UHGV virus genome: UHGV-0018584
Direction: 5' to 3' (one strand)
Origin: a virus
DNA length: 47,561 nt
In this document: piece by piece, positions 1 to 47,561 of the stretch
Numbering within the stretch: the stretch's first letter is position 1
How the letters are laid out: every line of letters begins with the position of its first letter
The notes under the pieces: generated by a model
What the model saw: only the letters and a program-made list of their open reading frames with translations
The model's database searches: none
What the model was told of the DNA's origin: nothing
Program-made: the position numbers and the translations under genes

Positions 1-77
1 ATTGTTGATTGTTGATTGTTGATTGTTGATTGTTGATTGTTGATTGTTGATTGTTGATTGTTGATTGTTGATTGTTG
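1..77. repeat. Tandem heptamer repeat (ATTGTTG)x11 at the left terminus, identical to the repeat at the right terminus
   Basis: Eleven perfect ATTGTTG copies at 1-77. The same unit occurs 7 to 8 times at 47507-47561. Confidence 0.95.
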
Positions 78-524
78 GTGTTCAGTGAAGATTGCGCGAA
101 GCGGTGAGTTTCCGCTTTATTGAGCTTTAGCGCTTTGTGCGTGAAAAGACACTAGCAAAGTGTTGGCGGGTTGTCAACGTTTTTGACGAAAATTTCCGCT
201 TTTAAGGAGAAAGGAAGCGCTATAAATGACGGTCACTGACGCGGCCTTTTAGCGTTCAATAAAAAAGTGAGTGTTTTCAATGGTTTAGGGTTGGTTGACA
301 CACCTGTCCGTTTTCCATACCTGCTCACTATGGTAATAAAAAACTGGCATGCGATTTGCAATATGCAAGGAGTGTGCCGGAACGATTTTAGCATGTTTAT
401 GTGGCGGTTGGACTTTCAATTTTTTTGAGTAGTGTTCAAATCTCACTTTTTGTCAAAAAAATCACTTACTTATGCGAATCGGCGTTTTTGACACTTGCAA
501 AAAAGCATCGTGCAAAAAATGCCG

Positions 525-564
525 ATTTTCCTTGTCAAGACGCAATTTTCCTTGTCAAGACGCA
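525..564. repeat. Perfect 20-bp tandem direct repeat ATTTTCCTTGTCAAGACGCA x2, with TTGACA on the bottom strand
   Basis: Two adjacent identical 20-mers. Each contains CTTGTCAAG, which reads TTGACA on the minus strand. Confidence 0.9.
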
Positions 565-599
565 CGTAACCTATTGATTTTCTTAAGTTGGCACGGTCT

Positions 600-665
600 T
601 TTCCGAAATCCTCAACTTGACACCAAAAACTTGAAAAAAACCCAAAAAAAGTTGAAAAAAACTTC
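600..665. promoter_or_regulatory. Phased A-tract block (A6-7 runs about every 10-11 bp), a predicted intrinsically bent region
   Basis: Sequence acttgaaaaaaacccaaaaaaagttgaaaaaaacttc. The A-tracts are helically phased. Confidence 0.5.
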
Positions 666-1377
666 ATCCGTCATGACATGTTTAAGTCTTGACACACACT
701 TCCAGAAAGGTGCACCGTGCAAGAAACGCCGGTGTTACGATTTTGCTGCTACCGATTTTGACAAGCGGCCCCCAAAGGTGGGCCGACCCATTTTATTTTC
801 GCCGCCATGCGTTTTGTGAAACGCTGGAAATCATTGAACTTTTCCACTTTTTGAAGGTCTCAAAAGTACCCTGAGGGTTCCACTTTTGGCCCCTCGAAAA
901 AAGTTTAATCGTGACACGATTCTGCAAGTCGCTGAAATCGTTGGAGAAAACTTTGTGAAAATCGATTTTGAGGCCAAAATCTTTTTCCTTGACACAAAAA
1001 AATTCATTGTAACGATTGGCGATTCGTTAAACTGAATTTAGTTTTACTCAACCGAATTCGAAAATTTGTAACCATTTGGTAGGATTTTTCTGCAATTTTC
1101 TTGCGCGCTTGTCATCAAAAAAGGCAAAATCTAGCCTTTGAATTTCAATTTCAACCCCTAGTTTTGACATCGCTGTACTCAAACAGCTTCGCTTCCGCTT
1201 AAGGGCTTGACCGTTCAAGGTGTTCAAGCTACGAAACCATTGTTTCACAGAATCGAAAACGCCGTTTTTCAGGGCAAAACCGCGTTTCAGCTGCTTGTGA
1301 ACACCTTTCACAAAAGAACCCGCCCAATCTGCGTCTTGTCCGTCTGGAGAATTCGGTTTAATCGATTTGGCCAAACT

Positions 1378-1410
1378 CAACTGAAATTCAACTGAAATTC
1401 AACTGAAATT
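1378..1410. repeat. 11-bp tandem repeat CAACTGAAATT x3
   Basis: Three perfect adjacent copies read directly. Confidence 0.9.
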
Positions 1411-1458
1411 CGGGTTTCCTGACACATTGTCAAGATGTAATTGAATATAGAGCAAAAG

Positions 1459-1503
1459 AAAACTCCCGTATGACTATACTGCCATACGGGAGTTTTCTTT
1501 TAT
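1459..1503. terminator. Bidirectional rho-independent terminator
   Basis: Stem AAAACTCCCGTATG / CATACGGGAGTTTT with a 10-nt loop. It is flanked by an A-run on one side and a T-run on the other, and lies downstream of the minus gene 1545..2033. Confidence 0.7.
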
Positions 1504-1544
1504 CCCTGTTAAGGTTAACAGGACTTTATACTGTAAAGACGTCG

Positions 1545-2033
1545 CTACGCGACCCCCTCACTGAAAGCTTCCTCTTTTGTATCAAGCGGAAGGGGGCCGT
1601 TCCAGCCTTCGGGAGCATCGGCGCCGATATGCTGCAAGGTGAAGGTCTCCGTACCCGCGTCATACGTAATCCAATACCGCTCTTCTGGCTTGCGGTCTCG
1701 AATCATCTGCGTAATGCGCTGATACATCTCACGCTCTCCCATGCGCATTTCTGTAAAAATCGTCATGAGAGACACTGTAGAGCCCTCCCCGCTAAAAAGC
1801 GAAGCGAGCGTATTCAGCACTGTAGACTTGCGTACCCGCTTAGCGCCACTAGCCGAGGGGCGCGAAATCGCGTTAGGTACAAGCACTTCGAGTGCTTCCC
1901 TGATAGCATCGGGGAAAACCGCGCCATGCGCGTTATCACCATAAAGCGCATCTTTGATAATGTCTTTTGCAGCCTTGCTCTTTTCGCGCCAAGCCGCAAG
2001 CCCTTCACCGCGCCCAGAAGTAGAATCCACCAT
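1545..2033 (-). CDS. Hypothetical protein
   Basis: 162-aa ORF of protein-like composition with a GAGGG RBS before the ATG. The overlapping plus-strand ORF 1470..2057 is Arg/Cys/His-rich and starts inside the terminator hairpin. Confidence 0.5.
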   Translation of the reverse strand: MVDSTSGRGEGLAAWREKSKAAKDIIKDALYGDNAHGAVFPDAIREALEVLVPNAISRPSASGAKRVRKSTVLNTLASLFSGEGSTVSLMTIFTEMRMGEREMYQRITQMIRDRKPEERYWITYDAGTETFTLQHIGADAPEGWNGPLPLDTKEEAFSEGVA

Positions 2034-2349
2034 TGTAAAGCCCTCGCTTTGAGTTGATTAGGCGGAAATCGCCTAAACTCATATTGCCAAAAATCCCATT
2101 GACTGTAAAGCGAAAAATGCGATTTGTTGAAATTTTAACAAAGAAAAACACTCTGAACCGAACCTGAAACCGTCAAAATTCCGTCACACCCTCAAAATCG
2201 CGTCAGAACGCCTTCTGACGAATTTTACGTCATCCGTGATGGATTTATCGTAAAATTTATTTTCGAGCCTTAGAATCAAAATTTGAGCCGTGCAATTTTT
2301 CTGATTCGGCCAAAAGTGACCGGTTTTTCGGTTTTTCGAGAGGAAAACC

Positions 2350-2378
2350 TTTACAAGTGTAGAGAAAGTTGTCATAAT
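2350..2378 (+). promoter_or_regulatory. Sigma70-like promoter TTTACA-N17-CATAAT facing the rightward genes
   Basis: TTTACA at 2350-2355, a 17-nt spacer, then CATAAT at 2373-2378. The -10 overlaps the first ATG, so the ATG at 2386 may be a leaderless start. Confidence 0.4.
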
Positions 2379-3093
2379 GGCGATTATGGGAGAGAAAAAG
2401 GCCGTCTTCAGGCCTCAAAAATCGCCGCTCCCATGTAGAGAGGGAAGACTTGAAATGGCCGATGAGTTGCGAAAAACCTTGACAAGCGCGCTTTCAGATG
2501 ATATACTGGCGCTCATTCGCGCTAATGACCTGAGCGAGCGTGCACAGTCTATCTACTATTACCTTTACGATAAAAGCCTGCATGAGGACGATCGCGCCTA
2601 CCTGATCGACTTGCTCACAGACAGGGAGCACAGCTACGGCAAGACAAACGCGGAACTCTGTGACGACGCCTTTATAGAAGACTTAGTTATATATAGGTCA
2701 CAAGGGCTGTCTTTACAAGACGCTTCCGCTTTACTCGGTGTCACAAGAGCGCGCCTTGAAAGTCTTTTGGCAGGTAACGGCTTAAGCAAGTCGATACACA
2801 AAAAGCTTTTAAAAGCTGTATATAGTGCTGATGCGCGATGCAAAAGCTTTCACTTGCAAGTCATCCAGCGCGCCGCTAGTGAGGGAGACTGGAAAGCCAG
2901 TATAGAGATACTGGAGCGCTTGTACCCTGAAGACTACGCCAAGACTGTAAGACAGAATATAACAAGCAGTAATAACACTGTACTACAGTCAACGGTAAAT
3001 GCAACTTTGTCTACAGAAGAATGCGAAAACCGCGCTTTGAAAGCGAAGGCGCAACTCGCTGAATATAGGCGTAATAGGCGGTTCGTGGAATGA
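2377..3093 (+). CDS. HTH DNA-binding protein, possibly the terminase small subunit
   Basis: Contains an HTH-like segment LSLQDASALLGVTRARLESLL and a small-terminase-like motif GDWKASIEILERLYPEDY. It is translationally coupled (ATGA) to the endolysin gene. Confidence 0.4.
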   Translation: MAIMGEKKAVFRPQKSPLPCREGRLEMADELRKTLTSALSDDILALIRANDLSERAQSIYYYLYDKSLHEDDRAYLIDLLTDREHSYGKTNAELCDDAFIEDLVIYRSQGLSLQDASALLGVTRARLESLLAGNGLSKSIHKKLLKAVYSADARCKSFHLQVIQRAASEGDWKASIEILERLYPEDYAKTVRQNITSSNNTVLQSTVNATLSTEECENRALKAKAQLAEYRRNRRFVE

Positions 3094-3602
3094 TTGTTCG
3101 CGGATACAATTTAGAAAAACCTATTGTTGGCGCGCCGAACTTCAGGCTACAGGAGCTTGTCCGCAGTCAGACAGCAACACGACTGAGTATCGACAACTTT
3201 CCAAACGACGACAAGATAATAGATAATCTGTACTACCTTGCGCGCAATGTCTTGCAGCCGTTGCGAGACCTTATAGGAAAACAGATAAAGATTACCTCTG
3301 GCTACCGTTGTCCGGAGCTAAACGCCGCCGTAGGCGGAAGCGAGCGCTCTTTTCATTGTCATGGGCAAGCTGTTGACTTGCGTTTTAGATATAAAGAAGA
3401 CGGACAACTAATAGACTTGTTCAAGACTATATATACAGAACTCAAGTTCACAGAACTTATTGCAGAGGAGTTGCCAAATGGTTGGCTACATGTAGCGTAT
3501 GCAAAGGGCCGTGAAAACGAACGGCAACTCAAATATAAGCTTGTCAATAACCCTGTTCGTAAAGCCGATTATCAGGAAATCGTTAATAGGCTAGGCGGTT
3601 AA
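3090..3602 (+). CDS. Endolysin, peptidase M15 (VanY-like zinc D-Ala-D-Ala / L-Ala-D-Glu peptidase)
   Basis: SGYRCPELNAAVGG and RSFHCHGQAVDL match the SxHxxGxAxD motif. A third His lies in GWLHVAY. The gene sits directly before the spanin genes. Confidence 0.8.
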   Translation: MIVRGYNLEKPIVGAPNFRLQELVRSQTATRLSIDNFPNDDKIIDNLYYLARNVLQPLRDLIGKQIKITSGYRCPELNAAVGGSERSFHCHGQAVDLRFRYKEDGQLIDLFKTIYTELKFTELIAEELPNGWLHVAYAKGRENERQLKYKLVNNPVRKADYQEIVNRLGG

Positions 3603-3604
3603 TT

Positions 3605-3991
3605 ATGCGAAGGGCCGTTACCGGAACACTGGTTTTCGTGATAAGTTTTTGCGTAGTCTTGGGCTATCTTGAGTTCAAGACATGGCAAGAGGACGCTATA
3701 AAGAGCAGACAAGATGCTACCCTAATGAAGGCGAGTAATGAAAGCCTTTTGCAGCATATAGAAAAGCTTGAAAAGCTTAATGCAAAGATAGAGGAGGCGT
3801 TAACGAACCTCGATTTGCAGCGCTACAAGATAGACAAGCTTAACAGCGAACTGTTAAAGGCTAGGGAGTATGCAAAAAAGACTGATGAGGCTTACAAGCG
3901 CTTTCTTAGTACTGTCATTCCTGATGTTTCTATCAAGCTGTACCAAAAGGCAAGAGACAGTGGCGCCAATATACAAAATGAAGTTCCTTGA
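3605..3991 (+). CDS. i-spanin (Rz-like inner-membrane spanin)
   Basis: N-terminal TM helix (LVFVISFCVVLGYL) followed by a coiled-coil periplasmic region. The o-spanin reading frame is embedded in its 3' end. Confidence 0.6.
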   Translation: MRRAVTGTLVFVISFCVVLGYLEFKTWQEDAIKSRQDATLMKASNESLLQHIEKLEKLNAKIEEALTNLDLQRYKIDKLNSELLKAREYAKKTDEAYKRFLSTVIPDVSIKLYQKARDSGANIQNEVP

Positions 3992-4148
3992 CATTCCTGA
4001 CAAAATGTTGGAAGATAGTCAGCTTCCGAAAAGTCTACAGTACGGTGACACTGTAGCAGACTTGGAAGAAAGCTATTTGCAATGCCTTGGAATAATTCAC
4101 AAAAATAACGCAAGACTAAAGGAACTTAGAAAATACGTTAAAGAGTAG
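3870..4148 (+). CDS. o-spanin (Rz1-like outer-membrane lipoprotein), overlapping the i-spanin in another frame
   Basis: Signal peptide plus lipobox LSSC (MRLTSAFLVLSFLMFLSSC). It starts inside the i-spanin gene and extends beyond it. Confidence 0.6.
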   Translation: MQKRLMRLTSAFLVLSFLMFLSSCTKRQETVAPIYKMKFLDIPDKMLEDSQLPKSLQYGDTVADLEESYLQCLGIIHKNNARLKELRKYVKE

Positions 4149-4151
4149 CTT

Positions 4152-4580
4152 ATGTCAAAACCGCCGGATGTTATAGATATAGAGGCTGCGCGAACGGCCT
4201 CAGACTATTGGGACGTACTAGCAAGAATAGTGCCAATAGCTTTTGTTGGCGGTATTGTGGCCGTATGTGTTAACCTTTTGCGCATAATGCATGAGCACAC
4301 AATCTTAAGAAAGCTTTGTACATTTATTGCAGTAATTTCAATAGGTTGTGTGTCCGCTGGCGTTGCGGCCCTAGGTATAGAGCTTTTTGTACAGACAGCC
4401 ACTCCAGAGATAGAGCTGCTCTTTGGTGCAATCGCCGGTTCTAGCGGCCAACGGATTTTCGATATGTACGCCAAACGACTTTTTGGAGTACATCACTTTT
4501 CAGGACATAGGGAAAACGTTGAACCTAACCAAAAGACGGATACTCCCAACAGCAACAGCAACGGAAAACCTATGTCCTGA
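4152..4580 (+). CDS. Membrane protein, putative holin
   Basis: Two to three predicted TM helices (IVPIAFVGGIVAVCVNLL, FIAVISIGCVSAGVAALGI) and a hydrophilic C-terminus. It sits in the lysis cassette. Confidence 0.35.
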   Translation: MSKPPDVIDIEAARTASDYWDVLARIVPIAFVGGIVAVCVNLLRIMHEHTILRKLCTFIAVISIGCVSAGVAALGIELFVQTATPEIELLFGAIAGSSGQRIFDMYAKRLFGVHHFSGHRENVEPNQKTDTPNSNSNGKPMS

Positions 4581-4777
4581 CTATAGTTATGCGCTACGCC
4601 CACAAATATATAACGACTGATTCGCACCATTATTGGGCAACTTGTAGCGCGTAAAAGGGAAACCGATAATCAATCTTGGCGGGTTCGTTATCGGTTTTCC
4701 GAACAATGCTTGTGGCCTGTGTTCCTGCAAGCCGACTAGGCGCAAGTTAGGCTATAACGCCCTCTCTATAGCAACCC

Positions 4778-6220
4778 TTGCGCCTAGGGATAACCACCAT
4801 GATTTTTGACTTTTTTGATTATTGCGACTTTGTATCCGCACAAAGCAAGCAAGGATTTATTGACCTTCCGTACCTACACTCGCTCTGTGAAGTGCTGGAA
4901 ATGGTAGTCGCTGGCACGCTACCAGAAGGTAAGAAAAACCTACTTGTCAATATCCCGCCGCGATGCTTTAAAACTGAAACAGTTAGCAAACGCTTCCCCG
5001 CTTTTTGCTTATCAGAAATCGCTCCGGATTGTGAATTCATACTCACGTCCGCAACTATGCCGCTTGCCGCCAGTAACGCAATGGGAGTAAAGCGCATTAT
5101 AGCATCTGATTGGCATACTGATATATATCCAGACACGCAAATAGACAGAAAAGCAAAAGATACACAGACGTACTTTAAGACTACAGCCGGAGGTTCTATA
5201 TACGCCGCCGGTCTTAACGGGACGATAACAGGATTTGGAGCGGGAAAGGTACGCTCCGGCTTCGGTGGCGCTATAATTATCGATGACCCTTTAAAGGCGG
5301 CCGATGCATCCAGTCCTACACAACTGGAAACATGCGTCCGTTACTATCTCGACGTACTGAAGTCGCGTAGGAACAATGCAAAAAACACGCCATTTATACT
5401 AATTGCGCAAAGACTACATGTAGACGACTTGGCAGGATGGATACTTAAAAACGAACCAGAGGACTGGCACTTAGTACAATATCCGGCAATCGATAGTAGC
5501 GGAATTCTGTTGAACAGTGTTACAATGAATAAGTCCGAACTGGAGACGCTGAAAATCGTCGCGCCGCAGACTTTTTACGCACAATATCAACAAACGCCCA
5601 TTGTGCCTGGCGGAAATCTGATAAAGCTTGACTGGTGGAAGACGTACAATGCTGAGGAAGAAAGTCCAGTAGGCTTGTCTTATATAACAGCCGATACGGC
5701 CTACGGCGAGCATGAGGAAAGCGACGCATCGGTTTTTCAACATTGGATAGCCAATGAAAAAGGCCTCTACTTTGTATCCTCTATATATGGAAAATGGGAC
5801 TTTCCAACACTTTTGGAGAACGCTCGCCGCTTCTGGCTTGCGAGTAAAGCGCGTGAGTTCTGGGTAGAGGGTAAAGCAAGCGGACTATCTTTGGCACAGA
5901 CATTGCAAGCGCCGCCACTGGACATCCCTGCTCAAAGCTGGAACCCGCTTGACTTTGACTTCCCCAAGGATAAAGTCGGCAGAATGCAAGAATCGGCATG
6001 GTTCGTGCATGGTGGTAAAGTCTTTTTGCCTAGCGGCCCAGTGCCAGTACGTATATCCACAGACTCTGTAGTGCACGTCACGGCGGCCGCCGCCGCACTG
6101 ATGGAAGAAAGCGCCGCCTTTACAAGGGACATGTCACACACACATGATGACCACTGTGACGCTTTTACGATGGCCGTGTCTTTGTATGCTGACGCTGGCG
6201 GAAAAGTAGACAAAATATAA
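4778..6220 (+). CDS. terL: Terminase large subunit
   Basis: ATPase motifs are present (PRCFKTE P-loop-like, GGAIIIDDP Walker B). The C-terminal nuclease fold has acidic residues (ITADTAYG, HDDHCDAF). The start is more likely the ATG at 4799, because 4736-4787 forms a nested palindrome. Confidence 0.85.
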   Translation: MRLGITTMIFDFFDYCDFVSAQSKQGFIDLPYLHSLCEVLEMVVAGTLPEGKKNLLVNIPPRCFKTETVSKRFPAFCLSEIAPDCEFILTSATMPLAASNAMGVKRIIASDWHTDIYPDTQIDRKAKDTQTYFKTTAGGSIYAAGLNGTITGFGAGKVRSGFGGAIIIDDPLKAADASSPTQLETCVRYYLDVLKSRRNNAKNTPFILIAQRLHVDDLAGWILKNEPEDWHLVQYPAIDSSGILLNSVTMNKSELETLKIVAPQTFYAQYQQTPIVPGGNLIKLDWWKTYNAEEESPVGLSYITADTAYGEHEESDASVFQHWIANEKGLYFVSSIYGKWDFPTLLENARRFWLASKAREFWVEGKASGLSLAQTLQAPPLDIPAQSWNPLDFDFPKDKVGRMQESAWFVHGGKVFLPSGPVPVRISTDSVVHVTAAAAALMEESAAFTRDMSHTHDDHCDAFTMAVSLYADAGGKVDKI

Positions 6221-6248
6221 CCCGCCATATGGCGGGTTATATTTATCT
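6219..6248. terminator. Bidirectional terminator between terL and the leftward gene
   Basis: Perfect palindrome AACCCGCCATATGGCGGGTT followed by a T-rich tract. Confidence 0.65.
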
Positions 6249-6251
6249 GTA

Positions 6252-6530
6252 CTAGGCATCAATTGGAAGCGTGTCCAGTTGACGGCGAATTTTGCATAAG
6301 GCACGCTTTACAAGCTTCGCGCTGTTGTTATAGCTTCTCTCGTACTCCATTCGGAGTTCGTCATACAGCCTTTCGAGTACAGTACGTGCTCCCCATTCTT
6401 CAATGTCCGCCGCGTATTCTTTGCAGAGGTATTCCGCGTTGTGGTTGATATACGGCCCACGGTATTCGAGGCGTTCGGCAAAGTCAGCTATGAGGCGATT
6501 GATAGTCTTTTCGTAAGAAGCGGTAGTCAT
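6252..6530 (-). CDS. Hypothetical small protein, member of a paralogous MTT-start family
   Basis: Internal start MTTASYEK with a GGAGGAAC RBS. The longer ORF 6252..6731 would run through its own promoter. The N-terminus is similar to the two genes downstream on this strand. Confidence 0.5.
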   Translation of the reverse strand: MTTASYEKTINRLIADFAERLEYRGPYINHNAEYLCKEYAADIEEWGARTVLERLYDELRMEYERSYNNSAKLVKRALCKIRRQLDTLPIDA

Positions 6531-6594
6531 TGTGAGTTCCTCCGTCGGATTGTTTTGCTTGGGAGTTTGGCATTTCCTCCCTCCCTGCAAGTCC

Positions 6595-6633
6595 AATATG
6601 CGCTTTTTCGGTACACTTGTCAACACTTTTAAC
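6595..6633 (-). promoter_or_regulatory. Sigma70-type promoter with an extended -35 (TAAAAGTGTTGACAAG-N17-CATATT)
   Basis: Read on the minus strand. One of three near-identical cassettes (6595, 7609, 45486). Confidence 0.55.
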
Positions 6634-6654
6634 ACGAACCGCGTCCATTCGCGC

Positions 6655-6987
6655 TTAGAAAGCAAGCGCGGCCAAGTGCTTTTGCCAAGAGCCACAATCA
6701 GCGGCGCAAGTTCTAGCCATGAGAAGCGCAAGGCCTCTGTTGTAGTAGCGCTCTTTTGTAGCGGCGCGCCGTATGCTTGTGTAAAGAGCTCGCGGATTTA
6801 CGCCGTGACGCTCCGAAGCGGCAATAACTGCGCTCCTGATAGCGCCTTTTGGAACGCTGTAAATGAGGCGCGAACACGCGATTGCGTAGGCTTCACTGAC
6901 AAGCTTGTCTATAACAGCAATTTCTTCCTTATGCGAAGCCGCGTAGTCGTCATAAGCGGAACGGGAAAGAAGTAGGCTTGTAGTCAT
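6655..6987 (-). CDS. Small HTH-like protein, paralog of the 7069..7542 gene
   Basis: AVIAASERHGVNPRALYTSIRRAAT aligns with AIKAAEVFGISEKLMYTYLKSVAT of the neighbouring gene. An AAGGGAG RBS and its own TTGACA promoter lie upstream. Confidence 0.5.
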   Translation of the reverse strand: MTTSLLLSRSAYDDYAASHKEEIAVIDKLVSEAYAIACSRLIYSVPKGAIRSAVIAASERHGVNPRALYTSIRRAATKERYYNRGLALLMARTCAADCGSWQKHLAALAF

Positions 6988-7007
6988 TTTGTTGCTCCCT
7001 TTTTATT

Positions 7008-7036
7008 TAGTATGGAGGAAAGCGGCCATCTTGTCA
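7008..7036 (-). promoter_or_regulatory. Sigma70-type promoter TTGACA-N16-CATACT
   Basis: Minus strand. Placed about 15 nt upstream of the RBS of gene 6655..6987. Confidence 0.45.
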
Positions 7037-7068
7037 AGAGATTTCCCGCTTCCCTCCCGTAAAAGATT

Positions 7069-7542
7069 CTAAAAGCAGGGCTTACAAGCGATGTACTCGG
7101 CGATCTGCCAAGCGAAGCGTTCATTGTACGTCTTGCCCTTGCCCTTGCCGCAAGTGGCTACGCTCTTAAGGTACGTATACATAAGCTTTTCGCTGATACC
7201 GAAGACTTCGGCGGCCTTAATCGCGGCCTTCTTAAAGGAGCATTTACGGACTGTAGCGCCGTCGACGTTGGTATAGCAGTGCAAGGTGACCGTGCGAATC
7301 TCGTCAAAGATGAAAGTTTCCGTCCTTTCACCATACAAGCCCTGTCCGGGAAACTGCGGGCATTCATACTTGGCGCGGATAGCGTCTACGCGGACAGACA
7401 GCCCGTTCGCCAAGCGGAGAATCGCCTTTTGCACAGAAGCGCGCACGCGCTCCATTTCGGCGGCGTAGTAGTCGGAAAGGTAGTTGTACATGGCGCGGGA
7501 AAGAACGATGGATTCGCGGCGAGTAGTAGTGGTAGCGGTCAT
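7069..7542 (-). CDS. HTH (sigma region-4-like) small regulator, paralog family
   Basis: Internal start MTATTTTRRE with an AAGGAA RBS. C-terminal HTH-like segment KKAAIKAAEVFGISEKLMYTYLK followed by a Cys-rich tail. The N-terminus is similar to the 6655 gene. Confidence 0.5.
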   Translation of the reverse strand: MTATTTTRRESIVLSRAMYNYLSDYYAAEMERVRASVQKAILRLANGLSVRVDAIRAKYECPQFPGQGLYGERTETFIFDEIRTVTLHCYTNVDGATVRKCSFKKAAIKAAEVFGISEKLMYTYLKSVATCGKGKGKTYNERFAWQIAEYIACKPCF

Positions 7543-7608
7543 GGCGGGTTCCTTGTGGTAGGGGTTTACGGGCTTTCGCCTTGGGAGCCATTCCCCCTTG
7601 GCAAGTAC

Positions 7609-7646
7609 AGAATGCCAAAAACCTACTCGCTTGTCAACACTTTTAG
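7609..7646 (-). promoter_or_regulatory. Conserved promoter cassette TAAAAGTGTTGACAAGC...GTTTTTGG.CATTCT.TGTACTT
   Basis: Minus strand. Near-identical to the cassette at 45486-45523. Confidence 0.55.
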
Positions 7647-7784
7647 CAAAGAAATTTTCAAAAAGTTGCAAGTCGCTGGATTTGTTGTTAAAGTAGGCAA
7701 AAGAGTTTTTCAGAATGTCTCATAATGTGCGCAAAAGTAAACTTTTCAGCGCCCTGTGAGGGCGCTCTTATAAGGATGCATACA

Positions 7785-8030
7785 TGGTCACTAAAAAAAA
7801 TCTTGCGGGATGTATGGACAGAGGTCACGGAAGCAACTGTTGGCACGGCGTTTGCAATCCAGTGGCGCGGCGTGGGTACGTGCATTATGCGCGTGGGAGC
7901 GGAACAGGAAAAGTTCTATAGAGAAGGCTATGAGTTGCAACGAGGCGATGTTCTCCGCATAAAGCCTAAAGATAAGCTGTACGCGTTTGCCAATACTGAT
8001 GGCGCGTTGACGATAGAGGAAGTCGCATAA
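7785..8030 (+). CDS. Hypothetical small protein upstream of the collagen-like fibre
   Basis: ORF starting MHTWSLKK with a weak RBS. Beta-rich composition. Confidence 0.35.
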   Translation, partial: WSLKKILRDVWTEVTEATVGTAFAIQWRGVGTCIMRVGAEQEKFYREGYELQRGDVLRIKPKDKLYAFANTDGALTIEEVA

Positions 8031-8095
8031 TGTAAAGCCGTCCACTCATAATGTTTAGTTATGTAAACTTCTGAAAGCCAAGGGGAGAATTCCAT

Positions 8096-10711
8096 ATGTC
8101 TATATCGAATCGCACAATCGATGTCCTGTACGGCGGCAACGGCGGAGGCGGCGGTACGCCGGGCAAAGACGGTAAGGATGGTAGGGATGGTGTCGACGGT
8201 AAAGATGGCGCGCCGGGCAAAGATGGTGTCGACGGCGCGGCGGCGGGCTTTGGTACTGTCACGGCTACTGTAGACGATACAGTAGGCACGCCTACTGTAT
8301 CGGTCACTACAAGTGGCCCTAATACGGCGCTCGATATAGATTTTTCGTTTACAGGCCTCAAAGGCGCGGATGGTGCTAAAGGTGAAGAGGGCGCGCAAGG
8401 CCTGCCCGGACAAGACGGTACAGACGGCGTAGACGGTAAAAATGCTGACATAACGGCCATAACAGCCACTATATCTGAAGATGCTACAGGCACGCCTAAA
8501 GCCACTGTAACAAAGACTGGCCCTACTGAAAATATGCAACTTGTCTTTGACTTTGTGAATATTAGAGGCAAAGACGGTAAAGATGGCGCGCCGGGCAAGG
8601 ATGGTACAGATGGAACGGACGCGATTGCGGCGCTTGTACCCAGAGGCGACTATAGTGCGGGTGCAACACCCGCGTATGTAGTCAATGACTACATAACTTT
8701 TACAGACGGTAGCTCTTATGTCTGTAAAAAGGACAATCCGAACAACGTTGCGCCTACAACCGGCAAAAATGACGATGAATTCTGGCAGCTTATGGCGTTG
8801 AAAGGCGCACAAGGCGACAAAGGCGAGCAGGGAGAGGAAGGCGCGCCGGGCAAAGATGGCTTGGGCTTTGTAATACGCGGCGACTATAGTAAGACTGCAA
8901 GTCCGACATATACAATGCGGGACACGATTGGATATAACGGAAAAAGTTATATCTGCAAAAAAGATAATCCCGGCAACGTCGCGCCAACGACTGGAACCGC
9001 GACTGACCCATACTGGATGCTTGTAGCTGACGCCGGAACAGCGGCTACAGTCACTGTAGGTACTGTAGAAGGCGTATCCAATCTATATAAACCGGAGGTA
9101 ACTAATAGCGGCGACACACAAAACGCCGTTTTAGACTTCAAGCTTCCACAAGGCTTGAACGGCGTCGGAGGCTCGCCTTTCTGGAACTGGGGCGCGATGG
9201 AAAACATATCGGGTAAATTTAGAGCAGGAAGTCTAACAGGAAACACAAACGCGTCTAGGTACTGGGTAAGTGACAGATACGCAAGGATATTCTTTAGAGT
9301 AAACAATCGTTCAGCGATTACAGTAAACTTATACTATATACCAGCAGATAATCCAACATCCGCAAAATTTTATAGTCTATGGTTTACTGGAGCAAGCTCT
9401 GCGGCTAGTAGGCCTTGGGTAGACGTGCGTCCGGGGGATGCGGTTGAACTTGTGGGCGTAGGAAACGCTGTTATTGACAACTTCGACGCGTGGGCGGTTC
9501 CTGCGGGAGCTTACGCAGTGCCTTTTGTAGACTGGCAAGCAGCTACTGTAGATATAGACAAAGCGACTCCCTCCGTTACTACAACAAACGCGGACGGTGG
9601 AGGGAATATACTTTGGTACGAGTCGCCAGAGAACGCCGCGATTCATATATCTGTAGGCGGTACTACTACAAAAGGCCGCTTTGCTATCGTGCGTCCGTCC
9701 GGTGAGTTGATAGACGACGCAAGCTTCACAAGCCCGATTATCGAAAAAACTATAGACGTTACGCAAGGCGTTGACGCTTCTTTTGCGCCTACAGCTTCAG
9801 AAAGCGTTATATACGCCAGAAAGAACGAAGTTTTCGGCATTGCGTCATATACAACCGGCGTAAATGTAGAGGACAATATTAATTACCTGAAAGCTAGGCC
9901 GTTATACGACGGTACGCTGAAAAGCTTTGTAGGCGGGCCCACAAAAGCATTGCCCGATTGGAGTAAGACAATCGACTTAAGCGCAAGCGTTGTGTATCCT
10001 GACACTATGCAGTGCTTGCTTGGTGACACAATGTACACTTTTTACGGGCCAAGCGTAAAGGCGCCTTGCGATGGATACTTGAGGATATACGTAAACGCCA
10101 CCTCTGGCACGTCTACTCCTGTGTGGTCGTGCGTAAAGAGCGAACATTCCGCTATAGGAACGTGCACTAAAAGCTACGGAACTACCTATAAAAACGGAGT
10201 AAACGTTTATATTTGTGAGCCTGTCAAGAAAGGCGACGTCCTTTTGGTAGGCGCTACAAAAAGCGGCGCGATTACACTAAGCAGTACCGGTTTTAAGCTT
10301 GCTGAGGTGTCTCCCATATTTGAAGAGGGCATAAACGTCGGCATTTTAGACGCCTCTGCTACGCAAGACGTTACAAAGAAAGCGAAAACAATGTCCGCGA
10401 ACCTTGTTTTTGCAGGCACACGCTATACATATACTGGAAAAGGCGTAACGGCAGAGGACGACGGCGAAATAGCTATGTATGTCACAGCGAAAAGCGCATC
10501 CGCGTCAACGGCACATTGGAGCATGGTACTTGCTCCGGGAGCTACTACAGCAATGCCTTGTGACTTTAGATACAACGCCAATACATATAGTAATGTCTGC
10601 TGGTGGAAACAGACAGTAGCAAAAGGCGACACGTTTATAGTAGGAAGAACAGGAACCGTAGACTACTATACAGTCGACTACGCCTTTTTCACACCGATAA
10701 AGAAGCGATAG
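8096..10711 (+). CDS. Collagen-like repeat fibre protein with CBM5/12-like repeats (candidate head or tail fibre)
   Basis: Gly-X-Y runs (GKDGKDGRDGVDGKDGAPGKDG) occur several times. Three copies of a GTVTAT...TGTP..V...GP...L.FDF fibre motif are present. Two Y.CKKDNP.NVAPTTG....W.L modules are present. It lies between terL and the portal gene. Confidence 0.7.
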   Translation: MSISNRTIDVLYGGNGGGGGTPGKDGKDGRDGVDGKDGAPGKDGVDGAAAGFGTVTATVDDTVGTPTVSVTTSGPNTALDIDFSFTGLKGADGAKGEEGAQGLPGQDGTDGVDGKNADITAITATISEDATGTPKATVTKTGPTENMQLVFDFVNIRGKDGKDGAPGKDGTDGTDAIAALVPRGDYSAGATPAYVVNDYITFTDGSSYVCKKDNPNNVAPTTGKNDDEFWQLMALKGAQGDKGEQGEEGAPGKDGLGFVIRGDYSKTASPTYTMRDTIGYNGKSYICKKDNPGNVAPTTGTATDPYWMLVADAGTAATVTVGTVEGVSNLYKPEVTNSGDTQNAVLDFKLPQGLNGVGGSPFWNWGAMENISGKFRAGSLTGNTNASRYWVSDRYARIFFRVNNRSAITVNLYYIPADNPTSAKFYSLWFTGASSAASRPWVDVRPGDAVELVGVGNAVIDNFDAWAVPAGAYAVPFVDWQAATVDIDKATPSVTTTNADGGGNILWYESPENAAIHISVGGTTTKGRFAIVRPSGELIDDASFTSPIIEKTIDVTQGVDASFAPTASESVIYARKNEVFGIASYTTGVNVEDNINYLKARPLYDGTLKSFVGGPTKALPDWSKTIDLSASVVYPDTMQCLLGDTMYTFYGPSVKAPCDGYLRIYVNATSGTSTPVWSCVKSEHSAIGTCTKSYGTTYKNGVNVYICEPVKKGDVLLVGATKSGAITLSSTGFKLAEVSPIFEEGINVGILDASATQDVTKKAKTMSANLVFAGTRYTYTGKGVTAEDDGEIAMYVTAKSASASTAHWSMVLAPGATTAMPCDFRYNANTYSNVCWWKQTVAKGDTFIVGRTGTVDYYTVDYAFFTPIKKR

Positions 10712-10717
10712 CACTTT

Positions 10718-12133
10718 ATGCGAACTCCAAAAGCAATGCGTAATGCCGCAAAAAGATATAAAAACACGCTTATATCAGGAAGCGGCGCCGCCACAACGTC
10801 TGACAGAGGGGCCATGCAGACGGCGGCCCCTTTGTCGCTGTCTCCGTACTATACCTTTAACTATCTGCAAAGGTATCAGCAATATGTAAACCTATACGAA
10901 ACATCTTGGGAGGCGCGCAAGATTATCGATATTCCTGTGGAAGACGCCATGCGCTCACCTACCATAAGGGAGGGTATATCTTCCGACGATGCCAAGCTGC
11001 TAGATGACAAATGGCAAGAGCTAGGCTGTGAAAGACAGCTTCGGCGCTGTTTGAAGCAAGAGCGGCTGCTTGGCGGCTGTGTGCTACTTGGTATCATGCG
11101 CTTGCAGGATGGGGAAAAGCTTGACGAACCTTTGAACGAAAAGAATATAGAAATCGATGACTTAGAGGCGCTGAATGTCGTCGACGTATCGAGGCTGTCT
11201 AGGGCAGACTTGTGTAATGACCCCTTTAAGCCGGACTATGACAAAGTAAGCCATCTTATGATAGATGGAGTGACTGTACATCAGTCGCGTATGGTAGTCT
11301 TTAACGGCGATACACTTTTTGGTAGGAATAGCCAGAGGCTTTTACAGTCCAATCGGCATAATCCACTGGGTTTTGGCGATTCAAAGCTGACGCCTATTTG
11401 GGATATACTGACACGCTCCATCGGCACTCAACAGGGCGCCTACCATTTGGTAAACATGGCAAGCGCCTTAGTAATGTCTGTAGACAACTTGCGCTCTATC
11501 AAAGCTGTAGACAACCACGCCGAAGAGAAGCTAAAGGAAGTTGTACAGCAGCTTTCTATATATAACGCCGCTCTAGTCGACGGCAAAGATGTGCGCATCG
11601 ATACAAAAAGTACAGCATTTGGTAGTGTTCCAGAGCTGGTGCTGACTTTTACCCAGTTCCTTGCGGCGGCGTCTGATATACCAGTAACGCGCTTCCTTGG
11701 CACATCTGCGCAAGGCTTGTCCGCAACTGGCGAAGGCGATGCTCGCAACTACTATGACATGGTTGACAGTATACGTAATAACGTCCGTAAACCGGCGGAA
11801 CTGCGTATACTTAACTGGATAGGCTCGTCTATATTCGGACACGACAACTGGAACGCTCGTTCAAAGGATTTGCAACTTTCTTTTGAACCTCTGTGGAATA
11901 TGGACGCCGTGCAAGCCGCAACGCGTGACGAGATTATAACTCGGACTGTAACTTCGCTGTATCAGGCACAGATTATATCCGCAGAAACGGCCGTCGCAGA
12001 GTTGAACAAACGGGAAATTTTTGAAACTCCGCTTGAGGCCGAGGCTCCCACGATGGAAAGCGGGCTGCTTGACATCGGAAATCCGTTTGACGACTCGCAA
12101 AGCATTGACAAAGCTACGCAAAAAGTGTTATAG
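10718..12133 (+). CDS. Portal protein (Mu gp29-like position)
   Basis: 471 aa, immediately before a MuF-type gene and after the terminase and fibre insert. Acidic C-terminus. Confidence 0.65.
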   Translation: MRTPKAMRNAAKRYKNTLISGSGAATTSDRGAMQTAAPLSLSPYYTFNYLQRYQQYVNLYETSWEARKIIDIPVEDAMRSPTIREGISSDDAKLLDDKWQELGCERQLRRCLKQERLLGGCVLLGIMRLQDGEKLDEPLNEKNIEIDDLEALNVVDVSRLSRADLCNDPFKPDYDKVSHLMIDGVTVHQSRMVVFNGDTLFGRNSQRLLQSNRHNPLGFGDSKLTPIWDILTRSIGTQQGAYHLVNMASALVMSVDNLRSIKAVDNHAEEKLKEVVQQLSIYNAALVDGKDVRIDTKSTAFGSVPELVLTFTQFLAAASDIPVTRFLGTSAQGLSATGEGDARNYYDMVDSIRNNVRKPAELRILNWIGSSIFGHDNWNARSKDLQLSFEPLWNMDAVQAATRDEIITRTVTSLYQAQIISAETAVAELNKREIFETPLEAEAPTMESGLLDIGNPFDDSQSIDKATQKVL

Positions 12134-12135
12134 CA

Positions 12136-12981
12136 ATGGCAATAAGAGTTTCAGAGCAGCCGAAACGCAGGGCGCGAAAACCCCGCCGATTGCGGGGCGT
12201 GACGGGCGGTTCCAGCAGGATTGCAAGCGGATTGCTTGCGGAAATCGGAAAACTGCTAGGGCCGCTTGTCACAGACATTAAAGACATCGTTTCTCTGGTA
12301 CAAGGTGGCGGATTATCGGCTGTAGCTGTAGGCGCCGCGCTGAATTCGCAGCGTGAAAAGTGGCGCAAGATACTAGGGCCGTCTATACAAGGTATAGCGT
12401 ACCGATGGTCAAAGGCCGTATCAGACAGGGACAGACTACAGCTTGAAAGAAGCCTTGCAAAGGCGCTAGGCGTAGAGACGCTGGCGATTTTTGATGATAC
12501 GACTGTAAAAGATACTGTATCTCTTATGCAAGAGCAAGCGACAGCACTGATAAAGACTGTACCAGAAGCTTACTTTGACAAGGTAGAGCAGGCCGTCTTC
12601 CAGTCATACACACAACAAGGCTTGCCTGAAGGCCGAACCCTCACGCAAGAGATACAGCACATATACGCGATTACCTATGACGACGCGAAGCGAATCGCGG
12701 TTGACCAGACGAACAAGCTGCATTGCGCCGTCACACAAGCAAGACAGACAGACTTAGGTATAGAAAAGTATATATGGCGTACAGCAAGAGATAGCCGGGT
12801 AGTAGGTAATCCAGCCGGTTTATATCCAAACGGAAATCCGAAACATGGTAACCACTACGCCAGAGAAGGAAAGGTTTTCCGATGGGACGAACCGCCCTCA
12901 GACGGACATCCGGGATGGCCTATCAGGTGCCGATGTCATGCTGAGCCTGTCATAGACTATAGTAAACTGAAGCTGTCATGA
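12136..12981 (+). CDS. Head morphogenesis protein, MuF / SPP1 gp7 family
   Basis: Characteristic C-terminal motif WRTARDSRVV...HGNHYAREGKVFRWDEPP...GWPIRCRCH. Confidence 0.85.
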   Translation: MAIRVSEQPKRRARKPRRLRGVTGGSSRIASGLLAEIGKLLGPLVTDIKDIVSLVQGGGLSAVAVGAALNSQREKWRKILGPSIQGIAYRWSKAVSDRDRLQLERSLAKALGVETLAIFDDTTVKDTVSLMQEQATALIKTVPEAYFDKVEQAVFQSYTQQGLPEGRTLTQEIQHIYAITYDDAKRIAVDQTNKLHCAVTQARQTDLGIEKYIWRTARDSRVVGNPAGLYPNGNPKHGNHYAREGKVFRWDEPPSDGHPGWPIRCRCHAEPVIDYSKLKLS

Positions 12982-14183
12982 AACAGATAATTTATAATAG
13001 TAAAATCCATAATTGGAGAATCGATACAGACGGCATGCTGCGCGTTACAGCACGCGTGCTGAAAGAAGGCGTATTTCCGTACTTGCCTGAAGAAAGCCCG
13101 CAAGGCGCATACGTTGCAAGTAACGGATACGTATACCAGTATATTCCGGCTAGTGAATTCACTGAAGAGGCGCTACAGTCGCTTGAAGGCAAGCCTGTTA
13201 TTATAGACTCGCATGAGTGGCGTACTGCTGAAAACGCGGCCAAAGACGGCTTGACAGTCGGTTCCGTTGCTGGAACGCCGTTTGTTGAAGACGGCTATAT
13301 TGTAGCCGACTTTATAGTGCACGATAAAGATACTGTAGAGGCGATTACAAACGGAACTTTGGTAGAGGTTTCAAGCGCTTACGACGGCGATTGTAAAGTA
13401 GCCAATGGCTCTTTTGACAATATAACTTACTCTGCAATACAGACGAACTTGCGGTTTAATCACGTCCTTTTGCTCCCTAAAGGAGCAGGGCGTTGCGGTG
13501 AAACAGTAGGTATCGTTAACAAGAAATCTGATAAATCGGAGAAAGGCACAATGAAAGTTATCCAGCGTCAGATTGGTAACAAACGGGTAGATTATCGGTT
13601 TTCCAATGAGGAAGACGCCGAAAAAGCTAATGAGATGGCGGACGATGAAAAGTGCTTCAATGCGGAGGCGCTTAATGAAGCCATGGAAACCGTGAAAAAC
13701 CTCAAAAATGAAGTTGAAGAGAAGACTAACGCTCTCAATGAGGCGCTGAAAGTCGTGGAAGAGCAGAAAGCGGAAATCGAAAAACTGTTATCTTCCGAGA
13801 TGCAAGAGGAGCTTGCAAAAGAAGCCGCCGCGCAGCTTGAAAGCGAAGACGCTATCCTCGACGATGCGGTCGAAAATGAAGTCATTGAAGAGGATACTAA
13901 AGAGAACATAAAGAACTCTTTCAAAAACTGTAAGTCCTTTGCAGAGCGCCGCAAGCTTGTAGTCATGAATGCGGCGGGCTTTAGCGAATCCGATATTTCC
14001 GATTGGAAGCAGGAAGCGGTTGACGCGGTTTTCGAAACGCTGCATAAGAAAGCGCTTATGAACAGCAAAAATAAGAAAACCGTTAAAACGACCATGGGCG
14101 GCGCTTCGGGACGTGTTGAAAACAGCCTGCGGACTTCGCCGCTTAAGCGCATTTACGAGCGCATTAACAACAGCAAGAATTAG
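12978..14183 (+). CDS. Scaffold-like protein (DUF2213-like N-domain plus an acidic coiled-coil)
   Basis: Globular N-terminal region followed by an E/K-rich coiled-coil (EEKTNALNEALKVVEEQKAEIEKLL). Located between the MuF and capsid genes. Confidence 0.5.
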   Translation: MKQIIYNSKIHNWRIDTDGMLRVTARVLKEGVFPYLPEESPQGAYVASNGYVYQYIPASEFTEEALQSLEGKPVIIDSHEWRTAENAAKDGLTVGSVAGTPFVEDGYIVADFIVHDKDTVEAITNGTLVEVSSAYDGDCKVANGSFDNITYSAIQTNLRFNHVLLLPKGAGRCGETVGIVNKKSDKSEKGTMKVIQRQIGNKRVDYRFSNEEDAEKANEMADDEKCFNAEALNEAMETVKNLKNEVEEKTNALNEALKVVEEQKAEIEKLLSSEMQEELAKEAAAQLESEDAILDDAVENEVIEEDTKENIKNSFKNCKSFAERRKLVVMNAAGFSESDISDWKQEAVDAVFETLHKKALMNSKNKKTVKTTMGGASGRVENSLRTSPLKRIYERINNSKN

Positions 14184-14196
14184 CGAGGATATATAG

Positions 14197-15147
14197 ATGT
14201 ATACGCCTAAACGCGGCTTTATCCAGTCGGAGTACTTTGACCAGCAGGGTACGGCGCTTGCTGGCATGCTTGCCAACGCTTCGGATATGAACCTCGTAGA
14301 TAGTGCTTTCGTCGGCATTGCCGACGAAATTTATGGAATGCCCGCCGGTATTGGAGTTATTGAACAACCAGCGACTGTAACTAACCGCGCTGGCGTCAAT
14401 AACATTACTGTAATGCCACCTCTTGCCAATGCAACGGATAGCGAATTCGCTGGCGTTGTAGTCCGTAATCAGGCCATGCGAAGCAATCCCAATGGGGAAG
14501 CGTGCTGGTATACTGATACTATGTGTAATATTGCGCGCCGCGACCGCTCCGGAGCGCGCATTTGGGTACAGCTTGCATCCGGTACGTCTGTGTATGGCGG
14601 GACGGTGCACTGGATTGTCCGTGACACTGTTGCGCACGGCTTGCGCATCGGCGCTTTTGCTGCTGGCGAGGTCACGGGCAAGGCTACGCCTACTCCCGCT
14701 GTACTGACCGGTGGCACGATTGACCTTACCGCGCTTAAGGCGGTTCAGGACGGCGGTATGGACATCACCGTTGGCGGTACTAAGAAGACGCTGAATTCTA
14801 TGGACTTTTCCGCCGTTACTACAGTGGATGATGTAGTCACCATTGTGGATACGGCCGCCAAGGCGGCGACAGCCGGTGTTACGATTAAGAAAACCGGTAA
14901 CGGCATTACGATTGAGACTACCGCTACTGGCGCGGCGGCGACGTTGACTTTTGCTACCGCTCCGTCTGCTGGTAGCGCATTGGACGTGTCCAGTACACTC
15001 GGCTTGACGGCGGCTGCTGGTGGTCTGCTTGCGCAAGGCTCTGCTGGTACGGCTTTGGATACAGTGCCTCTTACCAAAGCCCGCTTCCTTGGAAGCTTTA
15101 CTGGCGGAAAGACACACAACAATATCGCGCTCATTGAGCTGCTGTAA
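14197..15147 (+). CDS. Capsid-associated protein (decoration/cement or second capsid component)
   Basis: 316 aa, Ala/Gly/Thr-rich, GAGGA RBS, directly upstream of the major capsid candidate. Confidence 0.4.
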   Translation: MYTPKRGFIQSEYFDQQGTALAGMLANASDMNLVDSAFVGIADEIYGMPAGIGVIEQPATVTNRAGVNNITVMPPLANATDSEFAGVVVRNQAMRSNPNGEACWYTDTMCNIARRDRSGARIWVQLASGTSVYGGTVHWIVRDTVAHGLRIGAFAAGEVTGKATPTPAVLTGGTIDLTALKAVQDGGMDITVGGTKKTLNSMDFSAVTTVDDVVTIVDTAAKAATAGVTIKKTGNGITIETTATGAAATLTFATAPSAGSALDVSSTLGLTAAAGGLLAQGSAGTALDTVPLTKARFLGSFTGGKTHNNIALIELL

Positions 15148-15164
15148 TATAGAGAGGTACTGAT

Positions 15165-16175
15165 ATGCAGACTATTAAAAACGGCCGTCCTACCTCTGGT
15201 ATCCAGAGCAACGTCACGGCGTCTGATATTGCGTTTGAACTCAACACACAGATTGATAGCGAATTCTATGATGTCCTGTATCCTGACAAAGAATGGTACA
15301 AGATTGTCAGTGAAGAGCAGATTTATAGCAATATCAATCCCGGCGCGTCTAATTACGCCTATATGTCTCGTTCGCGTCACGGCGCGGCGGCGTTTATTGG
15401 ACACGGCGTCAATAACGACATTCCGATGGTCGGACAGTCCATTGGCGCGGTTACAGTGCCGATTGCGTATGCCGCTGTTGGGGCCGAAGTTACCAATGAG
15501 GACGCACGCCAATACACATTTGGTATGAACGGCAATCTCGCTCAGGAACTCGGCACTGCAATGCGCGAAGCTTGCGATAACCTTATCGAAAATTCGGTTA
15601 TTTTCGGCGTTCCTGACTTGGGCTTCCACGGCTGGATTAACTATCCGGGCATTACTGTAATGACCGCTAGTCAGTCCGCTGGAACGCCAGCGTCTACCAA
15701 ATGGCAGGATAAGACAGGCATTGAGATTGCGCAGGATATTAATAGCGCCCTGACGTATGCTTGGGAGAATAGCAAGACTATTTTCAAGCCGTCCACTATC
15801 TTCCTTCCTTTGCAGCAGTATTCTATGCTTGCCAATACGCCCATGGTGCTTGGTAACGGCGGAAATGCTGCTGGCGTTGGACTGATGCTGAATATCTTGA
15901 ACTACGTCAAAGCTAATAATATAATCAGCGAAGTGGCCGGAAAGGAACTGGAAATCCTTCCTTCCCGCTATCTTGCCGGCGCCGGTGTTGGCGGTACTGA
16001 CCGAATGGTAGTCATGGATAGGCGTAAAGAAAATCAGATTTTGCCTTTCCCGCTTCCTTATCAGTTGTCCGAACCGCAGCCGAAGCCTCTTGCCGTCGCG
16101 TGGTTCGCCGAAAATAAATTTGGCTCTTACCATGTCAGACAGCAGGGTTCCATGCTGTACGTCGACGGTATCTAG
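15165..16175 (+). CDS. Major capsid protein (candidate)
   Basis: 336 aa at the expected position after the scaffold in a Mu-like head module. AGAGAGG RBS. Composition typical of capsid proteins. Confidence 0.55.
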   Translation: MQTIKNGRPTSGIQSNVTASDIAFELNTQIDSEFYDVLYPDKEWYKIVSEEQIYSNINPGASNYAYMSRSRHGAAAFIGHGVNNDIPMVGQSIGAVTVPIAYAAVGAEVTNEDARQYTFGMNGNLAQELGTAMREACDNLIENSVIFGVPDLGFHGWINYPGITVMTASQSAGTPASTKWQDKTGIEIAQDINSALTYAWENSKTIFKPSTIFLPLQQYSMLANTPMVLGNGGNAAGVGLMLNILNYVKANNIISEVAGKELEILPSRYLAGAGVGGTDRMVVMDRRKENQILPFPLPYQLSEPQPKPLAVAWFAENKFGSYHVRQQGSMLYVDGI

Positions 16176-16202
16176 AAACTTATAGAGAGAGGGCATAGAC
16201 AA

Positions 16203-16517
16203 ATGATTATCGGAAATCGTTCTGACACGCCTAGGGCTTTGCTTATCGGACAGTCTTTTATCAACTTGCCTCCCATGGGGTACGCTACGCTTCCTGATGA
16301 CGCGTCTACTAAAGACGCTGTAAAGAAGCTGATGGAGACTAGTACTATAAAGCAACTTGTGGACTTGCATGTACTTTGCTTTGAGATACCCAACGCAATG
16401 CACGCGCCTACACATATAGACGGCCCTAAGCCTCCAAAAGAGCTGACCAGCGAACCGTCGCATGCACGCGTCACTGCTGAACACGCCAAGCTGACAACGG
16501 AAACGGTAAAGGTATAA
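16203..16517 (+). CDS. Hypothetical head-tail joining region protein
   Basis: ORF with an RBS in the same orientation as the structural operon. Confidence 0.4.
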   Translation: MIIGNRSDTPRALLIGQSFINLPPMGYATLPDDASTKDAVKKLMETSTIKQLVDLHVLCFEIPNAMHAPTHIDGPKPPKELTSEPSHARVTAEHAKLTTETVKV

Positions 16518-16523
16518 AGGTTT

Positions 16524-17009
16524 ATGTGTTTAAAGCCTACGCCAATGGAAGGAATCGCCGTCTGCAAAGAAGGTCTCTTCGATTTCTGTGTAGAGGAATT
16601 TCTTAATTACTTCAAAGAGTTCTCAAAGCTTGACTATTGGGCTATATATGGCGCCGGGAGCGCGTCAGTAGCGCTTTTACGATATGAAAGCTTTGGACGA
16701 ATGTTCGACTTGGCCGTAGGCTTGTATACCGCACATAGACTAGCTCTGCTGTATGACTTGTCAGAAGCGTATGACGAAAACGGGATGTCTGACCAGAGCA
16801 ACACGAACATCCCGTCGTCTATATCAGCAAGCACATCGCAGTTGTCTGAAAGCAGCGCGCCGTTGACGCTGGCTACCAGCGATGACCCTTTTACAGCCGA
16901 CTTAGCGACTACCAAGTACGGCATACAGCTTTTGGCGCTTATCCGGGTATGGATACCCGGAGGTGAGATAGTAAAAGGCGCGCCAATGTCTGTAGTAACG
17001 ACGTTGTAG
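16524..17009 (+). CDS. Putative head-tail connector / adaptor protein
   Basis: 161 aa placed between the capsid and tail genes, with a YTAHRLALLY segment reminiscent of gp6-like connectors. Confidence 0.35.
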   Translation: MCLKPTPMEGIAVCKEGLFDFCVEEFLNYFKEFSKLDYWAIYGAGSASVALLRYESFGRMFDLAVGLYTAHRLALLYDLSEAYDENGMSDQSNTNIPSSISASTSQLSESSAPLTLATSDDPFTADLATTKYGIQLLALIRVWIPGGEIVKGAPMSVVTTL

Positions 17010-17022
17010 GACTGTAAAATCA

Positions 17023-17520
17023 ATGCGCCCTATTGTAGTAACAGCCTCAAGTAGCGGCGGAAGCGCTATATCCGCTACGCTTGGCAGGATGACGCAAGCG
17101 GCAAGAGACGCTGCAAAGTGGCAATGCGCTGTAGGTTATCCTGTAGGCAAGCAAGCGGTAGCGCAGCCTAATCCCGCATACGACAATGGGGAAAGCGTTA
17201 TCACTGTTGCTATACGTAACAACTACGGGCTTGGCGTGCCTAGGCGGCCGTTTATGGACTTAGCAAAGCGGCATATGGTAGATACATATAGACGCATCAT
17301 GCAAGAGCTAGGGCCGAAGGTTATAGATGGTACAGCAAGGATAGAGCGTGTTCTGGATGTCGCAGGGCTGGAAGCCGAAGAGGACATAAGAACGTCTATC
17401 ATGGATGGCGAATGGCTTCCCAATGCTCCGGCTACTGTACGGCGTAAAGGCTCTGATAGGCCGCTTGTAGACACAATGTCTATGCATAATCTTGTAACGC
17501 ACCACGTAAGAAGGGCTTGA
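17023..17520 (+). CDS. Hypothetical structural protein (neck or tail completion)
   Basis: Position and orientation only. Confidence 0.35.
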   Translation: MRPIVVTASSSGGSAISATLGRMTQAARDAAKWQCAVGYPVGKQAVAQPNPAYDNGESVITVAIRNNYGLGVPRRPFMDLAKRHMVDTYRRIMQELGPKVIDGTARIERVLDVAGLEAEEDIRTSIMDGEWLPNAPATVRRKGSDRPLVDTMSMHNLVTHHVRRA

Positions 17521-17521
17521 T

Positions 17522-17944
17522 ATGCGAAAGATGAAGTTTGAGCGTACATTCAAGCGCTTTCGCTGGTCAAGTATCTATATATACGACGTTTACGGCGAAT
17601 ATATAGAAAATACGTGGGAAGAGCTTCCTCCGGTAGAGCCTCGAAAGATACAAGCCATTCCTTTGCTGGACACGCCTTTGGAGCTACAGCATCTGCCAGA
17701 AGGCGCAAGTTCCACGACTACGCTAAAGCTGATAACGAAAGCGACGTTATACTGGACTGATGTAGTACAGCCGTTGCTTTATACAGAAGAGGAGGATACG
17801 ACTGTAGATGAAAAGGAAGATACCAGTCATTTACAGTCGTATGCACAATGGAAAGATAGGATTTGGCGTGTCGTGGGAAGCAATTGCTTTCTAGGAAACG
17901 TTAACGAATTACAGATATACTCCCTTGAAAGGTACGTGCGATGA
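17522..17944 (+). CDS. Hypothetical structural protein
   Basis: Translationally coupled in the structural operon. Confidence 0.35.
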   Translation: MRKMKFERTFKRFRWSSIYIYDVYGEYIENTWEELPPVEPRKIQAIPLLDTPLELQHLPEGASSTTTLKLITKATLYWTDVVQPLLYTEEEDTTVDEKEDTSHLQSYAQWKDRIWRVVGSNCFLGNVNELQIYSLERYVR

Positions 17945-18510
17945 CTGGCTTTATACTTACAGTCGACATGGTGAATGACCTTTTGAGGGCGTTTATATCT
18001 AGTACTCTAGATATAGAGCCAAAAGCTGTGCTTGTAGAGACAAGGGCCAGAGCAAGAGCAGCTGACACAAGTCCATACGTGACTATATACTGGAAAGAGC
18101 AAGAGCTGTTGAACCAGTTTGAAGGCGACTATATCAGGCCTTACGATGAAGACGAAAGAAGCGAAGACGGAACCGAGCTACTGTATAACGACTCTTACTG
18201 TACTGTAAGACTGACTTGCAGAGGAAAAGACGCCTACAAGTGGGCAAGCGAATTACGTTACGCTCTCGATTCCTCAAACAGACAGTTTGACCTATACAAC
18301 ATAATCGGTTTTGCTGGATGTTCATCTGTAACAGACGTTTCAACAGTCTTCGGTGGACAGTTATATCAACAAACGTTTGTAGAGCTAAGTTTCTATGCTT
18401 GCTTTGGAAGAATGTATCCGCTGGCATATTTTGACAGTGTGCCGTGGATTATAAAAGATAGAGACTACCTTTTCCCTAGATGGAGAAAACCATGCCCGAT
18501 GCTACCGTAA
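17941..18510 (+). CDS. Hypothetical structural protein
   Basis: Overlaps its neighbours with ATGA-type coupling. Confidence 0.35.
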   Translation: MTGFILTVDMVNDLLRAFISSTLDIEPKAVLVETRARARAADTSPYVTIYWKEQELLNQFEGDYIRPYDEDERSEDGTELLYNDSYCTVRLTCRGKDAYKWASELRYALDSSNRQFDLYNIIGFAGCSSVTDVSTVFGGQLYQQTFVELSFYACFGRMYPLAYFDSVPWIIKDRDYLFPRWRKPCPMLP

Positions 18511-20714
18511 ACTGTGAAAGCACTTTGTCGCCGGTTGTATGTCCTAAGAACCCGCTTACGAGAGACATTGACGTATCTGTATCTATCAGCAGGCCTATTG
18601 CGGAAGTGGCCACTGATATGACCATGATTTGCTTTGCTACGCCGTCCGTTGACTTCGGCGACGGCGGCAATGACCGCGTGCGCTTTTACAGTTCTTTCGA
18701 CGCCCTTACGCAGGATGTTCCAGTGAATTCGCCAGCTTACTGGGCTGGAACGGCATTCTTTAGTCGCTCTGACAGGCCGACCACGATGTGCGTGGGCCGC
18801 ATCTTTGAAGACGATACGCAAGCGGTACTTCGCGGCGGCGCTATGTCCGCATATCAGGTCAATAAGATAACCGATGGCGGCTTTGACATTTATATTGATG
18901 GAGAACTCACGTCTGTAAGAGGACTTGACTTTACAAACGTAAAGAATGTCGCGGATGTGGCAAAAGTAGTCGCCGCCAATGTTGTCGGTGTCTCCGTTGG
19001 CGCTGAAAACGGCGCATTGGTTATCCGTTCAAATACGAAAGGCGACGGTTCGGAATTGTCTTACGCAGTTCCGCCAAGCGCTACTACATATAACAGCTAT
19101 ACAATCGGAAGCGTTGTAGAAAGCGACATCTTCAACACGCTTTCCGGAACTAGCGACGGCGCTATTGTGCTGCACTATAACGGAAAGCCGTATGGCATCG
19201 CCGACATGGATTTCACGACTTGCGCAAGTCTGAAAGACGTGTTTTCCGTTATTGAGCTGGCGTTGCGCGCTGCGGGCTTGTCTGGCGCCAAGGTCAACGG
19301 CGATGACGACTTTATCGTTTTTTCGATTTTCGATGTTGCCGGAGCTGGTTTCCGCCCTTGCACGGAAGCGCCAGTAGGTACTGACATTGGCAAGCTGCTA
19401 CATCTTTTCGATATTGATACGCCGAAGACTACCAGCGTTGGGGCGGCCGCTACCGAAAAGCCTTGCAGCATCACGTCTGGGCAAGGCCTTGATTTTACAG
19501 CGATTAAAGCGCTTGGTACAACGAACGTTGAGATTGCCGGTACCAGTTATCAGGTAAACTTCTCCAACGTGACTGACGGCCAAACGCTCGTTACGGCTTT
19601 GACGGCCTCTACACAACTTGCGGCCGCGTATACGCCTACGTATACAAATGCACTGACGCTTAACGGTAAAGGCAATAAGTTTGTCTATTATCTGAAAGAC
19701 GATAAAGTCGGACAGGCTTTGAAGCTTACAGCTGGAACCGCAGGTACCATCGTACCTGTGGCCGTGTCAAAGTACACTACTGTAAAGGCGACTGACGTAT
19801 CCGCGCTTCTTAAACTGTCGTCCACAACCGCCTCTAATATCGTCATTGGCTACAGCCCTTGCGGCATCACTTCTGAACTCAATAACATCGCAAGGGCGGC
19901 GCGTTGCGCCGGACGCTCTATATATGGCTGGGTAATCGATGCTAAATATAGGGACACGCAGGAACAGCGGGACGTAGCAGACTGGATTGAACCGCGTAAG
20001 CCAGCGTACTTTTCCACGTGCACGAACAGCCCGCAAGCATACAATAGCGCCGATATATCGAATATCGGATACTACTGTTATAACAAAGGCTATACGCGCA
20101 CGTCTGTAATCTACCATGACAACTCGCAAGTGTATCCTGACATGAGCTATATTGCGCTTGCGCTGTCTGTAGACTACGCGCAGGAAAACAGCACATTAAC
20201 TATGAAATTCAAGCAGTTAACTGGTATCGAAACCAGCCCGTTGACTGAATCGCAGTTGTCTGTGCTTAACAGCCGACGCATTAACAGTTATGTGTCAATC
20301 GGTAATTCCGCAACTACAGTTCGCGAAGGCGTGCAAGGTAATTCGTCTTGGTATACAGACAGCCTTGTAAACCTCGACAACTTTGCAGAGGAACTTCAAG
20401 TGGAAGTCTATAACGTCTTCCTTCGTAACAAGAAAGTTCCGTATACCAACGGCGGACAAAACCTTTTGGTAAGCGCTGCTGCAAAGATATGCCGAAGATA
20501 CACACAGAACGGAACTTTTGCAGAGCGAAGCGTTGAGACGCTTGACAATGAGACGGGCTTTACAACGCTTCCCGCAACCGACATTCGTCCGGCCGCTGTA
20601 TATAGCGCTACTGTATCTGACAGGGAAAAGAGGCTTGCGCCGCCAATTGCGATAACGTGCTATGAAGCTGGCGCGTTCCACAAAGTCGCTCTTAATATCG
20701 GCGTCTACAGCTAG
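18492..20714 (+). CDS. Tail sheath protein (candidate)
   Basis: 741 aa, the first large tail gene. It is followed by a tube-sized protein, a chaperone with a frameshift site, and the tape measure. GGAGAAAACC RBS before the ATG at 18492. Confidence 0.55.
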   Translation: MPDATVNCESTLSPVVCPKNPLTRDIDVSVSISRPIAEVATDMTMICFATPSVDFGDGGNDRVRFYSSFDALTQDVPVNSPAYWAGTAFFSRSDRPTTMCVGRIFEDDTQAVLRGGAMSAYQVNKITDGGFDIYIDGELTSVRGLDFTNVKNVADVAKVVAANVVGVSVGAENGALVIRSNTKGDGSELSYAVPPSATTYNSYTIGSVVESDIFNTLSGTSDGAIVLHYNGKPYGIADMDFTTCASLKDVFSVIELALRAAGLSGAKVNGDDDFIVFSIFDVAGAGFRPCTEAPVGTDIGKLLHLFDIDTPKTTSVGAAATEKPCSITSGQGLDFTAIKALGTTNVEIAGTSYQVNFSNVTDGQTLVTALTASTQLAAAYTPTYTNALTLNGKGNKFVYYLKDDKVGQALKLTAGTAGTIVPVAVSKYTTVKATDVSALLKLSSTTASNIVIGYSPCGITSELNNIARAARCAGRSIYGWVIDAKYRDTQEQRDVADWIEPRKPAYFSTCTNSPQAYNSADISNIGYYCYNKGYTRTSVIYHDNSQVYPDMSYIALALSVDYAQENSTLTMKFKQLTGIETSPLTESQLSVLNSRRINSYVSIGNSATTVREGVQGNSSWYTDSLVNLDNFAEELQVEVYNVFLRNKKVPYTNGGQNLLVSAAAKICRRYTQNGTFAERSVETLDNETGFTTLPATDIRPAAVYSATVSDREKRLAPPIAITCYEAGAFHKVALNIGVYS

Positions 20715-20726
20715 GGAGATGTAACA

Positions 20727-21167
20727 ATGCGTAGAGCATACAGTCAGAAAAACACAACAATCACCATTGACGGCGTTATCATATCTGGATATATGGACGG
20801 AGCGTCCGTTGTAGTCACTCATGACGGCGGCGAAGTGGACAAGACGCACGGTACCGATGGGCCGGGTATCAACTTGGCTACTAATCAGGGGATGACTATC
20901 CAATTTACGTTACGTGAAAACAGTACAAGCAGGGAGTTTCTGCGTGCCTTGCGAATTCGCCAAGAGAACGGTGGCGATGGTGTTACGTGCGTTGTCAGAA
21001 CTGGTGTTGACGTCATGCATATTATGCCTTTTGCCTATATATCTCACCCTGGCCCTCTTAATACTGGCGATAAAAAGATGGGCGGGATTCAATATACGCT
21101 CATGTCAGAAAGCGACGATGTAAGCAATCTCGCATCCGATTTTGTGAACTTCGCCAATAACCTCTAA
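20727..21167 (+). CDS. Tail tube protein (candidate)
   Basis: 146 aa immediately after the sheath candidate. Confidence 0.5.
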   Translation: MRRAYSQKNTTITIDGVIISGYMDGASVVVTHDGGEVDKTHGTDGPGINLATNQGMTIQFTLRENSTSREFLRALRIRQENGGDGVTCVVRTGVDVMHIMPFAYISHPGPLNTGDKKMGGIQYTLMSESDDVSNLASDFVNFANNL

Positions 21168-21190
21168 ATCAAATATAAGGAACACAGGCC

Positions 21191-21601
21191 ATGAGCAATG
21201 GAATTGCAAGCTTCACCGTAGGGGCGGATACGTACAAGTACGAGGAACTTGCGCCGATTGAGGCCATGCGCTTTGGTATCAAAGTAGCGAAAGCGCTAGG
21301 GCCAGCTGTTGCAAAGATTGGTGAGGCCGCTAGCGGAAAGGATGTTGCAAGCGTAACGGCGTCACTTGGCCCAGCGCTGGCTACTGTAGACGAAGAGACG
21401 CTTGACGAGCTGCTCAAGACGGCTATTTCTCGCGTCTATACGCCAATGAACGAATGTCTTGGCAATCAAGCCGTTTTCAACAGCTGGTTCAAAGATAGAA
21501 AAGACAGTCTTTTTACAGTGTCATTCATGGCGCTTTTCCATCTGTCTAAAGATTTTTTTCCGAACGCTCTAGATACAGTTCTCAAAAGCTCCCAGAAGTA
21601 G
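21191..21601 (+). CDS. Tail assembly chaperone (gpG-like)
   Basis: 136 aa immediately upstream of the tape measure. It contains a T7 slippery run near its 3' end. Confidence 0.5.
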   Translation: MSNGIASFTVGADTYKYEELAPIEAMRFGIKVAKALGPAVAKIGEAASGKDVASVTASLGPALATVDEETLDELLKTAISRVYTPMNECLGNQAVFNSWFKDRKDSLFTVSFMALFHLSKDFFPNALDTVLKSSQK

Positions 21602-21813
21602 AGCATCGCGATAACGTAGCTTTGACGATACCAGAAGACTGGTATATCGAGGCTACGTTATCGAGGATTGTATCAGAGCATAAACTCACTGACTACAAGT
21701 CGCTTGTAGACGGAACTCTTACACTGTATGACGTATATTCAATGCTACGTATTGCAGATTGGATAGACTACAAGAATCAGTGCGTCTACAACGCAAGTAA
21801 AGAAGACGGATAA
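21191..21813 (+). CDS. Predicted -1 frameshift fusion (gpGT-like) of the chaperone with the downstream frame
   Basis: TTTTTTT at 21553-21559. The -1 frame is open from 21550 to 21813. Confidence 0.35.
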
Positions 21814-21819
21814 TACAGC

Positions 21820-23673
21820 ATGGCTACAGCGGATGAAATCGTCACTATATTGGGAGTGCAAGTTTCTCAGGAAACATTGCAGAATATAGAGCGCTTTAGA
21901 CAAGGTATTGACGGAGTTATAAGCAAACTCAATGCCTTGTCCGTTGTAGCCGCTGGCATGTTTGCTGGTGCATCAGCACTTGTATATAATGTAATGGACA
22001 CAGCTAGCGAAATCACTACGCTAGCTGACAAGACAGGCATAAGTACAGACGCGCTACAGGAGTGGAGCTACGTTGCAAAGCAAGCCGGCGTATCAGCTGA
22101 TGCTGTTACAAAAGACTTAGCAAAGCTTAACGGAACGCTTGACTTACAGTCTCAATGGCTGTATGGTGATGCTTTTTCGTCCATCGGCGTAGCTGTAACG
22201 GATGCAAACGGAAATCTACGTGAAACTGATGACCTTTTAGGCGACCTGTCTAACCATATGGCAGGTCTTAGCAGGCAACAGGCTGTACAGCTTGGAAGCC
22301 AGCTAGGCTTGTCTGAAGATACAGTCGTACTGCTACGGCAAGGCAAAGAAGCTGTCATAGAGCTGCGAAAAGAAGCGCATGACCTAGGCTATATTATACC
22401 TGAAGAGTCTTTGCAGATAGCAAACGACTTCAGGACGTCTATAGTAAAGATGCAAACGGCCCTTAGAGGGCTTAGCAATCTCGTAGGCATTGCACTAATG
22501 CCAGCAATGCAGCGTTTGGTTGACCTCTTCACCAAATGGATTGTTACCAATAGGTCATGGATAGCACTTAACGCAAAAGCCTTTATGCAAGGCTTTGTAA
22601 ACGCGCTGGAACGAGTACTCGCTGCAATAAAGCGAATCTTCAATTTTCTTGCTCCCGTAACTAGCAAATTCACTGATTTTTGGAAAAGCCTAGATAAAAC
22701 GGAGCTTTACACACATCTTCTTACCGGAGCTCTGCTTGCACTGCTTGCAGCTTTTGCGCCTTTCCTCATAAAAGGTGCGGCGCTCGTAGCGGTTTTCGCA
22801 TTTATAAGCGGCGCAATAGAGGACTTCTTTACCTATCTTGAAGGTGGTGATAGCGTCATCGGACGCCTTGCCGCAAAATTTAATGAGGTTTTTCCAGAAT
22901 GGGGGAGACTCTTTTCCGCCATTGCAGAAAAAGCTAACGCGCTCTTCCAGACGCTTTTCTCGTGGGCTGCTGAAATCGCTCCAAAGGTAGGAAGCGCGCT
23001 ACTAGAGGCTTTCCTTGCCGTAGGTACAGCGCTTAGCGAAGTCGCTGGCAAAGTAGCCGACTTTGTATCGACTTTTTCAGAGCGTTTTCCCGCTATTGTA
23101 GACGCCGTAAAGTCGCTTGCAACGGTAATTAAAGATTTTTTAATGGCTGCAATTGAAGCGCTCATTGCAATATTGAAAGAGCTATTCAATGTAGCGAAAA
23201 CTGTTTTTAGCGCTATTATAGACGGAGTTGTAGCCGGAATGGGCAAAGTCAATGACTTTTTGGCTTGGCTCGGCTTTGGCGATAAAGAAAAGCAAAAGAA
23301 AGAAGGCGCGAAGGCTGTACAGGATGATAACGGCAAAGAAGGTAATAACCGGGCTTTCAGCGCCGTTAAAGGAAATCCGTTTGCACAGCCAATGGGCATG
23401 CAAGCGCAAGGCACGAAATACGCCCCGTTACCGTATGGTAGCTCCAGTCCTACGCAAGCCTACGGGGAAACGGCTTTACAGATGCAAAAGCCGATGCAGC
23501 GCTATCCTACCTTTACCAATCGCTCCGGCGCTGTACAGATACAAGATAACAAGACAATAAACCAGCAAATATATACAAGTGACCCACAGCAGGCCGCCAA
23601 TATGGCGCTGAAAGGCATAGGTGCTTCTCCACAAGTCAATGCCGCCGGTCTTTTTGCTCCTGTAGTAAGGTGA
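21820..23673 (+). CDS. Tail tape measure protein
   Basis: 617 aa, Ala/Leu-rich helical, with a central hydrophobic segment (LLTGALLALLAAFAPFLIKGAALVAVFAFISGAI). Canonical position after the chaperone. Confidence 0.75.
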   Translation: MATADEIVTILGVQVSQETLQNIERFRQGIDGVISKLNALSVVAAGMFAGASALVYNVMDTASEITTLADKTGISTDALQEWSYVAKQAGVSADAVTKDLAKLNGTLDLQSQWLYGDAFSSIGVAVTDANGNLRETDDLLGDLSNHMAGLSRQQAVQLGSQLGLSEDTVVLLRQGKEAVIELRKEAHDLGYIIPEESLQIANDFRTSIVKMQTALRGLSNLVGIALMPAMQRLVDLFTKWIVTNRSWIALNAKAFMQGFVNALERVLAAIKRIFNFLAPVTSKFTDFWKSLDKTELYTHLLTGALLALLAAFAPFLIKGAALVAVFAFISGAIEDFFTYLEGGDSVIGRLAAKFNEVFPEWGRLFSAIAEKANALFQTLFSWAAEIAPKVGSALLEAFLAVGTALSEVAGKVADFVSTFSERFPAIVDAVKSLATVIKDFLMAAIEALIAILKELFNVAKTVFSAIIDGVVAGMGKVNDFLAWLGFGDKEKQKKEGAKAVQDDNGKEGNNRAFSAVKGNPFAQPMGMQAQGTKYAPLPYGSSSPTQAYGETALQMQKPMQRYPTFTNRSGAVQIQDNKTINQQIYTSDPQQAANMALKGIGASPQVNAAGLFAPVVR

Positions 23674-23679
23674 TACCAT

Positions 23680-24261
23680 ATGGCAAGTAGCAAGATTTTT
23701 ACAAAGGATGAGGAGAAAACGCCGCGCTTGCGCTCAGGTAGTAATGTTGCTGGCGTGCTTGTGACTGTAAAAGAAAGCGAAAGCCATACGTACAGTAGTA
23801 CAGCTACAAAACTTGCGCTTGAAAGTGGAGCGCAAGTAACTGACCACGTAATAATCGAGCCGGAGACTGTAGCTGTAACTTTCACAATGACTAATGCTGG
23901 CGAGGGCGCTAGCGCGGCAAGGGACGCTTTTGACCGCTTTGTGAAGATGCTGAAAAACCGCACGCTTGTAGAACTGGTCACAGAGCACGCAATATATACC
24001 AATATGGTATGCACTAATATAACGCCGATGCATTCCGCGCCATATAAAGGCGCTCTTAACTGTACAGCAACTTTTCAAAAGATATACTTTGTAGAGCTGG
24101 TCAGCGCTGGACGAGCGCCAAGACAGCTTAAGCGCGGCGCTAAGAGCGCTGCTGGAAAGTCACAGGATGGTAAAGTGGAGCCTCAGCAGGTAAAGCGCTC
24201 CGGAGCTATTCAACTGTGTGGTGGATGGCTTGATAAAGTCGGACTTAAAAAGGCGAACTGA
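23680..24261 (+). CDS. Tail / baseplate-associated protein
   Basis: Position after the tape measure. Confidence 0.35.
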   Translation: MASSKIFTKDEEKTPRLRSGSNVAGVLVTVKESESHTYSSTATKLALESGAQVTDHVIIEPETVAVTFTMTNAGEGASAARDAFDRFVKMLKNRTLVELVTEHAIYTNMVCTNITPMHSAPYKGALNCTATFQKIYFVELVSAGRAPRQLKRGAKSAAGKSQDGKVEPQQVKRSGAIQLCGGWLDKVGLKKAN

Positions 24262-24263
24262 CA

Positions 24264-24659
24264 ATGGCTGCTGAATTTTATATCTTACCGATAACGGATG
24301 ACGCAGATAGGACATTCTCTTGTCTCTTAGGCGACACGTTATACAACTTCCGCATGTACTATGTGCAAGGCGGAAACAGCGCGAGCTTTTGGCATCTTGA
24401 CGTATACGATGCTGACATGCAGCCGCTTGCACTAGGCCGTAGGCTTATCAATGGCTCCATCAATATATACAAAGGCTACGCCAATGACCTTGCAAAGCGA
24501 TGTCTTACTGTAGGACTGCGGCAAGGTTCTATAGACAATGAAGATATAGAGCAAGTGGATTGCGACTATATTTGGATTACAGACGCGGAAGACAGTCCTT
24601 TTGCGGATGACGACCCGATGGAGCACCTGTACGAAAGCTTTAAGCTGGTGACGGCATGA
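24264..24659 (+). CDS. Hypothetical tail protein
   Basis: Position. Coupled to the next gene by an ATGA overlap. Confidence 0.35.
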   Translation: MAAEFYILPITDDADRTFSCLLGDTLYNFRMYYVQGGNSASFWHLDVYDADMQPLALGRRLINGSINIYKGYANDLAKRCLTVGLRQGSIDNEDIEQVDCDYIWITDAEDSPFADDDPMEHLYESFKLVTA

Positions 24660-25570
24660 GCAAAGCGCCTTGGCTACGCAAGATAAAGGTCACGCTTGGC
24701 CCTTTGGAAGAGTGGAAGGGCTCTACAGCTGGCGAATGCGTTACTTTTACTAGCGATGGAACTATGAACGGCTTGCGCGTTGTAGGCACCTTCAACAAAA
24801 CTGTAATGGGTACGCCTAATCCGTCTGTAATACAACTGTACAATCTAGGTAGAGAAGCCCGTAACGGCATCAAAGCATCTTTGACAAAAGTTACAGTGGA
24901 GGCGGGATGGCAGAATACGGACATGCGCCTCGTCTTTCAAGGTTCTGTAATGAATGTCTACAACGAACGCAACGGCGCCGATATAATAACAAAGTTGACT
25001 GCAATTCCCGGATATGGCTCTTTTGTAAGAGGCGTGTCATCTTTTACTTTTGCAGCTGGTACGCCAGTGAAAGAAGCCGCAACGCGCATTGCAAAAGACT
25101 TTCCCGGAATGCGCGTAAACGACAGCAATTTCAATGGGTTAGCTGGAACTATTGGCGCTGGTGGATGGAGCTACGCTGGAAGTACAAAAGAAGGAATGAC
25201 AAAGCTTTCTGAAGAGTACGGTTTTTCGTGGTCTATCTCCGATGGTCAAGTGACGGCGATAGGCGACAAAGTCATGCTCCCTGACTTTGTAGAACTGAAC
25301 GGACAAGCTTCTGGACTTATATCTATATCTCCTGTAGTAAACGGCCCTATGCAGATAGAAACCGGCGTCAAGATAAAGGCTCTGTACATGCCCGGAATTA
25401 CAGTAGGGTCTAGCGTAAAAGTCAACAGCGACTTAAATCCACGACTGAACGGAACATATAGAATAAATACGCTGAACATCAGCATAGACGCTTACAGCGA
25501 AAGTTGGACGATGGACATAGACAGCCTGCGCTACGGCGGAGGCGCAAGCAACTTGAATTTCCTCAAGTAA
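24656..25570 (+). CDS. Baseplate hub-like protein (gpD / gp27-like position)
   Basis: 304 aa between the tape measure region and the spike. Confidence 0.4.
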   Translation: MSKAPWLRKIKVTLGPLEEWKGSTAGECVTFTSDGTMNGLRVVGTFNKTVMGTPNPSVIQLYNLGREARNGIKASLTKVTVEAGWQNTDMRLVFQGSVMNVYNERNGADIITKLTAIPGYGSFVRGVSSFTFAAGTPVKEAATRIAKDFPGMRVNDSNFNGLAGTIGAGGWSYAGSTKEGMTKLSEEYGFSWSISDGQVTAIGDKVMLPDFVELNGQASGLISISPVVNGPMQIETGVKIKALYMPGITVGSSVKVNSDLNPRLNGTYRINTLNISIDAYSESWTMDIDSLRYGGGASNLNFLK

Positions 25571-25697
25571 ATTCAGGTGTTTACAGACGCCGCTTTAGCT
25601 GTTAGAATTTTCAGCGTGAGCAAAGACAAGCGGCATCCGGTTTTCGCGCCTCATGCAGCTTTCTGCGCTTGTCAAAAGTGATACCAAAGAGGGCAAA

Positions 25698-26561
25698 ATG
25701 GCCGATTATACCAGTGCATCAGATGTCGAGAGCCAGCGCTTGCAAATTCAACGGTTAGTCGATAACGTACATGTGGCCATGCCGGTGAAGGTACTGGAGT
25801 TCCACGCGGAAGGCACGCCGAAGGTTAACGTGCAGCCGTTAACGCAACTTAAGGTGACGCTTGGCGACGAGGTGCAATTTGTAAGCTTTCCAAAGCTTTG
25901 CAACGTTCCAGTTGTGATACCCTACGCACAAACAGCCGGCTTGCTTATCACTTTACCTATCAAGCCCGGAGATACAGGGTTGCTTGTCATCGCTGATAGG
26001 GGAATCGATACTTTTCTGAAAGGCCAAGGCGCGGAAGCGCCGCCGCCTTTTTCAGGAGACGCCACAGTTGCAACGCCGCGTGCACATGCGCTCAATGACG
26101 GCATATTTATACCGGGCTTGTGCATTGATGCAATGACTGTAGATAGCTACAGTCTTGACAATATAGAAATCAGAGATAAGCAACGTAAGCATTACATCTC
26201 TCTTGGGCCGCAAGGTATAGAAATATCAGACAGTAAGGCCGTATGGAAGATGCAAGATGGAAAGCTTACAGTAAACGCGCCGAACGGGATTGCGGAAACA
26301 TCCGATGCGCCAGTTTCAAGAGTTACATCCGCATGCCATACACTGAAAGGCTCTAATATAGACATCGGATGCGGCGACGGCCATGTTAATAGAATGCACG
26401 GCACGTTTGAAATCGGTGATGAAGGCACTACTAATGTAATCCACGGCGATGTTACAATGCCCGAAGGTACAGTTACAGATAAAGACGGCGTTAACTTGAA
26501 TACACATACGCACGGCGGCATTGAACCCGGCGGCGGTTCTACAGCCGAACCAGACAAATAG
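25698..26561 (+). CDS. Baseplate central spike (gpV-like)
   Basis: C-terminal HxH-type tip NTHTHGGIEPGGG and DGHVNRMHG, typical of spike tips. The start is probably MADYTSAS with an AAAGAGGG RBS. Confidence 0.55.
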   Translation: MADYTSASDVESQRLQIQRLVDNVHVAMPVKVLEFHAEGTPKVNVQPLTQLKVTLGDEVQFVSFPKLCNVPVVIPYAQTAGLLITLPIKPGDTGLLVIADRGIDTFLKGQGAEAPPPFSGDATVATPRAHALNDGIFIPGLCIDAMTVDSYSLDNIEIRDKQRKHYISLGPQGIEISDSKAVWKMQDGKLTVNAPNGIAETSDAPVSRVTSACHTLKGSNIDIGCGDGHVNRMHGTFEIGDEGTTNVIHGDVTMPEGTVTDKDGVNLNTHTHGGIEPGGGSTAEPDK

Positions 26562-26569
26562 GAAAACCT

Positions 26570-27628
26570 ATGTCGTGGGACATTGCTTTAAATCACAGCC
26601 ATACATTGAAAGGCGGTATAGTAACGGGCGGTGACGAGATATTGCAGCGCCTATGGATACGCCTTAACAGAGAGCTTGGCGAGTGGTTTTTGAATACAGA
26701 GGCGGGATTGCCTTGGTATCAAGACGGCTACGGTATGCTTGGGGCTAAGCCTAATAGGAAAAACGATTGCGACCTTCTCATTAGGCAAGAGATTGCAGAT
26801 ACAGAAGGCGTCGAAGCCGTATTAAAGTTCAAGTCACAGTACTTTGCCGGTGCACGCCTTTATAGTGTATATTGTGCTGTTTTGCTTTCCATGGGGAGCA
26901 CGGCTGTACTTAACTTTGACGTAACGCTAGATAAGGACAATAACGGTATGCCTATAATTCCAGCCGATTGCATCCGCTTTGAGCCGGACGGACGCACGCT
27001 GCAAGAGCTCTACGACAGTGGAGAGCTTAAAGGGCCAAAAGGTGACGCTGGCAGAGACGGCGTTGACGGTATTAGCGCAACGGTCGCTGTTGGAAAAACT
27101 ACGACAATTCCGCCGGGCAATAACGCTGATGTTAAGAACTCCGGCACTGATATGCGCGCCGTTTTCGACTTTTACATACCGCAAGGTGAGCAAGGGGAAA
27201 TTGGGCCACAGGGGCCGAAGGGAGACAAGCCGCTCATCGCTGTGGGCAAGGTCACTACTGGCGCGCCGGGTACCAACGCCTCCGTCACAGACGTCGGCAA
27301 TATCGACAAGGCTATATTTGACTTTGTCATCCCGCGAGGGGATAAAGGGCCGTCCACTACAGTCAAAGCCGACAACACGTTGGGCGTTACTGAAAGCACT
27401 AGCGGTTCTGGCGATAAAACATATACACTTACTGTCAAAGACAATAACCACAAGCACACAATCGACAATATTACAGGCTTGCGTAAAGAACTGGATGACG
27501 CCAAGAGCGCAGCATCTGCGGCGGCTATCAAGAAAGTCACTCTTACTGGAGACGTTACAGGCTCTGGTACAGCAAGCGGCGGCGAAGTCACTATCACGAC
27601 AAAGACAGACGGCGGTCTTATCAAGTAA
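26570..27628 (+). CDS. gp25 / gpW-like baseplate wedge domain fused to a collagen-like fibre segment
   Basis: N-terminus has GGIVTGGDEILQRLWIRLNRELGEWFLNTEAGLPWYQD (W / gp25-like). The C-terminus has Gly-X-Y runs and two copies of the VAVGKTTT.PG.NA.V.N.GT...A.FDF.IP.G.KG fibre motif, also found in 8096..10711. Confidence 0.5.
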   Translation: MSWDIALNHSHTLKGGIVTGGDEILQRLWIRLNRELGEWFLNTEAGLPWYQDGYGMLGAKPNRKNDCDLLIRQEIADTEGVEAVLKFKSQYFAGARLYSVYCAVLLSMGSTAVLNFDVTLDKDNNGMPIIPADCIRFEPDGRTLQELYDSGELKGPKGDAGRDGVDGISATVAVGKTTTIPPGNNADVKNSGTDMRAVFDFYIPQGEQGEIGPQGPKGDKPLIAVGKVTTGAPGTNASVTDVGNIDKAIFDFVIPRGDKGPSTTVKADNTLGVTESTSGSGDKTYTLTVKDNNHKHTIDNITGLRKELDDAKSAASAAAIKKVTLTGDVTGSGTASGGEVTITTKTDGGLIK

Positions 27629-27640
27629 GAGGGTAGATAT

Positions 27641-28861
27641 ATGCCGGGTATCACAAAAGACGGCTTTATACCAAAGACGCTACGCGATATAAGAGGCGAC
27701 TTAATAGCCAATTGCGCGCTTATCAAAGACACAGATACAGGAGAGTATCCGCTTTTCAATATCTGCGACGACACTGTACTTTCGCAGGTAATCGGCGTCT
27801 TTGCATCAGAACTGTCAGTTGCGTGGGCGGAACTCGGTGAAGTGTACGCGCAATTTGACCCGCAGATGAATACCGGAGCCGGACAGTCGGGTACAGTACA
27901 GCTTAACGCGATAATTCGAAAAGAAGGCGCATACAGTAAAATCGATATTACTGTTGGCGGCGTGTCAGGTACTGTAGTACCAAAAGGTAGCCTTATCGGC
28001 AACATGCAAGGAACGCTGTCTTTTTCAGTAGATGAAGACATTACGCTTGTAGGCGATGAAGGCGCTACCGTGACTGCAAAAGGCTCCGCAAGCGCTACAA
28101 AAATGGGGCCACTTAACCCGCAAGTCAACAGCATCATTGCAATACAAACGCCCACAAACGGCTGGAATACTGTAACAAATACAGCCACCACAACTGTAGG
28201 CACTGAAGAGGAGACAGACGCCGCCTTGCGTAAACGCCAGCAGCGCTCTACGTCTTTGACATCATACAGACAGATAGACGCTATATGGGCGGCGCTGGTC
28301 AACCTTGAGGGCGTCACCTACGCACGAGTGTATCAGAATTCAGATACGTATCCAGAAGACGATAGAGGTATTCCGTACAAGGAAGTTGCGGCCATCGTGG
28401 AAGGCGGCAAAGATGAAAAGATTGCAGAGGCGCTTTTCTACAGGCTCCCGACTGGGCAGATTGGATATGGTACAACGTCTGTCGATTTTACGGACGCCCA
28501 GAATATCTTGTATTCAATAAGTTTTTCGCGTCCAAAGAAGATTCCTGTATACGTCCAAATGACGCTAAAGATATATGATAGCGGGGAGTGGCCTGCTGAT
28601 GGAGCGGACAAGATAAAGCAAGCGATTATAGACTACGCGAGATACGACAGTGAAATGCCGGACATGGGCTTCCCGCCGGGTACTGACGTTATATTGTCTC
28701 GTCTATATACGCCAATCAATACTGTTCCGGGACACAGCGTCACAAAGCTGGAAATCGGCCTCGACGGCAAGCAGTGGACTGAGCAAGACATGCACATACG
28801 CTGGAATGAGCTGGCTGTCTTTGACGCGGAACGGATAACCGTTAATATAGAGCAGGGATAG
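27641..28861 (+). CDS. Baseplate J-like protein
   Basis: 406 aa with an ETDAALRKRQQRS segment typical of the baseplate J family. Located after the W-like gene. Confidence 0.7.
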   Translation: MPGITKDGFIPKTLRDIRGDLIANCALIKDTDTGEYPLFNICDDTVLSQVIGVFASELSVAWAELGEVYAQFDPQMNTGAGQSGTVQLNAIIRKEGAYSKIDITVGGVSGTVVPKGSLIGNMQGTLSFSVDEDITLVGDEGATVTAKGSASATKMGPLNPQVNSIIAIQTPTNGWNTVTNTATTTVGTEEETDAALRKRQQRSTSLTSYRQIDAIWAALVNLEGVTYARVYQNSDTYPEDDRGIPYKEVAAIVEGGKDEKIAEALFYRLPTGQIGYGTTSVDFTDAQNILYSISFSRPKKIPVYVQMTLKIYDSGEWPADGADKIKQAIIDYARYDSEMPDMGFPPGTDVILSRLYTPINTVPGHSVTKLEIGLDGKQWTEQDMHIRWNELAVFDAERITVNIEQG

Positions 28862-28865
28862 TACG

Positions 28866-29603
28866 TTGATTAGTGAAAGACTAAAAGTCGACTTTTCCCA
28901 CAAAGAACGCGACTGTATCAAAGAAGGTCTAGACAAGATGCTAGACGTCTTTGGCGATGCGTGCACGTTGCGACAGTTTGTGGCTGTACTTTTGCAGGAA
29001 GTGCAAGAGCTTTACGACGCCGCTGTTGAAGTGCAAAAGGCTCGTACACTGTACGATGCTACGGACAGCCGTCTTGACGGTATAGGCCGAATCGTTGGCG
29101 AAGATAGAAACACTTGGCACTATTCAGAGGACGGATATTTCCACTTTGACATACAGGGGGAAGGTTTTGAGCAGCTTCCTTGGTGGTGCATCAATGCTCC
29201 TCTTGAAACATACATCCCTGTAGAAGACTCTGTATATAAGCTTAATATACTTGCGCGTATTATAAAGAATCACACGCTTGTGGCTTCAGTACCAGAGTTG
29301 ATACGGTTCATAAAGCTGCTGCTTAATATCGACGTAAGTTTTTTGAAATTCGGCCCCAATACTGTTTGCCTTGTGGTACCAGAGAGCATAGATAAAAACT
29401 CACTGATGTACCTTACAATAAAAGTATCAGATACTCGCGTAGATGACAGTTATAGGATGCCCTATCCCGCAACGCTGAATCTTTGCGACGTAATCTACTT
29501 TTTGCCTGAAGGCGATGACATCAATCCTTTCTTCTTCGACAGAGACGAGCCTTTCCAATGGGACAACGGATACTTTGGAATAGGCGTACCGATAAATAAC
29601 TAG
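28866..29603 (+). CDS. Baseplate/tail protein (gpI / XkdU-like position)
   Basis: 245 aa with a TTG start, between baseplate J and the tail fibre. Confidence 0.4.
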   Translation: MISERLKVDFSHKERDCIKEGLDKMLDVFGDACTLRQFVAVLLQEVQELYDAAVEVQKARTLYDATDSRLDGIGRIVGEDRNTWHYSEDGYFHFDIQGEGFEQLPWWCINAPLETYIPVEDSVYKLNILARIIKNHTLVASVPELIRFIKLLLNIDVSFLKFGPNTVCLVVPESIDKNSLMYLTIKVSDTRVDDSYRMPYPATLNLCDVIYFLPEGDDINPFFFDRDEPFQWDNGYFGIGVPINN

Positions 29604-29616
29604 TGAGGATTACCAA

Positions 29617-30960
29617 ATGGCTGTACCACAGAGAACCTCCACTGTCGTGGGCGTATGGGCAAAAAACGCCAATACCACAATCCCTTCGCCTCCTGTCGTG
29701 GGACTTTCGTATAGGAATACCAATATCACGCAAGCGATTGTTGAAAAAGGTCAAACATATAAAGGAATTGGCGATAGCGCTGTATGGAACCAGTACCTTT
29801 TCAGTCTTGCCGAAACGGTCAGCTATCTTGACAAATACGGAATTCCGCCGTACAGTAATGCGACAACGTACCCGCAGTTTTCCATTGTCATGTGGACTGA
29901 TGGCAAGTTGTATCGTGCCAAGAGCGACGTACCAAAAGGTACGCCTCCCACAAACACCACATATTGGGAGCCCTATATCCCGGACGGCATTCAAATGGCT
30001 CCGGAAATTACCGCTGACGCCGGTATTACATTGTATGTCGACTATACAAAGTCCAAAAGTGACGATGGTTCGTCCGCTGCAAAGGCCTTTAAGAACTTTA
30101 CGGAATGCTTTGACGCTATTCGTACAAAGTATGCGGCCGCGAACGGTATGTTCCGTAGTTATAACTGGATTCCTCTATTTAAAATAGTCGCAAACGGTAA
30201 TGCGTCTAATACAATCGAAACAGGTGTTTGGCGCTTCCAGAGCGTAAACGTGGAAATCCAGTTCCAAAAGAATTTCACGCTACCCAGTCAGTTTGTTATA
30301 CAAGGTTCTGTTGTACGTCTGTCCGGTGCCGGAACTTTTACAGTCAATAATGAAGTGTACCCGACTAATAGTACATTGATGGTCGACTGTAACTTTGCTA
30401 CAAACAACTCAACTGGAAACGCTTTTACAGTACGAAACTCGAACGTTGAATTCGCGTCAGGGAAGACTTGCCAGTTGTCTGGTAGGAAAGGCTTGCAATC
30501 TTCTGGCGGCTTCTTTAACTTCAACGGAACCACGTCCGTCATGTCTACAGGAAGCGCTACTGGCGGCCAATTCGTAAACTCCGATATGTACATCGGTGGA
30601 AGCGCTACTTTTAATGCCACTGGCGCGCCCTCTGCCCTTGGCTTTTCGTCAGTACAAAGCGCTATTCGCATAGGTGTTGGCGCCACTTGTAATATACGTC
30701 AGCTTATCATGTGCGGCGGCGTTGTGGAGTGCAACGGCCGCTATTGTAGCGGCGGCGCGGCCTCTGACTATGGTATCATCAATCGCGGCGGCTTTTTTAT
30801 GCTTGGCGGTAACGGGTCTATAGGCTCTTTTGGAACAGCGCCTACCAATAAAGGCGCGGCCGGTGTTGGCGGCTTCTTTGAATGCGGAAGCACGGCCAAA
30901 ACCGCATGGCCCGGTAGCGGCGCATGGGTTGAGTATGGCGGCGCTTACTATCCACAGTAG
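29617..30960 (+). CDS. Tail fibre / receptor-binding protein
   Basis: 447 aa. The C-terminal half is Gly/Ser/Asn-rich and repetitive, consistent with a beta-helix. It is the last large structural gene. Confidence 0.6.
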   Translation: MAVPQRTSTVVGVWAKNANTTIPSPPVVGLSYRNTNITQAIVEKGQTYKGIGDSAVWNQYLFSLAETVSYLDKYGIPPYSNATTYPQFSIVMWTDGKLYRAKSDVPKGTPPTNTTYWEPYIPDGIQMAPEITADAGITLYVDYTKSKSDDGSSAAKAFKNFTECFDAIRTKYAAANGMFRSYNWIPLFKIVANGNASNTIETGVWRFQSVNVEIQFQKNFTLPSQFVIQGSVVRLSGAGTFTVNNEVYPTNSTLMVDCNFATNNSTGNAFTVRNSNVEFASGKTCQLSGRKGLQSSGGFFNFNGTTSVMSTGSATGGQFVNSDMYIGGSATFNATGAPSALGFSSVQSAIRIGVGATCNIRQLIMCGGVVECNGRYCSGGAASDYGIINRGGFFMLGGNGSIGSFGTAPTNKGAAGVGGFFECGSTAKTAWPGSGAWVEYGGAYYPQ

Positions 30961-30976
30961 ACTGGAGATATAGACT

Positions 30977-31234
30977 ATGGACTTTTATCCACAGACTTTT
31001 GGCTTTGTAAAACCCGATTATACAAAGACTTTTGCAATCGTGCCGTATGACGCGCAACCGGAAGACGAAGGCGTGACACTCATTCGGTTTTCCGATAAGG
31101 CCGAAGTCCTGTACGAAGACTTACCGGAAGGTTATAGGTTGTCACGTATCGAGTTGTGGCAGGAAGAGGGCCAAGAGTCTATCCACGGAAAAGAGGCCGC
31201 GCTTGCAAACATAGACACGCTCGTTAAAAAGTAA
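30977..31234 (+). CDS. Hypothetical protein (tail fibre assembly?)
   Basis: 85 aa after the fibre gene with an RBS. Confidence 0.35.
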   Translation: MDFYPQTFGFVKPDYTKTFAIVPYDAQPEDEGVTLIRFSDKAEVLYEDLPEGYRLSRIELWQEEGQESIHGKEAALANIDTLVKK

Positions 31235-31235
31235 C

Positions 31236-31280
31236 AAAACAACCCCCACAACAGCGATTGTTGTGGGGGTTGTTTTCAAA
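31236..31280. terminator. Strong bidirectional rho-independent terminator between the converging late and early blocks
   Basis: Stem AAAACAACCCCCACAAC / GTTGTGGGGGTTGTTTT. Confidence 0.8.
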
Positions 31281-31365
31281 AGCACCATGTCATGATGTAC
31301 ACTGTAGTAATCGCCAGACACAGAAGTACTAGCATCTCTTCAAAGTCAAAGTCGCGTCTTCGCAT
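31276..31365 (-). CDS. Small hydrophobic peptide (29 aa) coupled to the polymerase 3' end
   Basis: Minus-strand ATG at 31365 preceded by AGGAGGAG. Encodes MRRRDFDFEEMLVLLCLAITTVYIMTWCF. Absent from the ORF track because it is shorter than 60 aa. Confidence 0.35.
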   Translation of the reverse strand: MRRRDFDFEEMLVLLCLAITTVYIMTWCF

Positions 31366-31376
31366 CTCTCCTCCTC

Positions 31377-33197
31377 TTAGTCAGCAGCCGCCCAGTTTTC
31401 GCCAGTATGGCAATCCGCTATGAGCGGAACCTTAAGCTTTACGCACGTTTCCATCGTCTCTTTCAGCTCCGCAAGCGCTTCATGCCCTTCTTTTGTATCC
31501 GGTACGGATACATCTATCTCGTCATGTACAGTGATGTGCGGCTGTAGTACACTGTACAAGCCCTTATTGTAGCTGTCTACAAGTGCTTTTTTCATGATGT
31601 CGGCTGCTGTACCTTGGATAAGGCGATTGAAAAGCGAGTGCAACGCACGCGAAGGATGTACTCTTGCACGCCTCCCTAAAAGCGTAAAGATATAACCGCG
31701 CCTTTCAGCTTTTTTAATGACGGCTTGTCTAGTGACTTTTAGATATGGAGCAGCCCGATGGTATCCCTCCATAAACATTTCGGCTTCCTCTTCTGTCCAA
31801 TGGAATTTCTTTGCGGCCGTCTTATAACCCATGCCATACGACGCGCCGAAGTTCAAACGCTTAGATGTTCGTCTATCAAAATGTGTCAAATCCTCTATTC
31901 GTTTGTGGTAATCGGTTTTTGGATTTTCGTTGTAGGCCTTCCGCAAGTCATCTGAACCGGGGCCGATTGCGTAGTGAGCAGCTATCCTATACTCTACTTG
32001 TGAATAGTCTAGCTTGGCCCAGACACAATCTTCCTCCGGTATAAAAAGCCGTCTAAGTATCTGCCCTTGCAAAAGTTCGTCACCATCGGAGTAATCGTCA
32101 TCCTGCTGCGCAGAAACCTGCTGCAAGTTCGGCTTACTGGAGGAAAAGCGCCCCGATACAGCGCCAAAGCCGTCGCTTCGGAGCGGATGGAAGTTACAAT
32201 GTAACCTGTCTTTTACAAGAAAAGCTGTATACGGCTTTAGGAACATGTCGCACAAGGTATCGTAATGCCTATACTGTAAAACCTTTACAAGCATAGGTTC
32301 CTGCTTCGCAAGTTCCTTAAGAACATCGCCGTCCAATGACGGATTTCCTTTAAGGCCTTTCTTTTTCATTAGCTCCGTAGGCTCTTTTCTTGGGTACGCC
32401 AAGCCTTTTTTGTCAAGTATCTTGGCGAGTTGCGTAGTAGAGCCTATATTAAACTCACAACCTGCCCACGAAAGGATGCACTTGTGCAGGTCATACAGCT
32501 TATCGATTACGCGATAGCATGTCTTTCTGAATACAGTCAAGTTGATACGGACGCCCTGTTGCCGCATCCGCAAAAGCATTGGCAAAAGCCCGCGCTCTAT
32601 ACTGTATATCTCCAAAAGGCCTTGTCGCTCCATCTCTACAAGCTGCTTTCTGAAAAGCTGTACTACAAGCGAGGCGTCAAGCTCAGCATAGCGCCGTACT
32701 ACATCAGCAGGCATCTTATAGATATGCTCCCTTGCATCCTTGTACTTCCAGCCTTTTGCATCGCAGTACTCTTCAAGCTCTGTACTCGCTTTAGGCGCAA
32801 GGCCGTAGGTCTTTGCAAGCGCAGACAAGCTATAGCTTGTTCTATACTCGTCAAGCAGCGGTTCCGCGTATTGCACGTCATTCCAGCTACCCGCAACGGA
32901 AATCTGATACTTCTCTGAATGAAGCCAGTCCAAATCGTACAGGAAATTTGCGCCTACCTTTTGGTTAGGCGAAGACAAGATGTCCCGTATTATTTTCAGA
33001 TTGCGCTCTTTTGTCTCAGCGCTTGTATCAGGATGACCGATGTCAAGATAGACCGATACATCATCTGTGGAAAAGCTTACTCCACAGATATGCCCGCCGC
33101 CTCTATACATAGACGGCCCAAGCGTCAGCAAGTCGGGGTCGTGCGTCTCTATATCTACGCCTAGCAAGTCTGTCCGCTTGAAGATACCGTAGTCCAT
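31377..33197 (-). CDS. DNA polymerase, family A, with a 3'-5' exonuclease domain
   Basis: Exo motif DIETHD. Pol motif A is DYSQVEYR, motif B is RRTSKRLNFGASYGMGY, and motif C is VHDEI. AGGAGAGGG RBS. Confidence 0.9.
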   Translation of the reverse strand: MDYGIFKRTDLLGVDIETHDPDLLTLGPSMYRGGGHICGVSFSTDDVSVYLDIGHPDTSAETKERNLKIIRDILSSPNQKVGANFLYDLDWLHSEKYQISVAGSWNDVQYAEPLLDEYRTSYSLSALAKTYGLAPKASTELEEYCDAKGWKYKDAREHIYKMPADVVRRYAELDASLVVQLFRKQLVEMERQGLLEIYSIERGLLPMLLRMRQQGVRINLTVFRKTCYRVIDKLYDLHKCILSWAGCEFNIGSTTQLAKILDKKGLAYPRKEPTELMKKKGLKGNPSLDGDVLKELAKQEPMLVKVLQYRHYDTLCDMFLKPYTAFLVKDRLHCNFHPLRSDGFGAVSGRFSSSKPNLQQVSAQQDDDYSDGDELLQGQILRRLFIPEEDCVWAKLDYSQVEYRIAAHYAIGPGSDDLRKAYNENPKTDYHKRIEDLTHFDRRTSKRLNFGASYGMGYKTAAKKFHWTEEEAEMFMEGYHRAAPYLKVTRQAVIKKAERRGYIFTLLGRRARVHPSRALHSLFNRLIQGTAADIMKKALVDSYNKGLYSVLQPHITVHDEIDVSVPDTKEGHEALAELKETMETCVKLKVPLIADCHTGENWAAAD

Positions 33198-33215
33198 AAG
33201 CCCTCTCCTGTATAT

Positions 33216-33554
33216 CTACGCGTCTTCCGCTACGTTTTTGTAGTTGCTGTTATGCGCAGCTTTTGCACATTCCGGACTGCAATATTTCTGACGGCCGTTG
33301 CCGTAAAAGTCTTTTTTGCAAGACATAAGCGCACACTGCTTTTTAGTCTTTTCGACATGCACGACACGGCCGCTACGCTTGCAAGCATCACTGCAAAACT
33401 TTTGCGTGATTCGTTTTGCGGTAAATTCGTTGCCGCATATTGCGCACTTCTTTTTGTATTCTACAGGAGCAAAACCGCGACATTCTGTGCATATGAGGAC
33501 TTTTGCGTTATAGTTTGCCTTATATTCTTTTCCGCATTTTGTACAGATAGCCAT
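33216..33554 (-). CDS. Zinc-ribbon protein with multiple CxxC pairs
   Basis: CTKCG, CTEC, CAICG, CSDAC and CSPEC pairs are present. Confidence 0.5.
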   Translation of the reverse strand: MAICTKCGKEYKANYNAKVLICTECRGFAPVEYKKKCAICGNEFTAKRITQKFCSDACKRSGRVVHVEKTKKQCALMSCKKDFYGNGRQKYCSPECAKAAHNSNYKNVAEDA

Positions 33555-33557
33555 AGT

Positions 33558-34802
33558 CTACTTCCCCTCTTTACAAGCGTCTTCAAGACTTTTGCACTCA
33601 ATACGCGGCCAATGGGTATAGTCTGTCTTGTAAGGTTTATCGTATATAAGCTTTCTGAAGCCCGCGAAGTCCAGAAGCTTCAGGCATGCGTCACAAGGGC
33701 CGTGCGTTGTATATACAGTGCACTCTTCTGGCGCTGAGCGCTCTGCGACACCAGAGTACAAGTACTCTACTACAGCTCGCATTTCCGCATGTACAGACGG
33801 GCAGCTGTCTCCGTGCCAAGCATCCTCTTTACCGGCATCACGCACGCACTCAACGCACTCACCATCTTCCGCCCCGCCATAGCCACTAGCGACTACAAAT
33901 CCGCACTTGTCTATGATGACACATCCGCACTTTTTCTTTTTGCAAGGGGAGTCTTCCGCCTCTTTCCATGCAATGCGCATTACTTTTTTATGCAGACAAT
34001 CCGCATGTTTGTCTATTGACAGGAACTTTTTCTTGTAGTGTTTAAGGATTTCCTTATATATGAACGCAGATTTCACCGCGTCCTCTCTATTAAAGCTGTA
34101 GACTGTAGTCTGTAACTTCGCAACATCTTTTTCATATAGATGTAAAGAGCCTGCGCGATGACGGTATATGCCAAGCTTTACAGGCTGTCCAGTCTCACTA
34201 TGCAGACGCTCTTGCATCACCTGCCAGACAAGGGAAAAGAACGGCGCGTCATAGGGTAAGCCATAATTCAAATCACAACTCCGCATGTTTACAGTCATGT
34301 TCAATACAACGCCGTCGTCCGCACCTCGAATGCACATAAACTGTATGTGCATTGTACAAGGATTGTCATTGCTGATATACGCGTGTTCGTTGCTGTGCAA
34401 CACCATCACGGCTTTCTTTGAAAAAGGATTGTTGACAAGCGCGCTAAGCGCGTATTCAAACTGGGTAGAACCACGGCTATTGATGTCGTGAAATAGCAAT
34501 TTTCCGTAGTTGCTGTTTATCGTTTCTCCGTCATCGGAGCACCGTTTCCAAAACTTTGAGCACTTCATTGCATCTAGCAGCTTATCGGAACCGCTCAGAT
34601 AAAAGGCAAGCTCTTTGTCAAGATAGTCAAGCGAGGGCATCCTTTCCTTTAAAAAGCATTGAATTGGCTCAAAAAACACCAGCTCCGCATCCAGCAGCTC
34701 AAACAGAGTAGCGCCTTTCCTATTAGTGGAAACCCTATCAGGTCTGGTGATGACGCTATTGATAAGCCCGCCATACGACACGACATCCATGTTAAAAAGC
34801 AT
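33558..34802 (-). CDS. Thymidylate-synthase-family pyrimidine C5-modifying enzyme (Asp at the specificity position) fused to a dCMP-deaminase-like zinc domain
   Basis: ThyA core NPCTMHIQF...RSCDLNYGLPYDAPFF...HRAGSLHLYEKD aligns gap-free to E. coli ThyA PCHAFFQF...RSCDVFLGLPFNIASY...HLY. Asp replaces Asn177. The C-terminus has HAEMRAV and PCDACLKLL, the CDA zinc ligands. GGAGGGACG RBS. Confidence 0.75.
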   Translation of the reverse strand: MLFNMDVVSYGGLINSVITRPDRVSTNRKGATLFELLDAELVFFEPIQCFLKERMPSLDYLDKELAFYLSGSDKLLDAMKCSKFWKRCSDDGETINSNYGKLLFHDINSRGSTQFEYALSALVNNPFSKKAVMVLHSNEHAYISNDNPCTMHIQFMCIRGADDGVVLNMTVNMRSCDLNYGLPYDAPFFSLVWQVMQERLHSETGQPVKLGIYRHRAGSLHLYEKDVAKLQTTVYSFNREDAVKSAFIYKEILKHYKKKFLSIDKHADCLHKKVMRIAWKEAEDSPCKKKKCGCVIIDKCGFVVASGYGGAEDGECVECVRDAGKEDAWHGDSCPSVHAEMRAVVEYLYSGVAERSAPEECTVYTTHGPCDACLKLLDFAGFRKLIYDKPYKTDYTHWPRIECKSLEDACKEGK

Positions 34803-36213
34803 GTGTTTCGTCCCTCCACAGTACAGGATAACCGTTTTGCGTTTCCTGTAGCTTTACAGTGAGTTTTTCTTTTGCTCTTGTAATTGCTACGTAGTAGCAA
34901 CGTAACTCCGAATCCGGAGACTCTATAAGACTTTTATATGTCTTCCTACTACAGTCTAACGACAATATGACATGCGCGGCTTCCGCTCCCTTGCTTGCGT
35001 GAATGGTGTTCAACGTGACATTCGGTATAGTTTTTTCGTTATACCCGTTTGCAAGCAGCGCCCTGTAGTAATGCGCGTCCAAAAGCGTGTCATTGGCGTT
35101 TATGTACCAAGGGGCGGCGTCATCTACTATTGTAAAGTAGTCCTTATATAACTGTAACTTAGACGCGGTTTCTTCTGTCTTAGTTTTACGATGCTCTTCA
35201 AAAGCGTATATCGCTCGAAAGCACTTTTCATCAATACTTGAAACGCCTCTGTGGATATAAGGTACGCCTTTTTCCTTAAGCGACGCCTCAACTTGCCGCA
35301 TGTGATAGCGATTACGACAAAGGATAAGCGTGTCATCTTGCAGCTCACCAAGCTTGACTGCGCCCCATGTCGGCATGTGCTCTACCTCACCTTCCTTATC
35401 CCTAGGACGGTACACTTTTTCCGCTCGTCTGTCAATCAGCTTCAGTACTGTATCAGCTAGCCTATGCACTTGCTTTGGCACGCGGTAGCTCTGAGAGAGT
35501 ACTACAGTCTCATCACCACGGCGCAAAAACTCTGACACGTCCGCGCCGTTCCACTCATATATCGCTTGGTCGTCGTCGCCAGCGATATATACTGTATCAC
35601 AGTTGCAGAAAAGCTTGTCCACTATACGCCACTGCTGTGGAGTAAGGTCTTGCGCCTCATCCACGAAGGCCACTTTTACAGGCAAAGCGGTTCCTCTTTT
35701 TTCGTACTCTGTAAGCAAGTCAGCGTAGTCCAGCAGCCCGAAGTGCTTTTTGAAATTCAAGTAGTTAGCTGCTACAAAGAGCAGCTTCTTTTCGTCCAGA
35801 GACTCTATAAGCTTTTTGCAGTAGTGCACGTTGGCCTGTCGCATGAGCAGCGCAAAAAGATATGCGTTATCGCCTTGGTACATTTCCAGCTCCGGACTAT
35901 AATATCCTACAAAGTCCATACCTACAGCATCGGAAAACTTTTTATAGTCAGACTTGCCCATGATTTGTGACTTTTTAGCTCCGATGCTGGAAAAGCAAAG
36001 GGAGTGCAATGTGCGGAAGTAACGCATTTGCGATAACTGAAACCCGAACTTTTTGCGCGCCCTTGCTGCTCCCTCATACGCGCCGCGCTTTGTGAAAGAC
36101 ACAAAAGCGATTTCTTCTGGCGCGTAAGACTGTAACGTTTTTTCCATAAGGGAAAGTAGATACGTAGTCTTGCCTGTACCGGGAGGGCCGTATATCTTGC
36201 GCGTAGTCATCAA
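34792..36213 (-). CDS. SF1 DNA helicase (RecD / Dda-like)
   Basis: GPPGTGKTT Walker A, VDEAQDL motif II, and a C-terminal UvrD_C-like TIHASKGAE...YVAITRAKEKL. Confidence 0.75.
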   Translation of the reverse strand: MMTTRKIYGPPGTGKTTYLLSLMEKTLQSYAPEEIAFVSFTKRGAYEGAARARKKFGFQLSQMRYFRTLHSLCFSSIGAKKSQIMGKSDYKKFSDAVGMDFVGYYSPELEMYQGDNAYLFALLMRQANVHYCKKLIESLDEKKLLFVAANYLNFKKHFGLLDYADLLTEYEKRGTALPVKVAFVDEAQDLTPQQWRIVDKLFCNCDTVYIAGDDDQAIYEWNGADVSEFLRRGDETVVLSQSYRVPKQVHRLADTVLKLIDRRAEKVYRPRDKEGEVEHMPTWGAVKLGELQDDTLILCRNRYHMRQVEASLKEKGVPYIHRGVSSIDEKCFRAIYAFEEHRKTKTEETASKLQLYKDYFTIVDDAAPWYINANDTLLDAHYYRALLANGYNEKTIPNVTLNTIHASKGAEAAHVILSLDCSRKTYKSLIESPDSELRCYYVAITRAKEKLTVKLQETQNGYPVLWRDETHAF

Positions 36214-37913
36214 AAGTCGTCTTTTTCAGCGTCGAGGTTCACCAGCTCCTCTCCCTCAAGACTTTCGTCCATCTTTTCAAGAGCGGCTATAAGGTCATCT
36301 GTACTTTTGCTCACAGACGAGCGTGTCTTTACAGTCTTCTTTACTGTAGTTGAAATCTTTTCTTCCTGCTTTACAGTCTGCTCTACATCGGCTTCCCCGC
36401 CGTCCTCACGCGCCCCATTGAGTGCTGCTAGCGCCACCGTAGGAAAAACCCACGCCCTGAAGACTGCGTTGGCGGACTTGTCCAAAAACCTTCCAGCTGA
36501 CGCTCCGAGGGACTTTAATATCTTGTGAAGCTGGCGGATATTCAATGTTTTAACGCGTTTAACGCTTTCAAGATAGTCCACAAGGGCTTCCGCTTTGAAG
36601 ATATAGGCGGCCTTTTCCTTGTGAAAGTACACTTTGCCAAGCTTCACCTGCCCTATAGCAGGCGTCAACGCACGGCTTTCAAAGAAGTCAACGATATAGG
36701 ATTTCTGAATAGTTTCCTCGCTAAGCTGCTCGTCCTCCGGCACGTCCTCCATCTCAAGCTGCTCAAGTGAGCGGTTCAATAACGCCGTCCACTTATCGGC
36801 TTTCAATTTATTGGGACACTTATGTAAGTGTCTTATGCAATAGTCCATAAACTTCTCTTGCTGACGCAACTCTGCTTCGCTATAGAATATCATCTCAACG
36901 CCATTCACATACCATTTATAGTATGGAGGAAGCGCGTTGACCTGTACAAGCTTGCCAAAAGACAGGTTACTTACTGTATCAGAACCTTTTCCATACTCCC
37001 TTTTACTGCAAACTTCTTTGTTGCAAACACCTGAAAACAAAGGAAGTTCGCATTGATAGCTATAGTCGCCTTTCTTTTGTGAAAGTATTACAGTCCTTTC
37101 AAGTTCCTGTTGCGTCATTGGAGACTGTAGCGCGTTATTCACAAGCGCGAGTTTCTCTGGAAAAGCGTCTCCAAAACGTGCTTTCAAGTACGTTGCGACG
37201 TTGAAAAGATAGGTATTCCTATTATGGTTTTGCTCGCAGATTTCATCAGACATGAAAAGCGTCTGAAGGCATGGCGGCGCTGGCGAAAAGGGCAACTTTG
37301 ACAAAGCGGCCTTAAGGCTCCTCAAAGTGCATACTTTGTCGGCACAGGCCGCCATTGCAGCTTCAAACGACATCGGCTTGCCGTTATCATCATACGCATA
37401 ACGGCTTGTCTCTTCCCCGCCGAAATATGGCAAGTTTATCCAATTTCCTATACCATCCCCATGCAGCTTTCTTTGCTTAGGAAAAGTCTCCGTCTTCTGG
37501 TCAAGTGATAGGATAGCCTTTACTTCGCATAGCGTATCTATCACATCGGACGCATCGGGAGCATCGCTGAAAAAGGCGTAGGCATGTATACCGCCAGACT
37601 TGCTGCGGAAGCAAGTAAACGGCAAGTGAAACCGGCTAAAAAACTTGCAGTATTTCAGGGGGTTACTTGGGTATACGTCAATATCAATAGCCGCAAAGTT
37701 GACCTTATTGACGCCCCAAATAGGCGATATACCTATGCTTGTCTCCCCAAGTATGTGGCGGTAGTATAGCTCTTGAGTGACCGGCGCCCGCTTTGTGAAG
37801 CTTTTACCTTTTGCTTTTTCACCGTCTACAGTCTCTTCCGCAGGAATGTGCACGCCATACACATTCGGATTTCCTGTAAATAGCTGCTGAAATATCTCAA
37901 GAGCTATATTCAT
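36210..37913 (-). CDS. Primase-polymerase (archaeo-eukaryotic primase superfamily)
   Basis: AIDIDVY (DxD) and SGGIHAYAFF motifs of the Prim-Pol domain, plus a long C-terminal domain. Adjacent to the helicase. Confidence 0.65.
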   Translation of the reverse strand: MNIALEIFQQLFTGNPNVYGVHIPAEETVDGEKAKGKSFTKRAPVTQELYYRHILGETSIGISPIWGVNKVNFAAIDIDVYPSNPLKYCKFFSRFHLPFTCFRSKSGGIHAYAFFSDAPDASDVIDTLCEVKAILSLDQKTETFPKQRKLHGDGIGNWINLPYFGGEETSRYAYDDNGKPMSFEAAMAACADKVCTLRSLKAALSKLPFSPAPPCLQTLFMSDEICEQNHNRNTYLFNVATYLKARFGDAFPEKLALVNNALQSPMTQQELERTVILSQKKGDYSYQCELPLFSGVCNKEVCSKREYGKGSDTVSNLSFGKLVQVNALPPYYKWYVNGVEMIFYSEAELRQQEKFMDYCIRHLHKCPNKLKADKWTALLNRSLEQLEMEDVPEDEQLSEETIQKSYIVDFFESRALTPAIGQVKLGKVYFHKEKAAYIFKAEALVDYLESVKRVKTLNIRQLHKILKSLGASAGRFLDKSANAVFRAWVFPTVALAALNGAREDGGEADVEQTVKQEEKISTTVKKTVKTRSSVSKSTDDLIAALEKMDESLEGEELVNLDAEKDDF

Positions 37914-37926
37914 TGTGCGTTTCCCT

Positions 37927-38625
37927 CTATTTGCTGTACACTGTCACGTAAGTTTCCCAAAGTCCTTTTGCGAGCAGGAAAGCAAAGAACTCTTTGATGC
38001 CTACAATAACCGCTGCTTCAACGGACTGTAAGTCGACTGTGACAGGTACTGTATGAAGCGCTTTTACTCTGTAATCGTCTGCAATGTCTGGAGTTTCCCA
38101 TTCAGCGACGACATATTCGAAAGCTGATACGTTTTCAGAGAGACAGTAGAAAAGGTGCTGATAGCCTTTTCTATACTTGTCCTCTCTAAACCTGCCTGTC
38201 GTTTTAATGTCGACAATCTTACCCTTGAAGTCGGCTGTAGGTCTGAAAAGACAGTCTATCTTTCCTATATATCTTACATCGTGCATGTCTTCCATGAAAG
38301 GAACTTGCAAAGTCTTCTTTGTCCATACCTGCCATTCGCAGCCATGCACGCGGTTTACTATATCGATGTACGCATCAGAGCCTGTCAGCTTCCCTCCACA
38401 GTCGAGAATGCGCGTTCCGTACTGTACAGAACTTTCGAAATCCAGTCCTTTTTGTACTGCTGTTGTGGGCTGGAAAGGTTTACGCTCTAGCTTTTCCACT
38501 ATCTGCGTATACGCTGTCTGCTTCCACGAGTCAGGGCAAGTCCTGTAGAACCTATAGGCGTCCAACAACGTTGGCGATATTTTCAGCATCTGTCTTTCTC
38601 CCTGAAAGTATTGCAAGTTCTCCAC
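37927..38625 (-). CDS. PD-(D/E)xK family nuclease
   Basis: IGKIDCLF ... KIVDIKTT matches D...(D/E)xK. Confidence 0.5.
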   Translation of the reverse strand: MENLQYFQGERQMLKISPTLLDAYRFYRTCPDSWKQTAYTQIVEKLERKPFQPTTAVQKGLDFESSVQYGTRILDCGGKLTGSDAYIDIVNRVHGCEWQVWTKKTLQVPFMEDMHDVRYIGKIDCLFRPTADFKGKIVDIKTTGRFREDKYRKGYQHLFYCLSENVSAFEYVVAEWETPDIADDYRVKALHTVPVTVDLQSVEAAVIVGIKEFFAFLLAKGLWETYVTVYSK

Positions 38626-38992
38626 TTGTGTGACCTACCAAAAGGGCGTGCCTGTAACCTTTTGTAACGGACTGTAACAGCATTGCAAGCTGACCGGGTT
38701 GATACTTCAAATCATCCGCAATACTATGGAGCTTTCGTCCTTTGTAATACTTAGCCTCTATAAAGAGGTACGCTTCACTGTTGTACAGTAGAATATCCGG
38801 CGTTCCGTTTTGCAGCTTGTTTTCAATTCGCAGATATTCAAAGCCCGCCCTTGTATACCTGTCCTTTACCAAATGGTAAATAGACTGCTCGCCTTTGCTG
38901 AATCGGAAGCCAGCTACAACTTCACAAAATAGCCAGCTTCCGAACAGCGGATAACGGCTAGCGAATACGCTAGAACACGTCAATCGTGTCAC
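38552..38992 (-). CDS. VRR-NUC domain nuclease
   Basis: GTPDILLY ... LFIEAKY ... KLHSIADDLKYQPGQLAMLLQ matches the VRR-NUC PD-ExK-Q pattern. Near the SNF2 helicase, a common pairing. Confidence 0.5.
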   Translation of the reverse strand: MTRLTCSSVFASRYPLFGSWLFCEVVAGFRFSKGEQSIYHLVKDRYTRAGFEYLRIENKLQNGTPDILLYNSEAYLFIEAKYYKGRKLHSIADDLKYQPGQLAMLLQSVTKGYRHALLVGHTSGELAILSGRKTDAENIANVVGRL

Positions 38993-39743
38993 TGTGAGCC
39001 TCGATAGCTTCCGTCACCACGCCGGCAAGGCTGTTGGTAAAGTCCACCTTTGAAGCATCCGGCAAGCCTTGCCTTTCAGCGCTCACAAGCTGGTACTGCG
39101 CTTTTGTCACAAAGCCCGCGAATTCCACGTGAAATCCCGACCAGTCACCTTTGTCATTGGACATGGGCGGCGTTGTGATAGTCCAACGCTGATGATAGGG
39201 AAGGGCGCGTGTTGAAGTACCCGGAATTATTGTAGAAAGCATGAGCCTGTTCCATCGGCGCGCCTCTTTAAGCTGCGAGCTAGTGAGACAGAGGAGACAT
39301 ACGCCATCTTCTGGATAGTCGGGAAAGACTATGTAGTAAGTGAACGTGTCAACGAACTCCGACAAGGTGTCCTCCCTGAAAAGCTTTCCGTTATCGGCTT
39401 TCGAAATGCTGCCTTTTGCAAGCATATCCGCTACAGCTTCTGGCGAATGCGTTGCGACAAAACCTCCTCTATCTTTTTTCCACTCTACAAAGCTTCTGTC
39501 AAATCGGCCAACAATAACGTCGACAGGAGGCTGGATGAGTCTGTTGTTTACACTATTATACAACATCCCTTCTGTAGCGCCCTCTATGTACTCAGGACGC
39601 GATTTTTTGCATTGCGGGCTGATGCTCTGCAAAACACGGATGAAAGGAAAACTGATAACGTCCGTGTTAAGCTGCTCAAATCCGCCCATGCCGTCATTGG
39701 CAAGGTAGTCAAACGCTTTTTCGGTGCTGGTGTTGTCGCTCAT
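38970..39743 (-). CDS. Putative gp2.5-like ssDNA-binding / annealing protein
   Basis: 257 aa with an acidic C-terminal tail ending in Phe (EAIEAHSDTIDVF). It sits in the replication module next to the nucleases. Confidence 0.3.
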   Translation of the reverse strand: MSDNTSTEKAFDYLANDGMGGFEQLNTDVISFPFIRVLQSISPQCKKSRPEYIEGATEGMLYNSVNNRLIQPPVDVIVGRFDRSFVEWKKDRGGFVATHSPEAVADMLAKGSISKADNGKLFREDTLSEFVDTFTYYIVFPDYPEDGVCLLCLTSSQLKEARRWNRLMLSTIIPGTSTRALPYHQRWTITTPPMSNDKGDWSGFHVEFAGFVTKAQYQLVSAERQGLPDASKVDFTNSLAGVVTEAIEAHSDTIDVF

Positions 39744-39755
39744 CGTATATCTCCT

Positions 39756-40202
39756 TTAGAATTCTTTGTTTGCAAGGTTATGGGCGGCTTGGCCGATACG
39801 GGAGAGTACTTTCAAGTCGGCCCTGATAGCGCCTTCCCCTATGCTCTTCAATGTACGCGGCCCTGCAAAAGACGGCCGGCACTCTGTAGCAATCGTCATC
39901 TTGAGTAGCTCCGACATCTGCTCCCAGCGCTCTTCTGTGTAGGCGCGGGTTTCAGCGCAGTTGCGCTCTTCCTCAAGCATACGGCGGCGATGCTCGTACT
40001 CCGCTTCAATAGCGGCTTTCCTGATAGCCGCCTCCTTTTGCATGACTTCCATGGCGCGCTGCTCTGGTGTCTTCAAGACATACTCTTCAAAAGAGCTTGT
40101 CAGGAGCGCCAGTCCGACGATCGCCAGCGCTATCTTCTTTTTCGTCCACTTCTTTGTCACCTTTTCCACTTTGACGCCTTCAATCTGTCGCTGCTTTTCC
40201 AT
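39756..40202 (-). CDS. Membrane-anchored hypothetical protein
   Basis: N-terminal TM segment IALAIVGLALL followed by a charged helical region. Confidence 0.4.
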   Translation of the reverse strand: MEKQRQIEGVKVEKVTKKWTKKKIALAIVGLALLTSSFEEYVLKTPEQRAMEVMQKEAAIRKAAIEAEYEHRRRMLEEERNCAETRAYTEERWEQMSELLKMTIATECRPSFAGPRTLKSIGEGAIRADLKVLSRIGQAAHNLANKEF

Positions 40203-40217
40203 GCCGATACCCTCTTG

Positions 40218-40775
40218 TTATTTTATATTGGTTTTGTTGTACACAAAGACTTTTACAGACTTGGGCAAGTCGCCTATAGGCATCCCGTCTACGCCGTCAT
40301 CCGCAAGCCCGCAAAGCTCTTTGATGTACTTTTTGAGCGTCTGCGGATGGATGACGCGCTTTGTATCGGGCAGGATGCCGTAGTCTGCATATATCTTTTG
40401 CTGTATCTCTTTAGTTACATGCGTGGGAAGCTTGCCAAAGTCAAAGCTTGTCTTTACAATGGCGTCGTCGCCTCTTGCTTCAAGAAAGTGTACAAAGTCA
40501 TCGATGTCCTTTACAGTGGCGGATACTTCCGTCTTTACAGTGACCTTCGAGCCATCCAGCAAGCGTAGCTCGGATAAGCCACTCTTATGCAAGAGTTCCG
40601 GTATATCCTCTTGCGATATTTTGTTGAAGGTGGCTTTGGCTTTTTCCAGCGCTGCTTCCAGCTCCCCTATCTGCTCCTTAGCCGTCTTCCATGCAGCGCA
40701 AAGGCCTTCAAGCCTCTTCAAATCGCCGCCTTCGGCTTTTGGCGTATCCTGCATAAGGTAGTCATACTCTGACAT
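40218..40775 (-). CDS. Hypothetical protein
   Basis: 185-aa ORF with an RBS in the early operon. Confidence 0.4.
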   Translation of the reverse strand: MSEYDYLMQDTPKAEGGDLKRLEGLCAAWKTAKEQIGELEAALEKAKATFNKISQEDIPELLHKSGLSELRLLDGSKVTVKTEVSATVKDIDDFVHFLEARGDDAIVKTSFDFGKLPTHVTKEIQQKIYADYGILPDTKRVIHPQTLKKYIKELCGLADDGVDGMPIGDLPKSVKVFVYNKTNIK

Positions 40776-40809
40776 GTGTCCCTCTCTTTGTCAAGACGTT
40801 TTGTCTCTT

Positions 40810-42387
40810 TTATACGGAAAGGATTTCCTCTACCGTGTTCCTTGTGAAAAAGTCGTTCATATCGCGTCCCTCTTTATTGGACGCCAGCACGTTCTTTTCG
40901 CAAGCGCAATCGTACACAAGGTCAATGTACACAGGGTTTCTTTTAGTGCCTATCCTATGTGTGCGCCCCTCGCTTTGTATACGCGCTTCCGTCATATACG
41001 AACGACTATACCATACCTGATAATCCGCGTTCTGTAAGTTGAGGCCGTATCCTGCGACGACAGGATTACACACAAGACACTGTATCTTCCCCGACTTAAA
41101 GTCCTCTACAATCGTCTCCCTGTCCGACTTCTTTGTGCTACCGTAAACGGCGGCCGTTGTCAACTCTTTTGACAAAACTTTTTCCAGCAGCCGGATCTCC
41201 TCAACGAAAACCGCGAACACGAGAATCTGCGAATCGCCAAACTCAGGCAAAGCTTGCAAAAGCCATTCCAGCTTGGCATTTTTACATTCTAGCATGACCG
41301 GCTCACTCTTGTCAAGAGGAATGACGAAGCCTCCACATATCTGCAAAGCTTTCATAAGCACCGCCGCCTTGTCTTTGACAGACAGTATCGTATCCTTGTA
41401 TTGGGCCACCGCATACTTTTTAAGCTGATACAGCAAGTCTTCCTGCTCCCTCTCAAGCGGGAAGGTCAGGGTCTTGTATATCTTGTCTGGTAGCTGGATG
41501 TCGTCCTTTGCATCTATAAAGGACAAGACGCCGGCCAAGGCGCTTTTCAGCTTATCGATATTCTTGTATCGACAAAAGCGTGCGTTTTCGTATATGTGAC
41601 GAGCGTCGCTTTCCGATACCTTGCACAGCTTTGCTATAGACGCAAAGTCAGCTACAGTAGGCGCCCTTCCCTGCAAAAGCCTCTCGAAACGCGCTTTTAC
41701 AAAGTCCCATTGCTTAACCGTTATCGGTTGTCTGACCGTCACATGCTTGCCGTTTATCTGATACTGCGACGTCTGTAGAACGGTGTGCGCTTGCTCAAAG
41801 GCCGTATATGTACAAGGGATTATAGACTTGTCCATAAAGTTGCACATGGCCCATATGTCACTGGGACGCTTTGCAAGCGCCGTGCCAGTAAGTATCATGG
41901 AAGGGCCGCCTACGGCCCTATGCAGTGAGGTAAGCGCCTTTGTCCTTTTACTCTTTGGAGACTTTATCCTGCTTGCCTCGTCAAGTATAAAGAGCGTCCG
42001 GTCTTTTACGCAAAAGCGCTCAGCTACCGCGAGTCCTTTATCCGTCGAAAAGGCGTCATAGTGCATCGCAAGGAAAACGAGCTTCCTTTCTTTACTTGTC
42101 AGGAAGTCGTCAAGCTGCTGCTTGTACGACTTAGCCGTAGTCGTCTTGTATACAAACGCTCGATATAGCACGTAACAGTGCAATGGTAGTTGCTCAGTAA
42201 CCCATTGCGAGTGCACGTAATTCGGAGCTACAATGAGCACGCGGTCTACAATATTTCTATTGTATTTATATACAGCTATGTCTATAGCCGTCTTTGTCTT
42301 ACCGCGCCCCATTGTCCACATAAGGCCACAGTGTGGAAGCGCCTTTAGTCGCTCAAAGGCCGCTTCCTGATGCGGTAGCATCTTCAT
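40810..42387 (-). CDS. SNF2-family (SF2) helicase
   Basis: GRGKTKTA motif I, LDEASRIK motif II, and LTGTAL motif III. The C-terminal helicase domain has QSEGRTHRIG. Confidence 0.8.
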   Translation of the reverse strand: MKMLPHQEAAFERLKALPHCGLMWTMGRGKTKTAIDIAVYKYNRNIVDRVLIVAPNYVHSQWVTEQLPLHCYVLYRAFVYKTTTAKSYKQQLDDFLTSKERKLVFLAMHYDAFSTDKGLAVAERFCVKDRTLFILDEASRIKSPKSKRTKALTSLHRAVGGPSMILTGTALAKRPSDIWAMCNFMDKSIIPCTYTAFEQAHTVLQTSQYQINGKHVTVRQPITVKQWDFVKARFERLLQGRAPTVADFASIAKLCKVSESDARHIYENARFCRYKNIDKLKSALAGVLSFIDAKDDIQLPDKIYKTLTFPLEREQEDLLYQLKKYAVAQYKDTILSVKDKAAVLMKALQICGGFVIPLDKSEPVMLECKNAKLEWLLQALPEFGDSQILVFAVFVEEIRLLEKVLSKELTTAAVYGSTKKSDRETIVEDFKSGKIQCLVCNPVVAGYGLNLQNADYQVWYSRSYMTEARIQSEGRTHRIGTKRNPVYIDLVYDCACEKNVLASNKEGRDMNDFFTRNTVEEILSV

Positions 42388-42388
42388 A

Positions 42389-42760
42389 CTACGCCTCCTC
42401 CCACGTCTTCAAGCGCTTTTGCATATACGCGTGCACATAACTTTCCGGAACAAACGGCCGCCCCGCAACACGCACACAATCCTTGTACTCGTCTTTCTTT
42501 AACATTCGACTGATAACGGATGGCCAAGTATTTGCTATCCTTGCGAATTGCGTTACCGTATAGTACGGCGCCCCATTGATTACAGTAGGCGCATTCCTCC
42601 CTACAGGCTTCATAGCGCGCTCCGTCAGCTCTTGCATCGTCAACGGCCCTTCAGTCTTTGGCTCGGCGGGCTCCGGTTCCGCGCTCACCTCAACCAGCTT
42701 GTCCGCCGCATCAAAAACCCCTTCCTCAAGTACATCACGGGAGGCGAAAATTGCATCCAT
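42389..42760 (-). CDS. Hypothetical protein
   Basis: 123-aa ORF coupled to the SNF2 gene. Confidence 0.4.
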   Translation of the reverse strand: MDAIFASRDVLEEGVFDAADKLVEVSAEPEPAEPKTEGPLTMQELTERAMKPVGRNAPTVINGAPYYTVTQFARIANTWPSVISRMLKKDEYKDCVRVAGRPFVPESYVHAYMQKRLKTWEEA

Positions 42761-42907
42761 CCTACAGTCCTTTTACAGTTGAGTTACAGTGCCGTTGTTA
42801 CAGTGCCGTTGCTACCAGAACCTTGGGTTCGTCGCAAAGTACAGTGCTAGCACCAGCACAGGGACAAAGTATACCAGTACGCCCAGTGTCCAGTCAAACG
42901 TCATGAC

Positions 42908-44128
42908 CTAGAAAACCTGCGAATCGATAAAATCGGCATCAATGATGCAATCATCCGGCCCCTTGTCAACGCGAAAACCGATATTCCAATCAACTTTTGC
43001 GTGATTGATACGTCGATTGCGCGATGAGATGTCCTGACCATCCACGGTCACGACTTGTCCGACGTACTCTTCCCTCAAGTTTCCCTCATTATCGGAAATC
43101 CTATCTCGGATGGCGTCCGGCATTGAGGAGACAGTTGCAAGCCAGTGTTCCGTTAGGCTCCCGTCGCACTCTTTGAGGTAGCAGTGCAACTCAAGCGCTC
43201 CGACTTTATGTCTTTTTGCGTATTCGTCCGTCGCAATACCGCCAGCAATCCAACAGTCTATGTCGCTGGCGTTGCTTTGTACAACGGAGCGCTTGCACTT
43301 GACAACGCTTTTTGAACGGTAACCGTTAACGCTTGGCACATAAACGCCTTGCGTATGTTTGAAAACGACGCCTTCCCCGCCTTTATCCAATATCCTATTA
43401 TACAGTTTTCGCTTATCGAAATAGTGAAATGGCGTTTTCACTAGTCCAGCGTTTGGGTGTTGCTTTGTGAAAAGCTCCAGTTGTGTCCGTCGGTTTATAT
43501 ACTTCTCTTGCAATAAGGGCTTGTCATCCCTGAACAAAATGCAATCAAACGCGTTGAACTGCAATCTGCAATCGATTTGCCTATTTATTGCATGCGAGCT
43601 ATCCGACATCGAAATAATTGCCGTTACAGCCTGCCGTCCGCTTGCATACGTACCATCCGGTAGCTCTGTATAGCCGTCCGTGGTCAGCTCGCAGTCCAGC
43701 ATGCAACAATACTGGGCTTTAAACTCCCTTAACGGTTTTCCGTTAAGCAAGAGGTTGTTAGTGTATTCGATAGGCAGACAGTCTTTCTTGCTACGGTTCC
43801 GCCCAAAAGCGCTCGCGCCTTCAGTAGGATGGAAGAAAAGCATAATACGAACGCCGTCATGCTTTTCTTCGGCTACCCATTGGGTATCATCTTCCCAAAT
43901 CTCCTCTTGCAGGGTGTTGTTAAGGTCTTGGTAGCGCATGGCCAACATAGGATAACCGATATTCAGCCGCTGGCGCATCCCCCAAGAGGGTGTCTCTTGC
44001 GAGTGCACGTAACGCGCAATCGCTTGTTCAATATCAGAATTCAGTATCTTACCGTTGCTTCCGCTCCCTGTCGTGGGGAGCGGAGCGCCAAGCTTTTTGG
44101 CAAGTTTGGCAAGTTCCTCGAATTTCAT
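42908..44128 (-). CDS. ATP-dependent DNA ligase
   Basis: Motif I is KHDGVR, motif III is LDCELT, motif IV is EGVVFK, and motif V is VVKCK. The start is taken at MKFEEL. Confidence 0.75.
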   Translation of the reverse strand: MKFEELAKLAKKLGAPLPTTGSGSNGKILNSDIEQAIARYVHSQETPSWGMRQRLNIGYPMLAMRYQDLNNTLQEEIWEDDTQWVAEEKHDGVRIMLFFHPTEGASAFGRNRSKKDCLPIEYTNNLLLNGKPLREFKAQYCCMLDCELTTDGYTELPDGTYASGRQAVTAIISMSDSSHAINRQIDCRLQFNAFDCILFRDDKPLLQEKYINRRTQLELFTKQHPNAGLVKTPFHYFDKRKLYNRILDKGGEGVVFKHTQGVYVPSVNGYRSKSVVKCKRSVVQSNASDIDCWIAGGIATDEYAKRHKVGALELHCYLKECDGSLTEHWLATVSSMPDAIRDRISDNEGNLREEYVGQVVTVDGQDISSRNRRINHAKVDWNIGFRVDKGPDDCIIDADFIDSQVF

Positions 44129-44156
44129 GGCGGCCCTCTCTAGGTTATCGGTTTTC

Positions 44157-45155
44157 CTATGCAATGCGGAACGAAACATTTTCCGCGTCCGCTTGCGTAC
44201 CCCATCCCACAGGGCGCTGGACTTCAAAGACGTCATGGCGGGGATTGTACGCATGCTTTATAGTCCTACGCTTTGCTTCTCCTTTCCCTTCAAGATGCGG
44301 CGCGGCGTCTCTACAGTACTTATCGAACTCGCATAAGCAATTCTGTATGTCATTTGCTTTAAGGTAGCAGCCGTCAAAGGTCACGCCAGCGAACGGTCTA
44401 CCAGTTTCCTGATAAAGGTTCGACAGTTGAATGCAGAGTGCTTCAACGGCTTTTTTGGAAATTTTTCCGCCGGTCAGCTTGCTTGCACCACGCTGTGCTC
44501 CTGGTCCCGCGACGCAAAAGTCTCTAAGGTGCTGGAAGTCGACTCTTACATAACTGTAATCCAACGCAAACTGGTACGCAAGGAAACCTCCAAAGCCCGG
44601 AAGCGTCCGCAAAAGCTCAAAGCGCGGCGCAACTTCAAAGGAAAAGAGCAGTGTATCCAACGCTTCGGGCTTCCGCAGGATGTAGTTCTCCAGTCCAGTG
44701 AGGTAAAAGGCGTTCCGCGTCACGCCTTCACAGCTACCCATAATATAGGCCGTTGTATAAAGTCGCTCGCCCCTATCGAACATCTGATGGTCGGCCCACT
44801 TTATCAGTTTTTTTATCTTCACATGAGGGACATCCTTAAAGTCATCAGGAATGCGCTCCCATGTATCAATCCTTCCAAAAAGGCGGAAGATATAGATAAT
44901 CGCTGCAAGGCGGCGCTTTTCCTCAAGTGTCTTCGGAAAACCGTTATGCGCGACGTCCGCATTGATAAGGTTTATCAGATACTGGCTCACGCGGTCACAA
45001 TGTCGAAAAACATTGGTAAACTTATAACGGTCAAGCGTTGCGTCCTCTTTCACGATAGCAGGGCTTGCGTAGCCATGCTTGCACAGGAAGCGTGCGAAGC
45101 GCTTTTGTACAAAGTCTTCAAAGAGGCCGAAGTTCTGGGCGCTGTTGGTGTCCAT
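44157..45155 (-). CDS. Hypothetical protein with an HhH-like LRTLPGFGG motif
   Basis: 332 aa. LxxLPGxGG resembles the helix-hairpin-helix signature of HhH DNA glycosylases. No catalytic residues were confirmed. Confidence 0.35.
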   Translation of the reverse strand: MDTNSAQNFGLFEDFVQKRFARFLCKHGYASPAIVKEDATLDRYKFTNVFRHCDRVSQYLINLINADVAHNGFPKTLEEKRRLAAIIYIFRLFGRIDTWERIPDDFKDVPHVKIKKLIKWADHQMFDRGERLYTTAYIMGSCEGVTRNAFYLTGLENYILRKPEALDTLLFSFEVAPRFELLRTLPGFGGFLAYQFALDYSYVRVDFQHLRDFCVAGPGAQRGASKLTGGKISKKAVEALCIQLSNLYQETGRPFAGVTFDGCYLKANDIQNCLCEFDKYCRDAAPHLEGKGEAKRRTIKHAYNPRHDVFEVQRPVGWGTQADAENVSFRIA

Positions 45156-45182
45156 TGCGTTCCTTTACAGTGGGAGGGTTGA

Positions 45183-45437
45183 TTAACAAGCGGCGGCCTT
45201 CAGGGCGCGGAACGCGGCCCATACCATCTTGAGGCACTCAGAAAAAAGGATTTCAGAGGGCTTGCAGCCAAGCAACTGGGCCGCATGGCGGCGAAGGTTA
45301 TGCGCATGCTGCATAACGGCCTTGGGCGCGCTCATCCTTCCATAGAGGTAAGAAATACGCTTCGCGTACTCTTCCACAGAAAGCTTGCTGAGGTTTTCCT
45401 TGAAAGTGGCGATGGATTTCTTGATAGCTCTCATCAT
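45183..45437 (-). CDS. Hypothetical small early protein
   Basis: 84 aa, driven by the conserved promoter cassette at 45486-45523. Confidence 0.45.
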   Translation of the reverse strand: MMRAIKKSIATFKENLSKLSVEEYAKRISYLYGRMSAPKAVMQHAHNLRRHAAQLLGCKPSEILFSECLKMVWAAFRALKAAAC

Positions 45438-45485
45438 GGCGGGTTCTCCTGTTTGTGGGGTTTCATTCCCCGTTTCGTTAAGTAC

Positions 45486-45523
45486 AATCTACCCAAAAAC
45501 GGGATGCTTGTCAACACTTTTAT
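45486..45523 (-). promoter_or_regulatory. Conserved promoter cassette TAAAAGTGTTGACAAGC-N-TAGATT-TGTACTT
   Basis: Minus strand. TTGACA and a 16-nt spacer precede TAGATT. Confidence 0.55.
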
Positions 45524-45548
45524 CAAAAGGTTTTCCTTTTTCTTTGGG

Positions 45549-46046
45549 TTACAGAGGGTTGTTTTGACTGACAGTGAGTTCCGCCCACAAAAAGTACACA
45601 CGCTCAGTGTAGCCGACTAGCGCCTTTTCCGGCGGGATGCTGGTCAGCAGGTCTCTTTCAAGGGGCCTCTTGCGCTCCACATACATATGGAGAAGCGCGG
45701 CGGACGTCTTGAGATGCTCCATCTCCACAATTGCTGTATCAGGCAGGATACAGAGGTCGGCAAAAATTCGTTGGCGCAAAAGGGCAACCGCGTCGTCCGG
45801 TATACCGTCGGCAGGGAAGCCCGCCCCCACAATGAGGGCGTAGGGCGCTTCCCACAGCAGCGCGGCCAGTATGTTATCCAGCGAGCTAAAGCGCCCCGCT
45901 ACAAGCACAGCCTTTTCCGCCTTCGACATGTATATAGAACCGGCCCCTGAGAACTCGTCTGTATGTGCAAGTACAAGAGCCGCGTCCACAGCCTTTTCAA
46001 CGTCGAACTCCGGGCAGATCTCTTTCAACGCGTTTTTCGTCAACAT
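45549..46046 (-). CDS. Hypothetical protein
   Basis: 165 aa with an AGGAGG RBS and a TTGACA promoter at 46066-46094. Confidence 0.45.
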   Translation of the reverse strand: MLTKNALKEICPEFDVEKAVDAALVLAHTDEFSGAGSIYMSKAEKAVLVAGRFSSLDNILAALLWEAPYALIVGAGFPADGIPDDAVALLRQRIFADLCILPDTAIVEMEHLKTSAALLHMYVERKRPLERDLLTSIPPEKALVGYTERVYFLWAELTVSQNNPL

Positions 46047-46065
46047 GTACAGCCTCCTTAAAAGG

Positions 46066-46094
46066 ACAATTGCCGATTCCTTCCGGTTTTGTCA
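46066..46094 (-). promoter_or_regulatory. Sigma70-type promoter TTGACA-N17-AATTGT
   Basis: Minus strand. Followed by TTTAAGGAGG and an ATG. Confidence 0.4.
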
Positions 46095-46747
46095 AGAAAT
46101 TTCTTCACTTTTTCGGCGAAAAGTTTTCCAAAATGCCGTTACAATGAAATTTCGCGCTAGGCGGCCTTCTGACGCATTTTAGGGGCCGCGTGGGTGTTTG
46201 TTCGTATTTTTCATTTTCACGCCTCAGAATCGAAATTTGAAGCGTTTTCTGGCGAGCACTGCTGCTCCAAAAGGTCTACAATGAGCTCCTCCACTAGCTC
46301 CACCCATGTAGCCAGCTCGATACGGGCTTGGGGCGCGTGGTCTACTAGCGCAATGCGTCGGAGCGCGCCCCGCACGTCCAGCAGCTGTAGCACGGCCATA
46401 GGCTCATACCGCCATACAGCGGGACAGCTTGGCGGCGGACAATGGGCGCCGTAGCAGCTCCGGGCTTGGCAAAGAGGGCTTGGCAAGGGAGCGGCGTGTT
46501 CAGGGAGGGGGCGCGAAGCGGTGAAGGGCTTTTCAGCAAGCCGCTCCCTTGCCCGCCACACAATAGCGTCTACGCGTGGTGATACGCGCATGGGAGTACG
46601 CCCCTGCTTGGGGGAGCGTTTCCCCGTTTTTGGGCCAGAAATGGGCGTATGAGCCTCGAAACGAGATTTTGTGGACGATGACACAGGTCTACTCCTTTCG
46701 TTCGTTACGTGGGCCGTGGGCGCGTTTTCAGGGTTGTGGATATAGGC

Positions 46748-47494
46748 TTAGTCGGCGTCGCTCGCGGGTACAGTGGATGGCCGCGTAGCGGTGAAGGGCT
46801 TGGCAAAAGTCCTTTCAGATAGCGGCTCCGTCCGTAGGTATATAGTCACAGGCTCCACTTCCGCGATAGAGTCAATGTGGCGGTTCTGTCTATCCCGGCA
46901 TAAGGCGAATATATACTCCTCATACAGCGCGTTTTCTATAAGTTCCGCATGCTCCATCGTCTTTGTGTGGATATGCAGATAAGCAGACGCTGTCAAAGTG
47001 CCGTCAAAGTCGGCGTAGCCAAAGGATAGCTTCGCTGGCACATAAGACGCTACAGTTGTAAGCGCTTTTGCAAGATAAAGCTGTTCAATAGGCTCGTAAG
47101 GCTCTGACAATGGCACAGTGAGTACGCGGTTCGTCTTTCTCGTTATATCGAGGTCTGGATTGTAGTTCCTTATATAGTCAGTCTGTGGTGACAGCGTTTG
47201 CATGTCGGTTTCAGTGATTTTGTTTACAATGTTGTCGATTTTGTCAAAAGGCAGGATACGCAGCTTTTTGCTTGCGCTTGTAGGTATAAGCGTCTTCAAG
47301 TAGCTTTTCAGCGTCTTCAGTGTATCTCCCTGCTGTCTTTGACGGAAATATGCCTGCTCGCACGCTTTGCAACGAAACTGCTTTGGAGCTTGTATATAAT
47401 GCTCGTAGTCAGTTATGTTGCGCGTGGAATTCCCACACAAAGACATACAGCCATCTTTTTTCAAGATGTGGAGTTTGTTCTGGTTTTTGGACAT
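46748..47494 (-). CDS. Hypothetical early protein with an N-terminal zinc-finger-like CxxC...CxxC
   Basis: 248 aa. First gene of the leftward block, adjacent to the terminal heptamer repeat. Confidence 0.45.
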   Translation of the reverse strand: MSKNQNKLHILKKDGCMSLCGNSTRNITDYEHYIQAPKQFRCKACEQAYFRQRQQGDTLKTLKSYLKTLIPTSASKKLRILPFDKIDNIVNKITETDMQTLSPQTDYIRNYNPDLDITRKTNRVLTVPLSEPYEPIEQLYLAKALTTVASYVPAKLSFGYADFDGTLTASAYLHIHTKTMEHAELIENALYEEYIFALCRDRQNRHIDSIAEVEPVTIYLRTEPLSERTFAKPFTATRPSTVPASDAD

Positions 47495-47506
47495 GTGTGT
47501 TCCTTT

Positions 47507-47561
47507 TTGTTGATTGTTGATTGTTGATTGTTGATTGTTGATTGTTGATTGTTGATTGTTG
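47507..47561. repeat. Tandem heptamer (ATTGTTG), about 8 copies, at the right terminus
   Basis: Read directly. Same unit as 1-77. Confidence 0.95.

Follow-up and report, generated by a model that had tools for sequence, protein, structure and literature searches.

The window, i.e. the whole 47,561-nucleotide stretch of the viral genome UHGV-0018584 that was analysed, carries on its minus strand a single unbroken frame of 414 amino acids, with an N-terminal ThyA-fold half and a C-terminal dCMP-deaminase half. The start of this gene shares 11 nt with the stop of a UvrD-like helicase gene directly upstream, a gene order that is kept in all relatives, and a GGAGG ribosome-binding site lies 5' of its ATG. 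As the preliminary description of this DNA had stated, the gene adjoins a family-A DNA polymerase gene, which belongs to the same replication operon. The features relevant to the analysis are the following:

34792..36213 (-), UvrD-like helicase directly upstream of the fusion gene, overlapping its start
33558..34802 (-), whole fusion ORF: ThyA-like domain, helical linker and dCMP-deaminase domain
34092..34802 (-), ThyA-fold domain, predicted 5-hydroxymethyl-dCMP synthase (aa 1-237; Pfam PF00303, phrog_160)
34365..34367 (-), Asp146 codon, at the E. coli Leu143 position (alignments; invariant among 27 fusion homologues)
34356..34358 (-), codon of the catalytic Cys149, E. coli Cys146 (alignment and family invariance)
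34272..34274 (-), Asp177 codon, the retained E. coli Asp169 (alignment; invariant in the fusion family)
34248..34250 (-), Asp185 codon, at the pyrimidine-specificity position, E. coli Asn177 or T4 Asp179 (HMMER, MAFFT and invariance)
33558..33992 (-), dCMP-deaminase domain with the stop codon (aa 271-414; Pfam PF00383, phrog_174)
33783..33791 (-), H338-A-E340, zinc ligand and catalytic glutamate (invariant in the fusion family)
33684..33698 (-), P369-C370-D-A-C373, the other zinc ligands (invariant in the fusion family)
31377..33197 (-), family-A DNA polymerase, same operon (Pfam annotation of the L010 homologue)
44157..45155 (-), HMUDK_hel protein of 332 aa, once named aGPT-Pplase clade 1 (Pfam PF18723, E 7e-43)

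Pfam assigns aa 58-234 of the fusion protein to Thymidylat_synt (PF00303; E 1e-14, 54.8 bits against a cut-off of 24.3 bits) and aa 271-387 to dCMP_cyt_deam_1 (PF00383; E 3e-14, 53.2 bits against a cut-off of 25 bits), phrog_160 covers aa 7-237, and PHROGs and NCBIfam concur with Pfam on both domains. The earlier claim that one ORF joins a ThyA homologue to a dCMP deaminase is thus borne out. The AlphaFold2 model of the protein has a mean pLDDT of 85, and its closest folds are the CMP hydroxymethylase MilA and T4 dCMP hydroxymethylase (TM 0.75 on target), followed by ThyA, with Foldseek E-values of 1e-13 to all three. Across 27 fusion homologues, whose identity to the window protein ranges from 40 to 88%, the catalytic residues of both domains do not vary, which supports the proposal of a cytosine-type ThyA homologue with both active sites intact.

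The residues sought in the ThyA domain as evidence of membership in the PF00303 superfamily were the catalytic Cys and the equivalents of Glu58, Tyr94, Arg166, Asp169, His207 and Tyr209, and they were found, all invariant, as C149, E64, Y99, R174, D177, H221 and Y223. Alignment with E. coli ThyA by MAFFT reproduced the correspondences noticed earlier, with PCT on PCH (Cys149 to Cys146), RSCD on RSCD and GLPYD on GLPFN (Asp185 to Asn177); Thr150, the codon after Cys149, stands at the E. coli His147 position, and Asp146, which sits within SNDNPCT, at that of Leu143. T4 dCMP hydroxymethylase (1b49) is the best solved-structure match by sequence (E 2e-10), and in the alignment of the query RSCDLNYGLPYD with T4 RSNDVVFGFRND D185 falls on T4 Asp179. 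An Asp at the Asn177 position, as first read from the letters, was therefore placed there by both HMMER and MAFFT and is invariant among the 27 fusion homologues, and the alignment that had been suggested as a check on this position and on the catalytic Cys also retained Cys149.

Asn or Asp at position 177 is the established switch between dUMP and dCMP specificity (PMC8670742), and this bears on whether the two domains could work in the classical order, in which the deaminase would convert dCMP to dUMP and the ThyA domain would, its Asp notwithstanding, hydroxymethylate dUMP to 5hmdUMP, i.e. the logic of SPO1, M6 and Pam3 on one polypeptide. Phages of the SPO1 and M6 types do combine a dCMP deaminase with a dUMP hydroxymethylase, the HMUDK_hel protein of the window is shared with M6 and Pam3, and the family-A polymerase is 32% identical to the Pam3 polymerase and 30% to that of M6, but the switch itself argues against such an order. 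The SPO1, M6, Pam3 and LuckyBarnes enzymes have Asn at both the N177 and H147 positions, where the fusion family invariably has Asp and Thr; Asp185 and Thr150 thus set the domain apart from dUMP hydroxymethylases of the SPO1 gp29 and M6 gp58 type, and a phmmer search with the ThyA domain gave no match to the dUMP hydroxymethylases of SPO1, M6 or Pam3. We consider the classical order very improbable.

The same phmmer search gave 96-61 bits to the hydroxymethylases of AB434P2, ATCCB and VPE25 and to T4-like gp42, and 22 bits to E. coli ThyA; the nearest characterised-type relatives of the domain adjoin beta-glucosyltransferases. With T4 gp42 and its glucosyltransferase-linked homologues (Enterococcus phage VPE25, Lactobacillus phage ATCCB), which are its best matches in sequence and fold, the domain shares the ThyA fold, the catalytic Cys, Asp at N177, Thr at H147, Asp at L143, the retained Asp169 and a short C-terminus without the closing subdomain of ThyA (the REP..PLP segment is missing). 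It differs from them in being joined to a deaminase and in having Lys-Lys (K129, K130) instead of the Arg-Arg phosphate clamp, and no phage dNMP kinase, dCTPase or alpha/beta-glucosyltransferase accompanies it in the window. An acidic residue at the Leu143 position has been described as a mark of hydroxymethylases, and D169N as that of the 5-hydroxy-dCMP synthase (bioRxiv 10.1101/2025.06.16.659550). By this published residue signature (N177D, H147T, L143D, D169 kept), the ThyA domain is predicted to be a 5-hydroxymethyl-dCMP synthase. The preliminary description had left the product open between methyl and hydroxymethyl, and it is because of L143D, the retained D169 and the missing C-terminal subdomain that the hydroxymethyl product is now favoured.

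A methyl product is the basis of an XP12-like alternative, according to which the ThyA domain is a dCMP methyltransferase, the deaminase turns part of the 5-methyl-dC nucleotide pool into thymidylate, 5mC replaces C and a separate thymidylate synthase is not needed. Such a scheme would agree with Asp at the N177 position and with the gene order of XP12, where ThyA(D) is directly followed by a dCMP deaminase, and this role has been proposed for cis-deaminases in the mSCD preprint, in which five of the seven partner enzymes made 5mdCMP (bioRxiv 10.1101/2024.12.05.627091). However, phmmer found no match between the ThyA domain and the XP12 methylase, the residue at the L143 position is Asp, the ThyA-like C-terminal subdomain for hydride transfer, retained in the XP12 dCMP methylase, is missing, and no DHFR was found in the window, whereas XP12 encodes one. 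In addition, the neighbouring HMUDK_hel protein and the TAGT glycosyltransferase of related phages require a hydroxyl group, and the XP12-like alternative is improbable. Asp-type ThyA homologues with an acidic residue at 143 have recently been found to hydroxylate rather than to hydroxymethylate (bioRxiv 10.1101/2025.06.16.659550), so the product chemistry of this superfamily can surprise. That the product of the ThyA domain is 5-hydroxy-dCMP, as with synthases of the RB69/DLP3 type, or another unexpected C5 compound, or that the deaminase is a non-catalytic nucleotide-binding or regulatory module, is nevertheless exceedingly improbable: the D169N diagnostic of the RB69 gp48 type is absent, Asp177 of the fusion protein being kept and invariant, which argues against the former, and the conservation of the deaminase domain speaks against the latter.

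Indeed, the complete zinc site HAE...PCxxC that had been reported for the C-terminal domain is present (HAE 338-340, PCDAC 369-373), and H338, E340, C370, C373 and four additional cysteines are invariant across the fusion family, as expected of an active enzyme. The PDB matches of this domain are T4 cd (1vq2) and the S. mutans (2hvv) and cyanophage S-TIM5 (4p9c) deaminases. It shares with T4 cd, ComEB and human DCTD the zinc site of a mononucleotide-type deaminase and an insertion rich in cysteines, as would fit a second zinc site, and human DCTD is known to deaminate 5hmdCMP (PMC10305735). Unlike these enzymes, it is appended to a ThyA fold and has Arg in place of the Asn of HAExNA: the fusion family carries HAEMRA, with M-R after HAE and a nearly invariant Arg342, whereas the T4, S. 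mutans, S-TIM5, Xp15, XP12 and M6 deaminases carry the Asn.

The fusion had been called an unusual architecture, a view that could not be upheld. The fusion protein has 341 close homologues, and clustering at 50% identity gives ~17 clusters with the ThyA-deaminase fusion, from metagenomic myophage contigs of 40-55 kb; members bear the JGI label 'deoxycytidylate deaminase/thymidylate synthase'. In a sister phage, ThyA(D) and the deaminase are overlapping adjacent genes at the same position; whether fused or overlapping, the deaminase has an Asp177-type ThyA homologue as its cis partner, as in the mSCD class. Asp-type ThyA homologues beside deaminases that prefer modified cytosine have already been published (MetaGPA 2021, PMC8670742; mSCD preprint 2024, bioRxiv 10.1101/2024.12.05.627091), and no description of a ThyA-deaminase fusion was found in the literature. 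The pairing is thus already known from genes that lie side by side, and its fusion into one is a common yet undescribed variant. Xp15 and a MedDCM phage looked like further fusions in tblastn and were dropped, as they are annotated as adjacent separate genes. With the ThyA(Asp177)-mSCD gene pairs (XP12, PaMx74, Xp15, MetaGPA contigs) the fusion has in common the domains, their order (ThyA then deaminase) and the association with modified-cytosine phages; of the reference sequences compared, the unfused pair that comes closest is that of Xp15, where the ThyA domain scored 52 bits and the deaminase 40 bits. The fusion differs in being one polypeptide instead of separate genes, and in its hydroxymethylase signature and predicted product, 5hmdUMP, where the characterised pairs consist of a methylase and a 5mdCTP deaminase making dTTP. 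When 22.5 kb of the window was compared by megablast with 50,697 phage records, none of them matched, which leaves no annotated close relative to draw on, and 185,579 species-representative bacterial and archaeal genomes scanned with the family alignment contained no relative and therefore offer no prophage or host clue.

The gene at 44157..45155 was absent from the preliminary description. Its product is a homologue of M6 gp55 and Pam3 gp50 and is kept in the relatives L013 and L016-L020; relatives additionally carry a TAGT glycosyltransferase and an HD/YfbR-like hydrolase similar to M6 gp59, both of which are missing from the window itself. HMUDK_hel is a marker of hydroxymethyl-pyrimidine DNA hypermodification, and this context supports hydroxymethyl-pyrimidine DNA. 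PF18723 was also considered as a complete 5-hmdU kinase, a reading that was dropped because the window protein corresponds to M6 gp55 (helical domain), which was dispensable in the published reconstitution, and not to the kinase gp54. Its use as an arbiter between a uracil- and a cytosine-derived base was likewise abandoned, since HMUDK_hel accompanies both types of ThyA, the Asn type in LuckyBarnes, M6 and Pam3 and the Asp type in Microbacterium phage Carostasia, where the stretch examined also encodes Tmk and MazG and no deaminase; the protein is therefore no proof of a uracil-derived base.

Inspection of the window for partner enzymes with regular expressions for Walker-A and HD motifs in six frames revealed helicases only, Pfam and PHROGs scans of 17 minus-strand and six early plus-strand ORFs revealed no kinase, dCTPase or HD enzyme, and the precomputed Pfam annotation of the remaining ORFs is structural only; the look-up of a 744-aa structural protein returned no record. 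No P-loop kinase partner of HMUDK_hel or stand-alone Walker-A protein was found in the window, and neither a dNMP kinase, dCTPase/MazG nor DHFR was detected there by regex, Pfam, PHROGs or precomputed annotation, confirming the earlier remark that no kinase or dCTPase lies nearby. No tRNA genes were found, and tblastn with M6 gp54, gp51 and gp56 and Pam3 gp49 detected nothing in either the window or its relatives. The known set for thymidine hypermodification (M6, ViI, SP10, PhiW-14, Pam3; Lee et al. 2018, 2021) comprises a dUMP hydroxymethylase, a 5-hmdU DNA kinase and aGPT-Pplase. The phages studied here resemble that group in the HMUDK_hel protein, the related family-A polymerase and the HD hydrolase of the relatives, and resemble Pam3 in their replication and tail genes, but the ThyA homologue is of the cytosine and not the uracil type, no P-loop kinase, aGPT-Pplase2 or Nmad5 was found, and HMUDK_hel is the only component present in the window.

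In light of these data, the best reading, to which we assign a probability of about 0.5, is that the fused gene, which would have arisen from two adjacent genes, provides a lytic myophage with a bifunctional enzyme of the nucleotide pool that converts dCMP to 5hmdCMP and then to 5hmdUMP, where we infer both the substrate order and the final base. The second conversion had already been suggested in the preliminary description and stands here as the likeliest course. In the first step, which the sequence strongly supports, the ThyA domain would use Cys149 and methylene-tetrahydrofolate to place a one-carbon unit on C5 of dCMP, and attack of water on the exocyclic methylene would yield 5-hydroxymethyl-dCMP. 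The fused deaminase would then strip the 4-amino group to give 5-hydroxymethyl-dUMP, and may act on some dCMP too. Coupling of the two reactions would commit dCMP to the pool of hydroxymethyl-uracil nucleotides and bypass dUMP, which would otherwise become dTMP via the host thymidylate synthase. Because no phage dNMP kinase was found, host thymidylate kinase and nucleoside-diphosphate kinase would have to take 5hmdUMP, a dTMP analogue, to the triphosphate, and the phage family-A polymerase, which would need to accept the modified dNTP, would put 5hmdU in place of some or all thymine. From gene content, HMUDK_hel, and in relatives likewise TAGT, may finally act on the hydroxymethyl base in DNA. 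Deaminases beside Asp-type ThyA homologues have been shown to favour 5mC/5hmC nucleotides as substrates and to introduce 5hmdU into DNA in vivo (bioRxiv 10.1101/2024.12.05.627091), dCMP deaminases act on 5hmdCMP, and thymidylate kinase phosphorylates 5hmdUMP (PMC10305735). We also counted the absence of a dNMP kinase, dCTPase/MazG and DHFR for the 5hmdUMP route, in contrast to Carostasia with its Tmk and MazG.

Other observations weigh against this route. TAGT homologues are best known for acting on glucosyl-5hmC (PMC13216743), and the sole biochemically characterised cis-deaminase, mSCD-B5, required triphosphates and has a methylase as its partner (bioRxiv 10.1101/2024.12.05.627091). The P-loop 5-hmdU DNA kinase and aGPT-Pplase2 that belong to the known pathway of thymidine hypermodification are absent from the window, as are the HD hydrolase and TAGT of its relatives, and the Arg of the fusion family replaces the usual Asn of HAExNA. 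A rival reading is a T4-type branch point, in which 5hmdCMP is made for 5hmC-DNA while the deaminase, like T4 cd, converts dCMP to dUMP in parallel for the host thymidylate synthase, the fusion merely balancing the fluxes. dCMP would be a common substrate of both domains, the ThyA domain is nearest to T4-type and glucosyltransferase-linked hydroxymethylases, T4 cd is among the best solved relatives of the deaminase domain, and the TAGT of the relatives belongs to a family known from 5hmC glucosylation in T2 and T6. On the other hand, neither a dNMP kinase for 5hmdCMP nor a dCTPase/MazG to exclude dCTP was found in the window, whereas T4 is dependent on its gp1 kinase. The cited in vivo assays always co-expressed a phage kinase (bioRxiv 10.1101/2024.12.05.627091; bioRxiv 10.1101/2025.06.16.659550), most of the cis-deaminases tested that accompany Asp-type ThyA homologues act preferentially on modified cytosine, and the relatives have an HD 5'-nucleotidase-like gene, like thymidine-replacing phages. 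The T4-type branch point is thus doubtful, although it deserves to be weighed.

Returning to the route through 5hmdCMP to 5hmdUMP, we tentatively propose that the fusion provides a dUMP-independent, kinase-sparing source of 5hmdUMP, by which a small myophage might swap thymine for 5-hydroxymethyluracil using host kinases only, the base then being elaborated by HMUDK_hel, with no P-loop kinase involved, and in the relatives by a lone TAGT as well, maybe to a base J-like glycosylated hydroxymethyluracil. Base modifications of phage DNA defeat restriction and CRISPR defences, and methylome sequencing owes to them tools such as modification-selective deaminases. Should the proposed route be true, it would be a second biosynthetic entry to 5-hydroxymethyluracil DNA, from dCMP and not from dUMP and without a phage kinase; it would also provide a compact one-gene module for producing 5hmdUMP in cells and a natural deaminase adapted to 5-hydroxymethyl-dCMP. 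If the deaminase merely supplies dUMP, the fusion would be an ordinary T4-like pair, joined by chance. These phages would, if the 5hmdUMP route holds, also be a simple system in which to learn the role of stand-alone HMUDK_hel proteins. Thousands of homologues of such proteins exist, and bacterial genomes encode some of them.

The window corresponds to approximately the whole phage genome of 47.6 kb, with identical proteins found on contigs of 47,604 bp. Between about 4.8 and 31 kb, its plus strand holds the structural genes, which encode the portal, the capsid, and a tail and baseplate of E217/Pam3-like type. The fusion gene, which encodes a ThyA-fold domain followed by a dCMP-deaminase domain, lies in the minus-strand replication operon of this phage, which also carries a DNA-hypermodification gene. 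From upstream to downstream, the operon contains:

1. minus strand: unknown ORFs
2. 44157..45155 (-): HMUDK_hel protein (5-hmdU-kinase helical-domain family PF18723, E 7e-43)
3. minus strand: ATP-dependent ligase
4. minus strand: SNF2 helicase
5. 40218..40775 (-): DUF7307 protein (Pam3 gp33-like)
6. 38970..39743 (-): Pam3_Gp34-like protein
7. minus strand: PD-(D/E)XK-like protein
8. minus strand: AEP primase
9. minus strand: UvrD-like helicase
10. 33558..34802 (-): fusion gene
11. 33216..33554 (-): Cys-rich 112-aa ORF
12. minus strand: family-A polymerase

The 112-aa ORF, located 3 nt past the fusion stop and ahead of the polymerase, has many CxxC pairs in several zinc-ribbon-like repeats; it shares just 28% identity with its positional counterpart in related phages and has no family assignment. 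The Pam3_Gp34-like and DUF7307 proteins, together with the Pam3-/E217-like tail genes of the relatives, tie this phage group to cyanophage Pam3.

The fusion gene is one unbroken ORF of 414 aa, with a GGAGG ribosome-binding site 5' of its ATG; its start and the stop of the helicase gene that precedes it overlap by 11 nt. Pfam assigns residues 58-234 to thymidylate synthase (E 1e-14) and residues 271-387 to the cytidine/dCMP-deaminase zinc-binding domain (E 3e-14), both scores far exceeding the curated cut-offs, and PHROGs and NCBIfam agree with both assignments. Among solved structures, T4 dCMP hydroxymethylase (1b49, E 2e-10) is the closest by sequence and the CMP hydroxymethylase MilA comes second, with classical ThyA scoring five orders of magnitude worse. 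An AlphaFold2 model built from 27 homologues (mean pLDDT 85) has MilA, T4 dCMP hydroxymethylase (TM 0.75 on target) and ThyA as its top fold matches. The preliminary description had matched PCT, RSCD and GLPYD of the protein to PCH, RSCD and GLPFN of ThyA, and each correspondence was borne out by multiple alignment with E. coli ThyA; its reading of Asp rather than Asn at the specificity position also held, since in the alignment of RSCDLNYGLPYD to T4 RSNDVVFGFRND from 1b49, Asp185 falls on T4 Asp179, and the deaminase zinc site that it proposed is found as HAE at 338-340 and PCDAC at 369-373. Each half qualifies as a member of its enzyme family. All reference ThyA-family enzymes carry DSRR, the Arg-Arg phosphate clamp provided by the partner subunit, whereas an invariant SKK (K129-K130, window 34413..34418, -) is found throughout the fusion family.

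Four positions distinguish the chemistries of ThyA homologues. Exchange of Asn177 for Asp turns the substrate from dUMP to dCMP and the residue at His147 co-varies with modified-cytosine phages (PMC8670742), while a bulky Leu143 keeps water out, resulting in methylation, with Asp or Glu at this position in T4-like hydroxymethylases, and Asn in place of Asp169 identifies 5-hydroxy-dCMP synthases, a recent discovery (bioRxiv 10.1101/2025.06.16.659550). At the positions of E. coli 177, 147, 143 and 169 the fusion protein has Asp185, Thr150, Asp146 and Asp177, respectively, which are invariant in 27 fusion homologues (40-88% identity) and together form the signature of a 5hmdCMP synthase. The reference enzymes carry the expected residues in the same alignments:

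Residues of reference ThyA homologues at E. coli positions 147 and 177
E. coli ThyA: His, Asn
SPO1 gp29 dUMP hydroxymethylase and its homologues M6 gp58, Pam3 gp52 and LuckyBarnes gp41: Asn, Asn
T4-like gp42, VPE25, ATCCB, AB434P2 and Xp15: Thr, Asp
XP12 dCMP methylase: Pro, Asp (ThyA C-terminal REP..PLP subdomain kept)

Scored by phmmer with the N-domain of the fusion as query, the reference homologues gave 96 bits for AB434P2, 93 for ATCCB, 71 for VPE25, 61 for T4-like gp42, 52 for Xp15 and 22 for E. coli ThyA, with no match to the XP12, SPO1, M6 and Pam3 enzymes; in VPE25 and ATCCB, beta-glucosyltransferase genes adjoin the ThyA homologue. Assignments of the fusion protein as an XP12-type methylase, a dUMP hydroxymethylase or a 5-hydroxy-dCMP synthase were each rejected. 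XP12 shares the specificity Asp, but unlike its methylase the fusion protein lacks the ThyA C-terminal subdomain, and a DHFR gene, carried by XP12, is missing from the window; an XP12-like methylation scheme, also disfavoured by the residues, is improbable. The residues equally speak against the classical order with deamination first, which we regard as slightly more improbable still, and against other chemistries, which are very improbable.

T4 cd, the dCMP deaminase of S. mutans and the enzyme of cyanophage S-TIM5 are matches of the deaminase domain (E 4e-10 to 9e-9), as is the NCBIfam ComEB model, and the domain therefore is of the mononucleotide dCMP-deaminase type. His338, Glu340, Cys370 and Cys373 are invariant, as are C287, C316, C319 and C334, which we infer to form a second, structural zinc site of a kind known in this subfamily. 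That both active sites are so strictly conserved speaks for catalytic activity of the two domains, and judged by sequence the protein is a cytosine-type ThyA domain with a hydroxymethylase signature joined to an intact dCMP-type deaminase. The deaminases of T4, S. mutans, S-TIM5, Xp15, XP12 and M6 have the Asn of HAExNA, whereas the motif of the fusion family is HAEMRA with a nearly invariant Arg342 (window 33777..33779, -), which may be linked to substrate choice.

The main alternative for the pairing is a T4-like branch point, where the deaminase would use plain dCMP and feed dTMP synthesis; we consider it possible but unlikely. A strong association links modified-cytosine phages with deaminases encoded next to Asp177-type ThyA homologues: 70% of the deaminases in predicted-modified contigs have a ThyA homologue within 3 kb, versus 6% in unmodified contigs; most active ThyA-adjoining deaminases favour 5mC/5hmC nucleotides, and seven of them converted 5hmdC nucleotides fed in vivo to 5hmdU in DNA (bioRxiv 10.1101/2024.12.05.627091). 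5hmdCMP is deaminated by human DCTD to 5hmdUMP, which thymidylate kinase goes on to phosphorylate (PMC10305735). Incorporation of 5hmdC, 5mdC or 5hodC into E. coli DNA needed co-expression of a phage dNMP kinase in all of the published assays considered (bioRxiv 10.1101/2024.12.05.627091, 10.1101/2025.06.16.659550). Neither a dNMP kinase nor a dCTPase is encoded by the window phage; 5hmdCMP would then be a poor end product, and since host kinases could handle 5hmdUMP, we favour the route through 5hmdUMP, with a probability of roughly one half. The ThyA domain would convert dCMP to 5hmdCMP, the deaminase domain would convert this to 5hmdUMP, a dTMP analogue, and host kinases would take it to 5hmdUTP for incorporation into DNA, where HMUDK_hel, and in relatives also the glycosyltransferase TAGT, would act on the hydroxymethyl base. 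If true, this route bypasses dUMP, which host ThyA would otherwise make into competing dTMP. The protein is predicted to work like the published pairs of Asp-type ThyA and cis-deaminase; new are the fusion itself, for which our literature searches found no describing paper, the pairing of the deaminase with a predicted hydroxymethylase instead of a methylase, and the minimal context of HMUDK_hel without a kinase.

The window HMUDK_hel protein is a homologue of M6 gp55 and Pam3 gp50; it was rejected as a P-loop 5-hmdU DNA kinase, its counterpart being gp55 and not the kinase M6 gp54, and gp55 is dispensable in the reconstituted M6 reaction (PMC8989533). At E <= 1e-5 this family, formerly named aGPT-Pplase clade 1, counts 2,964 homologues, chromosomal copies in Mucilaginibacter, Chryseobacterium and Marixanthomonas among them. 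A complete thymidine-hypermodification system was also rejected: absent from the window are a stand-alone P-loop kinase, HD hydrolase, MazG/dCTPase, dUTPase, DHFR, aGPT-Pplase2 and Nmad5. The full cluster of Pam3 comprises kinase, HMUDK_hel, Nmad5, Asn-type ThyA, HD and aGPT-Pplase2.

Gene order and HMUDK_hel are both preserved in relatives with a fusion protein of about 45-50% identity. A solitary TAGT gene (PF20691) lies between their ligase and SNF2 helicase genes, and an HD/YfbR-like hydrolase gene, its product weakly similar to M6 gp59, is found just upstream of HMUDK_hel:

L010 (related phage sequence), 220-996: TAGT
L013 (related phage sequence), 14365-15171: TAGT; 9331-9957: HD/YfbR-like hydrolase
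L016 (related phage sequence), 10001-10777: TAGT; 7139-7795: HD/YfbR-like hydrolase

Both genes, present in the relatives, are absent from the window phage, which suggests that members of this lineage decorate a common hydroxymethyl base in different ways. In Brevibacterium phage LuckyBarnes, gp41-gp38 (L023 5837-9852) form a tight operon of a ThyA homologue (517 aa, Asn-type, with the dUMP-hydroxymethylase signature PCN...GIN), two TAGT and HMUDK_hel, which predicts glycosylated 5-hydroxymethyluracil in a cultured actinophage; we know of no report of this base in LuckyBarnes. Microbacterium phage Carostasia has an Asp-type ThyA, glycosyltransferase, Tmk, MazG and HMUDK_hel together. HMUDK_hel thus accompanies both ThyA types and marks hydroxymethyl-pyrimidine hypermodification in general, which supports a hydroxymethyl product of the fusion without telling which pyrimidine is modified.

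The architecture, described as unusual in the preliminary description, proved not to be rare, with 341 homologues at E <= 1e-5 in a 90%-clustered protein collection and, when 1.84 billion cluster representatives were searched exhaustively, about 17 clusters of full-length fusions at 50% identity. Both Pfam domains are present in all of the best 120 of the 341, most of which are 423 aa long, on contigs of 38-56 kb, and some homologues carry the JGI label 'deoxycytidylate deaminase/thymidylate synthase'. Next in the exhaustive search were stand-alone N-domain homologues (270-310 aa, 40-48% identical), with PCT and PYD in all six inspected, and then stand-alone deaminases (<=50% identical). No fusion was found among inspected matches from 50,697 deposited phage genomes, and the 185,579 genomes that represent bacterial and archaeal species yielded no relative; ThyA homologue and deaminase are adjacent genes in Xp15, XP12, a Mediterranean uncultured phage and Streptomyces phage KimJongPhill. 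One phage relative lies inside a 432,583-bp metagenomic scaffold (L011, ENA ERZ28656998 scaffold_5, locus 18962-19651), and its baseplate genes are interrupted by a HicA/HicB toxin-antitoxin pair; this may be either a prophage or a chimeric assembly, and the species-representative genomes held no prophage copy.

Two more divergent fusions, P0300 (426 aa) and P0376 (410 aa), have an Asp-type ThyA domain (CCT...GLPYD) and a linker of roughly 100 aa before a different-looking deaminase (HGE or HAEINA; FPCNPC or YPCLPC), and therefore fusion may have occurred more than once, these two possibly representing an independent event. P0257, a stand-alone ThyA homologue with 45% identity, is found in a syntenic module (SNF2 helicase, DUF7307, Pam3_Gp34, AEP primase, UvrD, ThyA homologue, dCMP deaminase) in which the start of a separate 153-aa dCMP deaminase overlaps the ThyA stop; two neighbouring genes of this phage lineage therefore gave rise to the fusion. 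On the P0257 contig, from a sister phage (Logan SRR14699981; genes 6213-6614 and 8001-9388), a DUF4406 gene lies between the primase and UvrD genes. DUF4406 belongs to the nucleoside 2-deoxyribosyltransferase-like superfamily, of which DNPH1, which hydrolyses 5hmdUMP, is also a member.
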